NCBI GenBank assembly: GCA_964384945.1 | Contig: CAYLMK010000005.1 | Coordinates: forward strand, 99,549-163,548 | Direction: 5' to 3' | Length of the DNA: 64,000 nt | Origin: an uncultured Thermodesulfobacteriota bacterium | Lineage (GTDB): Bacteria > Desulfobacterota > DSWW01 | Shown: in pieces, positions 1 through 64,000 of the stretch | Position numbering within the stretch: position 1 is the first letter of the stretch | How the letters are laid out: each line of letters starts with the position of its first letter | Position numbers and translations under genes: made by a program | Notes under the pieces: generated by a model | What the model was told of the DNA's origin: nothing | Seen by the model: only the letters and a program-made list of their open reading frames with translations | The model's database searches: none

Positions 1-120
1 GGTTCATCAAAGAAGCCACCTCCGCCACCCAGACAACCGCACCCCCCAGCAGCACAAAGACGAGGAAGAAGGCGCCCCGGCGCAGCGGGGCACAACAAAC
101 TTGAACGCAGGGAGAAGGCG

Positions 121-525
121 ATGGGAAGCGCTCAGCCGAAAGCAAAGACCATCATGGAGCAGGCAATCGAGGAAAACGCCTGGGGTATCGCATCGGCCAT
201 CGATATTTACGACTGCGATCCCGAGAGCATCCGCAGTGCGGAAAAGATCAAGCAGTTCGTGGAGGAGCTCTGCGATCTGATCGACATGAGACGGTTCCAG
301 GACACGGTCGTCGTACACTTCGGGGAGGACGAGCGGGTGGCGGGTTTCTCCATGGTGCAGCTCATCGAGACCTCCCTCATCTCCGCCCATTTTGCGAATC
401 TCACGAACACCGTGTACCTCGACGTGTTCAGCTGCAAGCCCTATGATCCGGACCTGGTCGAGGCGTTCGCCAAGAGGTTCTTCTCCGGAAAGAGATGCAT
501 CACGCACGTCACCTTGAGGCGATGA
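121..525 (+). CDS. Pyruvoyl-dependent decarboxylase, S-adenosylmethionine decarboxylase (SpeH/class 1b) family
   Basis: 134 aa. N-terminal 'GIASAIDIYDCD' matches the SpeH 'GxHLIAELYGCD' region, and 'IETSLISAHF' sits where the self-cleavage site 'ESHISIHTWPE' is found. 'LDVFSCKPYD' matches 'VDVFTCG'. Size is typical of small bacterial/archaeal AdoMetDC/ArgDC proenzymes. The stop overlaps the next gene. Confidence 0.7.
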   Translation: MGSAQPKAKTIMEQAIEENAWGIASAIDIYDCDPESIRSAEKIKQFVEELCDLIDMRRFQDTVVVHFGEDERVAGFSMVQLIETSLISAHFANLTNTVYLDVFSCKPYDPDLVEAFAKRFFSGKRCITHVTLRR

Positions 526-527
526 TC

Positions 528-1532
528 ATGGCATCGATCCGCGTCGTTTCGGATCTGTCCGAGTGCAGGGAGCTGTGGGAACGATTCATGCCCTGCGAGT
601 CGATCGGGGACCTGTGGGAGGTGCGGGATTGCTTCCAGAGACACTTCCGGCACCGTCCCCATTTCGTCGTTTCGGAGCGGAGCGACGGCTCCTGCGATCT
701 GCTGCCCCTGAGCTGGATCGAGGAGAACGGCTCCTTCGGCTTTTTCCCGGGAGAGACCTGGCAGGGCAAGACGTGGCTGGAGCAGAACAAGATCGTCTGC
801 AACGGGAACGGGGGGCTTGCGGATCTCCTTTCCGCCTGCCCGTCCGCCTTCCATCTGCGTTACCTCTCCTCGATTCCGGGAAGGGCCGAAAGCGGGGAGT
901 CCATCGACGAGATCGGCTACCTGTTTCTTCCCCCGCGGTACGACTACGACATGTCGAACTACCTCGCGGAGTTCTCCCGCAAGTCGGCGAAGGGGATCCT
1001 CAAGGAAATCGCGGCCCTCGAGAGCCTCGGCGTTACGTACAGGCAGGACGAGATCGCCGATTTCGACATCATGGTTCGGCTCAACCTCGATCGGTTCGGA
1101 CCCCAGTCTTATTTTTACGACCCCCGTTTCCTGTCCGGTTTCCGGGACCTCGCCGGCTTTCTACGGGAAAAGGGATGGCTTCGGTTCACCACGGTTCTCA
1201 TCAACGGCGAGCCGGCCGCAATCGACATGGGATGCATGTTCCGCGGTGTGTACACCCTCCTGGCCGGCGGAACGAACCGCCGCTTCCCGGGAATTGCCAA
1301 GCTGATCAATTTCCATCACATGCGGAGGGCTTGCCAGGATCGGTCGGACCAGGTGGATTTTCTTTGCGGGGACTTCAACTGGAAGAAGCTATTCCACCTC
1401 ACCCCGAGGCCGCTCTTCCTGTTGACCAACCGCATGACGAAGTCTCCACAGGAAAGGCCTCCCGCCGGAGATGTTTCATGCTGTCACGACGCGTGCTGGT
1501 CGTGGGAACCACCGCGGATTACATCGACCTGA
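528..1532 (+). CDS. GNAT-fold acyl/peptidyl-transferase, FemAB/CelD/BioF2-like (Acetyltransf_6-like)
   Basis: 334 aa read from the ATG at 528, which has a GAGG RBS 8 nt upstream; ATGs at 495 and 522 are alternatives. The C-terminal half ('FLREKGWLRFTTVLINGEPAAIDMGCMFRGVYTLLAGGTN...FPGIAKLINFHHMRRA') resembles the FemAB/CelD-type GNAT domain. It overlaps the upstream gene stop and the downstream ATP-grasp start. Confidence 0.5.
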   Translation: MASIRVVSDLSECRELWERFMPCESIGDLWEVRDCFQRHFRHRPHFVVSERSDGSCDLLPLSWIEENGSFGFFPGETWQGKTWLEQNKIVCNGNGGLADLLSACPSAFHLRYLSSIPGRAESGESIDEIGYLFLPPRYDYDMSNYLAEFSRKSAKGILKEIAALESLGVTYRQDEIADFDIMVRLNLDRFGPQSYFYDPRFLSGFRDLAGFLREKGWLRFTTVLINGEPAAIDMGCMFRGVYTLLAGGTNRRFPGIAKLINFHHMRRACQDRSDQVDFLCGDFNWKKLFHLTPRPLFLLTNRMTKSPQERPPAGDVSCCHDACWSWEPPRITST

Positions 1533-2767
1533 TCCGCCGTCGCCATCCGGGCCGCGCGCTCTTTGTCACGGATCCGGCGGAGCGGGCCAGGGCGACGGAG
1601 GAAGCTCCGGCCGAGGCGGAGGAGGTTTTGTGCGACCTCACCGATTCCGCCGGCGCGGCGGACGCGCTGCGGGACCATGCGCACCGCCACGGTATCGTCG
1701 CGGACGGGGTGGCCTGCTTCGACTGTGAGTCCCTCGCCCTCGCATCCGATCTGGCCCAGGGGATGGGCCTTCCGTTTCCCTCTCCGCGGGCCGTGTCGGT
1801 GAGCAGGAACAAGTTCCTCTCGAAAAGCCTCTGGCGGGAATCGGGCGTACCCTGCCCGAAGGCGGCCGTCGCGAGGGAAGCTTCGGAGGTCTCCGCGTTC
1901 ATGGATCGATTGGGCGCCCCGGTCATCCTCAAGCCGCTCACCGGCTCCGGAAGCGAACTCGTATTCCGGTGCACGGACCGGGAGGAAGGCCGGTCCGCCT
2001 TCGAGACGATCCGGCGAGGCTTGAGCGAGCGAAACGGGAGCCGCATGTACAGACAGGCGCCCGCCTGCTTCGAGGGCCTGGATCCGCTCCGGGATGTGGT
2101 GTTGGAGCAAGCCGTTACCGGGCCCGAATACAGCTGCGACTTCCTGCTTGACAACGGGACTCTGGAGATCATCCGCACCGCAAGGAAGATCCCGCTGCCC
2201 GGCGGCCAGATCGGCATTGCGGCCGCCTATGTTCTGCCCGCCCCGCTGCCTGCGGCGGTCTCCGCGGAGGATTTCCGGGACCGGCTTCACCGCGCGGCAC
2301 GAGCCTTGGGGCTCGAAAGGGCCCTGTGCATGGTCGATTTCATCGTGCAGGAGAAAGAGGCCTATCTCCTGGAGCTCACCCCCAGGCCGGGCGGCGATTG
2401 CCTGCCCTGGCTCATCCGGCAGAGCAGCGGGCTGGACATGCTGGGGCTTGCCCTGGACTTTGCCGAAGGCAACGAGCCCCCCCTGCCCGACGAAGCGAGC
2501 TGGAACCCGCTTGTGGGCCTTCGCATGTTCGCGGAGACGGCCGGTGTCCTCGCGCGGATCGATGCCCGGGCGATCGAGAGCGACCCGAGGGTCCGGGAGG
2601 TCTTGATCAAGCGTCGGCCGGGTCACCGCGTGGCTCTTCCCCCGGAGGACTACGATTCCAGGCTGCTCGGACATGTCATCTTCAAGCCCTCGGGTGAAAC
2701 GACCCTCGAGGAGGAATGCGCCGAGCTGGCCGCCGGGATGGTCGTGGAGATGGAGGACCGGCCCTGA
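1478..2767 (+). CDS. ATP-grasp domain ligase (amide-bond forming)
   Basis: 429 aa. Starts 'MLSRRVLVVGTT' in the pre-ATP-grasp Rossmann-like region. The central part has ATP-grasp-type motifs ('LGAPVILKPLTGSGSELVF', 'LLELTPRPGGD'). The ATG at 1478 overlaps the end of the GNAT ORF. Confidence 0.7.
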   Translation: MLSRRVLVVGTTADYIDLIRRRHPGRALFVTDPAERARATEEAPAEAEEVLCDLTDSAGAADALRDHAHRHGIVADGVACFDCESLALASDLAQGMGLPFPSPRAVSVSRNKFLSKSLWRESGVPCPKAAVAREASEVSAFMDRLGAPVILKPLTGSGSELVFRCTDREEGRSAFETIRRGLSERNGSRMYRQAPACFEGLDPLRDVVLEQAVTGPEYSCDFLLDNGTLEIIRTARKIPLPGGQIGIAAAYVLPAPLPAAVSAEDFRDRLHRAARALGLERALCMVDFIVQEKEAYLLELTPRPGGDCLPWLIRQSSGLDMLGLALDFAEGNEPPLPDEASWNPLVGLRMFAETAGVLARIDARAIESDPRVREVLIKRRPGHRVALPPEDYDSRLLGHVIFKPSGETTLEEECAELAAGMVVEMEDRP

Positions 2768-4107
2768 TCGACTCCGAGGTGGTTCTCCGACAAGCCAGGG
2801 AACTGCTGGACCAGAGACCCACCCTTCCTCTCCTGGAGGAGGAGGTCCTTTCCGCCCGCGTGCGCGCCTTCCTGGAGCGGAAGGAGCTCTTCCTGGAGTG
2901 TCGCCGGAATCACGATACCCCCCTGTATCTGTTCGACGAAAAGGCCTTGTGCGATCGCGCCCGCCGCTTCACGGCTGCCTTTGAAAAGGAGATCCCTGGC
3001 TTCAAAGCCTTTTTTGCCATGAAAAGCAACAACCACCCGGCCGTGTCCAGACGTCTCGTTGAGCTGGGCCTCGGACTGGACGTCTCGAGCGGGCTCGAAC
3101 TCGAGGTCGCCCTGGGCACAGGCTGCCGCACGATCCTCTTCAGCGGCCCCGGCAAGACCCGAGCCGAGCTGGAGTTGGCATGCGCGAACAGGGAGCGGGT
3201 GACGGTCCTCATCGACAGTTTCGGCGAGTTCGCTCGTCTCGAGGGGATCGCCGGGAATCACGCCGCGCCTCTTCGGGCAGGGGTGCGCCTGACCACCGAT
3301 GAGACGGGATTGTGGCGCAAGTTCGGCATCCGGCTTGCCGACCTGGACCGGTTTATGGAAGAGGCGGCCCGATCGAGGCACCTAGTCCTCTGCGGCCTCC
3401 AGTTCCACACGAGCTGGAACCTCGAGCCCGGGGCGCAGGTATCGTTTCTCCGCCGCCTCGGGCGGCATCTGGCGTCCACGCGCCCGGAGCGCCGCCGCTC
3501 CATCGAATTTCTGGATATCGGGGGCGGGTTCTGGCCCCCCCTCGGGGAATGGCTTCATTTCCGCTCGACGCCCGCGGGGAGGCTTGCACAATCGGTTCAG
3601 CCCGGACTCGGGCCAAACGAGCACTGCAGGCTGCCCTCGGCGCCGATCGAGGCTTTTGCGGCCGAGATAGGCTCCTGCCTCAGGGAATCCGTCTTCCCGA
3701 ACGTCGGGTGCAGGGTGTATGCAGAGCCCGGGCGCTGGATCGTCGACGACGCCATGCATATCCTGTTGACCGTGGTTGACAAGAAGGCGGAGGATCTAGT
3801 GATCGCCGACGCAGGCACGAACATCGTCGGATGGGAGCGCTACGAGAGCGACTATGTTCCGGTGATCAACCTCTCGAAGCCTTCCCTTGTGGAGAGGCCC
3901 TGCATGCTCTTCGGCTCTCTCTGCACGCCGCACGATGTCTGGGGGTACGGATATTTCGGGGACGGGATCGAGCCCGGCGACACGTTGCTGGTCCCCGGAC
4001 AGGGGGCTTACACGTACAGTCTCAGGCAATCGTTTATCAAGCCTTTGGCGAAGGTGGTCTCCCTGGACCCGCCGGGCCTCGAGATCGACCCCGCTGCATG
4101 GAAATGA
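2716..4107 (+). CDS. PLP-dependent decarboxylase, fold-type III (Orn/DAP/Arg decarboxylase family; DapDC/CANSDC-like)
   Basis: Motif 'FFAMKSNN' corresponds to the PLP-lysine motif FAVKANxN, and 'EPGRWIV', 'GAYTYS' and 'CTPHD' are typical of diaminopimelate/carboxynorspermidine decarboxylases. The true start is probably a few dozen nt downstream (~2764-2800), just past the ATP-grasp stop at 2767. Confidence 0.7.
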   Translation: MRRAGRRDGRGDGGPALIDSEVVLRQARELLDQRPTLPLLEEEVLSARVRAFLERKELFLECRRNHDTPLYLFDEKALCDRARRFTAAFEKEIPGFKAFFAMKSNNHPAVSRRLVELGLGLDVSSGLELEVALGTGCRTILFSGPGKTRAELELACANRERVTVLIDSFGEFARLEGIAGNHAAPLRAGVRLTTDETGLWRKFGIRLADLDRFMEEAARSRHLVLCGLQFHTSWNLEPGAQVSFLRRLGRHLASTRPERRRSIEFLDIGGGFWPPLGEWLHFRSTPAGRLAQSVQPGLGPNEHCRLPSAPIEAFAAEIGSCLRESVFPNVGCRVYAEPGRWIVDDAMHILLTVVDKKAEDLVIADAGTNIVGWERYESDYVPVINLSKPSLVERPCMLFGSLCTPHDVWGYGYFGDGIEPGDTLLVPGQGAYTYSLRQSFIKPLAKVVSLDPPGLEIDPAAWK

Positions 4108-4112
4108 AATAA

Positions 4113-4150
4113 AACTTGACAAGGGCGTAACCCGCCGTTTATCAAAGTCT
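4113..4150 (+). promoter_or_regulatory. Candidate sigma-70 promoter upstream of PHP lipoprotein gene
   Basis: TTGACA-N17-TTATCA within an AT-richer island (aaatgaaataaaacTTGACAagggcgtaacccgccgtTTATCAaag), ~60 nt upstream of ATG 4204. Confidence 0.3.
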
Positions 4151-4203
4151 GGTAGATAAGCGGAATCGAGGATTCCTTCCGAAAGGCCCGGAAGCCAGGA
4201 GAG

Positions 4204-5460
4204 ATGGAGGAACGTGGAGACATGGGGCAGACCTCACTCGACAGACGGGCCGGGCTCGTCCGTCTGACCCTGCTGGCCTGGGCGGCGCTCCTCTGCGCCG
4301 GATGCAATCAGAAAGCGGCAATGCCCCTCGAGGGGGAATGGATCAAGGGAGACCTTCACTGCCACTCCACGCACAGCGACGGCGACAGCTCCGTGCAGGA
4401 GGTCATCGCGAGCGCGGAATCCAGGGGCCTGGACTACTTCGTCATCACCGACCACGACGGAAACATGGAGGGCATCCCAACACAGTGGTACGACCCGGAC
4501 TATCGCTCCGACGGGATGGTCATGCTCTACGGCGTGGAATGGACCACCGGACTCGGCCACGCGAACGTGTGGGCTTCCGAGCCCTTCGACTATGGAGACC
4601 TCTGGCTCGCCAACCGGGCGGAAGACGCGCAGACGGCCGTCGAGGCGGCCCATGCCGAGGGCGCCCTGTTTTCCGTCAATCATCCGAGCGCGAACCTCTG
4701 TTGCCCCTGGGAGTACGAGGAATACGAGGGCATCGACAGCATCGAGATCTGGAACGCCATGTATCTGCTGCCGAATTTCAACTTCATCTCGATCCGGAGC
4801 TTCTGGGACCGCCATCTCCTCGCCGGCCGGAGGATCCCGGGCGTGGGCGGCAGCGACACGCACCAGCTCAAGGGGTTCGAGTCGAACTTCCTGCGCCATG
4901 CCGAACCGACCACCTGGGTGTACGCCGAGGAGCGGACGGCCGAAGCCGTTCTCGCCGCCATCCGGGCCGGCCACGTGTCCGTGAGCGACCAGCCCGAGGG
5001 GCCCCGCATCGATTTCACGGCGGATACGGACGGCGACGAGGTGTTCGAGACCCTCATGGGCGACAATGTCGTCCTGCCGGAAGAGGCGGATGTCACGTTC
5101 AAGATCCGGATCGTGTCCGCGGACGGCGGGGAGGCGGCCGGGCCGGGCCTGGACCTCTCCTCGGAGCTGATCGCTGCTGACGAGGAGGAGGCGGACCTCG
5201 CTCCGGAGAGGCTCGCGTCCGCCTTGCTCCAAGACGGGCAGTATCTGGTAGTTCTGCGAAGGAACGGGGAACCTCACGGACTTTGGAAGGCCCTGGAGGA
5301 CACGGCCGAGATCGAGATCACCGAACGGATCGCCCCGGCCGAGCCGGCCTACTACCGAATCGAGCTGCTCGGAATGCCCCCGCCGGACTTCCTCAACACC
5401 CTGCTCCGGGGGTTCTTCAAGGCCGTCTCCAACCCGATCTACTTCAACTTCCCGGGCTGA
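4204..5460 (+). CDS. PHP-domain metal-dependent phosphoesterase lipoprotein
   Basis: The signal peptide carries a lipobox ('LLCAGCNQK'). The PHP motif 'GDLHCHSTHSDGD' and 'ITDHD' are present. The long C-terminal extension has no recognisable family. A putative sigma-70 promoter lies upstream (feature at 4113-4150). Confidence 0.6.
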   Translation: MEERGDMGQTSLDRRAGLVRLTLLAWAALLCAGCNQKAAMPLEGEWIKGDLHCHSTHSDGDSSVQEVIASAESRGLDYFVITDHDGNMEGIPTQWYDPDYRSDGMVMLYGVEWTTGLGHANVWASEPFDYGDLWLANRAEDAQTAVEAAHAEGALFSVNHPSANLCCPWEYEEYEGIDSIEIWNAMYLLPNFNFISIRSFWDRHLLAGRRIPGVGGSDTHQLKGFESNFLRHAEPTTWVYAEERTAEAVLAAIRAGHVSVSDQPEGPRIDFTADTDGDEVFETLMGDNVVLPEEADVTFKIRIVSADGGEAAGPGLDLSSELIAADEEEADLAPERLASALLQDGQYLVVLRRNGEPHGLWKALEDTAEIEITERIAPAEPAYYRIELLGMPPPDFLNTLLRGFFKAVSNPIYFNFPG

Positions 5461-5718
5461 AGCTGAAGAAAGAGAGCACACGCGAATATCCATCGTTGAC
5501 AGGCCCTTCGTCTATTCCCTATCCTGATGATATGACAATCGGTCCCGGAATGATCCCGTCGTGGCCGACCCGTTCGCGAAGGCCGCCGGGTGGACAGGTC
5601 CGGGCTCTACCTTCGCGGCATGAATGGCCGACCGGTCTGCTCCGCGGTCCGTTTGTGGGAAGGAGGCCACTAGAAGGACCTGGGGCCCGACCAACCCCCG
5701 AAAAGAAGGAGAGGCACA

Positions 5719-6891
5719 ATGGGAGATAGCAGGAAGGTCTACGGGTTCTACATCCCCACGGTGACCCTGATGGGGATCGGGTCGCATGAGAAGCTCCCGG
5801 ACCGGATCCGGATCCTCGGAGGCAAGCGACCCCTGATCGTGACAGACAAGGGCATCACCAGCGCCGGGCTGACCTCCAAGATCGTGGAGATCGTGAAGCG
5901 GGACGCCGGGGCCATCCCCGTGGTCTTCGACGATACCGTGCCCAACCCTACCGACAAGAACGTCCAGGACGGTCTGAATCTCTTCCAGAAGAGCCAATGT
6001 GACATGATCATCTCCCTGGGAGGGGGCAGTCCGCACGACTGCGGCAAGGGAATCGGGATCTTGGCAACCAACGGCGGAAGCATCCGGGACTACGAGGGAG
6101 TCGACAAATCGGGAAAGGCCATGCCCCCCTTTATCGCGGTGAACACCACCGCCGGCACGGCCAGCGAAATGACCCGCTTCTGCATCATCACGGACACGAG
6201 CCGCAAGGTGAAGATGGCCATCGTGGACTGGCGTGTCACACCCGACGTGGCCATCAACGACCCCCTGCTCATGGTCGGCATGCCGCCGTCCCTGACTGCG
6301 GCCACCGGAATGGACGCGCTCACGCATGCCGTGGAGGCGTACGTGTCCACCGACGCCACGCCGGTCACCGACGCCTGCGCCCTCAAAGCGATCCGGCTCA
6401 TCGCCACCAACCTCAGAGCTGCCGTGGCCTACGGAGAGGACCTGACGGCCCGGGACAACATGGCTTACGCCGAGTACCTGGCCGGCATGGCCTTCAACAA
6501 CGCGAGCCTCGGCCATGTCCATGCCATGGCGCATCAGCTCGGCGGCTTCTATGACCTGCCCCACGGAGTCTGCAACGCGATCCTCCTGCCCCATGTCCAG
6601 CGCTTCAACATGATCGCACGGCTCGACCGGTTCGTTGACATCGCCGAGGCCATGGGCGAACCGGTCCGGGATAGCAAGATCTCCACGCGCTCAGCAGCGG
6701 AACGGGCCCTGGAGGCCATCCGGGTCCTCTCCTCGGACGTTGGAATCCCCAAGGGCCTCGCCGAGCTCGGCGTGAAGGAGGAGGATCTGGAGCTGATGGC
6801 CGCCAATGCCCAGAAGGACGCGTGCGGATTCACGAATCCGCGCTCCCCCTCCCTTCGGGACGTGGTCGAGATCTACCGGAATGCGCTGTAG
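5719..6891 (+). CDS. Iron-containing (group III) alcohol dehydrogenase
   Basis: 390 aa. Carries the Fe-ADH signature 'GGGSPHDCGKGIG', NAD-binding 'TTAGTASEMTRF', and metal-binding His residues ('HAVEAYVS', 'HAMAHQLGGFYDLPHGVCNAI'). A strong RBS (GAAGGAGAGG) precedes the ATG. Confidence 0.9.
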   Translation: MGDSRKVYGFYIPTVTLMGIGSHEKLPDRIRILGGKRPLIVTDKGITSAGLTSKIVEIVKRDAGAIPVVFDDTVPNPTDKNVQDGLNLFQKSQCDMIISLGGGSPHDCGKGIGILATNGGSIRDYEGVDKSGKAMPPFIAVNTTAGTASEMTRFCIITDTSRKVKMAIVDWRVTPDVAINDPLLMVGMPPSLTAATGMDALTHAVEAYVSTDATPVTDACALKAIRLIATNLRAAVAYGEDLTARDNMAYAEYLAGMAFNNASLGHVHAMAHQLGGFYDLPHGVCNAILLPHVQRFNMIARLDRFVDIAEAMGEPVRDSKISTRSAAERALEAIRVLSSDVGIPKGLAELGVKEEDLELMAANAQKDACGFTNPRSPSLRDVVEIYRNAL

Positions 6892-7255
6892 CCAAGGGCC
6901 GGGCAGAACCCGATCGCGCTTGCAGGCATCTCGCCGGCCGCCCGAAAGGTCCCGACCGGTTCGACCGTCCGGGCGGTCCCATCAACCGGGCGGCCGGCGA
7001 TTCCCGGCAGCGCTTGACAAGACCTGGGCAGAGTGGTAGTGAATAGCGCCGAAATCCTGTTTCATCCATAACCACACAACCTCGATCCGCAAGAGCAGGG
7101 CCTCGAGAAGGACCACCGGAAGCCTACGAACACACCCACCCCCCGATCCTTGTCCCCTTTCCGACGCAAAAGCTCCTGTGCGCAACCTGCGGGACTGTCT
7201 CCGACAAACCGGGCAACACGGACCTGTGGGGAGAGAGAGAAAGCGTAGACCAACC

Positions 7256-8293
7256 ATGGCGGAAAGACTGAGATTTGCGGCAATCGGCTGCGGAAGGATC
7301 GGCGGACGAAGGATGAAGGCGATCCGAAATCATCCCGAAACCGAGCTCGTCTGCCTTTCGGACAACGATCGGGAGGCGGCCAAGCGGTTCAGCCGTGAGA
7401 TGGATTGCGAGTTTCTCAAGGACTGGGAGGAGGCGGTCAGGAGGCCCGACGTGGACTGCGTCGTTGTCTCCGTGCCCAACAAGCTTCACCATCCGATCGC
7501 CGTTGCGGCCTTGAATCTGGGAAAGCATGTGTGGTGCGAGAAGCCCCTCGCCCGGAACCCGCAGGAGGCCCTCGGAATCGCCCGGGCCGCAGCGAACGCG
7601 GAGGGCTTCCTGAAGGTGGGGTCCAACCTGCGGTATTTCCCGAACATCCTCAAGGCAAAGGAGCTTCTGGACAGCTCCGCCGTGGGCGAGGTGCTCTTCC
7701 TCAGGGGATGGGTGGGGAATTCGGGTTGGCCGGTGAAGATGTGGTTTTCGGATGCCGACATGTCGGGGGGCGGCACATTCTTGGACAACGGATGCCATCT
7801 GATGGATATCGTTCGATGGTTCATCGGAGAGCCCAGGGCCTGTGTCGGCCATGTATCCACCCTGCACTGGCCGATCAGCCCCGTGGAGGACAACGGCATG
7901 GGCATCTTCACCTTCGACGGGAAGAAGCAGGCCTTTGTGCACGCCTCCTGGACCGAGTGGGCCGAGTACATGTACCTCGAGGTGTATGGAAGTACGGGTT
8001 ACATTCGTGTCGACAACCGCGGAAAGACCTGCACCACCACCTGCGGGAGCCAGGATGGGAGGCAGGAGGTCTTCGACTACAGCGAGGTGCCGGCCCGCTC
8101 GCACGACCTCGAGTTCGATGATTTCGTCCGGTCGGTCCGGAACGCCACGCAGCCCCGGCCCGACGGATTCGACGGCTTGCGGGCCGTGCAGATGGCCTAC
8201 GCGGTGTACGAGTCTTCGCGATCCGGCAGGCGGGTGGAGGTCTGGGGTCGCAAGGAGGAAGAACTGCTGGAGCAGTTCAGCAGAAGGGAGTAG
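7256..8293 (+). CDS. Gfo/Idh/MocA family NAD(P)-dependent oxidoreductase (sugar-nucleotide dehydrogenase-like)
   Basis: Start 'MAERLRFAAIGCGRIGGRRM' carries a Rossmann 'GxGxxG'. 'EKPLA' is the Gfo/Idh/MocA motif. Length and layout are similar to WbpB-type 3-dehydrogenases. Confidence 0.75.
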   Translation: MAERLRFAAIGCGRIGGRRMKAIRNHPETELVCLSDNDREAAKRFSREMDCEFLKDWEEAVRRPDVDCVVVSVPNKLHHPIAVAALNLGKHVWCEKPLARNPQEALGIARAAANAEGFLKVGSNLRYFPNILKAKELLDSSAVGEVLFLRGWVGNSGWPVKMWFSDADMSGGGTFLDNGCHLMDIVRWFIGEPRACVGHVSTLHWPISPVEDNGMGIFTFDGKKQAFVHASWTEWAEYMYLEVYGSTGYIRVDNRGKTCTTTCGSQDGRQEVFDYSEVPARSHDLEFDDFVRSVRNATQPRPDGFDGLRAVQMAYAVYESSRSGRRVEVWGRKEEELLEQFSRRE

Positions 8294-8300
8294 CGCAGGC

Positions 8301-9071
8301 GTGCAACCGGCGGTGTTTCGGAATTACGGCGAATACTACGATACCTTTTACAGCGACAAGGCCTATGAAGAAGAATGTGATTTCGTCGACGAGATCCTCA
8401 AAAGGTACTCCCGAAGGCCTGTGAAGCGCCTGTTGGATGCCGGCTGCGGCACCGGAGGGCACGCGCTCCCGCTGGCCCGCAGAGGCTATGAGGTCACAGG
8501 GCTCGATGCGTCGGGCGTCATGATCCGGCAGGCGAGAGCAAAGGCCGAGAAGGCCCGGGTCTCGATCGCTTTCCATGTCCTGGATATCCGTGATTTCAGC
8601 CTGGGGCAGCCGTTCGACGCCTGCACGAGCCTGTTCGCCGTTTTCGGCTATCTCACCGAGACCGCCGACGTCCTGGCGGCCATGGGCTGTGTCCGGCGCC
8701 ACCTCGAGAGGGGTTCCGTATTCACCTTCGACTTCTGGAACGGCCTGGCCGTACTGAGAGAACTGCCTTCCGTCCGGGTGAAGGCTGTGGAAAAAGACGG
8801 CACGCGGGTCATCCGGACGGTGCACCCCGAACTGGACGCCTTTCACCATCTTTGCAGAAGCAACTACCACGTTCTCGTGACGCGGGGCGCATCCGTGGTC
8901 GACGAATTCAGGGAAACCCACACCGTGAGGTACTTCTTCCCGCAGGAGATCGCGCACTATCTGGAGGATGCCGGTTTCGAGCTATTGAGGCTCTGCCCCT
9001 TCCTGCGCCTGGACGGGACAGTGGATGAGAAAGAATGGAATGTGACCGCTGTCGCCAGGGTGAGAAAATGA
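8301..9071 (+). CDS. Class I SAM-dependent methyltransferase
   Basis: SAM-binding motif I 'LLDAGCGTGGHALPLA' plus 'YYDTFYSDKAYEEE'-type N-terminus. A GTG start at 8301 immediately follows the upstream stop; the exact start is uncertain. Confidence 0.7.
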   Translation: MQPAVFRNYGEYYDTFYSDKAYEEECDFVDEILKRYSRRPVKRLLDAGCGTGGHALPLARRGYEVTGLDASGVMIRQARAKAEKARVSIAFHVLDIRDFSLGQPFDACTSLFAVFGYLTETADVLAAMGCVRRHLERGSVFTFDFWNGLAVLRELPSVRVKAVEKDGTRVIRTVHPELDAFHHLCRSNYHVLVTRGASVVDEFRETHTVRYFFPQEIAHYLEDAGFELLRLCPFLRLDGTVDEKEWNVTAVARVRK

Positions 9072-9095
9072 GGGCGCCCTGGAGAGGAAAGAGAG

Positions 9096-10274
9096 ATGAT
9101 ACCGGTCTGCGAGCCCCTCACCGGGGGCAAAGAACTGGAGTACGTAACCGATTGTCTGAAGGAAAACTGGATTTCATCCGCGGGGAAGTACATCTCTCGG
9201 TTTGAAGAGGGATTCTCCGCATACTGCGGGGCCAAGTACGGCATTGCAACCTCCAGCGGCACCGCAGCGCTCCACCTCGCCCTGGCGGCCTTGGGCATCG
9301 GCAGAGGCCACGAGGTCATCCTTCCAGCCTTCACGATGGCGGCCTGCGCTTTTGCCGTCCTTTACACCGGAGCCAAGCCCGTCCTGGTCGACTCCGAGCC
9401 CGGCACCTGGAACATGGATGCCCTGGAGATCGAGAAGAAGATCACGGCTCAAACCAGGGCAATCATGCCTGTCCATATGTACGGACACCCCTGCGACATG
9501 GACGCGATCCTTTCCATCGCTCGGAAGCACGATCTCTTCGTCGTCGAGGATGCGGCCGAGGCGCACGGAGCGGCCTACAGGGGCAGGATGGCCGGAGGCA
9601 TCGGAGACGTCGGGTGCTTCAGTTTCTATGCGAACAAGATCATCACCACGGGCGAGGGCGGCATGGTCGTGACCAACGACGGGAAGGTGGCCGACCGGGC
9701 CAGGCGGCTCAAAGACCAGGCCTTCTACCGCGAGCGGCGCTTCCTGCACTCCGAGGTCGGTTTCAACTACCGTATGACCAACGTCCAGGCGGCCATAGGG
9801 CTCGCTCAGTTCGAGCAAATCGACCGTTTCGTCGAGATGAGGCGCAGGAATGCTTGTATGTACAACGGGCTGCTCCGGGGAACGCCCGGACTCATCCTTC
9901 CCGTCGAAAAGGGCTGGGCCAGGAACGTTTATTGGATGTACGGGATCGTGATCGAGGACGAATTCGGGATGAGCCGTGACGACCTCATGGTTTTTCTCCG
10001 GGAGAGGGGGATCGACACCCGCACCTTCTTCATTCCGATGCATGTGCAGCCCGCGTTCCGGGACTTGGGGCTTTTCGAAGGGGAGCAGTATCCGGTGGGC
10101 GAGAGGCTTGCGGCGAGGGGACTCTACCTGCCCTCCGGCTCGGGGTTGGCCGAGGGAGAGATCCACAGGGTCTGCGAGGCGATTCATCTGGCAAGGAGGC
10201 AGAAGGACGGCAGCCATGAAGATAGGGTTGATGACGCGGTGGAACGCTCCGTCAGGCCAGTCCTCCCACGCTGA
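9096..10274 (+). CDS. DegT/DnrJ/EryC1/StrS family PLP-dependent sugar aminotransferase
   Basis: 'ISSAGKYISRFEEGFSAYCGAKYGIATSSGTAALHLAL' and 'FSFYANKIITTGEGGMVV', where the Lys in 'ANK' is the PLP lysine. About 390 aa; the 3' end overlaps the next gene. Confidence 0.85.
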   Translation: MIPVCEPLTGGKELEYVTDCLKENWISSAGKYISRFEEGFSAYCGAKYGIATSSGTAALHLALAALGIGRGHEVILPAFTMAACAFAVLYTGAKPVLVDSEPGTWNMDALEIEKKITAQTRAIMPVHMYGHPCDMDAILSIARKHDLFVVEDAAEAHGAAYRGRMAGGIGDVGCFSFYANKIITTGEGGMVVTNDGKVADRARRLKDQAFYRERRFLHSEVGFNYRMTNVQAAIGLAQFEQIDRFVEMRRRNACMYNGLLRGTPGLILPVEKGWARNVYWMYGIVIEDEFGMSRDDLMVFLRERGIDTRTFFIPMHVQPAFRDLGLFEGEQYPVGERLAARGLYLPSGSGLAEGEIHRVCEAIHLARRQKDGSHEDRVDDAVERSVRPVLPR

Positions 10275-11307
10275 GCCGATCGGGCAGGCTTGGCGGGAGA
10301 TGGGGCACGAGCTCAAGGTCTTTGCCCCCAAGGGCCTGGACATGGCCTTGCTCTGCCGCGAGGACGAGCCCTTCGTCCGGCGCTGCTACATGCAGGATGT
10401 CTGGGGGCAGAGAGGGCGGGAGGGGTTCTTCTTCGACCCAGGGCCTTTTCTGGAGGAGGACTTCGAGGTCTTCCTGATGGAGATGGCCTGCCTCATGCCC
10501 ATGGCCGAGGTTCTCGAGATATTCCCGCAGATCCGCAGAAAGGCGAAAACGGTGCTGGTCGTTCACGAGACCGGCCTGCCCTCTGACCCCGATTGGTACC
10601 GATTCGAGTGGGACAGGATCGTCTGCTTCGATGAGCGCTACAAGGCATTCCTGTCCCAGGCGTTTCCCGAGGACAGAATCTCCATCATCCCCTTCCCCTG
10701 CCATCCTCCGCTGCACGGTGAGAAGGCCCGGGCGCGCATGCGTCTCGGCCTCCCCCTGGACAAGAGGATCGTTTTCACCTACGGCTTCAACCTCCTCCAG
10801 ACGCACCAGGATCTCATCCCCCTTGTCGGGAGGCTGTCCGGAGACTACCCTGTCCTGCTGGTCCTGGTCACCCATCACGATATGGCAAGGGTGGACAAGC
10901 GACCGGAATTTCTGAGCATCCGGGACGAAATGCCCACGACCGCGGACCTTTACAGCTACCTGCACGCCTGCGACGTCTATTTGCACTATGTCCGCGGGGA
11001 TGAGTTCAAAACGCAGGGGGTCGGAGTCTCTTCCTCGGTGGCCACATGCCTCGGTGCGGGGCGACCTGTCCTCGTTCCCGGCTACTGCAATTTCTTCGAT
11101 CTGGCGGGCGATGAGGTCATCAAGTACGGAAACCAGAGCGAGCTCGAACAGAGGCTCCGAGACGTCTTCGAGGGCGCCCCGTACCTGAACGACCACCTTC
11201 TGGCGGCCGAGCGGTACGCAACACGGAATTCCGGCTCCGAGATCGCCAAGCGATTCCTCGAGCTGTTCAACGGGCTTTCAACCCCCGCCGCCCCGATCGG
11301 AGGATAG
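10216..11307 (+). CDS. Putative glycosyltransferase (GT-B fold, GT4-like)
   Basis: The N-terminus 'MKIGLMTRWNAPSGQSSHAEPIGQAWREMGHELKVFAP' resembles GT4 N-terminal domains. The C-terminal half has the layout of a sugar-nucleotide-binding domain. The family assignment is tentative. Confidence 0.4.
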   Translation: MKIGLMTRWNAPSGQSSHAEPIGQAWREMGHELKVFAPKGLDMALLCREDEPFVRRCYMQDVWGQRGREGFFFDPGPFLEEDFEVFLMEMACLMPMAEVLEIFPQIRRKAKTVLVVHETGLPSDPDWYRFEWDRIVCFDERYKAFLSQAFPEDRISIIPFPCHPPLHGEKARARMRLGLPLDKRIVFTYGFNLLQTHQDLIPLVGRLSGDYPVLLVLVTHHDMARVDKRPEFLSIRDEMPTTADLYSYLHACDVYLHYVRGDEFKTQGVGVSSSVATCLGAGRPVLVPGYCNFFDLAGDEVIKYGNQSELEQRLRDVFEGAPYLNDHLLAAERYATRNSGSEIAKRFLELFNGLSTPAAPIGG

Positions 11308-11476
11308 CCGGTTTCCGGACGCAACCGAATCCCGCAAGGGAGGATGCGTCGCGCCGGATCAGGGTGTGACCTTTGGGGGAAGGCCCCGGGCAGCCCCGAT
11401 CGCGGGCAGCACCGCGGTCATCACGCCGCACGACTGCCGGCAGAGCGCAAAGAAGATGTGGCGGCTCAAGCGAAGG

Positions 11477-11731
11477 CTATGACGAGGTCTTGCCCTTGAT
11501 TTTCCCGTACATCACCAAGAGGACGATCGCGACGACGACCGAGGCGATAAAGCCCGCCCCTTGGCCGGCCTGGTACCAGCCGACGAACTGCCCTATGACA
11601 CCAGCCAGAAACGAGCCGGCGATACCGAGCACGACCGTCATGATGAAGCCCATGTTTTCCTTGCCCGGGTGGATCACTTTGGCGATGACGCCGATGACAA
11701 AACCCAATACGATAGTCCAGATGATGCCCAT
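11477..11731 (-). CDS. GlsB/YeaQ/YmgE family small stress-response membrane protein
   Basis: 84 aa with two Gly-rich transmembrane helices ('GIIWTIVLGFVIGVIAK...FIMTVVLGIAGSFLAGVIGQFVGW'), typical of the transglycosylase-associated/GlsB family. Confidence 0.8.
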   Translation of the reverse strand: MGIIWTIVLGFVIGVIAKVIHPGKENMGFIMTVVLGIAGSFLAGVIGQFVGWYQAGQGAGFIASVVVAIVLLVMYGKIKGKTSS

Positions 11732-11966
11732 GTTCTCACCTCTCTGAGGCTGGATACGGAAGAAGAATAGAGGGTATACAACTGTGGGTCAAGAATTAAG
11801 TTGGAGAACCGGATCGTGAATGTACGCAACCGCGATTGCAGGTGGAAGCCGGAGTTGCCTGACGCTGTCGTGATAAAAAGAATTCAATAGACTTATCGAA
11901 ATGCCCTTGGTATCTTTCCAAAGTTTCTCGGCATTTCAGCCTATTCTTCTTGGGAGGGGATCGGCG

Positions 11967-12845
11967 ATGGATCAGTCGGACTTCAGGGATGAGTACCTAA
12001 ACGCAAACGGTATACGTTTTCACTGTGTCACCGCAGGACAAGGGCCTCTCTGCTTGTGTCTCCACGGCTTCCCGGAGACCTGGTACTCATGGAGGAATCA
12101 GATCCCCCTTCTTGCACGATCGTTCAAGGTCGTGGTGCCCGAGATGCGCGGTTACGGCGAGACCGAGGCACCCGGGGAGGTCGAGGCCTACCGGCTTCCC
12201 ATCCTGATCGAGGACGTCCGAGGTCTGATCGAGGCCTTCGGGGAGAGCCGGGCGACGATCGTATCCCACGACTGGGGTGGAATCGTGGCACTTCACTATT
12301 CCCAGGCACACCCCGGGACGGTCGTGAAACTCGTCGTGATGAACGCACCCCACCTAGCGGACTACGTGGACCTTCTTTACAATAAGAAAAGCATACGACA
12401 GATTGCCAAGTCGTGGTACGTCCTGATGAACCAGATCCCCGGCTTCACCGAGGCCTTGCTGGAGGCAGGGGATTACACGGTCTTCGAATGGCTCGTCAAG
12501 CGCTATGCGGTCCGCAAGGAGGTGCTCACCCCCGAAGTCATGAAACGTTGGAAGGATTACCTGCGAAGATCCGGCCTTCGCGGTGGGGTAAATTACTACC
12601 GGGCCACAAGGTGGGCCGTTTCGGAAATCCGAGCCGGCCGCCTGTCCCCCGGGTCCATCACGGCGCCGGTCAAGGTCATCTGGGGAGAGGTGGACAGGGC
12701 CCTCGAGAGGGAACTGGGGCACGCAATCGAGCGCCACACGAACGGAGGCTTCGAATTCCACCTGGTCAAGGGTTCCGGCCACTGGGTCCAGCAGGAAGCG
12801 GCCGCGGAGGTGAATGAAGAGATCGCGCGGTTTCTGGGTTTGTAG
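11967..12845 (+). CDS. Alpha/beta-hydrolase, epoxide hydrolase/haloalkane dehalogenase-like
   Basis: HGxP oxyanion motif 'HGFPETWYSWR'. The nucleophile elbow 'VSHDWGG' has an Asp nucleophile, as in the epoxide hydrolase class. C-terminal catalytic His 'GSGHWVQQE'. Confidence 0.75.
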   Translation: MDQSDFRDEYLNANGIRFHCVTAGQGPLCLCLHGFPETWYSWRNQIPLLARSFKVVVPEMRGYGETEAPGEVEAYRLPILIEDVRGLIEAFGESRATIVSHDWGGIVALHYSQAHPGTVVKLVVMNAPHLADYVDLLYNKKSIRQIAKSWYVLMNQIPGFTEALLEAGDYTVFEWLVKRYAVRKEVLTPEVMKRWKDYLRRSGLRGGVNYYRATRWAVSEIRAGRLSPGSITAPVKVIWGEVDRALERELGHAIERHTNGGFEFHLVKGSGHWVQQEAAAEVNEEIARFLGL

Positions 12846-12893
12846 TTCATTCGGTCGATCGACCCCGCTCCGGCCGCGGCCAAAAGGGGGAAC

Positions 12894-13574
12894 GTGATGA
12901 GACGGAACAAGTTTGGATTCGAGATCGGCCTGGGGATCCTTTGCATTGCACTCTACGGTATCTTCTCTTTCTGGTATGGCGGTTCGGGCGGGGGTAAGCT
13001 CTCTCGGGAAGAGGTTGACGCCTACCTATCGAAATTGGAGACAGATGCGGGTATTCCGGAGGAAGTGAAGAACGACTCGTTGGAGCGACTGCGCGCATGG
13101 GGTGAGGCGGATGACGGCGGGCCGGTGTACATGCTGAATCTGATGCGTGCCCGCGAACAACCCTATCTGTTCCCGGGTACGCCAGCGGATTTCCGCGGTA
13201 CGGCCGAAGAGGCGAACCGGATCTATGAAGATCACGCCATGCCGTTATTGGTCAAGCGCGGCGGCATTCCGGCGGTGTGGGGCAATGCCCAGGGGAAGAA
13301 TGTGATCGGCGGCGGGCCGGGACTGGATGAATGGTCCCGGCTGGGTTTCATCCGTTACCCGAAACGTCGCGCCTTCTTCGAGCTGCTCACGGACCCGGAA
13401 TATGTGAAGATCGGGCATTTCAAGTTCATGGGCATGGAATTTATCCTCGTACCCACATCGGCGGAAATGGCGATCCCGGACCTGCGGCCGATTGTTGGAG
13501 GGGCGCTCGCGATCCTCTTCCTCGGCCTCGGATGGTTCCGCTCGGTCATGCGCGCTCACGGCGCGGATTCCTGA
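12894..13574 (+). CDS. Membrane-anchored DUF1330-like (dimeric alpha/beta-barrel) protein
   Basis: N- and C-terminal transmembrane helices. The central region ('PLLVKRGGIPAVWG...LGFIRYPKRRAFFELLTDPEYVKIGHFKFMGMEFILV') resembles DUF1330. Confidence 0.35.
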   Translation: MMRRNKFGFEIGLGILCIALYGIFSFWYGGSGGGKLSREEVDAYLSKLETDAGIPEEVKNDSLERLRAWGEADDGGPVYMLNLMRAREQPYLFPGTPADFRGTAEEANRIYEDHAMPLLVKRGGIPAVWGNAQGKNVIGGGPGLDEWSRLGFIRYPKRRAFFELLTDPEYVKIGHFKFMGMEFILVPTSAEMAIPDLRPIVGGALAILFLGLGWFRSVMRAHGADS

Positions 13575-14809
13575 ACGGCAGGGCGGGCCTCCGCTCGACC
13601 GCCGGCCCCGTTTGCTCTGCCTTCCTTCACGAAAAAGAGGAGTACCGAAGCGGCCGCGGTCAGCCCGATCGACACGTAGAGAGGCACGAAGACCCCCACC
13701 CTGTCCCAGAGAAGCCCGGCGAGCAGCGAAGAAGGCAGGGCACAAAGGCCTACGACCATCTGAAACCCTCCGAGCGTGCTGGCCCGGTAGGCCTCGGGGG
13801 AGAGCTCGGAAACGAAGGCCCTTTGCACCGGCTCGATCGCGCCTTTGTGCAGCCCGTAGAAAACGAATGCCGCGGCCACGGCCTCGCGGCTTCGGAAGAA
13901 GGCCAGGCAGAGGCAGACCAGCCCCCAGAAGACGAACGAGGCCATGAGCACCGCCCGCCGGCCCAACTTGTCCGCCAGTCTGCCGAAGGGAAGCGAGGCC
14001 AGGGCGGCGACCGCCGTGAAAAGGAGGTAGAGCACGGGGAGGGACCCCGCCCGGTAGCCCCGTTCGCTCGCGTAGAGGAGAAGAAACGAGTAGCTGAAGG
14101 ACCCGAGGGCGAAGACCGCACTCAGGAAGAGGAACAACCTCAGGTTACGATCCAGCGCCGAGAGGGAAATCCCCCGGTAGAGCCGCGTTTCGGCGGGCTT
14201 GCCCTCCCGGATCATGAGAAATACCAGAATTGCGCCGACCCCGGAAGGCAGCGCCGCCAGCAGAAAGAGGGACCGATACCCCAGGGCACCGACCAGCGCG
14301 ATACAAACAAGGATACCGCAGACCGCCCCGAGGTTGTCCATGGCCCGCAGCACCCCGAAGTGCGCGCCCCGGTTCTGGCCGTTGGATACGTCCGCGACCA
14401 TCGCGTCCCTGGGCGCGCCACGCATCTTTCCGGACCGGTCCAGTACCCGGAAGGGGATCACCTGCTGCCAGGTTGCGGACAGGGCGTACCCGACCCTGGA
14501 CCCGGAGGCGAACAGGTAGCCAAGCCAGACGAAGACCTTGCGCCTTCGAAGCCGGTCGGACGCGTAGCCGGATGTCGCCTGCGAGAGGGAAACGAGCGCG
14601 TCTCCCAGGCCGTCCAGCAACCCGAGAACGGACATGCTGGCGCCGAGCCCGGCCGTAATGAACACGGGCCAGATCGGATAGATCATGTCCGAGCCCAGAT
14701 CGTTCAGGAAGGAGGCCAGGGCGAATACGGCGATCGTTCTCTTGGTCTGTTTTCGGTCCAAGGGAGATCCCGGGCGGAGGGGACGACGGGATTCGGATAT
14801 GCCCGCCAA
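13556..14809 (-). CDS. MFS transporter
   Basis: 417 aa, about 12 predicted transmembrane helices. MFS signature-like 'GYASDRLRRRKVF' and 'LADKLGRRAVLM' lie in the loops between TM2-3 and TM8-9. Confidence 0.85.
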   Translation of the reverse strand: MAGISESRRPLRPGSPLDRKQTKRTIAVFALASFLNDLGSDMIYPIWPVFITAGLGASMSVLGLLDGLGDALVSLSQATSGYASDRLRRRKVFVWLGYLFASGSRVGYALSATWQQVIPFRVLDRSGKMRGAPRDAMVADVSNGQNRGAHFGVLRAMDNLGAVCGILVCIALVGALGYRSLFLLAALPSGVGAILVFLMIREGKPAETRLYRGISLSALDRNLRLFLFLSAVFALGSFSYSFLLLYASERGYRAGSLPVLYLLFTAVAALASLPFGRLADKLGRRAVLMASFVFWGLVCLCLAFFRSREAVAAAFVFYGLHKGAIEPVQRAFVSELSPEAYRASTLGGFQMVVGLCALPSSLLAGLLWDRVGVFVPLYVSIGLTAAASVLLFFVKEGRANGAGGRAEARPAVQESAP

Positions 14810-15064
14810 GAGATGCGAACCGCTCAGCCGATGAATTTGTCCGATGGATCACTGCATTCGTATCGGATGTGCGGGCAGAAAACCACGCCCCACTGCCCTG
14901 TGCAGATTTGCACAGGAGCGGTTTCCTGTCAACGAAGATGATCTGTACCATCCAGTCTCCTCTCCGAGACCGCCTTTCGACCGCAATCGCGGTAGAAAGC
15001 GGTCGCCGGATCGGCGGCGTGTCATCACCCATGCGGGATCGCCGGGGCAGGGAATCGTGGCGGG

Positions 15065-16363
15065 CTACCAGGCGAGGGAAACCGAGGCGAAGATGCGGTC
15101 CTCCTCGGTGTCGTACCAGTCGTCGTTCGATCGGTTCCAGAGGTGCACGTAACCCAGGTCCGCGGACACCCCGGTCGGGAAGGCCCATTCGAAACTGCGG
15201 GAGAACTCGCCCCGCACTTCGAGTTCGTAACGTTCGTCCCGCCGTTCTTCCCCTGCCGGATCCTTCGGGGCTCCTTGGAGGTCCAGCGCCTCTCTGCCGA
15301 CGTACCGTCGCTCCTCGATCAGGCCCCTGGCGACCATGCGCACGCTTCGCGGCAGGAGCAGGGAGAACTGCACAAGCCCGCCCGGCCCCTCGTACCCGTA
15401 ATGATCGTCGAGGAAGTCCCTGTCCAGGCCGGGGATCGTTCCCTCGGCGAACCGGGGCGGGTCCAGGAAATTGGTCCGGTACGTGCCCTCGGCGAAGATG
15501 CCTGCCCGGGAGCCCAGGGCCTGGGCAGCCCTGGCTGCGAACAGGATCTGCCCGGCCGATTGGGATGACCGGTTTCCTGTGATCGTCGTGCCGGGCGGCG
15601 GCTCCTCCTCCGAACCCTGCCACCTCACACGCCCCCGACCGCTGCCGCCGGGCTGCCCCGGTCCGCTGCCGGGGCCTCCGCCACCGCCCCCCGGCCCCGG
15701 TGAATCCCCGGGCCCGGCCGCAGCGGCGGCCAGGAGTATGCCGGAGTCCCCCTGGCCGCCCGGCGTACCGGCAGCCGGTTCCTCGGGCACAGACTCCAGG
15801 TATCTTCTGAAATAGAGGGTGCCTCCCAGGCGGAGCGTGGTCTTCGTTCGAAAGGACTTGTTCGCGATAAGGTTACCGATCGACTCGACATAATCCAGAC
15901 CGTCCAAATCGGGGTAGGTTCCCCAGTAGCCCTGGATGCCTGGAATGATCAGCGTCTTCTTCAGCGGCCGCCAGTTCAGGTCCAGGCGGCCTCCGACCCG
16001 GTGGTGGTCCAGGTTGTTCGTATCGGACACGTGGAGGGTCCCGCCGTATCCGATCTCCGCCTCCAGCTCGTGGGCCTCGCCGACCTGGGCCTGGTAGAGT
16101 GCCGATGCCCTCTGCCAGAGGGCGTTCAGTTCGCTGTTGTCGTAGTACAGGTAACCGTTCAACCTGTACAGCATTCCGAAATCCTCTCCAAGGTCGGCCC
16201 GCACATGCCCGAAGGGCATGGCGACAAAGTCTTCCAGCGAGGAGGCGGTCAGGTAGAGATTCTCGGTCCACGTGCCCTCCAGGCCGACCTCCCCCTCTAC
16301 GGCCGCCCACGACCCGCCCGGGAAGAGCGCGAGGAGGAGTGCACAGAACAGGCAGGCCTTCAA
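15065..16363 (-). CDS. Outer-membrane beta-barrel protein with central Gly/Pro-rich low-complexity insert
   Basis: Probable TTG start giving 'MKACLFCALLLALFPGGSWA|AVEG', a signal peptide with an AxA cleavage site. The C-terminus ends '...ASVSLAW', an aromatic terminal residue typical of OMPs. Alternating amphipathic strands. The internal segment 'GPGDSPGPGGGGGGPGSGPGQPGGSGRG' is low-complexity. Confidence 0.6.
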   Translation of the reverse strand: MKACLFCALLLALFPGGSWAAVEGEVGLEGTWTENLYLTASSLEDFVAMPFGHVRADLGEDFGMLYRLNGYLYYDNSELNALWQRASALYQAQVGEAHELEAEIGYGGTLHVSDTNNLDHHRVGGRLDLNWRPLKKTLIIPGIQGYWGTYPDLDGLDYVESIGNLIANKSFRTKTTLRLGGTLYFRRYLESVPEEPAAGTPGGQGDSGILLAAAAAGPGDSPGPGGGGGGPGSGPGQPGGSGRGRVRWQGSEEEPPPGTTITGNRSSQSAGQILFAARAAQALGSRAGIFAEGTYRTNFLDPPRFAEGTIPGLDRDFLDDHYGYEGPGGLVQFSLLLPRSVRMVARGLIEERRYVGREALDLQGAPKDPAGEERRDERYELEVRGEFSRSFEWAFPTGVSADLGYVHLWNRSNDDWYDTEEDRIFASVSLAW

Positions 16364-16367
16364 GCCG

Positions 16368-16757
16368 TCACCTCCCGCCCCTGCCCGGACCGGCGCCCGG
16401 ACCGCCGCCGCCCGGCCCCTGGCGTCCCACGGACCCTCCGTCCGCCTCCTCCGGGCCGACTCCACCCCTCTGGTCGTCCTGACCCCTGTGCCGGCCTCGC
16501 TTCCGGTGCCGTTCCATCTGCCTATCGTCCAATCCGTCCCCATCCTCGTCCACGAAACGGTCCCCTTCCGCATTGCTTCCCATGTCCACGTAGCCCGTGT
16601 CGCTCCGGGCCTCGAGAAGATCAGGCTCGTCGATCGTGAACGGCGGGCCCTTCGGAGATATCGTCCGGGCGCTCGCGTCTGCGGGCCGCAGACAAACCAC
16701 GAGCCCCCAGAGCAAGACGGGGATCACGGCGTTCCGGGAATTGCACGGCCTCTTCAT
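16368..16757 (-). CDS. Small secreted acidic protein with thrombospondin type-3-like Ca-binding motif (paralog 2)
   Basis: Starts 'MKRPCNSRNAVIPVLLWGLVVCLRPADASA' (signal peptide). Contains 'RFVDEDGDGLDD' (DxDGDGxxD) and an Arg/Gly-rich tail. It is paralogous to the upstream gene. Confidence 0.55.
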   Translation of the reverse strand: MKRPCNSRNAVIPVLLWGLVVCLRPADASARTISPKGPPFTIDEPDLLEARSDTGYVDMGSNAEGDRFVDEDGDGLDDRQMERHRKRGRHRGQDDQRGGVGPEEADGGSVGRQGPGGGGPGAGPGRGGR

Positions 16758-16845
16758 GGTTTTCCTCCCGGGGCGGGGGCCGGGACGGTTCGGGGCCCGG
16801 GGCCGCCGAACCGTCCTTGTCGCCCGCATGCTCATCCCCATCCCT

Positions 16846-17313
16846 TCAACGGCCCGCCCGAGCCCCTTTGCCTCCGCGGGACGAAGACGTTTCGGATCGG
16901 CTTCCGCCTTCGGTCATCTGCTTCCCGTACTTGTTTCCGGTCCCGTCCCTCTTGTTCTTAACCCACTCCTCATCTTGACAGTTCGGAATCCCGTCTCCGT
17001 CATGGTCCGGGGCGAGATCGTTGATCCCGTCTCCGTTCTCATCGACGAAGCCGCGTCCCCGGGCGTACGGGGCATCTGCCCCCATGTCCCCGTAGCGGTG
17101 CTGTTCCTCGTTCCGGTGGCTCCACGCGTGCCGGTACGTGTATTCCGATTCGCTCTGCCCGCCCGCGGATTCCGAGGGCGTCCGCTGGAGCGCGGTCCCG
17201 GCTCCGGGAGCGCCTTCGCCGGTCTGTCCGGCGGATACGAACCCTTGGGACATGGGAATCGCCATGCAGCCCCCGATCGCCAACACGATGAGAATCTTCC
17301 GGTAGCCTTTCAT
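16846..17313 (-). CDS. Small secreted acidic protein with thrombospondin type-3-like Ca-binding repeats (paralog 1)
   Basis: Starts 'MKGYRKILIVLAIGGCMAIPMSQG' (signal peptide). 'GFVDENGDGINDLAPDHDGDGIPNCQDEEW' gives two DxDGDGxxD loops and an 'NCQD' like the TSP3 'DNCP'. An RBS (GGAGGGAAAACAAATG) is present, and the gene sits just downstream of a sigma-54 promoter. Confidence 0.6.
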   Translation of the reverse strand: MKGYRKILIVLAIGGCMAIPMSQGFVSAGQTGEGAPGAGTALQRTPSESAGGQSESEYTYRHAWSHRNEEQHRYGDMGADAPYARGRGFVDENGDGINDLAPDHDGDGIPNCQDEEWVKNKRDGTGNKYGKQMTEGGSRSETSSSRGGKGARAGR

Positions 17314-17365
17314 TTGTTTTCCCTCCCTGTATGCGGTTGCCGGATGCCTTTCGAATGGGGAGGGG

Positions 17366-17382
17366 AGCAAGGGGTGTGCCAA
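17366..17382 (-). promoter_or_regulatory. sigma-54 (-24/-12) promoter
   Basis: The minus strand reads 5'-TTGGCACACCCCTTGCT-3', matching TGGCAC-N5-TTGC with exact GG-N10-GC spacing. It lies ~40 nt upstream of the ATG at 17313 and directly downstream of a sigma-54 enhancer-binding protein gene. Confidence 0.65.
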
Positions 17383-17532
17383 GGAAAGCCGGAACCGGGG
17401 AGATCCTATATTCTCTCAATATATCAACTGGTTTCAGACGGAATCGGCCATCCGGTTCCGGGCTTTGTGACTCGAACCCGGTAATGCTGCCGGCCTTCTT
17501 CGACCATTCCTGCCTGTTCGCCGCGGGCGCCC

Positions 17533-18903
17533 TCATCGGCCGGCCACCCCGTATTTGTCCATCTTGTAACGGAGGTTCCGCTCGCTGATTCCCAGTAGCT
17601 CGGCGGCCCGGGTGCGAATGCCGCCTGTCTGTTCGAGGGCCCGGATGATCACGTTCTTCTCCAGGACCTCCACCATTTCCGCGAGCGTCGCCTTCCCCAG
17701 CTCGATTTCAGGGCCGGCCCCCGGGGCGCTGCAGTGCCGGATCGAGGGAGGCAGATCCTCCCGTTCCACCCGCGTGCCCCGACTCAGGACCACGGCCCTC
17801 TCGAGGGCGTTTTCCAGTTCCCGTACGTTTCCGGGGAAGGAATACCTCATCATGGAGTCGAGGGCTTCCGGCGACACGCCTTCGATCCGCTTCCTGTTCC
17901 TGTCCGCGTGCTTTGCGACGAAGTGTTCGACGAGCAGAGGGATGTCGCTGCGCCGCTCCCGGAGAGGCGGTATCGCGATGGAGACCACATTGAGCCGAAA
18001 ATAGAGATCCTGCCGAAACCTTCCCTGTTCGAGCATGCCCTCCAGGTCCTGATGGGTAGCCGCAATGATCCTCACATCCACGTGCACGGTCTCGTTGCCT
18101 CCCACGCGCTGGAAGGCCTGTTCCTGGATCACGTTGAGCAGCTTGACCTGCACGGGCAAGGGAAGGTCTCCCACCTCGTCGATGAAGAGGGTTCCGCCAT
18201 CCGCCTGCTCGAACCTCCCAATCCGCATGCGGTCCGCCCCGGTGAAGGCTCCCCTCTCGTGGCCGAACAACTCGCTCTCGAGCACCCCGGGGGACAGGGC
18301 CGCGCAGTTGGTCTCGACGAAAGGCCCTTCCCTCCGGTCGCTCGTCAGGTGGATCGCGTTCGCCAGCAGCCCCTTGCCGGTGCCGCTCTCGCCCCGAATC
18401 AGGACGGTCGCTCGGCTTTTGGCCACGCGGGCGGCCAGGTTCAGCGCCTCCTGCATCGTGCCGCTTTCGCCGATGATCTGGTCGAACCTGTAGCGCTCCG
18501 CCAGACGCTCCCTGAGTTCCAGGTTCTCACGGACCACTGCCTGGTGGGAGAGTGCCCTCTGCAGCAGCGCCTCGAGCTGCGCGAGGTCGATCGGCTTGAC
18601 GAGAAAATCCTCCGCACCCTCCTTCATCGCCTCTACGGCGGTCTCCACGGTCCCGTATGCAGACACGAGGATCACCCCGACGACCGGGTTGATCTCCTTG
18701 ACCGCCTTCAAGACCTGGACGCCGTCCGTATCCTTCATGCGGTAGTCCGTGACCACCACGTCGCAGATCCTCTCGCGGAAGATCTCCACGGCCCGGGCCC
18801 CGTCCGGGGCCGTCACCACGTGGTGGCCCTTCTTTCGGAGGAACCCGGCGATCATTTCCCGCTGGTTTTCTTCGTCGTCTACGACAAGAACCCTTCCCTT
18901 CAT
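17533..18903 (-). CDS. sigma-54-dependent two-component response regulator (NtrC family)
   Basis: Receiver domain ('VLVVDDE...', the phospho-Asp in 'VVTDYRMK'). AAA+ sigma-54 activation domain (Walker A 'GESGTGKG', the 'GAFTGA' loop, 'FRLNV...'). C-terminal Fis-type HTH ('RTRAAELLGISERNLRYKM'). Confidence 0.95.
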   Translation of the reverse strand: MKGRVLVVDDEENQREMIAGFLRKKGHHVVTAPDGARAVEIFRERICDVVVTDYRMKDTDGVQVLKAVKEINPVVGVILVSAYGTVETAVEAMKEGAEDFLVKPIDLAQLEALLQRALSHQAVVRENLELRERLAERYRFDQIIGESGTMQEALNLAARVAKSRATVLIRGESGTGKGLLANAIHLTSDRREGPFVETNCAALSPGVLESELFGHERGAFTGADRMRIGRFEQADGGTLFIDEVGDLPLPVQVKLLNVIQEQAFQRVGGNETVHVDVRIIAATHQDLEGMLEQGRFRQDLYFRLNVVSIAIPPLRERRSDIPLLVEHFVAKHADRNRKRIEGVSPEALDSMMRYSFPGNVRELENALERAVVLSRGTRVEREDLPPSIRHCSAPGAGPEIELGKATLAEMVEVLEKNVIIRALEQTGGIRTRAAELLGISERNLRYKMDKYGVAGR

Positions 18904-20990
18904 GCGTCCGGCCCTCCCTGGGGAATGCGCACCGTTGCCCGGGTGCCTTCCCCCTTGCGGCTCTCGATGCCCAGGAATCCTCCGTGCCGCTCGACAATCT
19001 TCTGGCTGATCGCGAGGCCCAGGCCCGTCCCTTTTTCCTTGGTCGTGAAATGCAGATCAAAGGCCTGCTCGAGCTCGGCCGGGGTCATTCCGCATCCCTG
19101 GTCTTCCACGAGGATGCATACCCATCCGTCCTGCCGCAACGCGGAGATCTTCACCTCACCCCCGCCCCCCATGGACTCGATCGCGTTCGAGACGAGGTTC
19201 AGGAGCACCTGCCTCATCTGTTTCACATCCATCACGGCCGTCAAGCCGTCAGGCGCTTCCGAGGAGAGTAAAATCCCCTTTCCGGCGGCCGGACCCGCCT
19301 GCTGGGTCATCACGGATTCGATGAGCGCGCCCACATCCTCCTCCCTCAAGGCGATCTTGGGCTCGCTTGCGAATCGAAGAAACTGGGTGATGATCCCGTC
19401 CAGGCGGGCGATCTCCGAACCGATGACGTCCAGGAAGCGGAGGTATTCCTCCCTGCCCGCTTGCGGCTCGAATTCCGCGCGGAGACGCTGCGCGGTCATT
19501 CCAATAGCGTTCAACGGGTTGCGCACCTCGTGGGCGACCGCTGCGGCGAGCCGGCCCAGGGCCGTGATCTTCTCCGCCCTCTGAATCTGCTCCCTCAGAC
19601 GCCGCTCCTCCGTCACGTCCCGCAGGATGACCACCGCGTACGGATCCTCCTCCCCGGGCACCGTCACCTTGGAGGCCGACAGGGTCAGGAAGCGCAGCCT
19701 TCCATCCATGCCCCGGATCTCGAGACCCTGCGCCGCGGGCGCGCCCCCTCGAAGGGTCTCCCGGACCAGGGGGTCGATCCCCTCCGGCACCAGTTCGATC
19801 CGCTCCCCGAACATGCTTTTCGATACATCGTTTGCCAGGGCCACCCTGCCGTCCTCGGCAACGACGAGCACGCCGTCCGCCATCCCGGAGAGCACGCTCC
19901 CGGAGAAGGTGGCCACCTCATCACGCGCCCGGACCGCGAGATTCATGTTCTGATAAATCACCACCGCATTCAGGGCGATCACCCCGAGCAGGGAAAGGAC
20001 AGCGATTGTGATCAGCATGCGCTGCAGGGACTTCCTCTCCAGGGCGCGGATCTCGTGCAGGTCAAAGGCGAGTCGAAGGAGCCCCAGCTTCTCTCCGTCG
20101 GGCGCGACCGTCCTGACCACCTCGAAAACGTCTTGCCCCTCGAAAGGCACCATCCGGGTGGCCTCTCCCCCCTCTTTCCACAGGGAGGCGAGAAAAGGAT
20201 CGTCGAGGATCCGTCTGGCCCCTGAGATGTTGGGCGTGGCGGTCAGAATCCCCCCTTCGTCCTGGATCATCACGTAGCTGACCCCGTGAACCCTGCCCAC
20301 GTCCCGGACCCAGCGGCCCAGGCCGAGCGTCTTGCGAAGTTCGAGGAGGACCGAGGCGTCCACGCTGCACAGGACGATCCCGCCTTCGCTCCTTCTGGCC
20401 GCGGCAGCGAAGCGGGCCTTTCCGTCCGTGGAGCGGTAGTGCAGGCCCGGGACCGATTCGCGTTCCTCTCCGGAGAAGAGGCCCGGAAAGAGTTCACGGT
20501 AGTCCGGTGGGGCCCGGTCCGGAAAGGACTCGTCGGGCCGGCTCGAGGCCTGTACACGGCCGTCCGCCCCCACGAGGTGGATGGCCTCGATGTCGTTCTC
20601 CAGGGCGACCCCGGCGAGGATTTCGGCGCCCGGTCTGCCTCCCTGTTCCATTCTCGCCACGGTCCTGGCCACGGTGAGAAGCCTGGTTTCAAGGTTCCAC
20701 TCGGCCTCATCCATGGCGCGCAGGGCGAAAACGGCCCCCTGCTCAAGCTGGCCGGCCGCGATCTTTCCCTTCTCCGCGATCAGATGGAGCATCGTCCGGC
20801 GGGCGTTGCGCACCTCGAACAGGGCGACCGCCACCATGAAGACAGCGAGGATCCCGCCGATCACGGCCAGATAGCCGGGCCGGATATACCAGAGATGCCT
20901 GCTCACCCGGCCCCCATCCGTGCAAGGCAAGACGGATCGTTTTCGATTCCCATGTTCTTGATTTCTACACGACCCGGGGGCGAAGGACAA
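18900..20990 (-). CDS. Sensor histidine kinase with periplasmic sensing domain, PAS, HisKA and HATPase domains
   Basis: Two transmembrane helices flank a periplasmic domain of ~300 aa, followed by PAS, then the H-box 'AHEVRNPLNAI', the N-box 'LLNLVSNAIE', and G-boxes 'DQGCGM' and 'GTGLGLAI'. The 4-nt overlap (ATGA) with the downstream regulator indicates an operon. The true start is probably an internal GTG/ATG near 'VSRHLWYIRPGYLAVIGG'. Confidence 0.9.
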   Translation of the reverse strand: MSFAPGSCRNQEHGNRKRSVLPCTDGGRVSRHLWYIRPGYLAVIGGILAVFMVAVALFEVRNARRTMLHLIAEKGKIAAGQLEQGAVFALRAMDEAEWNLETRLLTVARTVARMEQGGRPGAEILAGVALENDIEAIHLVGADGRVQASSRPDESFPDRAPPDYRELFPGLFSGEERESVPGLHYRSTDGKARFAAAARRSEGGIVLCSVDASVLLELRKTLGLGRWVRDVGRVHGVSYVMIQDEGGILTATPNISGARRILDDPFLASLWKEGGEATRMVPFEGQDVFEVVRTVAPDGEKLGLLRLAFDLHEIRALERKSLQRMLITIAVLSLLGVIALNAVVIYQNMNLAVRARDEVATFSGSVLSGMADGVLVVAEDGRVALANDVSKSMFGERIELVPEGIDPLVRETLRGGAPAAQGLEIRGMDGRLRFLTLSASKVTVPGEEDPYAVVILRDVTEERRLREQIQRAEKITALGRLAAAVAHEVRNPLNAIGMTAQRLRAEFEPQAGREEYLRFLDVIGSEIARLDGIITQFLRFASEPKIALREEDVGALIESVMTQQAGPAAGKGILLSSEAPDGLTAVMDVKQMRQVLLNLVSNAIESMGGGGEVKISALRQDGWVCILVEDQGCGMTPAELEQAFDLHFTTKEKGTGLGLAISQKIVERHGGFLGIESRKGEGTRATVRIPQGGPDA

Positions 20991-21056
20991 GACAGCGAAC
21001 GGGGGCGAACACGCGAGCCCCGCAGCAGCATCTCCGAGCCCCGCCTCGACCCCCGA

Positions 21057-21083
21057 AAGAGAAGAGGCGGGTCGAACATGAAC
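21057..21083 (-). terminator. Putative intrinsic terminator hairpin
   Basis: Inverted repeat GAGGCGGGT-N9-ACCCGCCTC (9-bp GC stem), followed on the minus strand by a U-rich run (UUCUCUUUC). It lies just 3' of the orphan ORF at 21127-21411. Confidence 0.3.
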
Positions 21084-21126
21084 CCGCCTCCCATTCGAAC
21101 GGAAGACCTTGCAGTATTCAAGGATG

Positions 21127-21411
21127 CTACCGGCGCTGAGGGATCACATCGATGACCAAGATATCCTCTTCACCCACAAAACCCAACGGCTCTTCCTCAG
21201 TATCGGTGATCAAAAGCCCCTCGAGTACAAGCGTGTTGTAGTCCCCGACGACCAGGCTGTCCAGGGCCTTGACCTCCTCAATCGAAAACTTCGCAACGAA
21301 GTTTCCGCGATCGTCCGCCTTATAGCTCTTTATCGGGATCCCGTTGAGGGAGACCGAGCCGGTTTTGTTTGGATGAACGGAGTCTACGCTGGTGGAAGAA
21401 TCGGACCGTGC
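21127..21411 (-). pseudogene. Orphan ~95-codon ORF lacking any start codon (gene remnant?)
   Basis: The minus-strand frame reads '...SVDSVHPNKTGSVSLNGIPIKSYKADDRGNFVAKFSIEEVKALDSLVVGDYNTLVLEGLLITDTEEEPLGFVGEEDILVIDVIPQRR*'. It looks protein-like, with no Pro/Arg/Gly bias, but has no ATG/GTG/TTG upstream in frame. Local GC is clearly below the window average. It is not in the ORF track. Confidence 0.3.
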
Positions 21412-21951
21412 GGATCACCTCCTCTCGCAAGGGTTTCGAATGCCTGTCGAGCCGCCGCGGATCTCCGCCTCCGATCGACCCCGACGGCGGTCCGACCGTC
21501 CGTCGGAGCTGCTCGAAAAGCAAGTGTCGTGCCGGGGAGCGCTTCGTCTCCGCAAGGCTCCGGTTTTCCGATTGTATGCAAGGGTTGGACAGGACGCGGA
21601 AGGCGACCGGGGCGCTTGTCGCCGTCCCGAATCGGCAGGGCTGCCGATTCCCCCGGACGATTCTTGCCGGGTGCCGCACCCTTTTCCCTTGATTCGATCA
21701 TCCAAACGTGCGATCGTGCCTGACGACCCGCGAACCGCCGCGGCTCAAGCTGCGGGAAAATGAGGGGGCTTTGCTCGCCGCGACGACCGTCGGATCAAGC
21801 CGCGTCGGATGGCACGGCGTGAATCGCCCGTGCGATCGTGGAATTCGCCTATTGCACATCGAGTTCGTAAAGCGAACCGACTCAGAACCGCGAGGAACCG
21901 GCCATGTTTTGGACATTTAGAAAGGCCTCCTATCGGGCTTACCAGGCGGGC

Positions 21952-23115
21952 ATGAAGGGTGTCGTCACGATCCTTCCCTTTCCCGTTCCAGAGGTTTTCG
22001 CCGGCGCAGGATCCCTGGCAAGGCTGCCGGAGCGGATACGGTCCGATGGCGTCGGCCCGGTTTTCGTGGTTACGGACAAGGGGCTCGTGGCCGCGGGCCT
22101 CGCGCAACGCTTGCTCAAGGCGCTCGAAGAATACCAGATCCCCTTCACCCTCTATGACGAGGTGCAGCCGAACCCGACCATTCAAAACGTCGAAGACGGC
22201 CTGAGGCTCTATCTTGCAAGAGACTGCAGGGGCATCGTGGCATTCGGGGGCGGCTCTCCCATGGATTGCGCCAAGCTGGTCGGGGCCCGGGCCGCAAACC
22301 CGAGGCGTTCCGTCCGCGCGATGAAGGGAATGTTCAAGGTCTGGAGGAAGCTGCCGCCCCTGTTCGCGGTGCCCACAACGGCCGGGACGGGATCCGAGAC
22401 CACGGTCGCGGCGGTCGTGAACGACACGGAAACGCACGAGAAGTTCGCCGTCGTGGATCTCCATCTGGTCCCGGACGTCGCCGTGCTCGACCCGGAGCTG
22501 ATGCTGGGGCTGCCTCCTGCCATCACGGCGGCCACGGGCATGGACGCACTCACCCATGCCGTGGAGGCCTACATCGGATGGCACGGAACGAAGTTCACGG
22601 ACGAGAATGCGGAGAAGGCCGTCCGGATCGTCTTCCAGGACCTGGAGGCGGTCTACCGGGACGGCTCGGATCTGGAGAGGCGAAACAACATGGCCCTGGC
22701 CTCGTTCTGCGGGGGGTCCGCCTTCACCCGGGCCTCGGTGGGCTACGTGCACGCCATCGCCCACAACATGGGCGGGCTCTACGGCGTGCCTCACGGCCTG
22801 GCCAACGCGATCATCCTGCCTCACGTGCTCCGCTTCTGCCGCAAGGAGGCGGAGCGGAAGCTGGCCCGCCTGGCGCGCGTCGGCGGGATCGGGCGGCAGG
22901 GCGATTCGGATGAGGCACTGTCCTATCGATTCATCGAGAAGATCGAGGCCATGAACCGCAACATGAGCATCCCGACCACCCTCCGGGAGCTTCAGGAAAA
23001 GGACATTCCCCTCATCGCGGAGCGGGCCCTGAAGGAGGCGAACCCCGCCTACCCCGTACCGCGCATCATGAGCCGGCAGGAATGCGAAGCGCTGGTGCGA
23101 GGGCTTCTGCCGTAA
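21952..23115 (+). CDS. Iron-containing (group III) alcohol dehydrogenase, paralog
   Basis: 'GGGSPMDCAKLVG', 'TTAGTGSETT', 'HAVEAYIG' and 'HAIAHNMGGLYGVPHGLANAI'. The ORF could start at 21904; the ATG at 21952 ('MKGVVTILPFPVPEVF') gives a canonical N-terminus. Confidence 0.9.
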   Translation: MKGVVTILPFPVPEVFAGAGSLARLPERIRSDGVGPVFVVTDKGLVAAGLAQRLLKALEEYQIPFTLYDEVQPNPTIQNVEDGLRLYLARDCRGIVAFGGGSPMDCAKLVGARAANPRRSVRAMKGMFKVWRKLPPLFAVPTTAGTGSETTVAAVVNDTETHEKFAVVDLHLVPDVAVLDPELMLGLPPAITAATGMDALTHAVEAYIGWHGTKFTDENAEKAVRIVFQDLEAVYRDGSDLERRNNMALASFCGGSAFTRASVGYVHAIAHNMGGLYGVPHGLANAIILPHVLRFCRKEAERKLARLARVGGIGRQGDSDEALSYRFIEKIEAMNRNMSIPTTLRELQEKDIPLIAERALKEANPAYPVPRIMSRQECEALVRGLLP

Positions 23116-23244
23116 CGGTGCACGTCAGAAGTCCCCTCACACTGCACGCAGGACGCGGGGCGTTTCCCGGATTCCGGGCCTTTTCCCCTGCCCCGGGCTC
23201 CGGCGGAAGATGCATCCGACCGGATATTGGAAGCGGAGGCCGTC

Positions 23245-24633
23245 TCAGGACTCCTTGAGGGCCCGCACGATCTCCTGGGCCATCTTCTTGCCGTCCCCGA
23301 AGAGCATGAGGGCGTTGTCCGCGGCAAACAGTGGGTTCGGGATCCCGGCGAATCCGGGGCTCAGGCTTCGCTTGACCACAACGACGGTCCGGGCCTGATC
23401 CGCGTTGATGATCGGCATGCCCGCGATCGGGCTCGCCGGGTCGGTCCTGGCGAGCGGATTGACAACGTCGTTGGCTCCCAGGATGACGGCGACATCGGCC
23501 TGCTGCATCGTCGGGTTGATCTCATCCATCTCCTTGAGCCGGTCGTAGGCGATGTCCGCCTCTGCCAGCAGCACGTTCATATGCCCGGGCATGCGCCCGG
23601 CCACCGGATGGATGGCGAATTCGACCGTGATCCCCTTCGACTCGAGAAGGTTTGCGAGGTCCCGGACGGCATGCTGGGCCTGGGCCACGGCCATTCCGTA
23701 ACCCGGAACGATCACGACCCTCCGGGCGCCGTCCAGCAGCATGGCCACCTCCTCCGGCGAAGTGGCCTTCACCTTGCCGCCATAGATGTCTTCCGACTTG
23801 CCGGCCTTCTGGACCTCGCCGAAGCCTCCGAAGAGCACGTTCGGGAGCGAGCGGTTCATGGCCCTGCACATGATGTTGGTCAAAATGATCCCGGATGCGC
23901 CGACCAGGGAGCCGGCAATGATCAGGACGTTGTTGGAAAGGACGAAACCGGTGGAGGCCGCCGCCAGCCCGGAGTAGGAGTTGAGCAGGGCGATCACCAC
24001 AGGCATGTCCGCGCCGCCGATCGCAATGACGAGAAGCACCCCCAGCAGCGAGGAGAGCCCGGCCATGATCCAGTAGAGGTGCACGCCGGCAGGGCGCGCC
24101 ACGATGAGCGCCCCGAGAACCAGAGAGGCGATGAGCAAGACAACCTTGACGATCTGCTCTCCCTTGTACCGGAAGGGCTCGCCCGGCAGGATCTCCTGCA
24201 GCTTTCCGAAGGCGACCAGGCTGCCCCAGAACGTCACCGCCCCAACGATACCGGAAATGACCGTGGCAACCGTCGTTTGAGCGGGCTGCGAGGCCGCGAA
24301 GAGCGTGGCCTCCGTGAGGGCAGCCCCTGCCACCAAGGTGGAGGCGACGCCGCCGAGCCCGTTGAACAGGGCCACGAGCTGCGGCATGGCGGTCATCCGG
24401 ACCCTGACGGCCAGAACCGCGCCCAGGGCCGCGCCGACCACGAAGCCGGCCAGGATGACCCCATAGCCCACGATGCTGCGGTCGAGAAGGGTCACCGCCA
24501 CGGCGACGAGCATCCCGACCGCGCCCAGCAGGTTGCCCCGCACGGCGGTCCGGGGATGGCCCAGGCCCTTCAGTCCCAGGATGAACAGGGCGGCGGCGGC
24601 GAGGTAGGCGAGATTGACGACGGCCGGCGGCAT
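23245..24633 (-). CDS. pntB: NAD(P) transhydrogenase subunit beta
   Basis: 462 aa. N-terminal multi-TM domain plus the C-terminal NADP(H)-binding dIII domain ('GYGMAVAQAQH', 'HPVAGRMPGHMNVLLAEA', 'ILGANDVVNP'). Confidence 0.95.
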   Translation of the reverse strand: MPPAVVNLAYLAAAALFILGLKGLGHPRTAVRGNLLGAVGMLVAVAVTLLDRSIVGYGVILAGFVVGAALGAVLAVRVRMTAMPQLVALFNGLGGVASTLVAGAALTEATLFAASQPAQTTVATVISGIVGAVTFWGSLVAFGKLQEILPGEPFRYKGEQIVKVVLLIASLVLGALIVARPAGVHLYWIMAGLSSLLGVLLVIAIGGADMPVVIALLNSYSGLAAASTGFVLSNNVLIIAGSLVGASGIILTNIMCRAMNRSLPNVLFGGFGEVQKAGKSEDIYGGKVKATSPEEVAMLLDGARRVVIVPGYGMAVAQAQHAVRDLANLLESKGITVEFAIHPVAGRMPGHMNVLLAEADIAYDRLKEMDEINPTMQQADVAVILGANDVVNPLARTDPASPIAGMPIINADQARTVVVVKRSLSPGFAGIPNPLFAADNALMLFGDGKKMAQEIVRALKES

Positions 24634-24637
24634 GGAG

Positions 24638-24919
24638 TCAGTCCTTTCGCTTGAACATGCCCAGCATCCGGTGGGTGACGAGGAAGCCGCCGACCACGTT
24701 GATCGTCGCAAACAGAACCGCCAGGAAGCCGAGCGTCGTGGTCAGGGTCGTATGCTGGGCGCCCGCGGAGAGGATTGCACCGATCAGGGTGATCCCGGAG
24801 ACCGCGTTCGACCCCGACATCAGCGGTGTGTGAAGGGTCGGGGGCACCTTGGTAATCACCTCGACGCCCACGAACAGGGCCAGCACGAAGACGGTCAGCA
24901 CGCCGGTGAACGCTTCCAT
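24638..24919 (-). CDS. pntAB: NAD(P) transhydrogenase subunit alpha part 2 (membrane domain)
   Basis: 93 aa, 'MEAFTGVLTVFVLALFVGVEVITKVPPTLHTPLMSGSNAVSGI...', which closely matches PntA-II proteins ('LHTPLMSGSN'). Confidence 0.9.
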   Translation of the reverse strand: MEAFTGVLTVFVLALFVGVEVITKVPPTLHTPLMSGSNAVSGITLIGAILSAGAQHTTLTTTLGFLAVLFATINVVGGFLVTHRMLGMFKRKD

Positions 24920-25082
24920 GGTTTGCCCCCGTTGGGTGGATGGAACCCGTACTTGCGGCTGTTCCGGATGCAGACTTCTGGATCCCGGCTCTCCCGCGCT
25001 CCGCACGCGGGCCGGGATGACACAACATGAGACAGCCTCATTCGCAAACATCTGCGTAGACTCGCGCCGCAAACACGCGCAG

Positions 25083-26234
25083 TCAGAGCGAGAGAATCTC
25101 CCGGACACGGGCGTTTGCGACCTCGCCGTCCCGCGTGAACAGGGTCTCCCGCACAATCTCATCCTCCAGGTTCAGATGGATCGAGCCGTCCTTGACGAGC
25201 AGGAGCAGGAGGTTCGATACGTTCTTTCCATACATTTGGCTCGCATGATACGGGATCGTGGCCGGAAGGTTCACCGGGCCGAGCACGGTGACGCCCCCCT
25301 CTACGACGGCTTCCCCCGGCCTGGTGGCTTCGCAGTTCCCTCCCCGCTCGGCCGCAAGGTCCAGGACGACGGAGCCCGGGGGCATGGCCCGGACCATCTC
25401 CCGGGTGACCAGGACGGGCGCCTTCTTCCCGGGAACGGCGGCCGTCGTGATCACCACATCGCTCTCCGAGAGCACCCGGATCATCATCTCCCGTTGTCTT
25501 CTGTAGAAGTCCTCGCCCATCTCCTTGGCGTATCCCCCGCTGCCCTCGGCGCCCGCGGTTTCAAGGTCCATCTCCACAAACTTGGCGCCCAGGCTCTCGA
25601 CCTGTTCCTTGACCGCGGGCCGCACATCGTAGCCGGAGACCACGGCGCCGAGGCGGCGGGCCGTGGCGATGGCCTGGAGGCCGGCGACCCCGGCCCCGAC
25701 GACGAACACCTTGGCCGGCAGGATCGTCCCGGCCGCGGTCATCATCATGGGGAACATCTTGGGAAGGGCCCGGGCGGCCATGAGGACCGCCTGGTAGCCG
25801 GCCACCGTGGCCATCGAGGAAAGGGCGTCCATGCCCTGGGCCCGCGTGATTCGCGGCACCAGTTCCATGGCGAAGGAGGTTACCTTGCGGTCGATCAGCT
25901 CTCGGACCGCATCCGGCGAGGCATAAGGCTCCAGGAAACCGATCAGGACCTGCCCCGGCCGCATGCGCCTCAGGTCGGCGAAGCCTGCATCCGGGTTCGC
26001 GCCGCCTGCCCGGACCTGAAGGATCACGTCCGCCCTGGCAAATACATCCTCGCGTCCGGTCGCGATCTCGGCGCCCCTTTCCCGGTAGGCCGCATCCGGG
26101 AACCCCGCCGCCTCACCGGCGCCCGCCTCGACCAGGACGCGTACGCCCGCCTTGGCAAGCGCCGGGAGGCCGGCCGGTATCTGGGCCACCCTCTTCTCTC
26201 CCGGGAAGGTCTCCTTCGGAACGCCGGCGATCAT
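25083..26234 (-). CDS. pntAA: NAD(P) transhydrogenase subunit alpha part 1 (NAD(H)-binding dI)
   Basis: Alanine-dehydrogenase/PNT-type fold. The Rossmann motif is 'VFVVGAGVAGLQAIATARRLGAVV'. Starts 'MIAGVPKETFPGEKRVA'. Confidence 0.95.
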   Translation of the reverse strand: MIAGVPKETFPGEKRVAQIPAGLPALAKAGVRVLVEAGAGEAAGFPDAAYRERGAEIATGREDVFARADVILQVRAGGANPDAGFADLRRMRPGQVLIGFLEPYASPDAVRELIDRKVTSFAMELVPRITRAQGMDALSSMATVAGYQAVLMAARALPKMFPMMMTAAGTILPAKVFVVGAGVAGLQAIATARRLGAVVSGYDVRPAVKEQVESLGAKFVEMDLETAGAEGSGGYAKEMGEDFYRRQREMMIRVLSESDVVITTAAVPGKKAPVLVTREMVRAMPPGSVVLDLAAERGGNCEATRPGEAVVEGGVTVLGPVNLPATIPYHASQMYGKNVSNLLLLLVKDGSIHLNLEDEIVRETLFTRDGEVANARVREILSL

Positions 26235-26415
26235 GACAGGATCCCCCTCACCGGGACTTCCATAACATTTTCCGCCCTCCAGCACAACCCAAACCTGGTT
26301 GCCCGGGGCCGGAGCGGCACACGGCGACTTGTGGGAGTCGATGCCGCAAGAATCTCAAAGGAATCCCGAATCTTGCAGGGAGGACCCCCTGCGTCGCGGT
26401 CGGCAGGGCGCTTCC

Positions 26416-29616
<3,201 letters not shown>

Positions 29617-29790
29617 GCAGCGATCCCCCTGTCACGTCTCAAGTCCTGCGGTGTCGCCCTGATCGCTCGAGGCCGAAAGGATCCAGGGCAAAGAGTCAAG
29701 GGATGGTTGACGTTCGGAAAACGGATGCCTTGCACACCGATACCCGGCGCGCAGAGCCCTTCGGATTCGTTCTTCCATGCTTCATCCGCC

Positions 29791-29830
29791 CCTTTCGCCT
29801 TTCGCCTCAGCCCTTTCGCCTCCTTTGCCT
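29791..29830. repeat. Short tandem array of CCTTTCGCC-like units in the carB 5' region, followed by a (CT)n tract
   Basis: Reads cctttcgcc-tttcgcc-tcag-ccctttcgcc-tcctttgcc. On the carB-coding (minus) strand this is GGCGAAAGG x3-4. A (CT)6 run follows at ~29849-29862. Coordinates are +/-2 nt. Confidence 0.5.
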
Positions 29831-29877
29831 TCCCATGCCTGGCTCCCCCTCTCTCTCTCTTCTCATGTGTCAAGACG

Positions 29878-30813
29878 CTAAATGTACTCGATGGTCGCCG
29901 GCGGCTTGGGCGTCAGATCGTAGAGCACGCGGGAGACCCCCGGGATTTCCCCGGCGATCCGCTTCTCGAGCCTGCGGAGCACTTCCCACGGGAGATGCAC
30001 GGGCTCCGCCGTCATGGCATTCTCGCTTTCCACGCAGCGGACCACGATGATATGTCCGAATTCGCGGGAGCCGTCTGCCTTCAACCCCGTCGCCCGGTCC
30101 TTGAGCAGGACCGCAAAGCACTGGAAGGCTCGCATGCCCCCGGTCTCCTCCTCGACGATCTTGACGGCCTTGCGGACGATCCCGATCCTTTCCGGATTCA
30201 CCTCCCCCAAACAGCGGGTCGCAAGCCCGGGCCCGGGGAACGGCATGCGCTGCGCGACCGACTCCGGAAGACCGAGCGCGGTCGCCACCTGCCTCACATC
30301 CGGCTTGAACAGGTCGATCAGCGGCTCGATCACCTTGAAGCCGTATCCGGCCTCCGGGTCGATTCCGATCTGCTCGAGGATGTTGTGCTGGGTCTTCACC
30401 CCCTTCTGGGTCTCGATGATGTCCGCCTTGATGGTCCCCTGGAGCAGAAACCTCGCGCCGCTCGCCTTCACGACCTCGCCAAGGCAGGTGTAAAAGGTGT
30501 CTCGAAAGGCCTTCCTCTTCTCCTCGGGATCCTCGATGCCCTTCAGGGCGGAGAAAAAACGGTCCTTCACATCGATGATCCGGACGCGGATCCCGAGAGG
30601 CTTGAAGACGGCCGCAACGGACTCCGGTTCCTTCTCCCGCATCAGGCCGTCGTCCAGGAACACCGTTTCCAACCGCTCCCCGACCGCCCGGTGCCCCAGG
30701 GCTGTCACCACCGAGCTGTCCACGCCTCCTGAAAGGGCGTTAATGGCCTTTTCCCTTCCCACGGTCTCCCTGACCCGGGCCACCTGCTCGTCAATGAATC
30801 TCTTCGTGTCCAT
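29878..30813 (-). CDS. guaA: GMP synthase ATP-pyrophosphatase subunit (GuaA C-terminal domain, standalone)
   Basis: 311 aa. PP-loop 'LSGGVDSSV', GMP-synthase dimerisation domain, and a C-terminus 'PPATIEYI' (cf. canonical 'PPATIEWE'). There is no N-terminal glutamine amidotransferase domain, so this is a split-type GuaA subunit B. Confidence 0.8.
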   Translation of the reverse strand: MDTKRFIDEQVARVRETVGREKAINALSGGVDSSVVTALGHRAVGERLETVFLDDGLMREKEPESVAAVFKPLGIRVRIIDVKDRFFSALKGIEDPEEKRKAFRDTFYTCLGEVVKASGARFLLQGTIKADIIETQKGVKTQHNILEQIGIDPEAGYGFKVIEPLIDLFKPDVRQVATALGLPESVAQRMPFPGPGLATRCLGEVNPERIGIVRKAVKIVEEETGGMRAFQCFAVLLKDRATGLKADGSREFGHIIVVRCVESENAMTAEPVHLPWEVLRRLEKRIAGEIPGVSRVLYDLTPKPPATIEYI

Positions 30814-31277
30814 GGATCGGTCCTTTCTCCCGGTCTGGATGTGCGTGTCCGCGTCTGTGATCCGGCTGCGGGGACTTTAGCAAACCTGAATGCCATCTTC
30901 AATACGTTCCGCAGCGCTAAACCGCGCGGCCGACCGGGCTCACGCAAGGCCCACCGCCGGGGCCCGAACCGCGTCACGTGCGATCCGACCTTTCATAACA
31001 GCGTTCATGACACCACGCGAAAGAATGAGATATACCAAGAAATCAAGTTGTTGCGGAACGCGGACGGATGTAACAGATCGGGGCCGTGTCGGTCATCATC
31101 AACGCGAGGCCCGCGCCGCCGAAAAGGCGGAACGACACTTCGAGGACGCGGGCTGCACCGCGGCGAAGAAGGGCCGGATCTTCTCCGCGCAGAGGATCTT
31201 GGTCACGGTCGCGTGATTGCAGCGCTCGTCAAAGACGAAACGGATCCGAGAGGGAAAGCCCGCCTTGCGCGACGAGA

Positions 31278-32951
31278 TCAGCCGAGCACCGCACCCTTGG
31301 CGGCGCTGCTCACCAGCCTCCGGTAGCGGTTCATGTAGCCCGGGGGCACGGGCTTCTGGACCGGCTGCCAGAGCCTCCGGCGCTTCTCGAGCGCCTCGTC
31401 GGACAGATCGACCGAGATGGAGCGGTTGGGGATGTCGATCGTGATCCGGTCCCCGTCTTCCAGCAGTCCGATCGGGCCGCCCACGTAAGCCTCGGGAGAC
31501 ACGTGCCCGACGCACGGTCCCGAGGTGGCGCCTGAAAACCGGCCGTCCGTGATCAGGGCCACCCGGCTCAGGCCGGACATGACGAGCTCAAGGGTCACGG
31601 CCAGGATCTCGGGCATGCCCGGCCCCCCCTTGGGGCCTTCGTAGCGGATCACGATCACCGTTCCCTCCTCGATCTTCCCTCCCTGAAGGGCATCGAGGGC
31701 CTCCTGCTCCCCGTTCAGGACCAGGGCACGGCCGGTGAAGGTCCTCATCGAGGGGTCGACGGCGGACTGCTTGACCACCGCCCCTTCCGGCGCGAGGTTT
31801 CCGTAAAGGATGACCGTGGCCCCCTCCGGCAGCCGGGGCCTGTCGAGCGGCGGGATGACACTCTCGTCCAGCACGCGCGCCTCGGAGACGATTTCGCCCA
31901 GGCTCCGGCCGGACACGTTCAGGCAGTCCAGGTTCAGCATGCCACGGATGCGGCTCATCACGGCCGGAACCCCCCCGGCCCGGTAGAGATCCACGATGCC
32001 GTGCGGCCCGTTCGGGGCGATTCCGAGGAGCGTGGGGATCTTCCGGTTCATCTCGTTGAACGTCTTCAGGGGCAGCTCGACCCCGATCTCGTGCGCCAGG
32101 GCCGGCAGGTGCAGCGTGGCGTTGGTGCTGCCGCCCACGGCCACGTCCACCATGACCGCGTTCTCGATCGCCTGCTTCGTCAGGATCCGGCGGGCGGTCA
32201 GCCCTTCCGAGATCATCCCCACGATCCGCTTGCCCGCCTCCCTTGCCTTGCGAAGGACCTCCTCGTGGAAGGCCGGGGTCGCGGAGGTGCGCGGCAGGGC
32301 CATGCCGAGGGCCTCCATCAGGATCTGGCCGGTGTTGGCCGTCCCCATGATCTCGCAGGCGCCGCAGGTGGCCGGGGTGGCGGTCTGGATCTTGAGCTCG
32401 AGCGACTCGTAGTCTTTTGTATCGATGCTGTCCTGTCCGCCGGTGCAGAAGCGGATGTTCCAGGCACAGGCGCCGCCGGGGATGCAGATCGTGGGCAGGT
32501 CCAGCCGCGCGGCGGCCATCAGCATGGCCGGGTTGATCTTGTCGCAGGAGCTCAGGGTGACCAGGCCGTCGAAGAGCTGGGAGCGCACGTAGGTCTCGAC
32601 CGCGTCGGCGATGATCTCCCGCTGCGCCAGGATGAACCGCATGCCCTCGTTGCCGTTGGCAGGGCCGTCGCACGGAGCCGGAACCCCGAACTCGAAAGGG
32701 ATGCCGCCCGCGGCCCAGATCCCTTCCTTGACGCGGTCGGCCACGGCCCGCAGATGGGTATGTCCCGGGTTGAACTCGGCATACGAGTTGGCGATGGCGA
32801 TCACCGGCTTCTCCCGCATCTCCTGCTGCTCGATCCCCAACCCCTGAAGGATCGATCGCCTGGCAATCCCCACGAAAAGACCCTGGTCCTCAAAAACCTC
32901 CCGACTCCTGGGCTTCCTGACGGCCGCGTCGATCTTTCGCTCGTCACGCAT
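31278..32951 (-). CDS. ilvD: Dihydroxy-acid dehydratase (IlvD/Edd family)
   Basis: 557 aa. Fe-S ligand region 'CDGPANGNEGMR...SCDKINPA' and 'PGGACAWN'. The C-terminal 'GRFSGATSGPCVGHVSPEA' is the IlvD signature. Confidence 0.95.
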   Translation of the reverse strand: MRDERKIDAAVRKPRSREVFEDQGLFVGIARRSILQGLGIEQQEMREKPVIAIANSYAEFNPGHTHLRAVADRVKEGIWAAGGIPFEFGVPAPCDGPANGNEGMRFILAQREIIADAVETYVRSQLFDGLVTLSSCDKINPAMLMAAARLDLPTICIPGGACAWNIRFCTGGQDSIDTKDYESLELKIQTATPATCGACEIMGTANTGQILMEALGMALPRTSATPAFHEEVLRKAREAGKRIVGMISEGLTARRILTKQAIENAVMVDVAVGGSTNATLHLPALAHEIGVELPLKTFNEMNRKIPTLLGIAPNGPHGIVDLYRAGGVPAVMSRIRGMLNLDCLNVSGRSLGEIVSEARVLDESVIPPLDRPRLPEGATVILYGNLAPEGAVVKQSAVDPSMRTFTGRALVLNGEQEALDALQGGKIEEGTVIVIRYEGPKGGPGMPEILAVTLELVMSGLSRVALITDGRFSGATSGPCVGHVSPEAYVGGPIGLLEDGDRITIDIPNRSISVDLSDEALEKRRRLWQPVQKPVPPGYMNRYRRLVSSAAKGAVLG

Positions 32952-33087
32952 CGGTCCCTCCCTCTTATCTTGTCACTGCGATTCGTTCTCGAGAGCACTT
33001 CCTTCTCCCCTCCCGGGAGAAGGTCGGAATGAGGGGGCTCGTCGCACAAGGGCGGGGCCTGACCCCCGGCCCTTGCCCTTTCGCCTT

Positions 33088-33804
33088 CTACACCTTGCCC
33101 TTCAAATAGCGCTGCCGCTTCGGTTCCGGGAGCCGCTCGATCGCATACCGCAGCATCGTCCTGGGCATCGCCCGGTAATGCTCTCTGAGGAATCCCTCCA
33201 GAGCGGCCGGCTCCCGCTTCCCCACCTCACGAAGCATCCATCCCACGGCCTTGTGGATCAGGTCCTCTTCGTCCGAGAGCAGCATGCCTGCGATTCTCAG
33301 GGTCTCGGAAAACTCGTTCCGCTTGATGTAGTGAAAGGTCGCCAGGATGGAGACACGCCTTTCCCAGAGGTTCCCGGACCGGGCCAGGCGGTGGAGAATC
33401 CTCTTGCTCCCGTCCTTGAGGAATGCCCCCACTATGTGTTCGGCCGACAGGTCCACGAGGTCCCAGTTGTTTATGTACCGAAGATGATCCAGGTAGAACC
33501 TGTAAATGCGCCCCTGCTCTTCCGCCTCCCTCCTCGGGTAGGCACGAATCAGAATCAGGAGGGCCAGGGCCCTTTCTTCATGGATCCCGGACCGGAGCAG
33601 GATCCCGACCTCCTGCAGGGGCAGATCCTGGAACTCCCTTGCCAGTCTCCTCAATTCAGGAACCCGCACGCCCAGGAACTCGTCCCCTTCGCCGTATTCT
33701 CCCGGGCCGGTCTTGAAGAATCGCCGAGCGATTCCCGCTTTCTGCCGGTTCGCGAGCCGGAGAAGCCTTTTTCGCACTCCCGAGGCCTTCGGCGTCATCC
33801 TCAT
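33088..33804 (-). CDS. DNA alkylation repair enzyme (AlkD/AlkC-like HEAT-repeat glycosylase family)
   Basis: 238 aa. 'RRFFKTGPGEYGEGDEFLGVRVPELRRLAREF' and 'NNWDLVDLSAEHIVG' match the DNA_alkylation repair family. Confidence 0.8.
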   Translation of the reverse strand: MRMTPKASGVRKRLLRLANRQKAGIARRFFKTGPGEYGEGDEFLGVRVPELRRLAREFQDLPLQEVGILLRSGIHEERALALLILIRAYPRREAEEQGRIYRFYLDHLRYINNWDLVDLSAEHIVGAFLKDGSKRILHRLARSGNLWERRVSILATFHYIKRNEFSETLRIAGMLLSDEEDLIHKAVGWMLREVGKREPAALEGFLREHYRAMPRTMLRYAIERLPEPKRQRYLKGKV

Positions 33805-33845
33805 GTCTTCCTTCCCAGGGGTTCCTGCCTGCCGCCGGCAAGCAT

Positions 33846-34721
33846 TCAGCGAGGGCCGTACCTGGGTCTTCGCTTTTCGAAAAAGGCCGCGACGCCCTCG
33901 AGCGCGTCCTCGGTCTGCCCGGACAGGACCTGGTTCCTGTCCTCGAACTTGAGGGCGGCCTCCGCGCCGCCGGCGTCCATGTTGTAGTTCAGGGCCTCCT
34001 TGGTCAGCCGCAGGCCCATCGGGCTTCGGGTCAGCATGTATTCGGAAGCGAACGCCACGGCCCTGGGAACAACCTCCTCGTCCTTTTCGACGAGGAAATT
34101 CACATACCCCCAGGCGTAGGCCTCCTCTGCCGGCAGATCCCTGCCCGAGTAGAGCAGTTCGGCGCTCCGATGGAACCCGAGGATCCGGGGCAGAAAATAC
34201 GAGGAGCCGCAGTCGGCCCCGCTCACGCCGATCTTGATGAAGGCGTTGATGAACCGTGTGCCCTTGGACGCGACCACGATGTCGCTCGCATTGGCAAAGG
34301 CCATCCCGGCACCCACCGCGGCCCTGTGGACCGCCGTGATGACCGGCTGGGGGATCCGTCGCAGCTTGGCGATCGCCGAGCTCAGTTCGTGCTGCATCTG
34401 CCAGAAGGCCTTGACCTTGTCCGGGAAGCGGGCCCAGTCAGCGGGCTGCTCCCCCTCGGGGCTGGTGGTCAGATCGGCGCCGGAACAGAAGAGCCTTCCC
34501 GCCCCACGCATCACCACCACCCGGCAGTCAAAGGCGTGGTTCAGGAAATCGAGGCATCCGTGCAGGTCCTCCATCATGGCAGGGTTGACGGCGTTGAGCC
34601 TTTCCGGACGATTGAGCGTGAGAAGGCCGATCTCCGGATAGGCCGAGTTCGTTTGCAGGAAAAGCGTGCCCCACTCCTTCCAGGCCTTCCATTCACCGGC
34701 AGATTTCGACGGATCCGCCAT
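33846..34721 (-). CDS. Enoyl-CoA hydratase/isomerase (crotonase) family protein
   Basis: Crotonase-fold motifs 'FCSGADL' and 'ITAVHRAAVGAGMAFANASDIVVAS'. The start 'MADPSKS' is internal to the longer track ORF. Confidence 0.85.
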   Translation of the reverse strand: MADPSKSAGEWKAWKEWGTLFLQTNSAYPEIGLLTLNRPERLNAVNPAMMEDLHGCLDFLNHAFDCRVVVMRGAGRLFCSGADLTTSPEGEQPADWARFPDKVKAFWQMQHELSSAIAKLRRIPQPVITAVHRAAVGAGMAFANASDIVVASKGTRFINAFIKIGVSGADCGSSYFLPRILGFHRSAELLYSGRDLPAEEAYAWGYVNFLVEKDEEVVPRAVAFASEYMLTRSPMGLRLTKEALNYNMDAGGAEAALKFEDRNQVLSGQTEDALEGVAAFFEKRRPRYGPR

Positions 34722-35069
34722 GCCCGACTCCTTCCTGGTTGGTAGGTCTCGTCCCGGCCCCTGTCTGGCGGGCAGGATACACAGGGGACCCGGCCGCTGT
34801 CCAGCATCCGGCTCTTTTCGCTTCAACCTCGGGTCCGCTGAAGACAGGCGGCAGGCCGCGCCCACGGGCCTTCGAGCACATCGCGCCCCGCCTCATGACA
34901 GGGCCGAACGGCTTGTGCGGTCCCTCGGACGGCGCGAACGGAACGAGGGAAACCTTCCAGGCCCTGCCCGAGCAGGAGGTTTTCTTGACTTCACCCCTGG
35001 GTCCCGATACCGTTGAGTTCTTCCCCGTGCAAAACAAGGAGGCGTGGCGTGGCGGACAAATTCGTGAGC

Positions 35070-36854
35070 ATGCGAAACCTGAGATTCCTGCTCTACGAGA
35101 TCCTCGACGTGGAGTCGATCACGAAGTTCCCCTATTTCCAGGAGCACAACCGCGAGATCTTCGAGATGGTCCTGGAAACGGGGGAGAAGATGGGCAGGGA
35201 CCTGCTCCACCCCTATTTTGTCGAGATGGACAGGCATCCGCCGGAATTCGTGGACGGGCACGTCAAGGTCCTGCCCATGGTCCGAACGCTCATGAGGGAG
35301 TGCGGCGAGGGGGGCTGGATCGGCGCCCATGCCTCGTACGAGCGGGGCGGGCAGCAGATGCCCTCGCAGATCATGAATGCCTTCCGGTTCATCTTCTGCG
35401 CGGCCAATTACTCGGCGAGCGTGTATCCTTTTCTGACCGGGGGCGCGGCCCACCTGATCGAAAGCTTCGGCTCCGAGGAACTCATCGAGACTTACGTGCC
35501 CCGCATGTTCCGCGGCGAGTGGCAGGGCACCATGGCCCTGACCGAGCCTCAGGCAGGCAGTTCGCTCACCGATATCACCACGACCGCCGAGCCCACGGAC
35601 CGGGGATACTACAAACTCAAGGGCCAGAAGATCTTCATCTCGGCCGCGGACCACGACGGCGTGGACAACGTCGTCAACCTGCTGCTCGCCCGGATCAAGG
35701 GGGCGCCCCCGGGCGTGAAGGGGATCTCCCTGTTCGTGGTGCCCCAGAAGCGAATCACGCCGGACGGCGGGCTCGAGGGCAATGACCTGCTCACCACCGG
35801 GATCTACCACAAGCTCGGCTACAGGGGCTCCCCCATCACCCAGTTGAGCCTGGGCGAGAACGACGACTGCCGGGGCTGGCTCGTGGGAGAGCCGCACAAG
35901 GGCCTTCGGTACATGTTCCAGCTCATGAACGAGGCCAGGATCGACGTGGGAATGAGCGCCGCCGCGATCGCATCGGCCGCTTACTACGCTTCCCTTCAGT
36001 ACACGCGGGAGAGGCCCCAGGGCAGGCCGATCACCAGCAAGGACCCGATGCAGCCCCAGGTCCCGATCATCGAGCATCCGGACGTCAAGCGCATGCTCCT
36101 GTTCCAGCGGGCCGTCGTCGAGGGATCCATGGCCTTGATCTTCCAATGTGCCAGGTACGTCGACCTCACGCGCGTCCTCGATGGAGAGGAGAAGGAACGC
36201 TGCGAGCTGCTTCTCGACCTGCTCACCCCCGTGGCCAAGAGCTACCCCTCCGAGATGGGCATTCTCGCCGTCAGCGCCGGCCTCCAGTGCCTGGGGGGGT
36301 ACGGGTACTGCGACGAGTTCCCCCTGGAGCAGCACTACCGGGACATGCGCATTCACCCGATCCACGAGGGCACGACAGGAATCCAGGGCATGGACCTGCT
36401 CGGCCGCAAGGTCGTGATGAAGGAAGGCAAGGCCTTCCTGCTGTACCTGGAAGAGGTGGAACGGACCATCCGGGAGGCCCGGGCCGTCGCCCCCCTGGTC
36501 CCGCTGGCGGACGCCCTGGCTACATCCCTGGAAACGCTCAAGGAGGTGACCGGCCGCCTGACAGGCATCGCCGCGGAAGGGAAGATCGATCTTTTCCTCG
36601 CGGATGCCACGCTCTACCTGGAATTCTTCGGGATCATCGCAATCGCATGGCAGTGGCTCGTGCAGGCCGTCAAGGCACAGCAGGCGCTGGACAGGAACCC
36701 GATCGAGGCGGAACGGGACTTTTACACGGGCAAGCTCTTTACTTGCCGTTACTTCTTCGCCTACGAGCTGCCCAAGATCGACGGCCTCGGAAGGCGCCTG
36801 AAAGCCAGTGACGGACTGACCCTAGAGATGAAAGAGAAGTTCTTCGCGGACTAG
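35070..36854 (+). CDS. Acyl-CoA dehydrogenase (long AidB/FadE-like form)
   Basis: 594 aa. ACAD N-terminal, middle and C-terminal domains ('GTMALTEPQAGSSL', 'GQKIFISAADHDG', 'LQCLGGYGYCDEFPLEQHYRDMRIHPIHEGTTGIQ'). Confidence 0.9.
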   Translation: MRNLRFLLYEILDVESITKFPYFQEHNREIFEMVLETGEKMGRDLLHPYFVEMDRHPPEFVDGHVKVLPMVRTLMRECGEGGWIGAHASYERGGQQMPSQIMNAFRFIFCAANYSASVYPFLTGGAAHLIESFGSEELIETYVPRMFRGEWQGTMALTEPQAGSSLTDITTTAEPTDRGYYKLKGQKIFISAADHDGVDNVVNLLLARIKGAPPGVKGISLFVVPQKRITPDGGLEGNDLLTTGIYHKLGYRGSPITQLSLGENDDCRGWLVGEPHKGLRYMFQLMNEARIDVGMSAAAIASAAYYASLQYTRERPQGRPITSKDPMQPQVPIIEHPDVKRMLLFQRAVVEGSMALIFQCARYVDLTRVLDGEEKERCELLLDLLTPVAKSYPSEMGILAVSAGLQCLGGYGYCDEFPLEQHYRDMRIHPIHEGTTGIQGMDLLGRKVVMKEGKAFLLYLEEVERTIREARAVAPLVPLADALATSLETLKEVTGRLTGIAAEGKIDLFLADATLYLEFFGIIAIAWQWLVQAVKAQQALDRNPIEAERDFYTGKLFTCRYFFAYELPKIDGLGRRLKASDGLTLEMKEKFFAD

Positions 36855-36892
36855 AGCCCGCTTCAAGCGTCACTTTTTCAAAGGAAGGGAAG

Positions 36893-37843
36893 ATGCCCGG
36901 GCCGGCCCGACCCTTCTGGATCCCACTCCTCATCCTGCTGGCAGGATGCGCGGCCCCCCAAACGCGTCTCGACCGTGCCTCTCCCTACCGGGACCCAGCC
37001 ACCCTGCAGAAGGGAGAGATCCTGCACCTCGCAACGGGCCGGCTCGTCTCGGAGGGGCAACTCCTTGAATCCCTCTCCCGGTACCCGATCGTTTACGTGG
37101 GCGAAACCCATGACAGCCTGGACGACCATGCCGTCGAACTCTTCATCCTCAGCGGGCTTCACAGGAGATCGCCCGGGAGCGTGTCCCTCGGCATCGAGAT
37201 GCTCCCCCGGACCGCCCAGGCCGACCTGGATGCCTACCTCCTCGGCGACTTGGAGGCGTCGGAGTTCGAGCCGGTGTGGACTCGTTACTGGGGCCACTCG
37301 TTCGCCTATTACGAGCAGATCCTTCGTTTTGCGCGCGACAACCGGATTCATGTGCTGGCGCTGAACGTGGAGGAAGACCTCCGCAAGGCGGTCCGAAGGA
37401 AGCCGCCCGCCGAGATCGAGTCGGATCTGGCCGGCCGCCTGCCGGAGATGGACCTCGAGGACCCTTATCACAGGTCCGTGACACAGGCGATCTTCGCCTC
37501 GCATCCCATGGGCCCGCAGGATGCGGAGGCCTTCTATCGGGTGCAGGTCCTCTGGGACGAAACCATGGCCGACACCGCGGCCCGGTACCTCCGGAGTCCC
37601 GAGGGGAGGGGAAAGCAACTCGTCGTTTTGGCCGGGGCCCACCACGTGCGCCACGGCTGCGGAATCCCCCGTAGACTCTTCCGGAGAGTCCCCCTTCCCT
37701 TCGCCGTCGTCCTGCCTCTTGTCGTGGAGATCCCCCAGAACAAGAAGGACCGCATGATGAACCTCGAACCGCCTCCCCTCCCGATGCCCCCGGCGGATTT
37801 CCTCTGGGCGGTGGGATACACGAGCATGGACGACCTGGAGTAG
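36893..37843 (+). CDS. ChaN/DUF399 (Cofac_haem_bdg, Tiki/TraB-like) family lipoprotein
   Basis: Lipobox 'LLLAGCAAPQ'. Family motifs 'IVYVGETHDSLDDH' and 'LAGAHHVRHGCGIPRRL'. Confidence 0.5.
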   Translation: MPGPARPFWIPLLILLAGCAAPQTRLDRASPYRDPATLQKGEILHLATGRLVSEGQLLESLSRYPIVYVGETHDSLDDHAVELFILSGLHRRSPGSVSLGIEMLPRTAQADLDAYLLGDLEASEFEPVWTRYWGHSFAYYEQILRFARDNRIHVLALNVEEDLRKAVRRKPPAEIESDLAGRLPEMDLEDPYHRSVTQAIFASHPMGPQDAEAFYRVQVLWDETMADTAARYLRSPEGRGKQLVVLAGAHHVRHGCGIPRRLFRRVPLPFAVVLPLVVEIPQNKKDRMMNLEPPPLPMPPADFLWAVGYTSMDDLE

Positions 37844-37869
37844 ACGGCCCCGCATCGGTCGTTCGAGAC

Positions 37870-38214
37870 GTGGGTTTTTCTATTGACAAACAAACGGTTT
37901 TCCAGGTAAATCATAAAGACGAAGGAACCAAACTTCCGGAAAAGGAGACGAACATGACGGACAGGTCCACCCGGCTGGCCTTTACGGAACGGAACATCCA
38001 GCGATGGAAGATGATCCAGGTGATCTCCCTCCTTCCGCTCATCGTTTCCGTGTTCCTCATGTTTTACTTCAAGGGTTCCATGATGGGCACCATCGTCTTC
38101 TTTCTGGTCTTGATCGTCGGGGTCGTCCTGCCCCAAATCTGTCGGAACGTGATCGAATCGCACCTCATCCTGATGGAAGAGATCGAGCGGCTTCGCAAAG
38201 AGATCTCGAAATAG
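37870..38214 (+). CDS. Small hypothetical membrane protein
   Basis: Two predicted transmembrane helices ('MIQVISLLPLIVSVFLMFYF', 'IVFFLVLIVGVVLPQI'). The true start is probably the internal ATG 'MTDRST' (~37954). Confidence 0.35.
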   Translation: MGFSIDKQTVFQVNHKDEGTKLPEKETNMTDRSTRLAFTERNIQRWKMIQVISLLPLIVSVFLMFYFKGSMMGTIVFFLVLIVGVVLPQICRNVIESHLILMEEIERLRKEISK

Positions 38215-38291
38215 GGCGGGGACACAAGCCTCGCAGCCAGGACGGTCATCGAGGCCGCAATCGGCGCGAAGAAAGCCATGGGGCGCCCGCG

Positions 38292-38978
38292 CTAGCCGTT
38301 CTTCGCCATCCTTCGCTGAAGGCGCCTGAGGTTGGCCTGCAGACGCTGGTCGTTCGGCCGCAGCCTGCGCGCCGTCGACCAGTGTTCCTCGGCTCCCTTC
38401 CAGTCCTTCACGCTCAGGCAGGCGAACCCTTGATCCACGTGGCGATGGAAGGCGTCCGACTCGGACTCGGCAGCGCCGGCAACCGGCTCGGTACGGCCCG
38501 CCTGCTCGGGCGCACGGTAGGTCTCTCCACGGACAACGGGCAGCGAAACCGCCTCGACCTCCGTCTGCGGGGCCTTCTCCGGCCGGGGCTGGCCTCCGCT
38601 CTCGATGAAGGCGAGCAGAAAAGAGGGGAATTCCTTCGGGTTGAAGGGTTTCTCCAGAAAGAGTGCGGACGGGGACAGCCTGCCGGAGGGCAGGCACTCC
38701 AGGGGCAACGACTCCGCAAGGATGATCCACTTCCATGTCCCGCCTTCAAAGGCCTGATCCCCGCATAGGTAACGAGCGGCCGCCAAGGCCTTTTCCCAGC
38801 CGTCCACAACGATCACGTGGACCGGTTCCCGATCACAGATCTCCCTTGCCTCGGAAGGGTCCGTCACGCAGTCGATCACGAACCGGTCTTCGAAAAGGGC
38901 CAGCGTCCGGGTCAACTGCCACAGCAGTCGATGATCGAGACCCAGGAAGAGGATGTGCTCTTTATCTTGCCTTTTCAT
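38292..38978 (-). CDS. Atypical single-domain response regulator (receiver-like) protein with charged C-terminal extension
   Basis: Receiver-like layout: 'ILFLGLDH' (only one of the acidic pair), 'VHVIVVDGW' (candidate phospho-Asp), 'FLEKPF' (conserved Lys). There is no output domain. Confidence 0.4.
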   Translation of the reverse strand: MKRQDKEHILFLGLDHRLLWQLTRTLALFEDRFVIDCVTDPSEAREICDREPVHVIVVDGWEKALAAARYLCGDQAFEGGTWKWIILAESLPLECLPSGRLSPSALFLEKPFNPKEFPSFLLAFIESGGQPRPEKAPQTEVEAVSLPVVRGETYRAPEQAGRTEPVAGAAESESDAFHRHVDQGFACLSVKDWKGAEEHWSTARRLRPNDQRLQANLRRLQRRMAKNG

Positions 38979-38987
38979 GAAAAGCCC

Positions 38988-39842
38988 CTACGTCTCCCCA
39001 CCGTGACCGGCGCGGATCGCCCGGCGGTAGAGGACCCCGATGCACAGAGAACTCAGGACAACGACCGGCAGGGTGAGCCGGACGAACCGTCGCCGCATTT
39101 CCGTCAGCACGTTCGTCTGGGCCTCCTCCAGAATGCCGCCGGACCGCACGAGTTGCTCCTCCGGCACCGGGAGAACACAAAGCAACTGTTCTCCCACAGG
39201 CGCCACGGCCAGAAACCAGCTTCGCTTCTTCGACCGATCCGGAGAACCGGGCATGTCGATCGCAAAATAGCCGCCTCGGATCCACTTCCTCTCCATTCGC
39301 CGCATGGTGCGAAGAAAGGCCTCCCTGCCCTCCGGCTCATTCAGAAAGGCGGCCGATCCGAAGGGCGGCTCGGAGGGGTACAGGATGCGCAAGCCTGTCC
39401 GCTCCATCAGGATGAATGGCTCATCGGGTCCGAAGAACAGGCGGAATCGCTCCCCCCATGCCTCGACGAGCGCCTCGAGCCCGGCCTCCGCGATCGGCTC
39501 GCTCCCCCCGTCCTCCGGCCGGCTCGCCAACCGCACCGCTCCGGCGAGCCGGGACTGGACATGCTCCTTGTATAGGTACATACCGTACAGCCGCGGCAGG
39601 GCCTCTGCCTCGCCCTGAAGGCTCTTGAGCGTCGCATACGCGTATATCCACAGGGCCCACAAAGGAAGTATCGTCACAACGAGCACTGCCTTTGAGAAAA
39701 ACCTCGGGCTCATGCCCTCTGTGTTCCTGAAACCCATCCAGGCACCCCCGGAATCCGTGCAAAGGGGATTTCGTCCGTTCAACCCGACCGCATCGCTCCG
39801 GCCGGCCCGCCCGGCTCTGTGCGCGAAAACAAGGCCTCCCAC
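38988..39842 (-). CDS. Hypothetical membrane protein
   Basis: N-terminal signal-anchor 'FFSKAVLVVTILPLWALWIYAYA' and C-terminal TM 'LTLPVVVLSSLCIGVLY'. No family recognised. The start is uncertain, and the ORF overlaps the upstream pseudokinase ORF by ~60 nt. Confidence 0.35.
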   Translation of the reverse strand: MGGLVFAHRAGRAGRSDAVGLNGRNPLCTDSGGAWMGFRNTEGMSPRFFSKAVLVVTILPLWALWIYAYATLKSLQGEAEALPRLYGMYLYKEHVQSRLAGAVRLASRPEDGGSEPIAEAGLEALVEAWGERFRLFFGPDEPFILMERTGLRILYPSEPPFGSAAFLNEPEGREAFLRTMRRMERKWIRGGYFAIDMPGSPDRSKKRSWFLAVAPVGEQLLCVLPVPEEQLVRSGGILEEAQTNVLTEMRRRFVRLTLPVVVLSSLCIGVLYRRAIRAGHGGET

Positions 39843-41044
39843 CTGGCCAGGGCGCCGGAGTCGGAGATCTCGTCAAGACCCCGGGAGCCCGCCACCAGCA
39901 TCGCCCCCAGGGCCAATCCCAGGTTGAGGAGCGTCAGGAGAACGAGGCAAACGACCCGAGCCCTGTCCGCGATGAGAGGGGCCGGAGCGCCTGGCTCCGC
40001 CGACGTCTCTCCGACGGTTCCCCATCGCCCGCTTCGTGCCCGCAGCCCGGCCTCTCGGGCCGCAGCCTTCGAGACAGGGCGCTCTCCAACGAGGCGGTCC
40101 GCAGCTTTGCCCAGCTCCTGTCGACACGATCCCCGGACCCAGAGCCCTTCCAGGGCCGCAGCCAGATCGGATGGGGCGGCGTATCTCTCTTCCGGGTCCT
40201 CGTCAAGGGCCCGGAGCAGGATCCGGTCGACAGCCTCCGGAAGCCCCGGCCGCATTCCGCTCGGTCTGATGAAACGACCGGTCGGCCCCCGAAGGGTGAG
40301 CAGGCTGTAAAGGATCGCGCCCACGCCGTAAATATCCGCCTGTCTCCCAAGGGGCCGGCAGGCCACGAACTCGGGACACCCGTAGCAGGAAGCCTCCTCC
40401 TCCAGACCCTCGAAGGGCCTGCGCAGAACCGCTCGCAGCATGGCCCGGATGCCGATGTGGGCCATTCTCGGAAAGAAGGGAATCGGGCCGTCGGGCCACG
40501 GGTCGAGATAGATCTCCAGGGGATGCAGGAATCCGTGAACCGCCGAATCCTGCACCCCCTCGAGGGCTCGGCACAGCAGCCAGGCAATGCCGAGGGCCTC
40601 CCGGTCCGTGAAGGGCTGATTCCTTCTTCTCCGATCGCGAAGGATTTCGGAAAGGGACTGCCCCCGGGGGGACTCTTCGACGAAGTAGAACAGGGCACTT
40701 GTCTCGCCCGCCCCGAGAAGGTTCAACAGGAACGGGCTCGAGAACCTGCCCAACTGTTCCGCATGGAATCTCAGTTGCGCGGATGCCTGGGGAAAATCCC
40801 GGAAGATGGCCCGTGGGAATGCGACCAGCAACACCGGCCTGTCTTCCTGCGGGTCAAAGGCCCTCGTCAGGCTGAAGACATTTTCCTGGCGCAGGGTGTT
40901 GAAAACCTGGTATCGTCCCCCCACGCACTGACCGAAGTGCAGGCGGGGCTCGCATGCCGTCGAGTTCAAGGAAACCCCCCTTGCGAAAGGGGACAAGCGA
41001 CAAACATATTTTATATTATAGAATAGATTTTGCACAGAAGACAA
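39779..41044 (-). CDS. Predicted pseudokinase (degenerate Ser/Thr protein kinase-like domain) with C-terminal transmembrane helix
   Basis: The kinase-like C-lobe is recognisable ('ADIYGVGAILYSLLT', 'RYAAPSDLAAALEGL'). The catalytic motifs are degenerate: 'HGFLHPLEIYLDP' replaces HRDLKPxN, there is no VAIK Lys and no DFG, and 'PEF' replaces APE. C-terminal TM 'VVCLVLLTLLNLGLALGAMLVAG'. The true start is probably downstream of the AT-rich 5' end. Confidence 0.45.
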   Translation of the reverse strand: MSSVQNLFYNIKYVCRLSPFARGVSLNSTACEPRLHFGQCVGGRYQVFNTLRQENVFSLTRAFDPQEDRPVLLVAFPRAIFRDFPQASAQLRFHAEQLGRFSSPFLLNLLGAGETSALFYFVEESPRGQSLSEILRDRRRRNQPFTDREALGIAWLLCRALEGVQDSAVHGFLHPLEIYLDPWPDGPIPFFPRMAHIGIRAMLRAVLRRPFEGLEEEASCYGCPEFVACRPLGRQADIYGVGAILYSLLTLRGPTGRFIRPSGMRPGLPEAVDRILLRALDEDPEERYAAPSDLAAALEGLWVRGSCRQELGKAADRLVGERPVSKAAAREAGLRARSGRWGTVGETSAEPGAPAPLIADRARVVCLVLLTLLNLGLALGAMLVAGSRGLDEISDSGALARWEALFSRTEPGGPAGAMRSG

Positions 41045-41191
41045 CCCCTCGGCGACCGCCCGCCGCCAAACGGTTCAGCGCGGCGGGGAAACCTGCCGAT
41101 GTCCCGGGTACCCGTAACCTTGCGCTCCCGGGAGGCATCGTAGACGATGACGCGGGCTTGCCGGGCACACAGACATCGGCGGAGGAACCGC

Positions 41192-41845
41192 ATGCGCGGA
41201 TGGACCCTGCTGTCGACCCTCGCGCTCCTGCTCTGCCTTCTCTTTCCATCGGGATCGTCACCGGCCGGCCCCGCCAAACCACAGGAGACGGTCGAAACGA
41301 GTCCCGCGCCGGGCTTCCGCGTCGAAGAGATCGAACAGAAAAGAACGGATCGGATCTCATGGCTGCGCGTGCAGGTTGCGGCGGACACCGGTGTGGCGGA
41401 GACATGGACCGCCCTGCAGGCCGTCGAAGAATGGGGCAAGTTCCTTCGGATCTTCTCGGATGTCGCGGTGTTGGAAAGGTGGGGAGCCATGACCCGATAC
41501 CGGTTTTCGGTCTCTCCCCCTTGGCCCATCGGGAATTTCGATTCCCTGATTTGGATTTCGGTTCTGCCCGAGCAACGCCTGATGCTCTGGAGGTCGAACC
41601 GAGACGACCTGACAAGGAGCCATGGAAGGATCGAGGTGCGGGAAATGCCGGAGGGCACGGGAACCCGGGTCAGCTACGAGATGCACTCCCCCGCCCAGGG
41701 CGCGTTTCCGCCCTGGGTGGTGCGCATCGGTCTCTATCTGGTGCTCCCCGGCGTTGCGCAGGACTTCCTCGACCGCATTCACGGCCAGGACGATCAAGAG
41801 GGATCCTTCCCCGGGTCCTCAGGGGTTCAGGACGTCCACCGATAG
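41192..41845 (+). CDS. Secreted SRPBCC (START/Bet v1-like, polyketide-cyclase-like) domain protein
   Basis: Signal peptide '[28 protein letters not shown]'. The rest has the layout of a lipid/ligand-binding SRPBCC fold ('RISWLRVQV...[13 protein letters not shown]'). Confidence 0.4.
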
Positions 41846-42484
41846 GATCAGGATGTCCTCGACCGGCACGTCGCGGTGAGGGCCCTTGGTTCCGGTCGGG
41901 GCCTTCTCGATCTTCCGCACCACGTCCATGCCATCGACCACCTTGCCGAAGACAGCGTACCCGAATCCCTGGGGCGAGGCGTCCCGATGGTCCAGGAAGT
42001 CGTTGTCCTTGCAGTTGATGAAGAACTGACTCGTTGCGCTGTCCACCACGGAGGTCCTGGCCATCGCGATCGTGCCGGTCTTGTTTTTCAGGCCGTTGGC
42101 CGCCTCGTTTCGAATCGGGCTTCGGGTCGGCTTCTGTTTCATTCCGGGCTCCATCCCGCCCCCTTGAACCATGAAACCGGGAATCACGCGATGGAAGAGG
42201 GTACCCTTGTAGAACCCCTCGTTCGCGTATTGGAGAAAGTTGGCCACCGTGGCAGGCGCCCGCTTCCGGTCGAGTTCCAGGACGATCTGTCCCATGGAGG
42301 TCTTCAGGGCCACCCGCGGGCTGTCGCTCTCCGTTTCCTTCTGCCCTGCGGCGTCACCCGACGGCTGCGAGGGGTCTTTCGGTTCCAGGCCCTTGGCGGC
42401 CGGCGCAAAGGCAAAGCAAACGAACAGGAAGGTCAACAGAACGGTCGAAATGCCGCACGTCATCTTTTCCCCTTTCGAGCCCAT
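41819..42484 (-). CDS. ppiA: Peptidyl-prolyl cis-trans isomerase, cyclophilin type (periplasmic)
   Basis: Signal peptide, then '[14 protein letters not shown]', 'GTIAMAR' and 'SQFFIN' cyclophilin motifs. Confidence 0.9.
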
Positions 42485-42722
42485 CGACTCCGCTCCCTTT
42501 TTTCCGCTTCCTTTCCGGTCAACCTCTTGAACGTCCCGAGCCCACCATGGTGGAGCGTCCTCGGGCGATTGTCAACCCGCCGGTTCGAAACGGCATCGGC
42601 CTTTCATTGATTTCCTGCCCCCCATTCGCTAGTGTCGATACCGGCGGCCCCGGTTTCGGGCAAGCCTGACGATCCGGGGCGGGCCCCAAGATTCGGGATG
42701 CTCGACCCGGGGAGGTCCCTGG

Positions 42723-43025
42723 ATGGGGGAGGGAAATGGAATGCGGAAAGACGGCGACCATGTGGTGGTGACGGTCGTGGGCACGGACAAGGTCGGGATC
42801 GTCGCCAAGATCAGCGGGCTCCTTGCCAGGCACAATGTCAACATCATCGATATCTCACAGACCCTCATGGGGGACCTCTTCACGATGATCATGCTCGTGG
42901 ACCTGGCGGAAGCGAGCCTCAGTCTCGATACCCTGCGCAGGAAACTGGAGGCCCTGAGCAGGCGAATCGGCCTCCAGATCATCGTGCAACACGAGCGCAT
43001 CTTCCGGTTCATGCACAGGATCTGA
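42723..43025 (+). CDS. ACT domain protein (UPF0237 family)
   Basis: 'VVVTVVGTDKVGIVAKISGLLARHNVNIIDISQTLM' is an ACT fold. It is conserved as a partner of the adjacent UPF0210 gene, which starts 4 nt downstream. Confidence 0.8.
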   Translation: MGEGNGMRKDGDHVVVTVVGTDKVGIVAKISGLLARHNVNIIDISQTLMGDLFTMIMLVDLAEASLSLDTLRRKLEALSRRIGLQIIVQHERIFRFMHRI

Positions 43026-43028
43026 GCG

Positions 43029-44390
43029 ATGGGCTTCGAAACAGAAGAAATCATCGAAACCATACGGATGATCGAATCCGAACATCTGGACATCCGGACC
43101 GTCACCCTGGCCGTGGATGTTCAGGACTGTGCCCACTGCGATCCGAGAACGGTCGGCAGAAAGCTGCGCAAGAAGCTTCTCCGCCTCGGAAGAGACCTCG
43201 TCTCCGCAGTGCAAGGGGTCGAGTCACGGTTCGGAATCCCGGTGATCAACAAACGGATCTCCGTGACCCCCGTCTCCAGGGTTCTCCTGGCGGAGAGGCC
43301 GCAGGATTTTCTGCATGTGGCCAGGGCCCTGGACGACATCGCCCGGACGCTGGCCGTAGACTTCATCGGAGGCTTCTCCGCCATGGTCCACAAGGAGGCC
43401 ACTCCGATCGATCTCGGCCTGATCCGCTCGATTCCGGAGGCAATCGGGAACACACGCAGACTGTGTTCCGCGGTCAACGTGGCGACGACCCGGGCAGGCA
43501 TCAACATGGATGCAGTACTCCTCATGGGCGGCGTGATCCGGGACCTCGCCTACCGGACCCGGAAGCGCCAGTCGATCGGAGCCGCCAAGCTCGTCACCTT
43601 TGCCAACATCCCGGAAGACAACCCCTTCATGGCCGGGGCGACCGTGGGCTGGGGGGAAGGCGAAGCGACGATCAACGTGGGCGTCTCCGGCCCGGGGGTC
43701 ATCCGTTCCGTGGTTGCCAAGAGGAAGGGGGCCGGCCTGGGCGAGCTGGCCGAAGAGATCAAGAAGACCGCCTTCAAGATCACCCGGATGGGAGAACTCA
43801 TCGGCCAGGAGGTCTCCAAGGCCCTCGGCGTGCGGTTCGGCATCGTCGACCTTTCGCTTGCGCCCACCCCTCTCGTGGGCGACAGCATCGCCAACATCCT
43901 GGAGGAAATGGGCCTGGCGTCCTGCGGCGCCCCCGGCTCGACGGCGGCCCTGGCCCTGCTCGTCGATGCGGTCAAGAAGGGGGGCGCCTTTGCCTCTTCG
44001 CGCGTAGGAGGGCTTTCCGGCGCCTTCATCCCGTATTCGGAAGACGCGGGCATGGTGGCCGCAGTCGAGCGCGGGTCGCTCACCCTGGAGAAGCTCGAGG
44101 CCATGACCTCGGTCTGCTCCGTGGGCCTGGACATGGTGCTGCTGCCCGGGGACACCCCGGCGGAGACCCTGGCCGGGATCATCGCGGACGAGTGCGCGAT
44201 CGGGATTGTCAACAACAAGACCACGGGGTGCCGGCTGATCCCGGTCTGGGGGGCGGCTGCGGGCACCCGTGTCGACTTCGGGGGCCTCCTCGGTCGCGGA
44301 ACGGTGATGGAGGTCAGCCGCTTTTCGTCCGCAGGGTTCATCCGGCGTGGAGGCCTCATCCCGGCGCCTCTGTCCGCCTTGACGAACTGA
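43029..44390 (+). CDS. UPF0210 (DUF711) family protein
   Basis: 453 aa. The N-terminus '[20 protein letters not shown]' is the UPF0210 hallmark. It is tightly coupled to the upstream ACT gene. Confidence 0.8.
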
Positions 44391-44488
44391 TCTGCGGCCA
44401 CGGCCCGACGATCCGGAGCCCGAAAAGCGGGTTTGACGCCGGCCTGCGTATGAACCTATACTGATCGAGGAAGTTCAAGGCCGGCCCA

Positions 44489-45772
44489 ATGACCTGGCAG
44501 GGAACGATGCAGAAACGCCACTCCAGCGCCCCTCTCGGGAGGATTGCCGTGCGCCTTCTCCGTATCGGGCTTTTCCCCGGATTCTTCGGGGGCTTGTTCT
44601 GCCTGCTCCCTGCCCTGCTGGTCGGCTGCGGGGACTACTGTCTCTTCGACTGCAACGGAGAAGGAGGCGGAGGAGGAGGGGGCGGCTCGGCGCGTACCGC
44701 CGAGCCCGGCGATGTGATCCTCGCGGGCCAGTTCGTCAATACCATCTTCCTCTACGAATTTCCGGCCGCGCAAAGAAGATCCCTTCTCTCCGGATATGGA
44801 AACGTTTCCGGACTGGCTCTCTATTCCAATAAGGCGGAGAATACCTGCGACAGGCCCTTCTCCGGACTTGCGGAATACCAGGGCGGGGGTGCCCAACTGG
44901 CCGTGATCGACATCTTTCCGCAGCAGGTCGATGAACCGGACCGGCTGTCCCTTGCCGTCATTCCCAAGGGAATGACCTTTTCGTACGGTACGGACCCATC
45001 CGATCCCGATCCCGGCACCACAACCCTGCTGTTCTTCACGGTCGACACGCAGAACAGGCTCTATCTTTACGACATCACCGGAACCACGGTCCCGGACGGA
45101 TTCGAAAACCCTTATCCGATCACGAATCAAGATCTGCTGCCTCTGTTCGGGTCTTCCGATTTTTTCGCCTCGCCCACGGACCTCGCCGTGCACGTGAGCC
45201 AAAATACGGCCGCCCTGTTCGTCCTCAACGACAACGGGGCCTCCAGCAGCGTGCGGAGGCTCTCCATCAACCTGTCGACCTGGTTGCCGAACTCGCCCAG
45301 GACGATCGCCACGATGACCGAGCCGGGCTGGCGTCTGGTCGATATGGCCTATTACGCACAAGGCGACAAGCTTTTCGTGAGCATGAAGAGCGAGGGTCAA
45401 GACCTGCTAGGCGGCAGGGTCTTTTCGATTCCCAATGCGACGACCCGCACATCTCCGGTGACCCTGACTTCGGAATTCGCTTCGGCCTTCATCGCGCAGG
45501 ACTATGAGATCACCGGCCTGGCGGTCGCACCGACGGACGATCAACCCGGCCCGGCGGACCTGCTCTCCCTCCGGTCGAATCAACTCGGCCAGGTGGAACA
45601 GTTCGACATCAACCTGGGCGGAAATCCGGTTGCCCAATTCAGCGTGAGCTTCGCCTTTGAGTTTCCTCAGGCCCTTGCGTACGACTGCACGCATCGGAGG
45701 CTCCTGATGACGGACGTGCCGGCCAACAACGATCTCGAACGCACCTTCTTCCAGGCCGCGCCGGTGCCGTGA
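44489..45772 (+). CDS. Hypothetical lipoprotein, probable beta-propeller/beta-rich fold
   Basis: Lipobox 'LLVGCGD' followed by a poly-Gly linker 'GEGGGGGGGGS'. Beta-rich repeats follow. No family recognised. Confidence 0.4.
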   Translation: MTWQGTMQKRHSSAPLGRIAVRLLRIGLFPGFFGGLFCLLPALLVGCGDYCLFDCNGEGGGGGGGGSARTAEPGDVILAGQFVNTIFLYEFPAAQRRSLLSGYGNVSGLALYSNKAENTCDRPFSGLAEYQGGGAQLAVIDIFPQQVDEPDRLSLAVIPKGMTFSYGTDPSDPDPGTTTLLFFTVDTQNRLYLYDITGTTVPDGFENPYPITNQDLLPLFGSSDFFASPTDLAVHVSQNTAALFVLNDNGASSSVRRLSINLSTWLPNSPRTIATMTEPGWRLVDMAYYAQGDKLFVSMKSEGQDLLGGRVFSIPNATTRTSPVTLTSEFASAFIAQDYEITGLAVAPTDDQPGPADLLSLRSNQLGQVEQFDINLGGNPVAQFSVSFAFEFPQALAYDCTHRRLLMTDVPANNDLERTFFQAAPVP

Positions 45773-45800
45773 GCCTCGGGGTGCAAGTTCCTGCCCGGCT

Positions 45801-48104
45801 TTACGGCCTTCTCCTTCGAACCGGCTTCATGGTCATCAGGAGGACCGGAAGCAGCACCAGGTCTCCGGCCAGGGCGCTCACCATGGTCACGGCCATGAGG
45901 GAGCCGAAGTAGATGATCGGCTTGAAATGCGAGAAAACGAGAACGCAGAAGCCGACCGTGAGGATCCAGGAGGTGAGGAACATGGCCCGGCCCGTGGAGA
46001 CGAGGCTTCGAAACGCGGCCGTCACCTCGTCGGTCTCGGTCTCGTACTCCCTGCGAAAGCGCGCCAGGTAGTGAATGGTGTCATCCACGGCGATCCCGAT
46101 GGCCACGCAGGAAATGACGGCCGTAGCGGTGTTGATCGGGATGCCCAGCCATCCCATGAACCCAAGGGTCGTCAGGATCGGGATCAGATTCGGGATCAGG
46201 CTCAGCAGGCCCAGCCGAACGGATCTCGAAAGGGCCATCAGAACCAGGGAGATGAGCCCCAGGGCAAGGGCCAGGCTCTGAATCTGCCCCCTGACGATGG
46301 CATCGATCGATTTGGTGACGAGCACCGAGACCCCGGTTACCTGAATCCCGAGACCCCGGTGCTCCCTTCGAATGTGCTCCTTCACCTCCCGGAGGAACCG
46401 GTCCATCCGGGCCGAACTGACGGTCTTCAGTCGGGACGCGAGGACCGTGGTCCGGTAGTCGTCACTCACATAGCGGGCCAGGTCCTCTTCCTCCCCGCTC
46501 AGGGAGTAAAGCAGCAGATACTGGGCGATCTCCTCCCTGCTCGCGGGCAGACGGTGGTCGGCCGGATCGCCTCCCCGGAAGACCTGATGCATCCATTTCA
46601 GAATGTTCACGAGCGAGAAACTGTCGGTCACGATCGATTGCCCTTCCAGGTAGGTCTGCAGGGCCTCGACACGAGCCAGGTTCTCCGGCTCCTTGACCCG
46701 GTCTTGCCCTTCGAAAGAAAAGACCACGTCCAGGGTGGACGTGCCGGTCAGGTGGGTTTCGATATGGCGGACGGCCTTCACCAGGGGGTTCGCCTCCTTG
46801 AGGTACTCGATCAGGGTGGTCTCGACATTCAGCCGAAAGATCCCGATGACGGACAGGACAACCAGCACGAGGGTTGCAACGAGGACATGGCGCCCGTGGG
46901 ATTCGTTGAACCCGCCGAGACAAGCCAGGGCCCTCTCCACGGCGGGCGTGCCCCTGCGCGCCGGCCGGAGGAAGGCCCGGGCCGGCAGCAGGGAAAGGAG
47001 GATCGGCACCAGCGTAATCGAAATGACAAAGGCCGCCAGCGCGCCGAAGGAGGCCAGCAGACCGAGGCTCCAAATGCCCTCGACGCGGCTTACCATGAGA
47101 GAACCGAACCCGATGGCCGTGGTCAGGCTGGTGAGGAAACAAGGCGTTAGGACATAGGAGGTCGCATTCCGAACGGCCTCGTCCCTGTCGGCGCTCCTTG
47201 CCCGTTCCTCCCGGTAATGCTCCAGTATGTGAATCGAGTCGGCCAAGGCGATGACCAGGATGAGCGGAGGCAGGACGTTCGTGATGATCTCCACGGTCCT
47301 GCCGCACAGAACAAGGAAGCCCAGAACCCAGACCAGGCTGGCGAGCACGGCCAGCATCGGAACCAGGACGCACCAGACCGACCGAAAGGAGACATAGAGC
47401 GTGACCACGATCAGCAGTGCGATCGCCGGCACGAAGATCCACTGGTCTTCGACCAGCATCGTGACCAGGGTCGTCGAGACAACGGGGAACCCGGCTACAT
47501 ACAGCTCATGGCCTTCGGCCTGCTCCCGGGCGACAAGGGCGAGGATGCTTCGGACGACGCGCTTCCTCTCTTCGGGGAAGCCGTCCTTGCTGAGGTTCAG
47601 CTCCGCCAGGAGCAGCGTGGAACGATCGTCGAGCGAGACGAGGTTGCCGTGGACCAGGGGGTTCGCGTGCACCCGGGCCCGGATCCTCTCGAGTTCGGAG
47701 ACGGTCTTCGGCGGATCGTAAAAGAAGGGAGCGATCTCGATTCCGTCCGGGCCGCCGCGGATGTCGTTCACACTCGAGAGGCTGAGCACCCTGCGAACGT
47801 TCTCATCCCCCTGGATTCGTTCGGTGAGACGCTCCACCGCGGCCAGGGCCTCGTAGGAGAATACGTCCTCGCAAAACAGGGCGATCAGCACGATTTCGTC
47901 CGTACCGAAGGCCTCGACATAGCGGGCGTAGGCGAGGGTGTCCGGGTCGCCCGCCACCACCATGCCCTCCGGGGAGATCCGGAAGACGATCCGCGGTATC
48001 TGGAGTGCAAAAAGCAAGGTGAGCGCGACCAGCGCAGCCAGGATCGACCAGCGCCGGTTCAGCATCGCCTCGGCGATCCGGCGGCTTGCAGGATGAACCG
48101 GCAT
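45801..48104 (-). CDS. RND-superfamily exporter, MMPL family (HpnN-like)
   Basis: 767 aa. Two 6-TM bundles, each preceded by a large periplasmic loop. SSD/MMPL motifs ('ALADSIHILEHY', 'GIAVDDTIHYLARF'). Confidence 0.85.
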   Translation of the reverse strand: MPVHPASRRIAEAMLNRRWSILAALVALTLLFALQIPRIVFRISPEGMVVAGDPDTLAYARYVEAFGTDEIVLIALFCEDVFSYEALAAVERLTERIQGDENVRRVLSLSSVNDIRGGPDGIEIAPFFYDPPKTVSELERIRARVHANPLVHGNLVSLDDRSTLLLAELNLSKDGFPEERKRVVRSILALVAREQAEGHELYVAGFPVVSTTLVTMLVEDQWIFVPAIALLIVVTLYVSFRSVWCVLVPMLAVLASLVWVLGFLVLCGRTVEIITNVLPPLILVIALADSIHILEHYREERARSADRDEAVRNATSYVLTPCFLTSLTTAIGFGSLMVSRVEGIWSLGLLASFGALAAFVISITLVPILLSLLPARAFLRPARRGTPAVERALACLGGFNESHGRHVLVATLVLVVLSVIGIFRLNVETTLIEYLKEANPLVKAVRHIETHLTGTSTLDVVFSFEGQDRVKEPENLARVEALQTYLEGQSIVTDSFSLVNILKWMHQVFRGGDPADHRLPASREEIAQYLLLYSLSGEEEDLARYVSDDYRTTVLASRLKTVSSARMDRFLREVKEHIRREHRGLGIQVTGVSVLVTKSIDAIVRGQIQSLALALGLISLVLMALSRSVRLGLLSLIPNLIPILTTLGFMGWLGIPINTATAVISCVAIGIAVDDTIHYLARFRREYETETDEVTAAFRSLVSTGRAMFLTSWILTVGFCVLVFSHFKPIIYFGSLMAVTMVSALAGDLVLLPVLLMTMKPVRRRRP

Positions 48105-49054
48105 CCGGCCCCCTTTCCTCACGGCTCCGTTCGGCCTGATCGCGGCGGTCGGGCTCTTGCGCCCGTGGGCAGTTCCCGAGTATCCGGGCCCGCACCCACC
48201 CTGTCAACCGCGCACTTGGATGCTTTCGGGGAGCGGAGCATGGGGTCGACTTCGAAGACCTCTGGGGTCAGGGCCGCCCAATTCCTTGAGAACCGCTTCG
48301 ATGGATAACCATCGCAGCGAACGTAGTGCCGCCCTCTAATCTCCCGCCGATTCGATGGGTTTCACGAGGATTTCCAGGATACAGCCGAGTAAATGATGCG
48401 GATCTTCCCGCAGCATCGCAGGATGTCCGGCCCCTCGCCGATACCCAGGTCGACGATCCGCACCAACCCCCGCTCCCAGGGTTTCAAGCAGGCATCCGCA
48501 AAACGAAAAGGATGGATGCAGCTTCTGCTGTGCATGCCGTGAAGTGTCGGAAAAGGACCCTGCCACCGTCTCTTCGCAAGTTGCAGAGTCGATGGTTCCT
48601 CTCGAGTGCATTCAGGCTTTGTGTCTGCTACACTTCTTCCCAGCCCAACGCAATGCAGAGCATCGCCTCGCCGAGCCAGCCCTGCGGGACAAAGGCTGCA
48701 TCCAGTTTGACATGGCGGCCCGGCCCTCCATCGACAACCGTATGAGCAGGGCGATCTCCGGGCGGGAACGGACGGGCCTCCTCAAGATGGGCGAGGAAGA
48801 GGCCCCGGTGCAGGGCCCGGCGAATGCGAAAAGAATCATCTACCATAACCGTATGCATGTGCAGCGCATGCTTGTTGTGAAGACCTCAAGACGCTCCAAA
48901 GGAACGATCGGCCGACCGCTGCGTCAGTGCCTATCCGGCCAAGATCGACCCGGAGAGCCGCGGGATGCGCGGGGATTGTGCGGACAGGTGCCGGATGGAT
49001 GGCATCCGGGAGAGGGCGATGAGGCCTATCAAGCGGATCAGGAAGGAGAAAGAG

Positions 49055-50053
49055 ATGACGGAGCCGGCAAATTGGAACCCGCAAACCCTCCTGGAGGTGT
49101 CCGGCAGTTACTGGCAGAGCTGCACGCTTCACGCCGCGGTCAAGCTCGATCTGTTCACCCGGATCGGCGACGAGGACCTTTCCTCCGACGAGATCGCGCG
49201 GCGCATCGGGGGAGACCGGCGCGGGGTCTCCATGCTCCTGAACGCCCTGGCAGCGATGGGACTGCTGGCAAAATCCGAGGAGAGGTACGCCGGCACGCCC
49301 GCGGCAAGGGCGTTTCTCTCGAGACACTCGGAGCAGTATCTGGGCCACATGATCATGCACCATCACCACCTGGTGGATTCCTGGGCAAAGCTGGATCAGG
49401 CCGTGCTTTCCGGAAAGCCTGTGCGGGGGAAATCTTCGGAGGCCCCCCAGGAGTTCATCGAGAGCTTTCTCATGGGGATGCACACGCTGGCCAGGTTCCT
49501 GGCACCACGCGTGGCCTCCGCCCTCGACCTTTCCGGCCGCAAGAGGCTTCTCGACGTGGGCGGAGGCCCCGGGACGTACGCCGTTCATTTCTGTCGCAAG
49601 AACCCCGGGCTCAGGGCCACGGTCTTCGATCTGCCCACGACCCGGCCTTTCGCGGAAAGGCTCGCCCGGCAGTCCGGCTTGTCGGACCGGATCGACTTCG
49701 CGGCCGGAAACTGCCTGGAAGACCCCCTGCCCGAGGGCTGCGACGTCGCCTGGCTGTCGCAGCTCCTCCACGCCGAAGGTCCGGAAGGCTGCCGGCTGAT
49801 CCTCGAGAAGACGGTCTCCTGCCTGGAGCCGGGCGGGCTGATCGTGATCCACGAATTCCTGCTGAACGACCGACTCGACGGCCCCCTGTTTCCCGCGCTC
49901 TTCTCCCTGAACATGCTGGTGGGTACGCCCGGCGGGCAGGCATACTCCGAGCGTGAGATCCGCGACATGCTCGCCCGTGCAGGCGTCCGACAGGTCCGTC
50001 GTCTGCCTTTCCGAGGCCCCAACGACTCCGGAATTCTGGCAGGGACCACTTGA
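49055..50053 (+). CDS. SAM-dependent O-methyltransferase (family 2, with N-terminal dimerisation domain)
   Basis: 'LLDVGGGPGTYAV' (motif I) and 'IVIHEFLLND'. N-terminal winged-helix dimerisation region. A strong RBS (AGGAAGGAGAAAGAG) precedes the ATG. Confidence 0.85.
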   Translation: MTEPANWNPQTLLEVSGSYWQSCTLHAAVKLDLFTRIGDEDLSSDEIARRIGGDRRGVSMLLNALAAMGLLAKSEERYAGTPAARAFLSRHSEQYLGHMIMHHHHLVDSWAKLDQAVLSGKPVRGKSSEAPQEFIESFLMGMHTLARFLAPRVASALDLSGRKRLLDVGGGPGTYAVHFCRKNPGLRATVFDLPTTRPFAERLARQSGLSDRIDFAAGNCLEDPLPEGCDVAWLSQLLHAEGPEGCRLILEKTVSCLEPGGLIVIHEFLLNDRLDGPLFPALFSLNMLVGTPGGQAYSEREIRDMLARAGVRQVRRLPFRGPNDSGILAGTT

Positions 50054-50381
50054 TTCGGGCCGCTCAACCCGACCGGGGGGAGCGTCTCCAACAGACGCAT
50101 GAGCGAACGTTCCCTCCGGCTGACGTCGCAGCTGGCCGGCCCGCTGCCCGGAAGGGCGAGGGGCCTGCCGCAGTCGCTCACTTTCGGCACCCAACCGGAG
50201 CCGGCCGGAGGCCTCGGAGCCCTGCGCACGCGTCCTCCCATGATTTTCCCAACCACGGCCATCGTCAGGGATTTCCGGACGGAGCCACGGCCTGCCGGGG
50301 CCTCATCTCCGCAGCCCATCATCCAGGCTCGACACGCAGTCACACCCGGGACGACCTCCGGCCCCGAGGTTAAAGTCCGCG

Positions 50382-51977
50382 GTGCAGATTGTCGAAATAG
50401 GGGTGGAATCGGTATGTGGAGACGGAAGCTTGCATCGCCGACACATCTTCACCGCTCTGTTCGCCGCGTTCCTCGCTTCGGTCGCCGGCTGTGGAACGAC
50501 CGAGACGGCAGAGGAACCCCCGGAACATTCTCAACCCAATATCGTCCTGATCCTCGCCGACGACATGGGCGTCGCCTCGGTGGGGGCCTACCACCCGGAA
50601 TCCGGGGTTCCGACGCCCAACATCGATCGATTGGCGGACGAGGGCATGCGTTTCCTCGACGCGCACTCTGGCTCGGCGGTCTGCTCTCCCACGCGCTACG
50701 GACTCTTGACCGGCCGCTATGCCTGGCGCACGAGCCTGAAGTCCGGGGTCCTCAACCCGTGGGAGGGGCCCCTGATCAGCGAGGAGCGCCTGACGATCGC
50801 CGATCTCCTGCGGGAGCAGGGCTATCGGACCGCTTGCTTCGGCAAGTGGCACTTGGGCTGGCGCTGGCCAGACATCCGCGGGCGGCCGACGACGAACGGG
50901 TGGGCGGTGGACTACACGAAGCCGATCCGCGGCGGCCCTCTTGCACACGGCTTCGACCACTACTTCGGCGACGACGTGCCCAATTGTCCGCCTTATGTGT
51001 GGATCGAGGACGAGCGCGCGCGCGCGATCCCGACCGACTTCATGCGGGCGGACCCGTCGAACGGCGTGTCGGCCGGGCCGATGACTCCCGGGTGGCGCCT
51101 CGATGCGGTGTTGCCCACCCTGACGGAGCGCTGCGTCGACTACATCGCACAGGCGGCCCATGCGGGACAGCCCTTCTTCCTCTATTTCCCCATGACATCG
51201 CCCCACGCCCCGATCAGTCCTTCGGAGGCGTTCCGGGGCACGAGCGGCGTGAGCAGGTACGTGGACTTCCTGATCGAGACCGACTGGGCGGTGGGGGAGG
51301 TGCTGCGCGCCCTGGAGGACAACGGAATCGCCGGCAACACGCTCGTGATCTTTACCGCCGACAACGGCACTTCGCCCGAGTGCGATTTCGAATGGCTCGC
51401 GGCCCGTGGAATCGATCTGCGCGCCCGCTGGCGAGGCTACAAGGCCGACATCTGGGAGGGAGGCCACCGCGTTCCCTTCCTCGTGCGTTGGCCGGGGGTG
51501 ATCCATCCCCGCTCGACCTCGGCCGGGAGGGTCTCGCTCGTCGACGTGATGGCCACCGTTGCCGAAATCGTGGGTTACGACCTGCCCGAGTCCGCCGCCG
51601 AGGACAGCGTGAGCCTTCTCCCCGCCCTGCTGGACGAGGAGGAGAACGCCCCGCTGCGCGAAGCGGTGATCACCCACAGCTCACTCGGCTGCTTCGCGAT
51701 CCACTCCGGCCCCTGGAAGCTCGCCTTCTGCCCGGGCTCCTGCGGCTGGTCTGAACCGGTGAACCCCGATACAGCCGGCTTCGGCCTGCCGGGCTATCAG
51801 CTCTACGACATGACCGCAGACCCCGGAGAACAACACAACCTGTGCGACGAGTATCCGGAGATCGTCTCGGAGCTCACGGACCTCTTCTGGGAGATCGTCA
51901 CCAGCGGACGCTCCACGCCGGGCGCGCAGGTGTCGAACGACGGCCCGGCCGTGTGGGCGCAGCTACCCTGGTCCTAG
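50382..51977 (+). CDS. Sulfatase (arylsulfatase family) lipoprotein
   Basis: The formylglycine motif 'CSPTRYGLLTGR' (C-x-P-x-R), 'NIVLILADDMG' and 'GKWHLG' are present. Lipobox 'LASVAGCGT'. A TTG start at ~50430 ('MHRRHIFTALFAAF...') would give a canonical signal peptide. Confidence 0.9.
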   Translation: MQIVEIGVESVCGDGSLHRRHIFTALFAAFLASVAGCGTTETAEEPPEHSQPNIVLILADDMGVASVGAYHPESGVPTPNIDRLADEGMRFLDAHSGSAVCSPTRYGLLTGRYAWRTSLKSGVLNPWEGPLISEERLTIADLLREQGYRTACFGKWHLGWRWPDIRGRPTTNGWAVDYTKPIRGGPLAHGFDHYFGDDVPNCPPYVWIEDERARAIPTDFMRADPSNGVSAGPMTPGWRLDAVLPTLTERCVDYIAQAAHAGQPFFLYFPMTSPHAPISPSEAFRGTSGVSRYVDFLIETDWAVGEVLRALEDNGIAGNTLVIFTADNGTSPECDFEWLAARGIDLRARWRGYKADIWEGGHRVPFLVRWPGVIHPRSTSAGRVSLVDVMATVAEIVGYDLPESAAEDSVSLLPALLDEEENAPLREAVITHSSLGCFAIHSGPWKLAFCPGSCGWSEPVNPDTAGFGLPGYQLYDMTADPGEQHNLCDEYPEIVSELTDLFWEIVTSGRSTPGAQVSNDGPAVWAQLPWS

Positions 51978-52043
51978 GGGGCCGGGCGGGTCGACCTCGA
52001 CCGCGCACTTAAAGAGTGGCGCTCCATGTGCTAGTATGTTTGC

Positions 52044-52739
52044 ATGGGTGCCTTCATCAAACACATCTATTGGATCGACCCGGTCGAACATCGGGACGCA
52101 CTCGCCGAACTTTCCAACGAGAGCAAATTCGTCTACAGGGCCAGGCACACGCCCTGCCAGGCCCTGTACCCCCGCCGGGAGGTCGTCCTGGTCGAGCCCG
52201 GCGTCTGGGATCTCCAATGCAGTCGTCAGGGGTCCTGGTACCGATCGTCGCGCCGGAACGGCCGGTGGCTCCTCGTTACGAACCGGCCCCTGGACGCCTT
52301 CGTTCCCTGGGGCTGCGTCACGCTGGAGGACTTCCGGCCGCCCCGGATCGCCACGGACGAAGACGTGATCGAGCTGCTGAGCCACGCCCGTGCCCCCGCG
52401 GTTCTCCCCTTGGGCTGGGGAATCTTCTCTCCGTGGGAGGTCCAGGCCATCCGGGCCTATCTGGCGGCCGAGAAGATCGAGCGTTCCCTCCAGGAGGTTT
52501 TCGCATACTATACGGCCAACCACCTGAACTTCGTTTTTCCCCGGCTCTTTCTCCGGGAGGGAGACGGCCCGGTTATCCCCTACTCGATCCACAGGACGGC
52601 CCTCGTCTGCTCGGCCTGTGTCGAGATCTTCGGCATCCTTGGAGAGGATTACCCGGTGAAGTATCTCGCGCCCTGTCCGGGCCTGAAGTACGTGAAGACA
52701 ACCACTTCCCAGTACCTTTGCATCCGATGCGGTTCATGA
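52044..52739 (+). CDS. Hypothetical protein with C-terminal Cys4 zinc-ribbon-like motif
   Basis: 231 aa of balanced composition. The C-terminus has 'CSACVEI...CPGLKYV...CIRCGS'. No family recognised. It overlaps the plsC start by 13 nt. Confidence 0.4.
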   Translation: MGAFIKHIYWIDPVEHRDALAELSNESKFVYRARHTPCQALYPRREVVLVEPGVWDLQCSRQGSWYRSSRRNGRWLLVTNRPLDAFVPWGCVTLEDFRPPRIATDEDVIELLSHARAPAVLPLGWGIFSPWEVQAIRAYLAAEKIERSLQEVFAYYTANHLNFVFPRLFLREGDGPVIPYSIHRTALVCSACVEIFGILGEDYPVKYLAPCPGLKYVKTTTSQYLCIRCGS

Positions 52740-53413
52740 ATTCGGGCAGGAAGGAGGCCGTTCGAGGCGCCGGGAGATCTTCGGGGATCCGGGTGGACGA
52801 GGACCGCCTCAGCCTCCTCCTGTGGAAGGCGAACCGGCTCTACTGCAAGACGAGGCACCGGTTCGTGTGGGAGGGTCCCGACCCCATCCCTATGTCGGGC
52901 CCGGCGATCCTGGTGAGCAATCACCGCAGCAGCGTCGATCCCTTCATTCTCGCCGCAACCACCCGCCGGGTGATTTCGTACCTCGTCGCTCAGGAATACT
53001 GCCGGATTCCGGGCATCCGCTGGTTTTTCGACTGGATGCGGTGCGTCCCGGTCCGGAGGGACCGGAAAGATGTCGGGGCGGTCCGGAGATCGCTGGCCGA
53101 ACTCGGCGGCGGCAGGCTGCTTTGCATCTTCCCGGAGGGAGGGATCCGCCGGGGATTCGAGCATCCTCATCTGGGAATGGGCTACCTGTCCCTGAAATCC
53201 GGGGCGCCCGTGATCCCGGCCTTTGTTTACGGGACCCCGTCCTCCGCCTCCGTATGGAAGGCCCTGTTCATGTCCTCCCGGGCCCGCGTGTCCTTCGGCG
53301 CCGTCTGCCGGCCCCCTTCGAATCGATCCCGGAGGATCGATCGGGATCTTGTCATCGAGTGGACCCGCGAGCTGACCCGGGCGGTCACGGACCTGATCCC
53401 TCGAGGGCCTTGA
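52727..53413 (+). CDS. plsC: 1-acyl-sn-glycerol-3-phosphate acyltransferase (PlsC family)
   Basis: H(X)4D motif 'VSNHRSSVDPF' and 'FPEGG' motif III. Confidence 0.85.
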   Translation: MRFMNSGRKEAVRGAGRSSGIRVDEDRLSLLLWKANRLYCKTRHRFVWEGPDPIPMSGPAILVSNHRSSVDPFILAATTRRVISYLVAQEYCRIPGIRWFFDWMRCVPVRRDRKDVGAVRRSLAELGGGRLLCIFPEGGIRRGFEHPHLGMGYLSLKSGAPVIPAFVYGTPSSASVWKALFMSSRARVSFGAVCRPPSNRSRRIDRDLVIEWTRELTRAVTDLIPRGP

Positions 53414-53517
53414 GCCCGGATCCGGCGGCGGCCGGAACGGCCGTCCGATTTCGTTTGACGGTCCTGTTGTACTCGTATAGGTTTGTTTTCGTCCACGAGG
53501 GAAATGCAGGAGTACCC

Positions 53518-55410
53518 ATGAAGAAAGAGTACGCCGCCCTGCTGCGGGCCAAGATGAGCGAGGAAGGCCTTCGCAAGCTCACGACCCTCGAAAACGAAAA
53601 GCTCTTCGATTTCGTCGGGGAATACGTCGAGCTTTGCGAGCCGGACAGTGTTTACATGTGCGACGACAGCGACGAAGACGCGGAATACGTCCGCCGGATG
53701 GCCCTGAAGGAGGGCGAGGAAAAGAGGCTGGCCAAAGAGGGGCAGACGGTTCACTACGACGGCTATGAGGACCAGGGGCGGGACAAGGCCAATACCAAGT
53801 TCATGGTATCCGCGGAAAACCTCGCCAGGATGGGCAACCTGAACTGCGTGGAGTACGAGGAGGGCCTGGCCGAGATCCGGCGGATCGCCCGGGGGATCAT
53901 GAAGGGCAAGACGGCGATTGTGAAGCTTTTCTGTGAGTGCCCGACCCGGAGCCCGTTTTCGATCGGCTGCGCGCAGATCACCGACTCTTTTTACGTATCG
54001 CACTCCGAGGATATCCTCTACCGGCGGGGCTACGAACATTTCCTGCACATGAAAGACAAGAACGATTTCTTCCGTTTCCTGCACAGCGCGGGCAAACTCG
54101 ACGAGCGCGGCTGCACCGTGAACCTGCGCGAGCGCCGCATCTACCAGGACATCGAGAACATGACCGTCTACTCCCTCAACGACCAGTACGCGGGCAACTC
54201 GGTGGGGTTGAAGAAGCTCGCCATGCGGCTCGCCATCAAGAAGGCCTCCGGAGAGGGCTGGCTGTGCGAGCATATGTTCATCATGGGGTGCCAGAACCGG
54301 GAGAAGGGGCGAACCACGTATTTCTGCGGCGCCTATCCCTCCGCCTGCGGCAAGACGGCCACCGCCATGCTTCCGGGGGAAACCCTGGTCGGAGACGACA
54401 TCGCCTATTTCCTGAAGCTCGACGGCGAGTTCCGCGCCGCAAACGTGGAGAGAGGAATCTTCGGAATCATTCAGGACGTCAATCCCAAAGACGACCCGGT
54501 CATCTTCGACACCCTGATGCAACCGAAGGAAATGATCTTCTCGAACGTCCTGACCGGCGCGGACAACAACCCGTACTGGCAGGGCATGGGCGTCGAGACG
54601 CCCAGGGAGGGAACCAACCACTCGGGACCCGGCTGGTTTCAGGGCAAGAAGGACGCCAAGGGCAAGGAGATTCCCCTTTCTCACCCCAACGCCCGCTACA
54701 CCATCCGGATGGAGTACCTCGCCAACCTGGACCCGGCCTGGAACGACAAGAAGGGCGTGCTCGTGGGGGGCGTGATTTACGGGGGCAGGGACAGCGACAC
54801 CTCCGTGCCCGTCGAGGAATCCCTCGACTGGCAGGACGGGATCATCATGAAGGCCTGCACGCTCGAGTCGGAGACCACGGCGGCCACCCTCGGAAAGGAG
54901 GGGGTCCGGGCCCCCCAGCCGATGGCCAATCTTGATTTCATCAGTTACCCGCTCGGAGAGTACATCCGGAACAACATCCTTTTCGTCAAGGGCTTGAAGA
55001 AGGTGCCTCCCATCTTCTGCGTGAACTACTTCCTAAAGGACGAAAAGGGCGCGTTCTGCAACCACAAGCTCGCCAAGAAGGTCTGGGTTCACTGGGCGGA
55101 ACAGAGGGCGCACCGTGAAGTGGAAGCCCTCCGGACGCCCACCGGGCTCATCCCGACCTATCGAGACCTCAAGAGTCTGTTTCGGAGAATCTTCGACGAG
55201 GAGTACACGGAAGAGGACTACCGTTACCAGTTCACGTTCCGGTGCGACGCCTGGCTGGCCAAACTGGAGCGTTCGAGGGCGTACTACCGCGAGAACGTGC
55301 CCGATTGTCCCCAAATCCTTTACGAGACCTGGGCAAGGGCCACGGAGAGGATTCGGGCCGCCAGGGCGAAGTTCGGGGCGTTCATCGCGCCGGGGGAGTA
55401 CCGGGAGTAA
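53518..55410 (+). CDS. pckG: Phosphoenolpyruvate carboxykinase (GTP)
   Basis: 630 aa. Kinase-1a P-loop 'YPSACGKTA', 'FSIGCAQITDS', and the GTP-PEPCK C-terminal nucleotide-binding domain. Confidence 0.95.
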   Translation: MKKEYAALLRAKMSEEGLRKLTTLENEKLFDFVGEYVELCEPDSVYMCDDSDEDAEYVRRMALKEGEEKRLAKEGQTVHYDGYEDQGRDKANTKFMVSAENLARMGNLNCVEYEEGLAEIRRIARGIMKGKTAIVKLFCECPTRSPFSIGCAQITDSFYVSHSEDILYRRGYEHFLHMKDKNDFFRFLHSAGKLDERGCTVNLRERRIYQDIENMTVYSLNDQYAGNSVGLKKLAMRLAIKKASGEGWLCEHMFIMGCQNREKGRTTYFCGAYPSACGKTATAMLPGETLVGDDIAYFLKLDGEFRAANVERGIFGIIQDVNPKDDPVIFDTLMQPKEMIFSNVLTGADNNPYWQGMGVETPREGTNHSGPGWFQGKKDAKGKEIPLSHPNARYTIRMEYLANLDPAWNDKKGVLVGGVIYGGRDSDTSVPVEESLDWQDGIIMKACTLESETTAATLGKEGVRAPQPMANLDFISYPLGEYIRNNILFVKGLKKVPPIFCVNYFLKDEKGAFCNHKLAKKVWVHWAEQRAHREVEALRTPTGLIPTYRDLKSLFRRIFDEEYTEEDYRYQFTFRCDAWLAKLERSRAYYRENVPDCPQILYETWARATERIRAARAKFGAFIAPGEYRE

Positions 55411-55473
55411 CTGTGCGCGGGTGAAATCAGCCTGTTGAGAAGGAGGACTTGGAAGGCCGCCTGGTGGCACGCG

Positions 55474-58400
55474 TCAGGATGCGTGGTGCGGGTTCCGGTC
55501 GGCCGGCGGAGCTGAACCGGCCTTTGACACGCCGGCGGCCGAGAGCGTAAACGTGAAGGTGCTTCCCCGGCCCTTTCGGCTCTCGACCGTGAGGCTACCG
55601 CCGTAGTGGGTGATGACTTCTTTGCAGATGGGAAGGCCGAGCCCCGTGCCCTTGGGCTTTTCCCCGAGAGAGTCGTGGGAGCCCTGCCGGAACTTGTCGA
55701 AGATGATTTCCTGGTCCTTCTCGTCGATTCCGATGCCGTTGTCCGAGACGCTCACCCGGATCCACCGGCCCGGATCGCCCTCCCGCCTGCCCGCAAAGCT
55801 CGCGGCGCGCACCCGGATCTCGCCGCCCTTCCAGGAAAATTTCACGGCGTTGCTCAGCAGGTTCGTCAGGACCTGCTGAATCCGGTCCCGGTCCGCGAAA
55901 ACGGGCGGCAGATCCGCCTCGATCTCCAGGACCAGTCCGAGGGATTTCTCCTCCAGAAGCCCGCCCGAGGCCCTGGCCGCGTCGCGGATCACCTCCTCCA
56001 GGCTGAACACGCTGTCCTGCCAGACCATACCGCCCGCCTCGATCCGGCTGAGATCCAGGAGATCATTGATGAGCCGCGTGAGCCTTTCCGCCTCGGAGTT
56101 GATGATGCCGAGAAACTCCCGGCCGTTTTCCGGATCGAGGTCGCCGTACCGCAGCAGGATCTCGGAGAAAGACCGGATCGAGGTAAGAGGGGTCCTCAAT
56201 TCGTGCGAGACGGATGAAAGGAAGGCGTCTTTCATCTTGTCGAGTTCCTTGAGCCGCTCGTACGCCTCCTCCAGGTCCCGGGTCCGCTGCCTCACCCGTT
56301 CTTCGAGTTCCTCGTTGAGCTTTCGGACTTCTTCCTCGGCCTGTCGCTGTTTTTCGATTCCCCTGCGGAGATCCTCGTTGACCGCGCGAAGTTCCCGGGT
56401 GCGCACCTCGACCAGGGCCTCGAGGTGTTCCTTGTGTTTCCTCAGTTCGATCTCGGCCCTCTTGCCCCACATCGCCTCCTGAACCGCCACGCAGAGGCTT
56501 TCGGCGATTTCCCGGTCTTCGGCGGTGTAACGGGACGCCTTGTTGGCCAGCCCGAGCATGCCCCCCACGCGCCCCCTCTCCTTCATGGGCACGCCCAGGA
56601 ACGCCCGGAGTTCGGGATGGCCCGCCGGAAGGCCCACCCGGGCGGGGTGTCGGGCCGGGTCGTTGGCGATGACGGCCTCTCCGGTCCGCCAGACCTCCCC
56701 CCAGATCCCTCGGGGCTTGCGATCCTCAAGGAGATTCACAGCCGTGGGTTTGGGCATCCGGCACGCCTCCCACCCCGGGTCGCTCATGGCAACGACGGTG
56801 AGTTTCCCTTCCGTGTCCATTTGCCCGAGGAACCCGAACTCGCTTTGGGTGAGCTCCAGTGCCACATCGAGGCACTTGCGGGCCACTTCCTCCTCCGTGT
56901 CGCAGGAGAGGGTTTCCCGAAAGACCTTGTTGATTCCCTCGAGAAGCGCGCTTTGCAGGAAGGCGCGATCTTCGGCTTTCCTGCGCTCCGTTACATCGCT
57001 GATGAAGCACAGGGTTGCCGGCCTTCCCTCCCACAGAATGGAGGTCGCCCTCATCTCGAACCATCGGACACCCCCGGCCTTGTGCAGGACCCGGAACGCA
57101 TAGACCTGGGCCTCCGAAGTGCCGTGAAGGCTCTCCAGATATTTTCGAGCAACGGTGTCGCGGTCGTCCGGATGGACCAGATCCAGGAAGTTGACCCCGC
57201 TGAGCTCGGCCCGGGTGTAGCCGGCCATCTCGGCGGCCCGGCGGTTGCCGAACCGGAACAGGCCGTCCTGGACGACGAAGATACCCTCGTTGGCGTTCTT
57301 GACGAGGGCGTGGTACCGCTCCTCCGAAACCTTCAGATCCTCTTCCGCCTTCTTGCGCGCCGTAATGTCGATCCCGAGAACCAGGACCGCCTCGGAGCCG
57401 TCCGCGTCCCGAAACGGATACGCGTACATCTGGAACGTGCGCCCTTTGGGCCTGTGAGAAAACTCCCAATGCCGAACCCGCCGGTCCTGTCCCCTATCGA
57501 TGGCATGGCAGACCTTGCAGGGACTCGGGCGTCCTGTCGCGATTTCGTAGCAGCGCTTTCCCCCGGGATCTCCGAACGTCTCGCGAAAGTACCGGTTGGC
57601 GAAGCGGATGGAGAAATCAGCCCCCCGGACGTACACGAACCCGGGCAGTTCTTCGAGAACCGTAAGAAACCGGGCCCGCTCGGCTTCCAGAACTTCCTGG
57701 GTTTGCTTTTGCTCCGTGATGTCGGTCAGGCAACAGAGGCTCGCGGGCCTTCCCTCCCAGGAGAGGAAGGCGGAATTCATCTGGAGCCATCGCTCCCTTC
57801 CATCCTTGTGGAGAATGCGGAACTGATAGCTCGCCTGCTCCCTGTTGCCCTCCATCCTTTCCCGATGCATGCGAAGGACCTTCTCCAGATCCTCGGGATG
57901 GATCAAGAAAGCAAACTTCCGTTCCGGCACCTCGTCCAGACGCCGGTAGCCGGTCAACCGGGAGGCCTTCGAGTTGGCGAAGCGCAACAACCCGTCCTGA
58001 ACCACGATGATTGCCTCGTTGGCGTTCTCGACCAGGACGCGGTACCGTTCCTCCGAACGCTGGAGCTGCTCCTCGGCGCGCTTACGGTCGGAGATATCTA
58101 TACCCAGAGCCAGGACAAATCCGGTGCCGTCCGCGTCGACGAACGGATACCCGTACATCTGGAAGGTCATGCCCCTGGAGGCGTGGGAATACTCCCAGGT
58201 TCGCACCGAGCTTCCCTCGAACACCTCGAGCAGTTTGCAGTTTTCGCACGGTACGGCAAGGCCTTTCAGCGCCTCGTGACAGCGCTTCCCCGCCGGGTCT
58301 CCGAAGACTTCCCGGAAACGGCGGTTGGTGTATACCATTCTGAGATCCCTGTCCCGCAGGGAAACTACGGCTGGGAGATCCTCGAGCACCGAGTAGAAGC

Positions 58401-58758
58401 GGTAACGCCCGGCTTCGATCTTTTCCTCTGGCTGCTTGCAATCGGCTGGGATGGAGTCGATCACGGCTCGGAGAGGGGAAACCTCTTCCAGCGGTGGAAG
58501 GTCGATCTGCTGCGGACCCTTCTCTGCGAGAGACCTCACGCAAGAACTCGTCTGCCTTTGCTCAGGCTCGCCCGGCATGGCGTCGTTCCTTTTGCCGCGG
58601 GGAAATCTCCCGAACCACCCTTTCGCGGTCCAGGGGCATTTCGGCCGCGAGAACCCGCCTCTTTCCTCCTCACGGTCTGCATCGGTACCACGGGAGGGAA
58701 ACTTGAGAACCCCGTCATCGCCTCTCAAGGGCCGGAAGGGAAGGTTGTGCAACCACAA
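55474..58758 (-). CDS. Cytoplasmic multi-sensor histidine kinase: (PAS-PAS)x2 - GAF - coiled coil - HisKA - HATPase
   Basis: No transmembrane segments. H-box 'SHELRTPLTSIRSF', N-box 'LTNLLSNAVKFS', G-boxes 'DNGIGI' and 'GTGLGLPICK'. The PAS-PAS module is tandemly duplicated. The probable true start is the internal ATG at ~58578 ('MPGEPEQRQ'). Confidence 0.9.
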   Translation of the reverse strand: MWLHNLPFRPLRGDDGVLKFPSRGTDADREEERGGFSRPKCPWTAKGWFGRFPRGKRNDAMPGEPEQRQTSSCVRSLAEKGPQQIDLPPLEEVSPLRAVIDSIPADCKQPEEKIEAGRYRFYSVLEDLPAVVSLRDRDLRMVYTNRRFREVFGDPAGKRCHEALKGLAVPCENCKLLEVFEGSSVRTWEYSHASRGMTFQMYGYPFVDADGTGFVLALGIDISDRKRAEEQLQRSEERYRVLVENANEAIIVVQDGLLRFANSKASRLTGYRRLDEVPERKFAFLIHPEDLEKVLRMHRERMEGNREQASYQFRILHKDGRERWLQMNSAFLSWEGRPASLCCLTDITEQKQTQEVLEAERARFLTVLEELPGFVYVRGADFSIRFANRYFRETFGDPGGKRCYEIATGRPSPCKVCHAIDRGQDRRVRHWEFSHRPKGRTFQMYAYPFRDADGSEAVLVLGIDITARKKAEEDLKVSEERYHALVKNANEGIFVVQDGLFRFGNRRAAEMAGYTRAELSGVNFLDLVHPDDRDTVARKYLESLHGTSEAQVYAFRVLHKAGGVRWFEMRATSILWEGRPATLCFISDVTERRKAEDRAFLQSALLEGINKVFRETLSCDTEEEVARKCLDVALELTQSEFGFLGQMDTEGKLTVVAMSDPGWEACRMPKPTAVNLLEDRKPRGIWGEVWRTGEAVIANDPARHPARVGLPAGHPELRAFLGVPMKERGRVGGMLGLANKASRYTAEDREIAESLCVAVQEAMWGKRAEIELRKHKEHLEALVEVRTRELRAVNEDLRRGIEKQRQAEEEVRKLNEELEERVRQRTRDLEEAYERLKELDKMKDAFLSSVSHELRTPLTSIRSFSEILLRYGDLDPENGREFLGIINSEAERLTRLINDLLDLSRIEAGGMVWQDSVFSLEEVIRDAARASGGLLEEKSLGLVLEIEADLPPVFADRDRIQQVLTNLLSNAVKFSWKGGEIRVRAASFAGRREGDPGRWIRVSVSDNGIGIDEKDQEIIFDKFRQGSHDSLGEKPKGTGLGLPICKEVITHYGGSLTVESRKGRGSTFTFTLSAAGVSKAGSAPPADRNPHHAS
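56875..58332 (-). repeat. Internal tandem duplication (~729 bp x2) encoding paired PAS modules of the histidine kinase
   Basis: Protein repeats run 'FREVFGDPAGKRCHEALKGLAVPCENC...EERYRVLVENANEAIIVVQD' and 'FRETFGDPGGKRCYEIATGRPSPCKVCHAI...EERYHALVKNANEGIFVVQD'. The same is visible in the antisense ORFs at 57245 and 58007 (period ~726 nt). Confidence 0.7.
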
Positions 58759-58855
58759 GCTCGCCGAGAAGGCCCGGCTTGACGGGATGGAGAGGATTCA
58801 GGCCGCCAGGGCGAAGTTCGGGGCGCTCATCGCGCCGGGGGAGTACCCGCAGTAG
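58745..58855 (+). pseudogene. Truncated duplicate of the pckG 3' end (gene remnant)
   Basis: Encodes '...LCNHKLAEKARLDGMERIQAARAKFGALIAPGEYPQ*'. Compare pckG 'FCNHKLAKK...' (~55055-55080) and the pckG C-terminus 'ERIRAARAKFGAFIAPGEYRE*' (55345-55410). It is in the same orientation as pckG, on the far side of the histidine kinase gene. Confidence 0.6.
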
Positions 58856-58916
58856 CAAGGTTGCCCGAGTCGCGCAGGGTCGGGGGGCCGTGCCGCTTCC
58901 CGGCCTCCGTCACGGG

Positions 58917-59090
58917 CTACTGGCCTCGAATGGCCTGCTCGGGACAGATATCCGCGCAGTATCCGCACTCCGTACAGATCGCAGGGTCGATGACGTAGCC
59001 TTCCCCATCCCTGACGATCGCCCGCAAGGGGCATTCCTCGAAGCACTTTCCGCACAAGTTGCACTTGTCCGTATAAATCACGTACGCCAT
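58917..59090 (-). CDS. 2x[4Fe-4S] ferredoxin (small)
   Basis: 57 aa, 'MAYVIYTDKCNLCGKCFEECPLRAIVRDGEGYVIDPAICTECGYCADICPEQAI', with two CxxCxxCxxxCP clusters. It starts 1 nt after the upstream HDAC-like gene's stop. Confidence 0.8.
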   Translation of the reverse strand: MAYVIYTDKCNLCGKCFEECPLRAIVRDGEGYVIDPAICTECGYCADICPEQAIRGQ

Positions 59091-59091
59091 T

Positions 59092-59844
59092 TCATGCAAA
59101 CCCTTCCAGAAATGCGAGAACGTGCCTGCCCAGCACGTGATGGTTGTATCCCCCCTCGAGCAAGGCGTACCGGCGCCCTTGGCACGATCGAAGGGCGTAG
59201 TCCTTGGCGATCTCTCCCAGACGCCGGAAGTCACGTTCGTCCAGGAGATCTCCCCAGTCCTTCCTTCCCCGGTCGAATCCGGCGGAGACGGCCAGGATGT
59301 CCCGGTCTCCCGCCCGCCGCAGGTCCGAATCGGCCCGCTCCAGGAATGCGTCCGCGCTGCGGCCATCGGGATGAAGGTAGGCGACAGCCGGGTCCCCGAA
59401 GAAAATGTTTTCCGTCCCGTCGCCGAAGTGAAGGTCGAAGTCGAGTATGGCGGCGCTGTCGACCGAGCCCGAAGCGCGCAGGGCCTGCAACGAGACGGCC
59501 AGGTTGTTGAAAAAGCAGAAGCCCCAGCAGTCGGCACGGCTCGCGTGGTGGCCCGGGGGGCGGATCAGCCCGAAGCAAGGCTCGCCCGCACACGCCTGCC
59601 GGGCTGCGAGCAGGGCCCCGCCCGCGGCCAGCGCGGCGATCTCGAACAGTCGACGGTCCCGCCGTATGGACTCCACATGGAGCCCCGCGTGCGCGAGCAG
59701 CAGGGCGGCCTCATCCGCCGGTTCCGGTTCCACAAAGGGAAAACGCCCCTCGAGGCAGTCGCGGATCGCCTCGATCCGGCCCGGCACCGAAGCAGGGTCA
59801 CCGGCATAGACCTCGCAGTACCGCGGACTGTATACGATCTTCAC
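59092..59844 (-). CDS. Histone deacetylase/acetoin-utilisation (arginase-deacetylase fold) family protein, short form
   Basis: 'RPPGHHA' and 'LDFDLHFGDGTE' are the HDAC-family metal/active-site motifs. At 250 aa it is shorter than AcuC/HDAH. Confidence 0.7.
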   Translation of the reverse strand: MKIVYSPRYCEVYAGDPASVPGRIEAIRDCLEGRFPFVEPEPADEAALLLAHAGLHVESIRRDRRLFEIAALAAGGALLAARQACAGEPCFGLIRPPGHHASRADCWGFCFFNNLAVSLQALRASGSVDSAAILDFDLHFGDGTENIFFGDPAVAYLHPDGRSADAFLERADSDLRRAGDRDILAVSAGFDRGRKDWGDLLDERDFRRLGEIAKDYALRSCQGRRYALLEGGYNHHVLGRHVLAFLEGFA

Positions 59845-59953
59845 GTTCTCGAAACCCCGGAAGTTTCAGGTCGGATCGCGCCGATTGCCTTATTTCCATA
59901 ACGGGTACATTATAGATTCCGGATAGCGACGGTTCAACCGCAGGGTACCGAGC

Positions 59954-60697
59954 ATGCGGTACGCGGTCCTCTCGGACATCCATTCGAACCTCGAGGCCCT
60001 GGAGGCGGTGCTCAGGGAGGTCGACCGCATCGGGGTGGACCGGATCGTATGCCTCGGGGACCTGGTCGGCTACAACGCGAGCCCGAACGAATGCGTCCGG
60101 ATCGTCCGAGAACGAGGGATTCTCTCCTTGATGGGAAACCATGATGCGGCAGCCTGCGGGCTGGAGGAACCGGTGTACTTCAACCCCATCGCCCGGGCCG
60201 CGGTCCTGTGGACAAGACAGGCCTTGGAACCGGACGAAAAGGGCGCGCTGGAAGCCCTGCCGGAGCAGGCCGACCTGAACGGAGGTCTCCGGCTGGCGCA
60301 CGGGTCCCTGGTCCACCGGGACCACTACCTGACGTCCTACGAAGACATTCTGGAGAACGTGCGGCGAATGCGGCAGGCCCGGCCCGAGATCCGAATCCTC
60401 TTCTTCGGGCACACCCACTTCCAGATCGCCTATGCGGACAACGGGGAATCCGTGTCCGTGATTCCGCATTCCGTCTCCCGGCTCTCCCTCCGGGAGGACA
60501 GCCTCTATCTCGTCAACCCGGGAAGCGTGGGGCAGCCGAGGGATCATGATTCCCGGTGCGCCTTCCTCCTCCTCGATGAGGAGGAAAGGACGGTCGAGTT
60601 CATACGCCTTTCGTATGACATCCGAACCTGCGCCGAAAGGATTCTTGCCGCCGGCCTGCCGAGGGAACTGGCGGATCGACTTCACGTGGGATGCTAG
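59954..60697 (+). CDS. Metallophosphoesterase (calcineurin-like; YfcE/ApaH-like phosphodiesterase)
   Basis: 'AVLSDIHSNLEAL', 'CLGDLVGYN', 'GNHD', 'GHTH' and 'NPGSVGQP' are the canonical MPP metal-binding motifs. Confidence 0.85.
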   Translation: MRYAVLSDIHSNLEALEAVLREVDRIGVDRIVCLGDLVGYNASPNECVRIVRERGILSLMGNHDAAACGLEEPVYFNPIARAAVLWTRQALEPDEKGALEALPEQADLNGGLRLAHGSLVHRDHYLTSYEDILENVRRMRQARPEIRILFFGHTHFQIAYADNGESVSVIPHSVSRLSLREDSLYLVNPGSVGQPRDHDSRCAFLLLDEEERTVEFIRLSYDIRTCAERILAAGLPRELADRLHVGC

Positions 60698-63600
60698 ACC
60701 CGTTCCGAGACCTGGTGTCGTGCCTGGACACCCCCCGTCCGGGCCCGTTGGAAATGCTGATTCGGGGGGCCTGCCCGCCGGCGAAGGCGCTGGTTGCCTC
60801 GTTCCTCGCCCAGAGGACGGGCCGGAGGATGGTTTGTGTCGCTTCGAACTGGGAGGAGGCCGAACGGTTCGCAGAGGAACTCGGGTTCTTCTCCTCTCTG
60901 TTTCGTTACGGAGGAGCCGAAAACCCGAACCGCTGCCGCGTTTTGCTCTTTCCGCCCGGCCTCCCGAAGCCGGTGGGGGCCGCCCGTCCCTCCGTGACCT
61001 CCATGCACGAGCGACTCCGTGTCCTGCTCGCCCTGCTCGACGGAGACCGGTCGACCCTGGTCGTCACCGCCGTCGAAGCCCTTCGAGAACGGGTTCCGCC
61101 GAAGCCGGTCCTGCGGGATCATGTCCTGCGGATCCGGCGAGGGCAGCCCCTCGACCGCGACGGCCTTGCGGAGTTTCTCCATCAGGTCGGCTACAGAAGG
61201 GTACCCGTGGTGGAGGCGCCCGGCGAGTATGCCGTTCGCGGCAGCCTGATCGATTTTTATCCCCTGACGGCCGATCATCCGTTCCGGGTTGACTTCTTCG
61301 GCGACCTGATCGAGGAAATCCGGACGTTCCGCATCGGGACCCAGAGAACATCCGGGAGCGTATCCTCGTCCGCCGTCCCGCCGGCCGGGCTGTTCGTCGA
61401 AAGGGCCGCCCGGATGGAAGAGATCCGCATGCGCGTGAAACAGAGAGCCGATGCCCTGAACCTTCCCACGCGAAAGCGCATGGAACTCCTGGAACGGATC
61501 GAGGCCGGCCTGCCGTCCTGCGACCTTCCCCTCCATCTCCCGTTTTTCTACGACGGGCTCCACAGCCTGTTCGACTACACCGACAAGGACGACGCCCTGG
61601 TCCTGCTCGACCCGGAAACATTCCGAAAGGTGGAAGAGACCCTCGAGCAGGAAAGCATCGAGTCGCTGGACAGGCTCACCGCCAAAGGCGTGATTCTCCC
61701 GGCTCCCGAGGATCTCTTCGACTCGCTTCCCGCACTGTGGAAGCGAGTCGACCCGGCAGTCCGCATCGCCTTCTCCGACCTGCCGGTCGAAATCCCCGGG
61801 CAGGAAGGCGGCGGGGGCGCGGGGCCGACCGGCGAGGCCGGGACGAATGTCTTTCGGCTCCGGTCCCAGAGACTTTCTTCTTACGTCGAGCCTTCCGCCG
61901 CGAACGCGCTCCCCCGGGGGCTGAGCGCCTACGAGCGGCTGATCCGCAAGTGGGTTGAACAGGGACAGAGGGTCTTCCTGGTCTGCCGCAGCGAACCGGA
62001 GAAGGCGCGCATGTCCCGCCTGCTCGTCGAGTACCGGATGGACTTCGTGCAGCCGGACGCCCGGCTCCCTTTCCCGTCGGACAGCCCGGGCATGTACCTC
62101 CTGGCAGGCGGGCTCTCCCAGGGATTCGCCCTGCCTGACAGCGGCCTCGTCTTCCTCCACGAGGATGACATCTTCGGGCGCAAGGTCCGAAAACACAGGC
62201 TCCGGGCGATCGATCCTCCGGACAGCCTCGAGCCTCACGAACTCAGGCCGGACGAATACGTCGTTCACATCGATTTCGGGATCGGCATGTATCGAGGCCT
62301 GGAGACGCTCGACATACGAGGTCACGTCAACGACTATCTTCACCTGGAGTATGCGAACGGGGACAAGCTCTTCCTGCCCGTGGATCGAGCCAGCCGCATC
62401 CAGAAGTACGTGAGCACGGAAGACCTGCCTCCGACCCTGGACAAGCTCGGGGGGACGACCTGGGCGCGGACCAAACAGAACGTAAAGGAGTCCGTACTGG
62501 CCATGGCGGAGGAACTCGTCTCTCTGTATGCGAAGCGGCTCGTGCAGAAGGGGATCGTCTTCTCCAAGCCGGACCCTTCCTACCACGAGTTCGAGGCCTC
62601 TTTCCCGTACGAGGAGACCCAGGACCAGGTGCGGGCCATCGAAGCGGTCCTCCGGGACATGGAAGACGAGAGGCCCATGGACCGACTCATCTGCGGCGAC
62701 GTCGGGTTCGGCAAGACCGAGGTCGCGATCCGGGCGGCCTACAAGGCCGTCATGGACGGAAAGCAGGTGGCGGTTCTGGTTCCCACGACGGTTCTGGCGC
62801 AGCAGCATTATACGAATTTTCTGAAACGCTTTGAGAACTACCCGGTGGAGATCGAGATGCTCAGCCGGTTCCGGTCGCCCAAGCAGCAGAAGGCCATCCT
62901 GGCCGGGATGGCGGACGGAAAGGTGGACATCGTGGTGGCGACCCACCGGCTCCTGCAGAAGGATGTGGCCTTCAAGGACCTGGGGTTGCTGATCCTCGAC
63001 GAGGAACACCGGTTCGGCGTCCGGCAGAAGGAGGCCTTGAAGAAGATGCGGACCGCGGTGGACGTGCTGGCCCTTTCGGCCACACCCATTCCCCGCACGC
63101 TGCAGATGTCCCTGCTCGGGCTCAGGGATTTGAGCTCGATCAAGACCCCCCCGCAGGACCGGCACGCCATCGAGACCTTCATCGTCCCGTTCGAACCCGA
63201 CATCGTGCGCGGCGCCGTGCTCCGGGAAATCGAGAGGGGAGGACAGGTCTTCATCGTGCACAACCAGGTTTACGACATCGAGGACTTCGCGGCCGGAATA
63301 CGGCGGATCGTTCCGGAGGCGCGGATCGCCGTGGCCCATGGCCAGATGCCCGAAAGGGGCCTTGAACGAGTCATGCTGGATTTCGTCCGGGGCCGCCACG
63401 ACATCCTCGTCTGCACGACGATCATCGAGAGCGGGCTGGACATTCCGAACGCAAACACGCTCCTCGTGCATCGGGCGGAGCGTCTGGGGCTCGCCCAGCT
63501 CTACCAGCTTCGCGGCCGTGTGGGACGCTCCGAACGACAGGCTTACACCTACCTGATCGTGCCGGACCAGGACTGCCTCGCCGGCGAGGCCCGAAAGAGA

Positions 63601-64000
63601 CTCGAGGCCCTGTACGAGTTCACCGAACTGGGCTCCGGTTTCCGCATCGCCCGCCACGACCTGGAGATCCGGGGTGCGGGAAACCTGCTCGGTGCGAGCC
63701 AGTCCGGGCACATCCGGGCCGTCGGGTACGATCTATACATGGAGATGCTCGAGAAGGCGATCCGGCAACTGAAGGGGGAGTCGTCGATCGAGGAGGTGGA
63801 CCCGGAGATCCACCTCGAACTGCCTGCGCACCTGCCCGATCACTACATCGAGGACTCCACGCAGAGGCTTACCTTTTACAAGCGGCTGGCCAAGGCTCGG
63901 GAGGATGAGGAGGTCGATCGGGTACGTGCGGAGATGGAGGATCGGTACGGTTCACCCCCTCCTCAGGCGGAAACCCTGTTCAAAATGATCCGAATCAAGG
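60691..64000 (+). CDS. mfd: Transcription-repair coupling factor (partial, 3' end beyond window)
   Basis: Hand-translated: 'MLDPFRDLV...' then UvrB-homology and RNAP-interacting domains, helicase motif I 'GDVGFGKTEVA', motif II 'DEEHRFGV', 'LSATPIPRTL', and TRG motif 'RHDLEIRGAGNLLG'. It is absent from the ORF track because it has no in-window stop. The ATG overlaps the upstream gene's stop (GATGCTAG). Confidence 0.9.
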   Translation, partial: MLDPFRDLVSCLDTPRPGPLEMLIRGACPPAKALVASFLAQRTGRRMVCVASNWEEAERFAEELGFFSSLFRYGGAENPNRCRVLLFPPGLPKPVGAARPSVTSMHERLRVLLALLDGDRSTLVVTAVEALRERVPPKPVLRDHVLRIRRGQPLDRDGLAEFLHQVGYRRVPVVEAPGEYAVRGSLIDFYPLTADHPFRVDFFGDLIEEIRTFRIGTQRTSGSVSSSAVPPAGLFVERAARMEEIRMRVKQRADALNLPTRKRMELLERIEAGLPSCDLPLHLPFFYDGLHSLFDYTDKDDALVLLDPETFRKVEETLEQESIESLDRLTAKGVILPAPEDLFDSLPALWKRVDPAVRIAFSDLPVEIPGQEGGGGAGPTGEAGTNVFRLRSQRLSSYVEPSAANALPRGLSAYERLIRKWVEQGQRVFLVCRSEPEKARMSRLLVEYRMDFVQPDARLPFPSDSPGMYLLAGGLSQGFALPDSGLVFLHEDDIFGRKVRKHRLRAIDPPDSLEPHELRPDEYVVHIDFGIGMYRGLETLDIRGHVNDYLHLEYANGDKLFLPVDRASRIQKYVSTEDLPPTLDKLGGTTWARTKQNVKESVLAMAEELVSLYAKRLVQKGIVFSKPDPSYHEFEASFPYEETQDQVRAIEAVLRDMEDERPMDRLICGDVGFGKTEVAIRAAYKAVMDGKQVAVLVPTTVLAQQHYTNFLKRFENYPVEIEMLSRFRSPKQQKAILAGMADGKVDIVVATHRLLQKDVAFKDLGLLILDEEHRFGVRQKEALKKMRTAVDVLALSATPIPRTLQMSLLGLRDLSSIKTPPQDRHAIETFIVPFEPDIVRGAVLREIERGGQVFIVHNQVYDIEDFAAGIRRIVPEARIAVAHGQMPERGLERVMLDFVRGRHDILVCTTIIESGLDIPNANTLLVHRAERLGLAQLYQLRGRVGRSERQAYTYLIVPDQDCLAGEARKRLEALYEFTELGSGFRIARHDLEIRGAGNLLGASQSGHIRAVGYDLYMEMLEKAIRQLKGESSIEEVDPEIHLELPAHLPDHYIEDSTQRLTFYKRLAKAREDEEVDRVRAEMEDRYGSPPPQAETLFKMIRIK

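Follow-up and report, generated by a model that had tools for sequence, protein, structure and literature searches.

In Escherichia coli, the autoregulated sigma-54 two-component system ZraPSR is coupled to a small periplasmic protein, ZraP. The cargo of type 11 secretion systems (Slam, NilB, HrpB, DUF560), by comparison, is often metal-related (PMC8406197; 10.1101/2024.09.26.615229). The locus described here, in a 64,000-nucleotide stretch of DNA (the window), resembles the first in its regulatory genes and the second in its effector genes, and a literature search found no publication describing the module. On balance, we consider its best explanation to be an autoregulated sigma-54 two-component cassette that would lead from a phosphorelay to a step at an outer-membrane barrel, a reading that we hold to be probable.

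A conserved five-gene cassette

The ORF list and the sequence place five genes on the minus strand between 15065 and 20990: a sensor histidine kinase (HK), an NtrC-family sigma-54 enhancer-binding response regulator (EBP), two small secreted proteins (S1 and S2) and an outer-membrane beta-barrel (OMP). A 4-nt overlap (ATGA) joins the end of HK to the start of EBP, and gaps of 219, 88 and 4 nt separate EBP from S1, S1 from S2 and S2 from OMP, respectively. This layout bears out a previous sequence-only reading of the DNA, which had also called the module self-contained; in all close relatives, the five-gene set is kept intact and the neighbouring genes vary.

HK (18900..20906, minus strand) consists of TM1, a periplasmic domain of ~265 aa, TM2, PAS, HisKA and HATPase_c. 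Its longest ORF extends to 20990 (18900-20990), and the start is likely to be the GTG at 20906, in agreement with the public 668-aa gene call and with the point at which homologue alignments begin. Pfam places HisKA and HATPase_c above their curated cut-offs and also detects PAS_4, whereas an sCache_3_2 match is sub-threshold (23.9 bits versus a cut-off of 28.4). The kinase core has ZraS (9jfj) as its best PDB sequence match; in NCBIfam, AtoS scores best (226 bits, cut-off 646) and ZraS reaches 175.6 bits versus 479. The periplasmic domain shares 27-31% identity with that of the module kinases of Bacteroidota and Ignavibacteriota. EBP (17533..18903, minus strand) combines a receiver (Response_reg, 96.4 bits, residues 5-114; phospho-acceptor Asp within VVVTDYRM), an AAA+ domain (Sigma54_activat, 236.5 bits, residues 143-309) in which the Walker A motif GESGTGKG and GAFTGA can be read in the translation, an AAA_lid_14 confirmed by Pfam, and a C-terminal Fis-type HTH (HTH_8, 55.9 bits, residues 411-451). 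The proposed pairing of a histidine kinase with an NtrC-type activator is supported by Pfam and NCBIfam domains. The top NCBIfam models for EBP are AtoC, ZraR and NtrC; with the curated NCBIfam equivalog cut-off as the threshold for orthologue-group assignment, we rejected all three as names for it (540.4 versus 714, 471.6 versus 760 and 437.5 versus 558.6 bits, respectively). We propose that HK would sense a periplasmic signal through its ~265-aa domain, which is conserved across phyla, and would phosphorylate EBP.

S1 (16846..17313, minus strand; 155 aa) carries a signal peptide, two DxDxDG loops (DENGDG and DHDGDG), the further motifs Y.YRN.W.HRN and DGTG, and a basic Gly-rich tail. S2 (16368..16757, minus strand; 129 aa) is a secreted S1 paralogue (local similarity, E = 3e-5) with one loop (DEDGDG); it also has a stretch of basic His/Arg residues, and its conserved C terminus reads GPGRGGR. 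Both are rich in Gly and in Asp/Gly, highly charged and of low hydrophobicity. The S1 family (390 homologues) shares the invariant pattern GF.D..GDG.ND.A.D.D.DG..N..D..W.....DG, and the DxDxDG loops of both proteins are invariant in the family alignment; homologues contain 1-4 tandem repeat units, and each protein here contains a single one. S1 and S2 are predicted to be intrinsically disordered: the S1 model has a pLDDT of 50, reaching ~70 only at residues 90-120, and contains no beta-strand. Pfam and NCBIfam returned neither a family assignment nor a metal-binding family for S1 or S2, the Pfam models TSP_3, TSP3_bac and Excalibur gave no match at E <= 0.1, and the relative P0063 reached only E = 0.78 against TSP3_bac. 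The earlier description of the small proteins as secreted agrees with the Sec-type signal peptides read from both sequences, whereas 'TSP3-like' holds for the DxDxDG motif but not for membership of Pfam TSP_3 or TSP3_bac, S1 being predicted disordered.

The third gene of the group encodes OMP (15065..16363, minus strand; 432 aa; TTG start). The barrel assignment made previously is upheld by a Sec-type signal peptide, an AF2 model of an all-beta antiparallel barrel (16 strands, pLDDT 62) and a C-terminal aromatic residue (...SLAW); the protein also has a Gly/Pro-rich disordered insertion of ~78 aa and the conserved Asp/His motifs LDHH and FDDHYGYEG. Its family numbers 321 representatives at 50% clustering. 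PF04575 (SlipAM/DUF560), which also takes in 16-strand PgaA-type barrels, is matched at E <= 0.01 by 27 of 94 aligned family members (best, 7.5e-9), in each case over the C-terminal ~120 residues only, and 3 of 10 individually scored members pass its cut-off of 22 bits. The window OMP itself has no Pfam match at E <= 0.1, PF04575 included. No TPR domain was found in it or in 10 family members, and the mature protein opens with beta-strands. From these sequence comparisons, the family appears to be distantly related to the DUF560/SlipAM export barrels, a kinship that favours export over a static assembly of the Ca-binding kind that the earlier reading had predicted.

Two predicted enhancer and promoter units

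The near-perfect sigma-54 promoter that had been noted before S1 turned out to be an exact one. P2 (TGGCACACCCCTTGCT; 17366..17381, minus strand; exact TGGCAC-N5-TTGCT) is the predicted driver of S1-S2-OMP. A consensus search returned it as the sole exact TGGCAC-N5-TTGCW in the 64-kb window, where shuffled sequences gave an expectation of 0.02 (a match in 2 of 100 shuffles). Its GG and GC elements lie 10 nt apart, a same-strand gene follows, and its end is 52 nt from the S1 ATG, a position identical in all close relatives. Transcription is predicted to start near 17355, which would give S1 a leader of ~42 nt. Within this leader, a conserved block (GAAAGGCATCCGGCAACC; 17335..17352, minus strand) is near-invariant in seven of nine close relatives and partly retained in the two most divergent, and the rest of the leader varies; the block has no stable fold and no Rfam match. 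In the gap between S1 and S2, a GC-rich stem-loop (16783..16816, minus strand; stem of 13-14 bp) occurs at the same place in nine relatives, conserved mainly at the sequence level with a compensatory change in one pair, and no T-tract follows it.

Upstream of P2 lies a conserved block, UAS-2 (GGTCGAAGAAGGCCGGCAGCATTACCGGGTTCGAG; 17471..17505, minus strand), the predicted EBP binding site for this promoter. The block, which has a core palindrome (CCGGCAGCATTACCGG; 17478-17493; consensus TCGGCA-N4-TGCCGA), is kept in every one of the nine close relatives in which the region is present, and it shows a relationship to tandem TCGAC-N6-GTCGA sites of loci in Bacteroidota, Ignavibacteriota and KSB1. 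At both promoters described here, and in all close relatives, the palindrome starts 111-116 nt before the promoter. The sequence-only reading had placed the enhancer at a different near-palindrome (TTACCGGG ... CCCGGAA, minus strand). This element is present at 17457-17484 and has one arm in common with the 17478-17493 palindrome, but we rejected it as the enhancer: in relatives, conservation is confined to the upstream arm and does not extend to the downstream one.

The same reading had seen the P2 unit but missed a second one, which lies upstream of the kinase gene and beyond 15065-20990. P1 (CGGCACGACACTTGCT; 21519..21534, minus strand) is a sigma-54-type promoter with one consensus mismatch (C in place of T at the first base), and a palindrome, UAS-1 (TCGGCAGCCCTGCCGA; 21632..21647, minus strand), the predicted EBP binding site for P1, starts 113 nt upstream of the P1 start. 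A composite pattern of UAS, 90-105 nt and promoter matches only P1 and P2 in 64 kb, with 0 expected, and such pairs also stand upstream of the HK operon at loci L004, L041, L043 and L088, at offsets of 115-116 nt. The location of UAS-1 and P1 before the kinase gene predicts autoregulation of HK-EBP. Between P1 and HK, a 5′-truncated gene remnant (21127..21366, minus strand) aligns by tblastn, at 56-60% identity, with residues 62-136 of L004:5046-5453 and of the L088 homologue; its frame lacks both a start codon and a signal-peptide region. The intact counterpart in relatives is a secreted protein of 134-135 aa, with no Pfam match, read from P1 ahead of HK. The truncation, in this genome, of the gene originally served by P1 weighs against the scheme proposed here, as does the first-base mismatch of P1. 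In the proposed scheme, EBP would bind the palindromic enhancers ~113 bp upstream of the two -24/-12 promoters, P2 would drive S1-S2-OMP, and P1 would drive HK and EBP in a positive feedback loop.

Conservation across phyla

The TCGAC-N6-GTCGA enhancer, the promoter, small DxDxDG proteins, the barrel, the kinase and the activator are found again in Bacteroidota, Ignavibacteriota and KSB1, and in a Calditrichaeota metagenome-assembled genome, an enhancer and promoter unit precedes a lone small-protein gene. Of the distinct OMP loci, 45 have 3.5 kb or more of upstream sequence; among these, the activator is found at 37, the promoter at 32 and a promoter with the enhancer 60-170 nt upstream at 30; loci that escape the promoter regex have the -12 variant TTGT together with the enhancer. 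The kinase adjoins the OMP locus in 45 of 53 loci, and S and OMP genes are tightly and very widely paired. Enhancer and sigma-54 promoter also stand ahead of small-protein genes remote from any regulator gene. In Bacteroidota, Ignavibacteriota and KSB1, the kinase gene lies within the sigma-54 operon itself, an arrangement that would preserve the feedback in a different form.

Two further observations concern gene content. The predicted regulon in other phyla also holds secreted multihaem cytochromes and DUF2202 ferritin-like proteins. In one relative, a CDF cation-efflux gene adjoins the cassette.

Candidate functions of the effector operon

We propose that Sec would export S1 and S2, with their calcium-type DxDxDG loops and basic Gly/Arg tails, and that the 16-strand barrel would act on them as a distant relative of DUF560/SlipAM proteins. 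In the last step as we favour it, S1 and S2 would be passed or anchored at the cell surface by the barrel and would bind divalent cations there. A bolder extension, which we put forward only tentatively, is that the cassette is a previously unrecognised, self-regulated secretion module, widespread in Bacteroidota, Ignavibacteriota, KSB1 and the present lineage, in which a TPR-less, 16-strand, type 11-related barrel exports small disordered Asp/Gly-rich proteins. S1 and S2 may then be recognised through their tails, and the regulon as a whole would be marked by a single combination, a sigma-54 promoter preceded at ~113 bp by an enhancer of the TCGAC-N6-GTCGA type. The cytochrome and DUF2202 genes in other phyla would make this an inducible extracellular metal/redox system.

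The strongest competitor, which we regard as rather unlikely, retains the same regulation and makes the cassette a ZraP-like periplasmic system for stress or ion buffering. In it, S1 and S2 would remain in the periplasm to buffer cations or to act as chaperones, and the barrel would be a passive or ion-selective channel and not an exporter. The kinase core is closest to ZraS, EBP scores high on ZraR and AtoC, and ZraPSR likewise pairs an autoregulated sigma-54 two-component system with a small periplasmic protein; LDHH and FDDHYGYEG could line a pore, and the CDF neighbour would suit a role in ion handling. That neighbour is not conserved, however, neither small protein resembles the CpxP/Spy/ZraP family, the only Pfam relationship of the barrel family is to export barrels, and tight, wide S-OMP pairing is more typical of cargo and translocon. 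It is improbable that S1 and S2 are instead disordered matrix or fibre subunits exported unfolded through the barrel (as in FapB/FapC-FapF and CsgA-CsgG) and cross-linked in a Ca-dependent manner by DxDxDG: their predicted disorder, Gly content, low hydrophobicity and repeat-bearing homologues, together with the PgaA-type barrels within PF04575, would fit such a role, but they lack amyloid-type Q/N repeats, their high charge argues against amyloid, and the cassette has no accessory nucleator, chaperone or synthase genes. Finally, consensus scans can mislead, yet a fortuitous P2, with S1-S2-OMP expressed by read-through from HK/EBP or from a sigma-70 promoter that escaped recognition, and with the activator acting elsewhere, is highly implausible given the 50-fold excess over expectation, the conservation of promoter and enhancer at a fixed spacing, amid diverging DNA, both in nine close relatives and across phyla, and a search of 14700-21900 that found no sigma-70-like site.

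The regulatory logic is ordinary, and the effector is uncharacterised. S1, S2 and the barrel, whose family counts 321 clusters at 50% identity, are three families without curated annotation, and through the distant link of the barrel to DUF560, export of the type 11 sort would reach outside Proteobacteria and take in cargo of a new type. The apparent co-regulation, in other phyla, of multihaem cytochromes and ferritin-like proteins is a hint of metal or redox physiology at the surface of bacteria that are abundant in the environment but little studied. For this uncharacterised sigma-54 regulon, the sequence yields a rare complete wiring diagram, from sensor and activator through enhancer and promoters to targets. 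The diagram holds across very distant phyla, and a search with the combined enhancer and promoter signature can directly list the regulon wherever a genome has the activator. Should the export model be wrong, the cassette would still be a clean, testable example of an autoregulated envelope response.

Comparison with known systems

The closest regulatory parallel is ZraPSR of E. coli and Salmonella. Both systems have a membrane kinase with a periplasmic sensor and an NtrC-family activator, sigma-54 promoters on effector and regulator genes alike, an arrangement for autoregulation that is predicted in the cassette, and a small Sec-exported envelope protein as effector; ZraS is the best PDB match of the HK core, and in NCBIfam the ZraR and ZraS models rank second. 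However, HK and EBP fall far under the ZraS and ZraR equivalog cut-offs, and the ~265-aa sensor domain has no match to ZraS. The cassette effectors are disordered DxDxDG proteins, whereas ZraP has a CpxP/Spy fold; the operon includes an outer-membrane barrel; and its promoters are arranged in tandem, whereas those of ZraPSR diverge around a common enhancer. AtoSC provides the top NCBIfam models, AtoC (540 bits) and AtoS (226 bits), with an identical domain order. The scores of EBP and HK nevertheless fall short of the values required for equivalogs (714 and 646), AtoS aligns with PAS and the kinase core only, and the target operon is unconnected to acetoacetate metabolism. The loop spacing of S1 and S2 (D.DGDG..N.QD) resembles bacterial TSP3 repeats, but compared with TSP3 and Excalibur proteins they have a single unit each, no Pfam match at E <= 0.1 and no confident fold.

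On the effector side, the cassette shares with type 11 secretion a single barrel gene beside small, Sec-exported would-be cargo, and the PF04575 matches of more than a quarter of the aligned barrel family (27/94). The window barrel, without a PF04575 match of its own, is modelled with 16 strands at a pLDDT of 62 and has no TPR; in canonical barrels, 14 strands follow a TPR domain at the N terminus. Known cargo ends in a C-terminal 8-strand barrel (TbpBBD/lipoprotein C type), in contrast to S1 and S2, which are predicted disordered and have no Pfam match, and neither TonB nor a TonB-dependent receptor lies near the cassette. Type 11 secretion has been described as predominantly proteobacterial, whereas the cassette occurs in Bacteroidota, Ignavibacteriota, KSB1 and the present lineage, and it is set apart further by its sigma-54 two-component control.

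A conserved two-component and effector cassette

The module consists of five minus-strand genes whose order and spacing, as read from the ORF list and the sequence, bear out the arrangement claimed in the sequence-only reading (an ATGA overlap followed by gaps of about 220, 88 and 4 nt). The longest ORF of the histidine kinase gene spans 18900–20990(−), with its likely start at a GTG at position 20906, which matches both the public 668-aa gene call and the point at which homologue alignments begin. Its stop overlaps the response-regulator gene (17533–18903(−)) through the ATGA; 219 nt further on lies the gene for the first small secreted protein, S1 (16846–17313(−)), followed after 88 nt by that for the second, S2 (16368–16757(−)), and after another 4 nt by a TTG-initiated, 432-aa ORF encoding the outer-membrane barrel protein (OMP; 15065–16363(−)).

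Pfam domains substantiate the proposed kinase and NtrC-type activator. The kinase carries HisKA and HATPase_c above the curated cut-offs, plus PAS_4, and the activator combines Response_reg, Sigma54_activat, AAA_lid_14 and HTH_8, with GAFTGA and GESGTGKG readable in its translation. The best NCBIfam models were AtoC/AtoS and ZraR/ZraS, all with scores well below the equivalog cut-offs, and ZraS was the best PDB sequence match of the kinase core. For the sensor domain, the sole family match was a sub-threshold hit to sCache_3_2 (23.9 bits versus a Pfam cut-off of 28.4), and a homologue search returned at least seven matches, all fragments. The periplasmic sensor domains of module kinases are homologous across phyla, with 27–31% identity to that of the window, which suggests a common signal.

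The OMP has 21 close homologues in metagenomes (52–70% identity), and the order kinase–activator–S1–S2–OMP is kept in every close relative with enough sequence (loci L004, L041, L043, L087, L088 and L089) and, in part, in L086, L044 and L045. The flanking genes vary, including an MFS transporter in the window alone, HDOD/HD genes, an MscS-type channel and a molybdo-oxidoreductase; constant order within differing flanks agrees with the proposal of a self-contained module. Because the flanks differ between relatives, the MFS gene (13556–14809), which lies downstream of the OMP gene, is not part of the unit; we rejected it as an operon member, as it lies about 255 nt away and is not kept beside the module. 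Elsewhere in the window, a 421-aa ORF (39779–41044(−)) hit the NCBIfam model of the MADS6 anti-phage protein kinase far below threshold (E = 8e-11, 41 bits versus a cut-off of 460); a generic kinase-like domain probably accounts for this.

A scan of species-representative genomes added 34 distant OMP relatives (22–33% identity) from metagenome-assembled genomes (MAGs) labelled Ignavibacteriota, Bacteroidota, KSB1 and Candidatus Zhuqueibacter. In these loci a phmmer screen recovered the components in the order activator, small DxDxDG proteins, OMP, kinase. Across the 73 distinct loci pooled from two scans, the activator lies upstream in 37 of the 45 that have at least 3.5 kb of upstream sequence, and the kinase is adjacent in 45 of 53.

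Two predicted sigma-54 promoters with the same type of palindromic enhancer

The consensus −24/−12 promoter predicted before the first small gene held up well. This promoter, P2 (TGGCACACCCCTTGCT, 17366–17381(−)), is the only exact match to TGGCAC-N5-TTGCW in the 64-kb window, against 0.02 expected from dinucleotide-preserving shuffles, and its block is conserved in close relatives. Allowing one mismatch yielded one further match, P1 (21519–21534(−)), upstream of the kinase gene. A search of 14700–21900 revealed no sigma-70-like promoter.

Alignment of the activator–S1 intergenic region among close relatives revealed four conserved blocks amid diverged DNA: an enhancer with the consensus GGTCGAAG-N3-TCGGCAGGATTGCCGA-N2-TCGAC, an AT-rich stretch, the −24/−12 promoter and a leader block, GAAAGGCATCCGGCAACC (17335–17352(−)). 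The window enhancer, GGTCGAAGAAGGCCGGCAGCATTACCGGGTTCGAG, occupies 17471–17505(−) with its core at 17478–17493. The palindrome initially suggested as the activator site (17457–17484) has just its upstream arm in common with this conserved enhancer; its downstream arm is not conserved. A conserved IHF site was also considered and rejected, as the near-consensus AAACCAGTTGATA occurs in the window alone and the relatives are merely AT-rich there. Located downstream of the predicted start site and ahead of the ribosome-binding site, the leader block hardly varies among most close relatives; neither a stable fold nor an Rfam match was found for it. An Rfam search of the whole window and the leader region returned no family and one sub-threshold isrK match.

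A perfect TCGGCAGCCCTGCCGA also lies upstream of the kinase gene (21632–21647), its start 113 nt from the start of P1. By itself, the enhancer core pattern occurs about as often as chance predicts (6 matches in the window versus 4.9 expected), but the composite CGGCA-N4-TRCCGR-N{90,105}-GGCAC-N5-TTGC has only two matches in the window, the P1 and P2 units, and none in 100 shuffles. Both enhancer–promoter pairs recur in L004, L041, L043 and L088, with offsets of 111–116 nt. In distant phyla, tandem TCGAC-N6-GTCGA palindromes spaced 22 bp centre to centre lie about 75–150 nt upstream of the promoter, and their half-site variants TCGGC and GCCGA have the core seen in the window lineage. The −12 element there is mostly TTGA and sometimes TTGT, rather than TTGC, and the canonical GC dinucleotide is therefore replaced. 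We noted these variants in Bacteroidota, Ignavibacteriota and KSB1 loci (L006–L039 and L048–L085), for example at L007 6792–6807, L009 6984–6999 and L028 5779–5794. We consider it very probable that the NtrC-type two-component system activates two sigma-54 promoters through the conserved palindromic enhancer, one serving S1–S2–OMP and the other its own operon.

An enhancer and P1 upstream of the kinase operon thus predict positive autoregulation of the cassette. Relatives carry a gene for a 134–135-aa secreted protein between P1 and the kinase and activator genes. The window keeps only about the last 77 codons of that gene (21127–21366(−)), without a start codon, and by its sequence this segment is a 5′-truncated remnant. 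A PDB sequence search with the 135-aa upstream protein gave no match. A public plus-strand gene call (21109–21723) overlaps the remnant; its 199–204-aa ORF belongs to no family and is Arg/Pro/Gly-rich in its second half, and the call is probably spurious, antisense to the remnant. In other phyla the sigma-54 operon ends with the kinase gene, a different arrangement that would produce the same feedback.

The enhancer–promoter signature extends to other genes

A second sigma-54 promoter, divergently oriented and sharing the enhancer, is present in several Bacteroidota loci. In L011, L019, L025 and L027 it precedes a gene for a multihaem cytochrome c, secreted and about 450 aa long (4734–6098(−), 4799–6148(−) and 4747–6147(−) in L011, L019 and L027, respectively). 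Five CxxCH motifs occur in the L019 protein, which matches Cytochrom_NNT and Cytochrome_C554; the sole PDB sequence match was a weak one, to a cytochrome c552 (5ze8). In L020 and L035 the divergent promoter precedes a gene for a DUF2202 ferritin-like protein, which in other loci lies within the operon; such genes occur in a subset of Bacteroidota loci, including L028 (6228–7004), L035 (5717–6310(−)) and L091 (6571–7293). The sole literature mention found ties DUF2202 to ferrosome (fez) iron-storage clusters. These recurring redox and metal protein neighbours are the sole functional hint.

The locus L092, which lacks any regulator gene within 6 kb, provides two S genes and the OMP gene with an enhancer and promoter apiece, and L090, from a Calditrichaeota MAG, has a solitary S gene with an enhancer exactly 113 nt upstream of its sigma-54 promoter. 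The signature therefore marks a dispersed regulon. In L004/L005, a DUF3373/Porin_5 OMP gene (593–2807(−)) lies behind a sigma-54 promoter at 706(−), beside a different, PAS-containing sigma-54 activator. The −24/−12 sequence of that promoter is identical to the P1 of the locus and a module-type enhancer is absent; this is apparently a separate pairing of sigma-54 control with an OMP.

Small secreted proteins and their barrel

S1 and S2 matched no Pfam or NCBIfam family, and PDB sequence searches were empty. Each carries a typical Sec signal peptide, the two terminating in VSA|G and ASA|R. We identified 390 S1 homologues, some from MAGs labelled Calditrichaeota and KSB1, which carry one to four tandem copies (roughly 35–50 aa each) of an invariant core, GF.D..GDG.ND.A.D.D.DG..N..D..W.....DG. 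S2, an S1 paralogue (local similarity E = 3e-5), has a single DEDGDG loop as well as a basic stretch of His and Arg, and its C-terminal GPGRGGR is conserved. By motif, the DxDxDG loops are of the calcium-binding type. The two proteins had been called TSP3-like; neither TSP3 nor Excalibur Pfam models matched, and the term thus describes a resemblance of motif, not membership. A multi-repeat S1 homologue, P0073, has the precomputed Pfam accession PF27309, and this very recent family may already cover the FVDENGDG...DGDGIPNGQD repeat. S1 was rejected as a lipoprotein, as the Cys of LAIGGC is not conserved.

The mature proteins comprise about 20% Gly, 17–20% Asp+Glu, 13–15% Lys+Arg and about 10–13% hydrophobic residues. 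The AlphaFold model of S1 (mean pLDDT 50, near 70 at residues 90–120 only) was too weak for a fold search, and both proteins are predicted to be intrinsically disordered with a small loop-forming core. Between their genes, a GC-rich stem–loop (16783–16816(−), GGACGGTTCGGCGG...CCGAACCGTCC) occurs at the same place in nine relatives, with no following T-tract, and could stabilize the mRNA or direct its processing, setting how much S1 is made relative to S2 and OMP. We rejected this hairpin as a third enhancer site, as its half-site spacing is not conserved.

The window OMP had no Pfam or NCBIfam match, and PDB searches with OMP profiles were empty. Its assignment as an outer-membrane barrel is upheld by a signal peptide, an invariant C-terminal Trp and an AF2 model (pLDDT 62) of 16 antiparallel strands, broken by a disordered Gly/Pro-rich insertion of about 78 aa. 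This insertion (residues ~193–270, GPGDSPGPGGGGGGPGSGPGQPGGSGRGR) matches the S2 tail (GPGGGGPGAGPGRGGR) in its Gly/Pro/Arg composition, and a basic stretch rich in Gly and Arg also occurs near the C terminus of a monohaem cytochrome c from the L091 module (5209–5829); the three may share a targeting or interaction feature, or a compositional bias.

An exhaustive profile search placed 321 representatives (50% clustering) in the OMP family, and 27 of 94 aligned members matched PF04575 (SlipAM/DUF560; E ≤ 0.01, best 7.5e-9) over the C-terminal ~120 residues. This model defines the type 11 secretion barrels Slam, NilB and HrpB, whose substrates are lipoproteins or soluble proteins encoded nearby, many with links to metals, and it also captures 16-strand PgaA-type secretins (PMC8406197; 10.1101/2024.09.26.615229). 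However, canonical type 11 systems have a TPR domain, a 14-strand barrel and cargo with a C-terminal 8-strand barrel; as none of these was seen in the cassette, we do not class the OMP with the type 11 proteins. Even so, the PF04575 relationship favours an export role over a simple porin.

We tentatively predict, at somewhat less than even odds, that S1 and S2 reach the surface through the barrel or are anchored there by it, and would there bind divalent cations through their acidic loops. A ZraP-like role, in which S1 and S2 would buffer in the periplasm and the barrel would be a channel, seems unlikely, and S1 and S2 as matrix or fibre subunits quite improbable.

Relation to known systems

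We found no paper describing the module in the literature, nor a curated family for its effectors in Pfam or NCBIfam; the effector families appear undescribed, as do the enhancer motif and the conservation across phyla. The regulatory design of the cassette is textbook, and is nearest in logic to that of ZraPSR.

Follow-up and report, generated by a model that had tools for sequence, protein, structure and literature searches.

Tandem secreted mini-proteins with DxDxDG-type loops and a predicted outer membrane barrel in a conserved, sigma-54-linked gene cassette

Introduction

ZraP of enterobacteria is a small periplasmic metal-binding protein that is under the control of a sigma-54 two-component system, ZraS-ZraR. 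In Pseudomonas aeruginosa, the Ca2+/Fe2+-responsive two-component system CarSR (BqsSR) induces the small periplasmic proteins CarO/CarP. A different kind of arrangement is found in the type 11 secretion system (T11SS; Slam), in which the cargo genes typically adjoin the gene of the outer membrane component; the known cargo has a C-terminal eight-stranded barrel domain, and the system was described from Proteobacteria (PMC12282271).

The locus described here resembles each of these systems in part. With ZraP/ZraSR it shares a histidine kinase and an NtrC-type regulator, a sigma-54 promoter, and a small secreted protein with Gly-rich ends, and a protein of the ZraP/Spy family (LTXXQ) adjoins the related gene cassette in 17 loci. 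However, the putative ligands of its two mini-proteins, A and B, are oxygen only and not His or Cys, and its outer membrane barrel has no counterpart in the Zra system. Neither A nor B was matched by Pfam LTXXQ/Metal_resist, and the LTXXQ motif and the CpxP fold signature are absent from both. Like CarSR, the locus has a two-component system that would induce small periplasmic proteins thought to manage Ca2+, but CarSR has an OmpR-type regulator and not sigma-54, its proteins are unrelated, and it lacks a barrel partner. The likeness to Slam/T11SS (DUF560, SlipAM) is an outer membrane barrel encoded beside small secreted partner proteins; here, however, the barrel is predicted to have about 16 strands and no N-terminal periplasmic domain, and the host phyla are not Proteobacteria.

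Results

Two-component pair and sigma-54 promoter

The features of the locus are given below by their positions in the window, which is the whole stretch of 64,000 nucleotides that was analyzed.

18900-20906, minus strand: sensor histidine kinase (TM, periplasmic domain of ~265 aa, TM, PAS, HisKA, HATPase)
17533-18903, minus strand: NtrC-type sigma-54-dependent response regulator (receiver, AAA+ sigma-54 interaction domain, Fis-type HTH)
17468-17532, minus strand: conserved noncoding block directly after the regulator stop codon
17366-17381, minus strand: sigma-54 (-24/-12) promoter, TGGCACACCCCTTGCT, exact consensus TGGCAC-N5-TTGCT, 53 nt before the ATG of A
16846-17313, minus strand: gene A, secreted mini-protein of 155 aa, ATG behind a GGGAGGG Shine-Dalgarno sequence
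16963-17058, minus strand: double DxDxDG unit of A, GRGFVDENGDGINDLAPDHDGDGIPNCQDEEW, from the translation
16783-16816, minus strand: hairpin in the A-B spacer of 88 nt, GC rich, without a U-tract
16368-16757, minus strand: gene B, secreted mini-protein of 129 aa, paralogue of A
16524-16556, minus strand: single DxDxDG loop of B, FVDEDGDGLDD, invariant in 10 of 10 B homologues
15065-16363, minus strand: predicted outer membrane beta-barrel of 432 aa with a signal peptide and a C-terminal Trp (...SVSLAW)

The regulator gene overlaps the kinase stop codon by 4 nt. The kinase open reading frame reaches 20990, and the public gene call (L001) begins at a GTG at 20906. Pfam assigned HATPase_c (2.8e-27), HisKA (7.8e-12), and PAS_4 (2.8e-6) to the kinase and Sigma54_activat (1.7e-70), Response_reg (1.5e-27), and HTH_8 (3.5e-15) to the regulator. 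The kinase also gave a weak sCache_3_2 match (23.9 bits, under the cutoff of 28.4); Cache domains bind small organic ligands more often than metals.

The exact-consensus promoter next to a Sigma54_activat regulator is the arrangement of a sigma-54-dependent operon under a two-component enhancer-binding protein, and no sigma-70-like promoter was found between positions 14500 and 17800. The promoter is kept as TGGCACGCCGCTTGCT in L004, an ortholog locus with 82 to 86% identity. Moreover, near-consensus sigma-54 sites (10 or more of the 11 positions matching) lie before 41 of 92 family genes in other phyla, against a background expectation of 0.018 per 600 nt. A homologous sigma-54 activator was present in 55 of 85 related loci, and the kinase/NtrC-type regulator pair usually adjoins the cassette. 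The noncoding block at 17468 to 17532 is nearly invariant between the window and L004, whereas the stretch from the block to the promoter diverges; the block is a candidate for the upstream activator-binding region. A 10-bp inverted repeat around an AT-rich stretch upstream of the promoter (CCGGAACCGG/CCGGTTCCGG) was rejected as the activator-binding site, since it is not conserved in L004.

Genes A and B

The first-pass annotation of this DNA had described two adjacent genes of 129 and 155 aa with signal peptides, and indeed, both open reading frames are present and both N termini read as the basic-hydrophobic-AxA pattern of a signal peptide. Protein A has a signal peptide (approximately aa 1 to 28) and a conserved segment with YxYRxxWxHRN and YGDMG; to these it adds a single double-loop unit, the motif DGTG, and a tail that is basic and contains Gly, Arg, and Lys. 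After its one loop, B has a stretch rich in Arg, His, and Lys and ends with the invariant GAGPGRGGR. The common core that had been noted reads GRGFVDENGDGIND in A and GDRFVDEDGDGLDD in B, and the second loop ascribed to A is DHDGDGIPNCQDEEW. Also as described, the motif region is acidic (net charge of -7 in the loop segment of A) and the Gly/Arg-rich ends are basic, with a net charge of +3 each for the final 7 residues of A and the final 19 of B. The claim of tandem paralogy held as well: A and B matched each other in BLASTP (E = 3e-5), and their ortholog alignments matched in a profile-profile comparison with hhalign (95.3% probability; E = 2.3e-8; 105 columns). The two are true paralogues.

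In a window with 63.7% GC and many long overlapping open reading frames on both strands, A and B might be spurious or their motif a product of chance. However, both have orthologs of identical length (73 to 78% identity in the ortholog pair) with dN/dS ratios below 1 (0.33 for A and 0.60 for B; 0.24 for the barrel), hundreds of homologues are found in multiple phyla, and Shine-Dalgarno sequences, the sigma-54 promoter, and conserved synteny all speak for real genes. When the 64-kb window was scanned in all six frames, DxDxDGxx[DEN] (D or N at position 3) was seen only three times, always inside A or B. Since A and B are conserved and under purifying selection, the spurious-frame reading is refuted and we give it practically no credence. 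The constraint on B is weaker than that on A, and B has one loop only.

Mature A contains one Cys and mature B none; mature B is a low-complexity protein of 99 aa. A lipoprotein reading of A (IGGC at residues 13 to 16) was dropped because this Cys is not kept in the orthologs. AlphaFold, with 27 orthologs in the alignment, predicted A with low confidence (pLDDT of 46.7) to be mostly disordered and without beta structure, and a Foldseek search with this model gave zero matches. Neither Rfam nor a tRNA scan gave a match in the window.

Loop unit family

A word-indexed search returned 390 relatives of A, and an exhaustive search (E ≤ 1e-3) at least 704 clusters at 50% identity. Nearly all members have 100 to 260 aa and one to four copies of a unit of about 39 aa with two DxDxDG loops, F-V-D-E-N-G-D-G...D-x-D-G-D-G-I-P-N-G-Q-D-P-D-Y, which is present once in A and of which B has kept one loop. 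When 99 nonredundant units were aligned, columns 6, 8, 10, 11, and 14 as well as 18, 20, 22, 23, 26, and 29 were 97 to 100% D, N, or G. These invariant or near-invariant columns correspond to two successive DxDxDG loops, at their positions 1, 3, 5, 6(G), 9, and 12; conservation falls exactly on the canonical cation-ligand positions. The unit has D-x-[DN]-x-D-G with conserved acidic or amide residues at positions 9 and 12 and belongs with the DxDxDG-type loops, which are a motif class and not a homologous family. Cysteine occupies column 27 in 22 of the 99 units and column 13 in 5, and many relatives have Cys-bearing loops (GDGICD) and the motif CDGTGPKG. A hydrophobic N-terminal run was found in 231 of 254 members, and the C-terminal 25 residues have a mean net charge of +3.3 and are positive in 93%.

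A, B, and the barrel had no match in Pfam or NCBIfam, and a full-text literature search for the family loop and CDGTGPKG-type motif strings found none either. The view that such proteins are poorly described is borne out, in that no curated family in Pfam or NCBIfam covers A or B; the sizeable family of the clusters counted above is defined here without any curated model. The Pfam tag PF27309 on one relative (P0052) was discarded as a faint and irrelevant MJ0753_N match. Sequence searches of the PDB with A, the barrel, the 99-unit profile, a 12-repeat relative, and the profiles of the barrel family and of the third cassette gene (see below) found nothing significant. The sole resemblances to solved proteins were sub-threshold, to calmodulin EF loops, a GH13 glucosidase loop, teneurin, OmpA-TSP3 (5wtl), and dockerin, and all of these are known Ca2+ sites.

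Relation to known calcium-binding loops

The DxDxDG loop is common to EF-hands, dockerins, GH13 glucosidases, and thrombospondin type 3 (TSP3) repeats; Rigden and Galperin are said to have classified the calcium-binding loops with this motif in 2004. Where the ligands of a DxDxDG loop are all oxygen, the site is classically one for Ca2+.

A and B had been taken for small TSP3-like proteins. Read as bona fide bacterial TSP3 repeat proteins, they would have an extracellular, Ca2+-dependent role in adhesion or matrix. The family does share with TSP3 consecutive Asp-rich DxDxDG loops with little secondary structure that would be expected to wrap around Ca2+; in some units, the second loop is followed by a Cys (IPNCQD) or each loop contains one, DxDxDGIPNCQD resembles the TSP3 pattern DxDxDGxxDxxDNCP, and sub-threshold matches were obtained to 5wtl (E = 0.33) and NCBIfam throspo3_MtsD (E = 0.011). 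Faint NCBIfam and Pfam echoes on relatives were of TSP3 proteins (MtsD and CglD) and EF-hand_5. However, Pfam TSP_3 (PF02412; curated threshold, 25 bits) did not match A or B even at E ≤ 1, its best score on relatives was 9.6 bits (E = 0.97), and relatives with up to 12 repeats gave no match. No thrombospondin or COMP chain in the PDB was found by phmmer with A or with a relative of 847 aa, or by the 99-unit profile. The TSP3 Cys pattern is absent from A and B, and the family unit has no conserved Cys framework. EF-hand loops matched at least as well as 5wtl, the sole TSP3 structure found, and members of the family are stand-alone secreted proteins with basic tails and not linkers in large proteins. 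Since the HMM test failed, the TSP3 reading is disfavored, and we regard it as very unlikely; by sequence, A and B do not appear to be members of TSP3, and their likeness to it is at the level of the generic DxDxDG loop.

The EF-hand models of Pfam did not match A or B either, and EF-hand_5 reached only E = 0.49 on a relative. The ligand pattern at positions 1, 3, 5, 6(G), 9, and 12 is that of EF-hand, dockerin, GH13, and Excalibur loops, but the family has no Glu at position 12 and no predicted flanking helices, and none flank the loops in the low-confidence model of A. What is new relative to generic DxDxDG loops is the tandem-loop unit and its operon context.

Outer membrane barrel

The barrel gene starts with a TTG 4 nt past the stop codon of B, behind the Shine-Dalgarno sequence GGGAGGTGA. 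Its signal peptide, predicted strands, and aromatic C terminus are those of a generic outer membrane beta-barrel. In the AlphaFold model, there are about 16 strands, with a pLDDT of mostly 70 to 88 in the barrel, and a disordered Gly/Pro-rich insert of about 80 aa (aa 193 to 270). Foldseek found generic outer membrane barrels only (OmpG, MtrB, and OccD; E ~1e-4, TM ~0.2).

From the place of the small genes between a sigma-54 promoter and an outer membrane protein gene, a functional connection had been suggested, with a search for co-occurrence as a check. By comparative genomics, this link is very strong. Of 85 loci anchored on the small gene, 72 encode a barrel homologue directly after it, in the same orientation. 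In the reciprocal test, anchored on a close-homologue alignment of the barrel, loop mini-proteins are encoded directly upstream in 40 of 41 metagenome loci, with two in tandem in 22 of these 40, often one A-like and one B-like; in many metagenome loci, the gene directly before that of the barrel is B-like. Of 109 loci, 43 have an in-frame barrel start that overlaps the stop codon of the small gene, the overlap being 4 nt in 32 loci and 1 nt in 11. The gap of 4 nt between B and the barrel gene here, together with the overlap in many relatives, suggests translational coupling and a physical partnership of B and the barrel.

Neighbors of related cassettes

The cassette was found in metagenome-assembled genomes labeled Aminicenantes/Acidobacteriota, KSB1, Calditrichaeota, Chlorobiaceae, Ignavibacteria, Zixibacteria, and Marinimicrobia. 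Of the 85 loci, 45 have a third cassette gene, for a small secreted protein that matches NCBIfam MamS (E = 4.8e-8) and MamX (E = 6.7e-4). The likeness is to a domain that MamS and MamX (in its C-terminal part) have in common with the third gene; however, the scores are far under the equivalog cutoffs (33 bits against 200 for MamS), as expected for a shared domain and not for orthology. The window contains neither a MamS-like gene nor any magnetosome genes. Genes for an ECF sigma factor, an anti-sigma factor, an LTXXQ/Metal_resist protein, and MacAB adjoin the cassette in 17 to 18 loci, many of them labeled Aminicenantes or Acidobacteriota, which is an envelope stress context in one lineage. 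An inner membrane cation transporter was not consistently linked to the cassette. Occasional neighbors encode DUF2202, cytochrome c-like proteins, and fragments of CDF-type (cation diffusion facilitator) metal transporters.

Discussion

From the gene structure, export signals, paralogy, ligand-position conservation, operon synteny, and sigma-54 control described above, we infer cation binding, the identity of the cation, an interaction with the barrel, and a physiological role as follows. The best explanation, which we offer tentatively, is an inducible envelope module in which disordered mini-proteins binding Ca2+-type cations act with a dedicated outer membrane barrel. A and B would be exported by Sec and be largely disordered, each built on an acidic unit of the DxDxDG type that would bind cations, with a basic Gly/Arg tail. 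They and the barrel gene would form one operon, whose sigma-54 promoter is presumably switched on by the adjacent kinase and NtrC-type regulator, so that mini-proteins and barrel would be made when the kinase senses an envelope signal. The loops would bind a hard divalent cation, most probably Ca2+, either within the periplasm or on the inner side of the outer membrane, and the module could capture, buffer, or hand over cations passing the barrel; it may also feed back on the kinase. Overall, this would be an inducible device for envelope cation handling or stabilization, with a logic analogous to that of ZraP/ZraSR. Against cation binding, no significant match to any cation-binding family was found in Pfam, NCBIfam, or PDB searches. 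The weakly Cache-like periplasmic domain of the kinase, the low-confidence model of A, the lack of a consistently linked inner membrane cation transporter, and the single loop and weaker constraint of B also sit uneasily with this explanation.

The cassette could also work by a different chemistry. Acidic loops and Gly-rich tails could handle another metal or a mineral surface (for example, Fe, Mn, or other hard cations) or control nucleation, or the proteins could be stress chaperones or kinase modulators, that is, disordered periplasmic proteins in the manner of ZraP/Spy with cation binding as a secondary property. The Cys-bearing loop variants and CDGTGPKG in many relatives, together with a third gene matching models that name magnetosome biomineralization proteins, could indicate handling of another metal or mineral, and DUF2202, cytochrome c-like, and CDF-type neighbors point in the same direction. 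Further points in favor are the LTXXQ/Metal_resist protein and ECF sigma factor beside the cassette and the case of ZraP, which likewise is small, periplasmic, and under a sigma-54 two-component system. However, a MamS-like gene is absent from the window, neither mature A nor mature B has more than one Cys, the MamS scores stay far from the cutoff, and A and B are without an LTXXQ motif; the metal-related neighbors are lineage specific, and the all-oxygen ligand sets favor Ca2+. We consider a different chemistry unlikely.

The role of the barrel could also be another one, namely, that of a dedicated exporter (like Slam/T11SS or CsgG of curli) with the disordered mini-proteins as cargo. Their destination would be the cell surface or the exterior, where they would serve as Ca2+-cross-linked matrix, adhesin, or mineral-interacting material, and the common basic Gly/Arg tail would be a recognition tag. 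The strict adjacency of small and barrel genes, often with overlapping stop and start codons, fits this proposal, as does the basic Gly/Arg/Lys tail in A-type, B-type, and MamS-like proteins that are otherwise different; disorder would suit threading through a narrow barrel. Furthermore, 3 of 26 diverse barrel homologues gave weak matches to Pfam SlipAM (Slam): 22.6 bits in L051 (cutoff, 22) and 18.8 to 19.8 bits in two others, the match in L008 (19.8 bits) being aligned to the end of the model. However, these may be a generic C-terminal barrel signal, as BBP2_2 matched the same stretch. The barrel of the window has no SlipAM match, the barrel-family profile found nothing in the PDB, and Foldseek returned generic barrels. 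Nor do A and B resemble T11SS cargo, since A is predicted to be disordered without beta structure, mature B is short and of low complexity, neither has the eight-stranded domain, and they are not from Proteobacteria. We regard the exporter reading as unlikely. A bolder variant, which we likewise think improbable, takes the cassette of kinase, sigma-54 regulator, type 1 and type 2 loop mini-proteins, barrel of about 16 strands, and, in some loci, MamS/MamX-like protein as a previously unrecognized envelope system. Its barrel, distantly Slam-like but outside Proteobacteria, would be a new translocon or docking site; it would recognize the basic Gly/Arg tails of intrinsically disordered mini-proteins that fold with Ca2+ and export or display these, and the purpose might be, for example, a cation-cross-linked surface layer or the control of mineral precipitation on the cell.

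The finding defines a tightly conserved, sigma-54-regulated operon that joins the family to an uncharacterized barrel in phyla seen almost exclusively in metagenomes. If, as in the envelope cation module that we prefer, the loops bind Ca2+, bacteria would have here a compact module for calcium or hard cations that is made of repeats and has a clear genetic switch, and it would be an entry point to envelope cation management in uncultured anaerobes, and the minimal metal-binding units of 39 aa could serve protein engineering. Should the barrel be an exporter of the mini-proteins, secretion of the Slam-like or another single-component type would reach beyond Proteobacteria. Because the cassette is small (five genes) and has its own regulator, it is testable in a heterologous host.

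A minor feature of the locus is the hairpin between A and B. Its stem of 11 plus 4 bp appears in the minimum-free-energy and centroid folds and is retained in L004, where the loop is shorter. Because it is not significant against shuffles (z-score of -1.2), we list it as a possible mRNA-stabilizing or attenuating element that might set the expression ratio of A to B and the barrel.

Gene order and regulatory elements at the locus

The genes for two small secreted proteins with DxDxDG loops, A and B, lie between a two-component system and the gene for a 432-aa predicted outer-membrane protein, the barrel:

18900-20906/20990, minus strand: histidine kinase, upstream of A
17533-18903, minus strand: NtrC-type sigma-54 activator, upstream of A
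17468-17532, minus strand: conserved non-coding block, directly 3' of the regulator stop codon
17366-17381, minus strand: sigma-54 promoter TGGCACACCCCTTGCT, exact match, between regulator and A
16846-17313, minus strand: gene A, 155 aa, ATG 8 nt after a GGGAGGG Shine-Dalgarno sequence
17083-17145, minus strand: second conserved segment of the A orthologue group, A residues ~57-77
16783-16816, minus strand: GC-rich hairpin GGACGGTTCGG...CCGAACCGTCC in the A-B spacer, no U-tract
16368-16757, minus strand: gene B, 129 aa
15065-16363, minus strand: barrel ORF, 432 aa, TTG start 4 nt past the B stop and preceded by GGGAGGTGA

Kinase, activator, A, B and barrel form a five-gene unit, with the sigma-54 promoter in front of A; neither a sigma-70-like promoter nor an intrinsic terminator was found in window 14500-17800. 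The non-coding block is near-invariant between the window and L004, an ortholog locus, as is the 5' leader (17314-17345), while the promoter-proximal sequence diverges. The block is a candidate activator-binding region. The A-B hairpin, whose fold was not significant against shuffles (z -1.2), keeps its stem in L004 with a shorter loop, and could set the ratio of A to B/barrel expression.

A further sigma-54-like site, CGGCACGACACTTGCT (21519-21534, minus strand), has one mismatch and lies inside another called gene, ~610 nt upstream of the kinase start; with ~0.9 matches of this quality expected in the window at random, it is probably non-functional. An MFS transporter gene (13556-14809, minus strand), on the same strand and 255 nt beyond the barrel gene, is not conserved in L004 and thus probably stands outside the cassette.

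Genes A and B are exported paralogues by sequence

Both N-termini have the basic-hydrophobic-AxA pattern of signal peptides. The loop region reads GRGFVDENGDGINDLAPDHDGDGIPNCQDEEW in A, where the segment has a net charge of -7, and GDRFVDEDGDGLDD in B; the Gly/Arg-rich C-termini (last 7 residues of A, last 19 of B) carry a net charge of +3 each. The first-pass annotation had been right in all that it described, from coordinates, signal peptides and shared core to acidic loops, basic tails and the flanking promoter and outer-membrane protein gene. A six-frame search of the 64-kb window located DxDxDGxx[DEN] (position 3 D or N) at three places, all of them in A or B. The proposed tandem paralogy was confirmed by BLASTP of A against B (E 3e-5) and by hhalign of 27 A orthologues against 10 B orthologues (probability 95.3%, E 2.3e-8, 105 columns), and the aligned region also takes in sequence upstream of the loop, where A has YGDMG and B has YVDMG. 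A and B are true paralogues; in B the second loop is lost and an Arg/His/Lys-rich segment has been added. L004, on a metagenome contig, has the same order of regulator, A, B and barrel with identical gene lengths, and dN/dS between it and the window was 0.33 (A), 0.60 (B) and 0.24 (barrel). The long opposite-strand ORFs are an artefact commonly seen in genomes as GC-rich as this one (63.7%).

The second conserved segment of the A orthologues, Y-x-Y-R-N-T-W-x-H-R-N ... Y-G-x-M-G-E, lies upstream of the loops and is absent from multi-repeat relatives; its YGDMG part is the one that aligns with YVDMG of B.

The loop-unit family

A word-indexed search retrieved 390 relatives of A, and an exhaustive HMMER search gave 704 50%-identity clusters at E<=1e-3 (298 at E<=1e-10). 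Nearly all are proteins of 100-260 aa, with an N-terminal hydrophobic run in 231/254, and carry one to four units of ~39 aa (a few have 8-12). The unit, with consensus xxGFVDENGDGINDNAPDxDGDGIPNGQDxDYV and a net charge of ~-9, holds two loops; A has one copy, and B keeps one loop. The C-termini are basic and Gly-rich (last 25 residues +3.3 on average, positive in 93% of members). Among 99 non-redundant units, D6, [ND]8, D10, G11, D14, D18, D20, D22, G23, N26, D29 and D31 are invariant or near-invariant, corresponding to positions 1, 3, 5, 6, 9 (and 12, 14) in two DxDxDG loops that follow each other directly. Both exported mini-proteins have conserved residues at canonical cation-ligand positions, as one would expect of loops that function as cation sites. 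Neither Pfam nor NCBIfam has a model that covers A, B or the scanned relatives.

The first-pass annotation had likened the loops to thrombospondin type-3 (TSP3) repeats; the tests run here do not place them in that family. Pfam TSP_3 reached at best 9.6 bits, on a relative (cut-off 25), and was absent from A, B and the members with 8-12 repeats; no thrombospondin or COMP chain in the PDB was retrieved with A, a 12-repeat protein or the unit profile. The best sub-threshold PDB matches of the profile, namely calmodulin (E 0.12), a GH13 glucosidase loop, teneurin, OmpA-TSP3 5wtl (E 0.33) and dockerin, are a mix of known Ca2+ loops, and in NCBIfam a relative faintly matched the models for the TSP3 proteins MtsD and CglD. 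The unit is fairly described as a new tandem-loop member of the general DxDxDG class, "TSP3-like" at the motif level only. AlphaFold of A with its orthologues gave a pLDDT of 46.7 (~62 over the unit, with no secondary structure there), and Foldseek found no match with this low-confidence model. A chain that becomes ordered only when it wraps around metal could give such a result, but this proves nothing.

The barrel protein

The 432-aa protein matched no Pfam or NCBIfam family. Its AlphaFold model has ~16 strands, a barrel pLDDT of mostly 70-88 and a C-terminal Trp, and Foldseek retrieved only outer-membrane barrels with poor TM scores (OmpG, MtrB, OccD, TonB-dependent receptors, BamA, AlgE). 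The model thus predicts an outer-membrane barrel of no described family. A Gly/Pro-rich disordered insert of ~80 aa (residues 193-270; 15554-15787, minus strand) lies between two strands, and homologues such as that of L070 have Pro-rich inserts at the same place.

The cassette across genomes

When species-representative genomes were scanned with the alignment of A, 80 loci were retrieved, all in MAGs, with labels including Aminicenantes/Saccharicenans, other Acidobacteriota, KSB1, Calditrichaeota, Chlorobiaceae, Ignavibacteria, Zixibacteria, Marinimicrobia, Zhuqueibacterota and Chrysiogenales; the best match reached just 46% identity, and hence the lineage of the window itself is missing from this set. 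With contigs from exact look-ups, 85 small-gene-anchored loci were available. An iterated HMM found a barrel homologue in 72 of them, nearly always immediately downstream on the same strand, and a sigma-54 activator was present in 55/85. Near-consensus sigma-54 promoters (>=10/11 positions) lie <=600 nt upstream of 41/92 family genes against a background of 0.018 per 600 nt; these 41 account for half of the sites of that quality in 2.7 Mb.

In the reciprocal test, upstream sequence was available for 41 of 46 barrel-anchored metagenome loci, and in 40 of the 41 the barrel gene is immediately preceded, in the same orientation, by one to three small ORFs with an F[VI]DxDGDGxxD loop. The suggested pairing of mini-protein and outer-membrane protein recurs in related genomes from both directions, and the linkage of the A/B genes to the barrel gene is as tight as any within an operon. 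A two-type tandem is present in 22 of the 40. Type 1, A-like in position, has FVDxDGDG[IV]CDNF, DGTG repeats, CDGTGPKG and a basic tail; type 2, B-like and matched by the B HMM, has DRF[IV]DxDGDGICDxRxxGLGFRRG and a basic tail. Since such tandems stand upstream of the barrel in metagenome loci, the tandem-paralogue architecture is ancient and conserved. B is the member adjoining the barrel and no decaying copy. An in-frame barrel start overlaps the small-gene stop by 4 nt in 32/109 loci and by 1 nt in 11/109; in the window a gap of 4 nt separates them. The junction points to translational coupling and to production in a fixed ratio.

In the type-1 proteins of metagenome loci L113-L136 (e.g., L125:2564-2980, L130:2520-2939) several (P)KDGTG(Y/N)G repeats and the CDGTGPKG motif come after the single loop. 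Their DGTGP motif resembles the N-terminus of DUF5320 proteins, only a lead because Pfam gave no match.

Possible function and recurrent neighbours

The cassette is solidly defined, widespread and testable in a heterologous host, and we infer its function. Our tentative reading, which we hold at somewhat below even chance, is an inducible mini-protein and barrel module that handles cations at the outer membrane. An envelope signal would cause the cell to make mini-proteins binding Ca2+-type cations together with the barrel, which B probably contacts; the module would capture, buffer or relay cations at the outer membrane, and might feed back on the kinase in the way that ZraP acts on ZraS.

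It is unlikely that the barrel instead exports or displays the mini-proteins, with their common basic tails as the address. Gene adjacency and the common tails agree with export, as do weak Slam echoes, Pfam SlipAM matches in 3/26 diverse barrel homologues, the three being from KSB1-type loci (L051:10662-11825, 22.6 bits; L008:10241-11416, 19.8; L042:13530-14651, 18.8; cut-off 22). The window barrel, however, gave no SlipAM match, and every defining feature of a T11SS is absent. We likewise give only a low probability to a role with a different metal, with minerals or as a chaperone, to which Cys-bearing variants and two sets of neighbours point. A third secreted protein of ~150 aa follows the barrel in 45/85 loci (e.g., L070:11602-12048, plus strand) and is absent from the window. 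It has the motifs HFYNVD..EG.V, VE..P.WFF and LRD..GFP.W and a C-terminal basic Gly/Arg tail; it matched nothing in Pfam or the PDB, and NCBIfam MamS (E 4.8e-8, 33 bits, cut-off 200) and MamX (E 6.7e-4) indicate a domain common with these magnetosome proteins, not orthology. At 17-18 loci, many of them with the label Aminicenantes or Acidobacteriota, the genes divergently upstream encode an ECF sigma factor with a zf-HC2 anti-sigma factor, an LTXXQ/Metal_resist (Spy/ZraP-like) protein and the MacA/MacB efflux pair (e.g., L069:2891-3496, L038:1077-1532, L049:4599-5843), an envelope-stress neighbourhood confined to those loci; MacB with a LolA-like protein occurs at a few others, two of them KSB1. 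A literal TSP3 adhesin is very improbable given the profile results, and the chance of an artefact is negligible.

The loop chemistry is of a known kind (DxDxDG), and so is the regulatory logic, in which a sigma-54 two-component system controls a small metal-binding protein of the periplasm. As far as curated libraries and full-text literature searches show, the 39-aa tandem-loop unit, the two-type mini-protein tandem and the dedicated barrel family are new, as is their union in one cassette across several uncultured phyla.

What the first reader, a model, noticed from the sequence alone, without database searches (positions are those of the whole stretch)
55055..58855. Sensor kinase gene bracketed by pckG and a truncated second copy of the pckG 3' end
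The last ~65 nt of pckG (…ERIRAARAKFGAFIAPGEYRE*) plus a short internal piece (FCNHKLAKK) recur at 58745-58855 as '…LCNHKLAEKARLDGMERIQAARAKFGALIAPGEYPQ*'. The copy is in the same orientation and is about 85% identical at the DNA level over the last 65 nt. The two copies flank the 3.3-kb histidine-kinase gene, which is on the opposite strand. This looks like the scar of an insertion or duplication-deletion event that placed the HK immediately 3' of pckG. The remnant is internally deleted relative to pckG (~260 nt missing).
Basis: seen in the sequence. Interest (0 to 1): 0.6.

Follow-up and report, generated by a model that had tools for sequence, protein, structure and literature searches.

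The report
Relocated kinase gene with pckG scar
A sensor kinase gene moved from its usual chromosomal neighbourhood into the tail of the PEP carboxykinase gene (pckG), leaving a decaying second copy of that tail; this is a well-documented but ordinary rearrangement scar, not a new kind of genetic system.

Summary
An internal piece (55033-55100) recurs at 58724-58791, with a 24/25 core. Both are in the same orientation and neither occurs anywhere else in the window.

The second copy is a 132-nt pseudogene fragment with an in-frame 246-nt deletion. It sits at the native position of the pckG 3' end. Four relatives have pckG directly followed by ferredoxin, HDAC-like and phosphoesterase genes with no kinase. 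The flank after the remnant is homologous to the flank after pckG in the closest relative.

Every other ortholog of the kinase that I found (65-84% identity, 12 contigs) lies in a different, conserved context: short-chain dehydrogenase | kinase | Na/alanine symporter. So a 3.3-kb segment was relocated in this lineage. It carries the kinase gene, about 147 nt of its conserved upstream region and 63 nt of 3' flank. It is bracketed by a 378-nt duplication of the pckG tail, and the upstream copy keeps pckG intact.

The segment has no integrase, transposase, inverted ends or compositional anomaly. The exact mechanism is unresolved: template switching, duplication followed by deletion, or homology-anchored recombination. 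Interest is low to moderate.

The parts
53518..55410 (+). Intact GTP-dependent PEP carboxykinase gene pckG (630 aa).
   Evidence: Pfam PEPCK_N 4.6e-56 and PEPCK_GTP 8.4e-105. It is full length and collinear with orthologs at 82-92% identity, and its C-terminus ends like theirs (...GEYRE*).
55033..55410 (+). The 378-nt tail of pckG that was duplicated (upstream, functional copy of the direct repeat).
   Evidence: Homology to the remnant starts at 55033 and ends at the stop codon.
55101..55346 (+). The 246-nt (82-codon) stretch of pckG that is missing from the remnant. In pckG it is bounded by the 4-nt direct repeat CGGA (55097-55100 and 55343-55346).
   Evidence: The offsets of the two repeat pieces are 3691 and 3445, a difference of 246 nt. 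The CGGA repeat is read directly from the sequence.
55411..55473 (.). 63-nt spacer between the convergent stop codons of pckG and the kinase gene. Probably the kinase's own 3' flank, carried along with it.
   Evidence: It has no homology to the native pckG flank. There is a weak resemblance (AGTCCT.CCTT.T..AC.GG) to the sequence after the kinase stop in L082; this is suggestive only.
55474..58578 (-). PAS-PAS-GAF-HisKA-HATPase_c sensor histidine kinase gene (1034 aa), relocated here.
   Evidence: Pfam domains. It is 84.8% nt-identical over 2906 ungapped nt to L081, whose copy lies at the canonical locus. The native C-terminus is retained (...HHAS* vs ...HPAS* in L083/L088).
58579..58725 (-). 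Native upstream region of the kinase gene, moved together with it. It includes a conserved non-coding motif at about 58652-58715.
   Evidence: Window 58448-58725 aligns to L081 7852-8131 (74%), where the kinase gene starts at 8001. The motif is conserved in 7 lineages (alignment A3).
58724..58791 (+). Remnant piece 1, a copy of pckG 55033-55100. It has a 24/25 core (58748-58772) and heavily mutated flanks.
   Evidence: Using L170 as outgroup, 14-16 changes in these 68 nt are specific to the remnant.
58787..58855 (+). Remnant piece 2, a copy of the last 22 codons of pckG plus the stop codon (TAG).
   Evidence: 62/66 identical. It keeps the ancestral states ATG, CAG, CTC and TAG that it shares with L170.
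58856..58916 (.). Native pckG/ferredoxin intergenic spacer.
   Evidence: By my count about 22 of 27 positions within its first ~30 nt match the sequence that follows the pckG stop in L170 (sequences printed; local alignment runs past the stop). It is 61 nt long, versus about 48 nt in L002.
58917..59090 (-). 2x[4Fe-4S] ferredoxin gene (57 aa), the ancestral convergent neighbour of pckG.
   Evidence: Pfam Fer4. It lies adjacent to pckG in L002, L003, L173 and L174.
59092..59844 (-). Histone-deacetylase-family gene, part of the conserved ancestral neighbourhood.
   Evidence: Pfam Hist_deacetyl 5.6e-35; synteny.

Best explanation
This is the scar of a lineage-specific gene relocation.

What happened. 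A 3.3-kb chromosomal segment (55411-58725) came to lie at the convergent pckG/ferredoxin junction. It holds one sensor histidine kinase gene, about 147 nt of its own conserved upstream region and a short 3' flank. The event duplicated the last 378 nt of pckG as a direct repeat on both sides of the segment.

What each copy does now. The upstream copy completes an intact pckG. The downstream copy was redundant and has no start, so it is decaying. It lost 246 nt in frame between two CGGA microhomologies and has collected point mutations. It is now a 132-nt pseudogene fragment beside the ferredoxin gene.

What is shown and what is inferred:
- Shown: the repeat, its native position, the absence of the kinase at this site in relatives, the other conserved home of the kinase, and the exact abutment of the two homologies.
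- Inferred: the mechanism. I favour a duplication-generating, transposase-independent rearrangement within the genome. One version is a replication template switch that leaves pckG at its stop codon, copies the kinase locus and returns 378 nt further back (MMBIR/FoSTeS-like, about 0.35). The other is a large tandem duplication whose junction joined the kinase upstream region to pckG position 55033, followed by deletion of the redundant interval (about 0.25). Either route requires later loss of the original kinase copy.
- Most likely, the remnant itself has no function, and the 36-aa gene call on it is spurious.
For: The repeat is real and unique:
- The two pieces match at 62/66 and 24/25 and occur only at these two places in the window, with 0 expected by chance.

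The remnant is at the native position:
- L002, L003, L173 and L174 show pckG-ferredoxin-HDAC-phosphoesterase(-mfd-SurA-SurA-UvrA) with no kinase.
- The first ~30 nt after the remnant's stop are homologous to the flank after pckG in L170. The flank after the functional pckG is not.
- The remnant keeps ancestral states shared with relatives: CTT, ATG, CAG, CTC and the TAG stop.

The kinase came from elsewhere:
- The eight orthologous protein clusters at 65-84% identity found in 5.8 billion proteins lie on 12 other contigs. All are in the context T2SSF-T2SSE-DUF3373-CoA ligase-adh_short | kinase | Na_Ala_symp.
- None of those neighbours is in the window.

The junction is exact:
- Homology to that locus ends at 58725, and the pckG remnant begins at 58724.

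It is not a mobile element:
- The segment holds a single ORF with kinase domains only.
- The best inverted repeat near its ends is 24 nt at 71% complementarity, which is chance level.
- GC content is 0.60-0.655, against 0.59-0.68 in the flanks.

It is not an assembly artefact:
- The same kinase protein lies on two contigs with the same neighbourhood, and the copies are diverged rather than identical.
Against: - The ancestral kinase locus of this genome was not found. Moved versus copied-then-lost is therefore unresolved, and the donor could have been another cell.
- Both ends of the insert coincide with functional boundaries: the pckG stop codon on one side, and about 10 nt beyond the conserved kinase upstream motif on the other. 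A single random event does not predict this. It needs selection or later trimming.
- Decay of the remnant is strongly uneven: 14-16 remnant-specific changes in 68 nt versus 2-3 in 70 nt (Fisher P=3e-4). The upstream piece exceeds the roughly 10% neutral branch length to L170.
- The functional copy, not the remnant, carries 4 derived states in the last 23 codons. A simple in-place duplication followed by neutral decay does not predict that.
Confidence: 0.85

Rival explanations
1. Homology-anchored acquisition from another cell. Incoming DNA that already had the kinase directly downstream of pckG recombined homologously in or upstream of pckG. At its other end it joined illegitimately to resident pckG position 55033. 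This would be homology-facilitated illegitimate recombination, or Campbell-type integration of a circle carrying a pckG tail. The functional pckG tail would then be donor DNA and the remnant would be the displaced resident tail.
For: It gives exactly the observed architecture. It explains why homology stops at the stop codon, because donor and recipient would differ downstream of it. It also explains why the functional copy carries 4 derived states while the remnant keeps the ancestral ones shared with L170. Comparable displaced 3'-end repeats are described for Vibrio cholerae T6SS effector/immunity arrays (PMC5361080, found). The HFIR mechanism is described in PMC3240628.
Against: No genome with a pckG-kinase adjacency other than this one was found among 80 genome loci and the top protein hits. 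Identity of the window pckG to L170 is flat (91-97%) along the gene with no mosaic break, and four-fold-site divergence is the same in the last 378 nt (0.217) as overall (0.201). The model only pushes back the question of how the adjacency first arose.
Confidence: 0.2
2. The repeats are attachment sites of a site-specific integrative element or transposon that carries the kinase as cargo and targets the 3' end of pckG.
For: Direct repeats flank a discrete segment inserted at a gene's 3' end while the gene stays intact, as with islands integrated into 3' ends of genes (established knowledge). In relatives the same junction carries toxin-antitoxin cargo.
Against: No integrase or transposase is present: the segment is one kinase ORF. 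There are no terminal inverted repeats. A 378-nt duplication is far longer than transposon target duplications. Kinase orthologs sit at one conserved chromosomal locus in 12 other contigs, not in varying contexts. Composition is native. Relatives with other cargo at the junction show no repeat of the pckG tail.
Confidence: 0.03
3. The remnant, or its well-preserved last 66 nt, is kept by selection. It could act as a 3'-end or terminator signal for the ferredoxin/HDAC operon, as an insulator or regulatory site in front of the kinase, or as a 36-aa peptide gene.
For: The terminal 66 nt are much better preserved than the neighbouring 68 nt. The reading frame and a stop codon are retained. JGI calls a 36-aa gene here. 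The remnant lies in the 338-nt gap between ferredoxin and kinase on the strand opposite to both.
Against: No terminator-like or promoter-like site was found in 58579-58916 and there is no Rfam match. The pckG tail is among the least conserved parts of the gene between relatives: 81% versus 91-97% nt identity to L170, with 10 L170-specific changes in 70 nt. That argues against an embedded conserved element. Retention of frame has a 1-in-3 prior. No second genome is available to test for constraint.
Confidence: 0.07
4. Assembly chimera or chance similarity.
For: The source is a metagenome contig (JGI 3300043177).
Against: A chimera joins identical repeats. Here the copies differ at 4 of 66 positions, and one has a 246-nt deletion and many substitutions. 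The locus is present on two contigs. Chance expectation is 0 in 100 shuffles.
Confidence: 0.02

Closest known systems
Replicative template-switch rearrangements (FoSTeS / microhomology-mediated break-induced replication; PMC2621351, PMC4215184)
   Same: An ectopic chromosomal segment is inserted and flanked by a duplication of the sequence at the departure and return points. No recombinase gene is involved. Breakpoints are non-recurrent, and a cluster of mutations next to a junction is possible.
   Different: These models are documented mainly in E. coli experiments, yeast and human copy-number variants. Here nothing shows the event was replicative. Microhomology at the two outer junctions cannot be read, because the ancestral kinase locus of this genome is unknown.
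Tandem duplication followed by deletion as a route to gene-order change (established knowledge of bacterial genome evolution)
   Same: It predicts a novel junction (kinase upstream region joined to the interior of pckG), a truncated second copy of the gene at the duplication boundary, and later loss of redundant DNA, including internal deletions at microhomologies such as CGGA.
   Different: It needs at least three events: duplication, collapse of the interval, and loss of the original kinase copy. No intermediate was found.
Displacement by homologous or homology-facilitated illegitimate recombination anchored in a conserved upstream gene (HFIR, PMC3240628; Vibrio cholerae T6SS effector/immunity arrays, PMC5361080)
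   Same: A new gene arrives behind a conserved gene, and a leftover copy of that gene's 3' end marks the displaced old junction.
   Different: That process depends on a donor that already has the adjacency, and none was found. The cargo here is a core chromosomal sensor kinase from a conserved locus, not a variable effector module.
Genomic islands integrated into the 3' ends of genes, with att direct repeats
   Same: Direct repeats of a gene's 3' end bracket the inserted DNA, and the target gene stays intact.
   Different: There is no integrase and no foreign composition. The cargo is a single gene, the repeat is 378 nt, and the cargo has a fixed home in relatives.

Membership tests
Pseudogene fragment left by a segmental duplication or insertion | Significant nucleotide homology to a parent gene in the same genome, in the same orientation. 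| tested here: met
   62/66 and 24/25 identical; only two copies in the window; 0 expected by chance.
Pseudogene fragment left by a segmental duplication or insertion | The fragment cannot encode the parent protein (truncated or deleted). | tested here: met
   It is 132 nt, corresponding to 44 of 630 codons, with a 246-nt internal deletion. It carries W->R and W->G changes in the invariant VWLHWAE motif.
Pseudogene fragment left by a segmental duplication or insertion | Synteny with relatives shows which copy lies at the ancestral position. | tested here: met
   In L002, L003, L173 and L174 pckG directly abuts the ferredoxin gene. The remnant's flank is homologous to the pckG flank of L170.
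Relocated (translocated) chromosomal gene | Orthologs occupy a different, conserved locus in relatives. | tested here: met
   12 other contigs (L081-L086, L088, L089, L175-L177 and the one collapsed as 'similar place not shown') show adh_short | kinase | Na_Ala_symp.
Relocated (translocated) chromosomal gene | The ancestral locus in the same genome is empty (moved rather than copied). | tested here: inconclusive
   The locus was not recovered for this genome. Indirectly, no second kinase at 84-100% identity appears in the protein search.
Site-specific integrative element / genomic island | An integrase or recombinase gene within the element. | tested here: not met
   The segment 55411-58725 contains one gene with PAS/GAF/HisKA/HATPase_c domains only.
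Site-specific integrative element / genomic island | The same element is found in varying genomic contexts or has foreign composition. | tested here: not met
   The kinase has one conserved context in relatives. Its GC content equals that of its flanks.
Transposon / insertion sequence | A transposase, terminal inverted repeats, and a short (2-15 bp) target duplication. | tested here: not met
   There is no transposase. The best inverted repeat near the ends is 24 nt at 71% complementarity (I16). The duplication is 378 nt.
Second (paralogous) PEPCK gene | An intact PEPCK ORF around the second copy. | tested here: not met
   Homology to pckG is limited to 58724-58855. Pfam finds nothing in the ORF 58436-58855.
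Template-switch (MMBIR/FoSTeS) rearrangement | Microhomology at both breakpoints, and an ectopic template still present at the time of the event. | not testable with these tools
   This needs the ancestral kinase locus of this genome or of a very close relative. The nearest available locus is only 74% identical in the junction region.

The most novel reading that the evidence does not exclude
The pckG/ferredoxin junction may be a recurrent, recombinase-free landing site at which the conserved pckG tail serves as the homology anchor for cargo exchange. The cargo is a kinase here, and toxin-antitoxin modules in L001 and L170. Under this reading the well-preserved last 66 nt of the remnant would be kept because they still work as that anchor, or as a 3'-end or insulator signal between the ferredoxin operon and the kinase.
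Probability: 0.08. Interest if true: 0.45.

Novelty: new member of a known kind. Interest (0 to 1): 0.25.

Why it matters
The locus is a clean natural example of how a core regulatory gene changes chromosomal address without a mobile element. Both the origin and the destination are identifiable, the junction is resolved to about 1 nt, and a flanking duplication spared the target gene.

It is useful for three things:
- It corrects the annotation. The 36-aa gene call is a pckG pseudogene fragment, the long TTG-initiated kinase ORF is wrong, and JGI calls PEPCK at 666 aa where I place the start to give 630 aa, the length of its orthologs.
- It is a marker of this lineage.
- It is a small data point on rearrangement mechanisms in uncultured Thermodesulfobacteriota-like bacteria.

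It does not reveal a new system or function. Nothing indicates a functional link between the kinase and pckG.

Tried and rejected
- **Exact-protein look-up of PEPCK** found nothing, because JGI called a 666-aa version.
- **Search for the ancestral kinase locus of this genome** failed. A metagenome scan with a DUF3373 alignment returned 80 loci, none from sample Ga0484859. A protein search with DUF3373, cluster listing and look-ups of P0241 and P0366 all gave other samples. So moved versus copied is unresolved.
- **A repeat of the pckG tail in relatives.** I tested the 67 fetched loci in which PEPCK matched to at least residue 620 on the + strand. Only a 16-nt chance hit in L005 turned up. The duplication is therefore specific to the window lineage. 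L170's contig ends 2.5 kb after pckG, so its far junction is unseen.
- **Mosaic structure of pckG relative to L170** (a sign of a donor-derived tail): none seen.
- **Known RNA families** in 55300-59200: none.
- **Promoter or terminator consensus** in the kinase-ferredoxin gap: none.
- **Alternative alignment of remnant 58763-58788** to the region just upstream of the pckG tail, suggested by a blastn hit to L001. I rejected it in favour of the in-register alignment to 55082-55100, which scores 12/19 and shares the ancestral CTT codon with L170.
- **Mobile-element, chimera and second-PEPCK readings** were rejected, as set out under rival explanations and the membership test.
Full report
**1. Observation**

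Genes in the region:

| Coordinates | Strand | Gene |
|---|---|---|
| 53518-55410 | + | pckG, 630 aa (Pfam PEPCK_N + PEPCK_GTP) |
| 55474-58578 | - | Sensor histidine kinase, 1034 aa (PAS, PAS, GAF, HisKA, HATPase_c) |
| 58917-59090 | - | Ferredoxin, 57 aa, 2x[4Fe-4S] |
| 59092-59844 | - | Histone-deacetylase-family gene |
| 59954-60697 | + | Metallophosphoesterase |

The kinase starts at the ATG at 58578. The longer TTG-initiated ORF that reaches 58758 only reflects longest-ORF listing.

The repeat finder gives two matches:
- 55344-55409 vs 58789-58854: 66 nt, 94% identity.
- 55033-55100 vs 58724-58791: 68 nt, 75% identity.

Each core occurs exactly twice in the window, with none expected in 100 shuffles. 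A sensitive blastn of the whole kinase-ferredoxin gap finds no further pckG-like piece.

**2. Anatomy of the second copy**

In pckG coordinates the remnant is 55033-55100 joined to 55347-55410. The missing 246 nt equal 82 codons, so the frame is kept. In the parent gene the deletion is bounded by a 4-nt direct repeat, CGGA, at 55097-55100 and 55343-55346. That is typical of a slippage deletion.

Homology stops to the nucleotide at the stop codon: TAA in pckG and TAG in the remnant. Upstream, it stops at 58724.

The remnant translates as ...LKGRKGRLCNHKLAEKARLDGMERIQAARAKFGALIAPGEYPQ*. It carries W->R and W->G changes in the VWLHWAE motif, which is otherwise invariant in all orthologs. It is a pseudogene fragment, not part of a second PEPCK gene. 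JGI annotated it as a 36-aa gene.

**3. Which copy is at the native place?**

A genome scan with PEPCK returned 80 loci. In L002 and L003 (82% aa identity) the order is: 231-aa gene, pckG(+), ferredoxin(-), HDAC(-), phosphoesterase(+). There is no kinase, and only about 48 nt separate the two stop codons in L002, the locus measured.

L173 and L174 (83%) show the same order, continuing with mfd, SurA, SurA and UvrA, exactly as on the far side of the window locus.

In the closest relative found (P0121, 92% aa; L170-L172), the roughly 30 nt after the pckG stop align with the ~30 nt after the remnant's stop (about 22 of 27 positions by my count). They do not align with the sequence after the functional pckG.

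So the remnant, its flank and the ferredoxin gene form the old junction. Everything from 55411 to about 58724 is inserted.

**4. Where the kinase came from**

A search of about 5.8 billion proteins found the window's own protein at 100% identity on two contigs with the same neighbourhood, which argues against a chimera. The next best hits are only 81-84% (P0002-P0006) and 65-66% (P0007, P0008) identical.

Every contig that carries one of these orthologs has the same other context (loci L081-L086, L088, L089, L175-L177):

T2SSF - T2SSE - DUF3373 - CoA ligase - short-chain dehydrogenase(-) | kinase(+) | Na/alanine symporter(-)

None of those neighbour genes is in the window.

At the DNA level:
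- Window 58439-55534 matches L081 8443-11348 at 84.8% without gaps.
- Window 58725-58448 matches L081 7852-8131 at 74%. The kinase start in L081 is at 8001.

The insert therefore carries about 147 nt of the kinase's own upstream region. That region includes a motif conserved in all seven lineages aligned. Homology to the canonical locus ends at 58725, one base from where the pckG remnant begins.

The kinase's native C-terminus and stop codon are retained. The 63-nt spacer down to pckG resembles the L082 downstream sequence only weakly.

**5. What it is not**

- The insert contains no integrase or transposase.
- It has no terminal inverted repeats above chance (I16).
- Its base composition shows no shift: GC 0.60-0.655 versus 0.59-0.68 around it.
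- There is no Rfam match.
- No consensus promoter or terminator lies in the kinase-ferredoxin gap.
- A 378-nt flanking duplication is far longer than a transposition target duplication.

**6. Mechanism**

Shown: an ectopic single-gene segment from a conserved chromosomal locus now lies inside a 378-nt direct duplication of the pckG tail, and the upstream copy keeps pckG intact. How this happened is inferred. Three routes give exactly this architecture:

- **(a) Replication template switch.** Replication leaves pckG at its end, copies the kinase locus and returns 378 nt further back (MMBIR/FoSTeS type; PMC2621351, PMC4215184).
- **(b) Large tandem duplication.** Its novel junction joins the kinase upstream region to pckG 55033. 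The redundant interval is then deleted.
- **(c) Homology-anchored recombination.** Incoming DNA that already had pckG next to the kinase recombines with the resident gene (HFIR or Campbell type; PMC3240628; compare PMC5361080).

Routes (a) and (b) need later loss of the original kinase copy. Indirect support for that loss is that no second kinase between 84% and 100% identity appears in the database.

Route (c) needs a donor with the adjacency. None was seen among the loci examined, and pckG shows no mosaic break relative to L170.

I put about 0.6 on an intragenomic duplicative event (a or b) and 0.2 on (c). The rest goes to variants.

**7. An unexplained detail**

With L170 as outgroup:

| Piece of the remnant | Remnant-specific changes | Functional-copy-specific changes |
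|---|---|---|
| Upstream, 68 nt | 14 (plus 2 ambiguous) | 1 |
| Terminal, 70 nt | 2-3 | 4 (ACG, CGG, TTC, TAA) |

The difference in remnant-specific changes is significant (Fisher P=3e-4). Within the upstream piece, the changes cluster in the two stretches next to the outer junction and next to the internal deletion. The 25-nt core between them has one change.

Four-fold-site divergence between the window and L170 pckG is 0.20, or about 0.10 per branch. The upstream piece has therefore changed more than neutral decay since that split allows.

Possible causes are error-prone synthesis next to the junctions, a later gene-conversion patch over the terminal piece, a donor/recipient difference under route (c), or selection on the opposite strand in front of the kinase. 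None could be tested.

**8. Context**

The same convergent junction carries other accessory cargo in relatives:
- L001 has a PIN/Phd toxin-antitoxin pair and lacks the HDAC gene.
- L170-L172 have Gp49/HTH, HicA/HicB and DUF2283 genes.

Neither shows a repeat of the pckG tail. However, the L170 contig ends before its far junction. The site is evidently permissive for insertions, which is usual for the gap between convergent genes.

**9. Verdict**

The feature is a rearrangement scar of a familiar kind and no new system is involved. It is a new instance of a known kind of event, and interest is low to moderate (0.25).

Noticed in passing
window 58652-58715 (- strand); L081 7862-7925 and equivalents: A non-coding motif lies about 75-140 nt upstream of the kinase start. 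Its consensus is GTTCTCAAGTTT, about 14 variable nt, then ACCGATGCATACCGTGAGGGGAAA. It has invariant blocks in seven lineages whose kinases are only 65-84% identical (alignment A3). There is no Rfam match. It is probably the kinase's promoter or operator, or a 5'-leader element.
   Followed up: partly
window 58724-58855: The remnant decays unevenly. The stretches next to the two junctions match pckG at only 15/24 and 12/19, whereas the core matches at 24/25 and the terminal piece at 62/66. In the last 23 codons the functional pckG, not the remnant, carries four derived states. This is unexplained.
   Followed up: partly
L001 11947-12656; L170 12453-14067: In relatives, the pckG/ferredoxin junction holds toxin-antitoxin genes instead of the kinase: PIN + Phd/YefM in L001 (which also lacks the HDAC gene), and Gp49/HTH, HicA/HicB and DUF2283 in L170-L172.
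   Followed up: partly
window about 48100-52040: A block of about 4 kb contains an O-methyltransferase gene (48965-50053), a sulfatase gene (50382-51977) and two small ORFs. It lies between the MMPL transporter gene (45801-48122) and the conserved 231-aa gene (52044-52739). In L170 and L173 those two genes are direct neighbours, and homology to L170 breaks at about 52020. This is a second lineage-specific insertion close to the first.
   Followed up: no
L082 about 11440-11560; L083 and L088 downstream of the kinase gene: A palindromic unit, GGAGGGACGCGCTCCGTCGCGTCCGTC, is repeated two or more times in the kinase/symporter spacer of relatives, in the manner of a REP element. It is absent from the window even with 3 mismatches allowed.
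   Followed up: partly
window 58440-58447 vs L081 8132-8442: The kinases of the L081/L082 group (1116-1135 aa) have about 100 extra residues near the N-terminus that the window kinase (1034 aa) and the L083 group (1009 aa) lack.
   Followed up: no
window 57217-57468 and 57946-58197: The kinase gene contains an internal 252-nt direct repeat at 72% identity, corresponding to its two PAS modules (D1).
   Followed up: no
L087 9685-9795 and 13130-15130 (= window 58745-58855 and 53410-55410): The JGI annotation calls the pckG remnant a 36-aa gene. It also calls PEPCK as 666 aa, where I place the start to give 630 aa, the length of its orthologs. This is why the exact-protein look-up failed.
   Followed up: yes
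L004 2966-3544: Another Thermodesulfobacteriota MAG (PEPCK 77% identical) has a small PAS-domain gene just downstream of pckG on the same strand. It is 44% identical to one PAS module of the window kinase and is not its ortholog.
   Followed up: no
L175 4457-7556: In one relative (JGI 3300059600), the kinase ortholog at the canonical locus is split into two overlapping ORFs of 691 and 369 aa. This is either a frameshift or a sequencing error.
   Followed up: no
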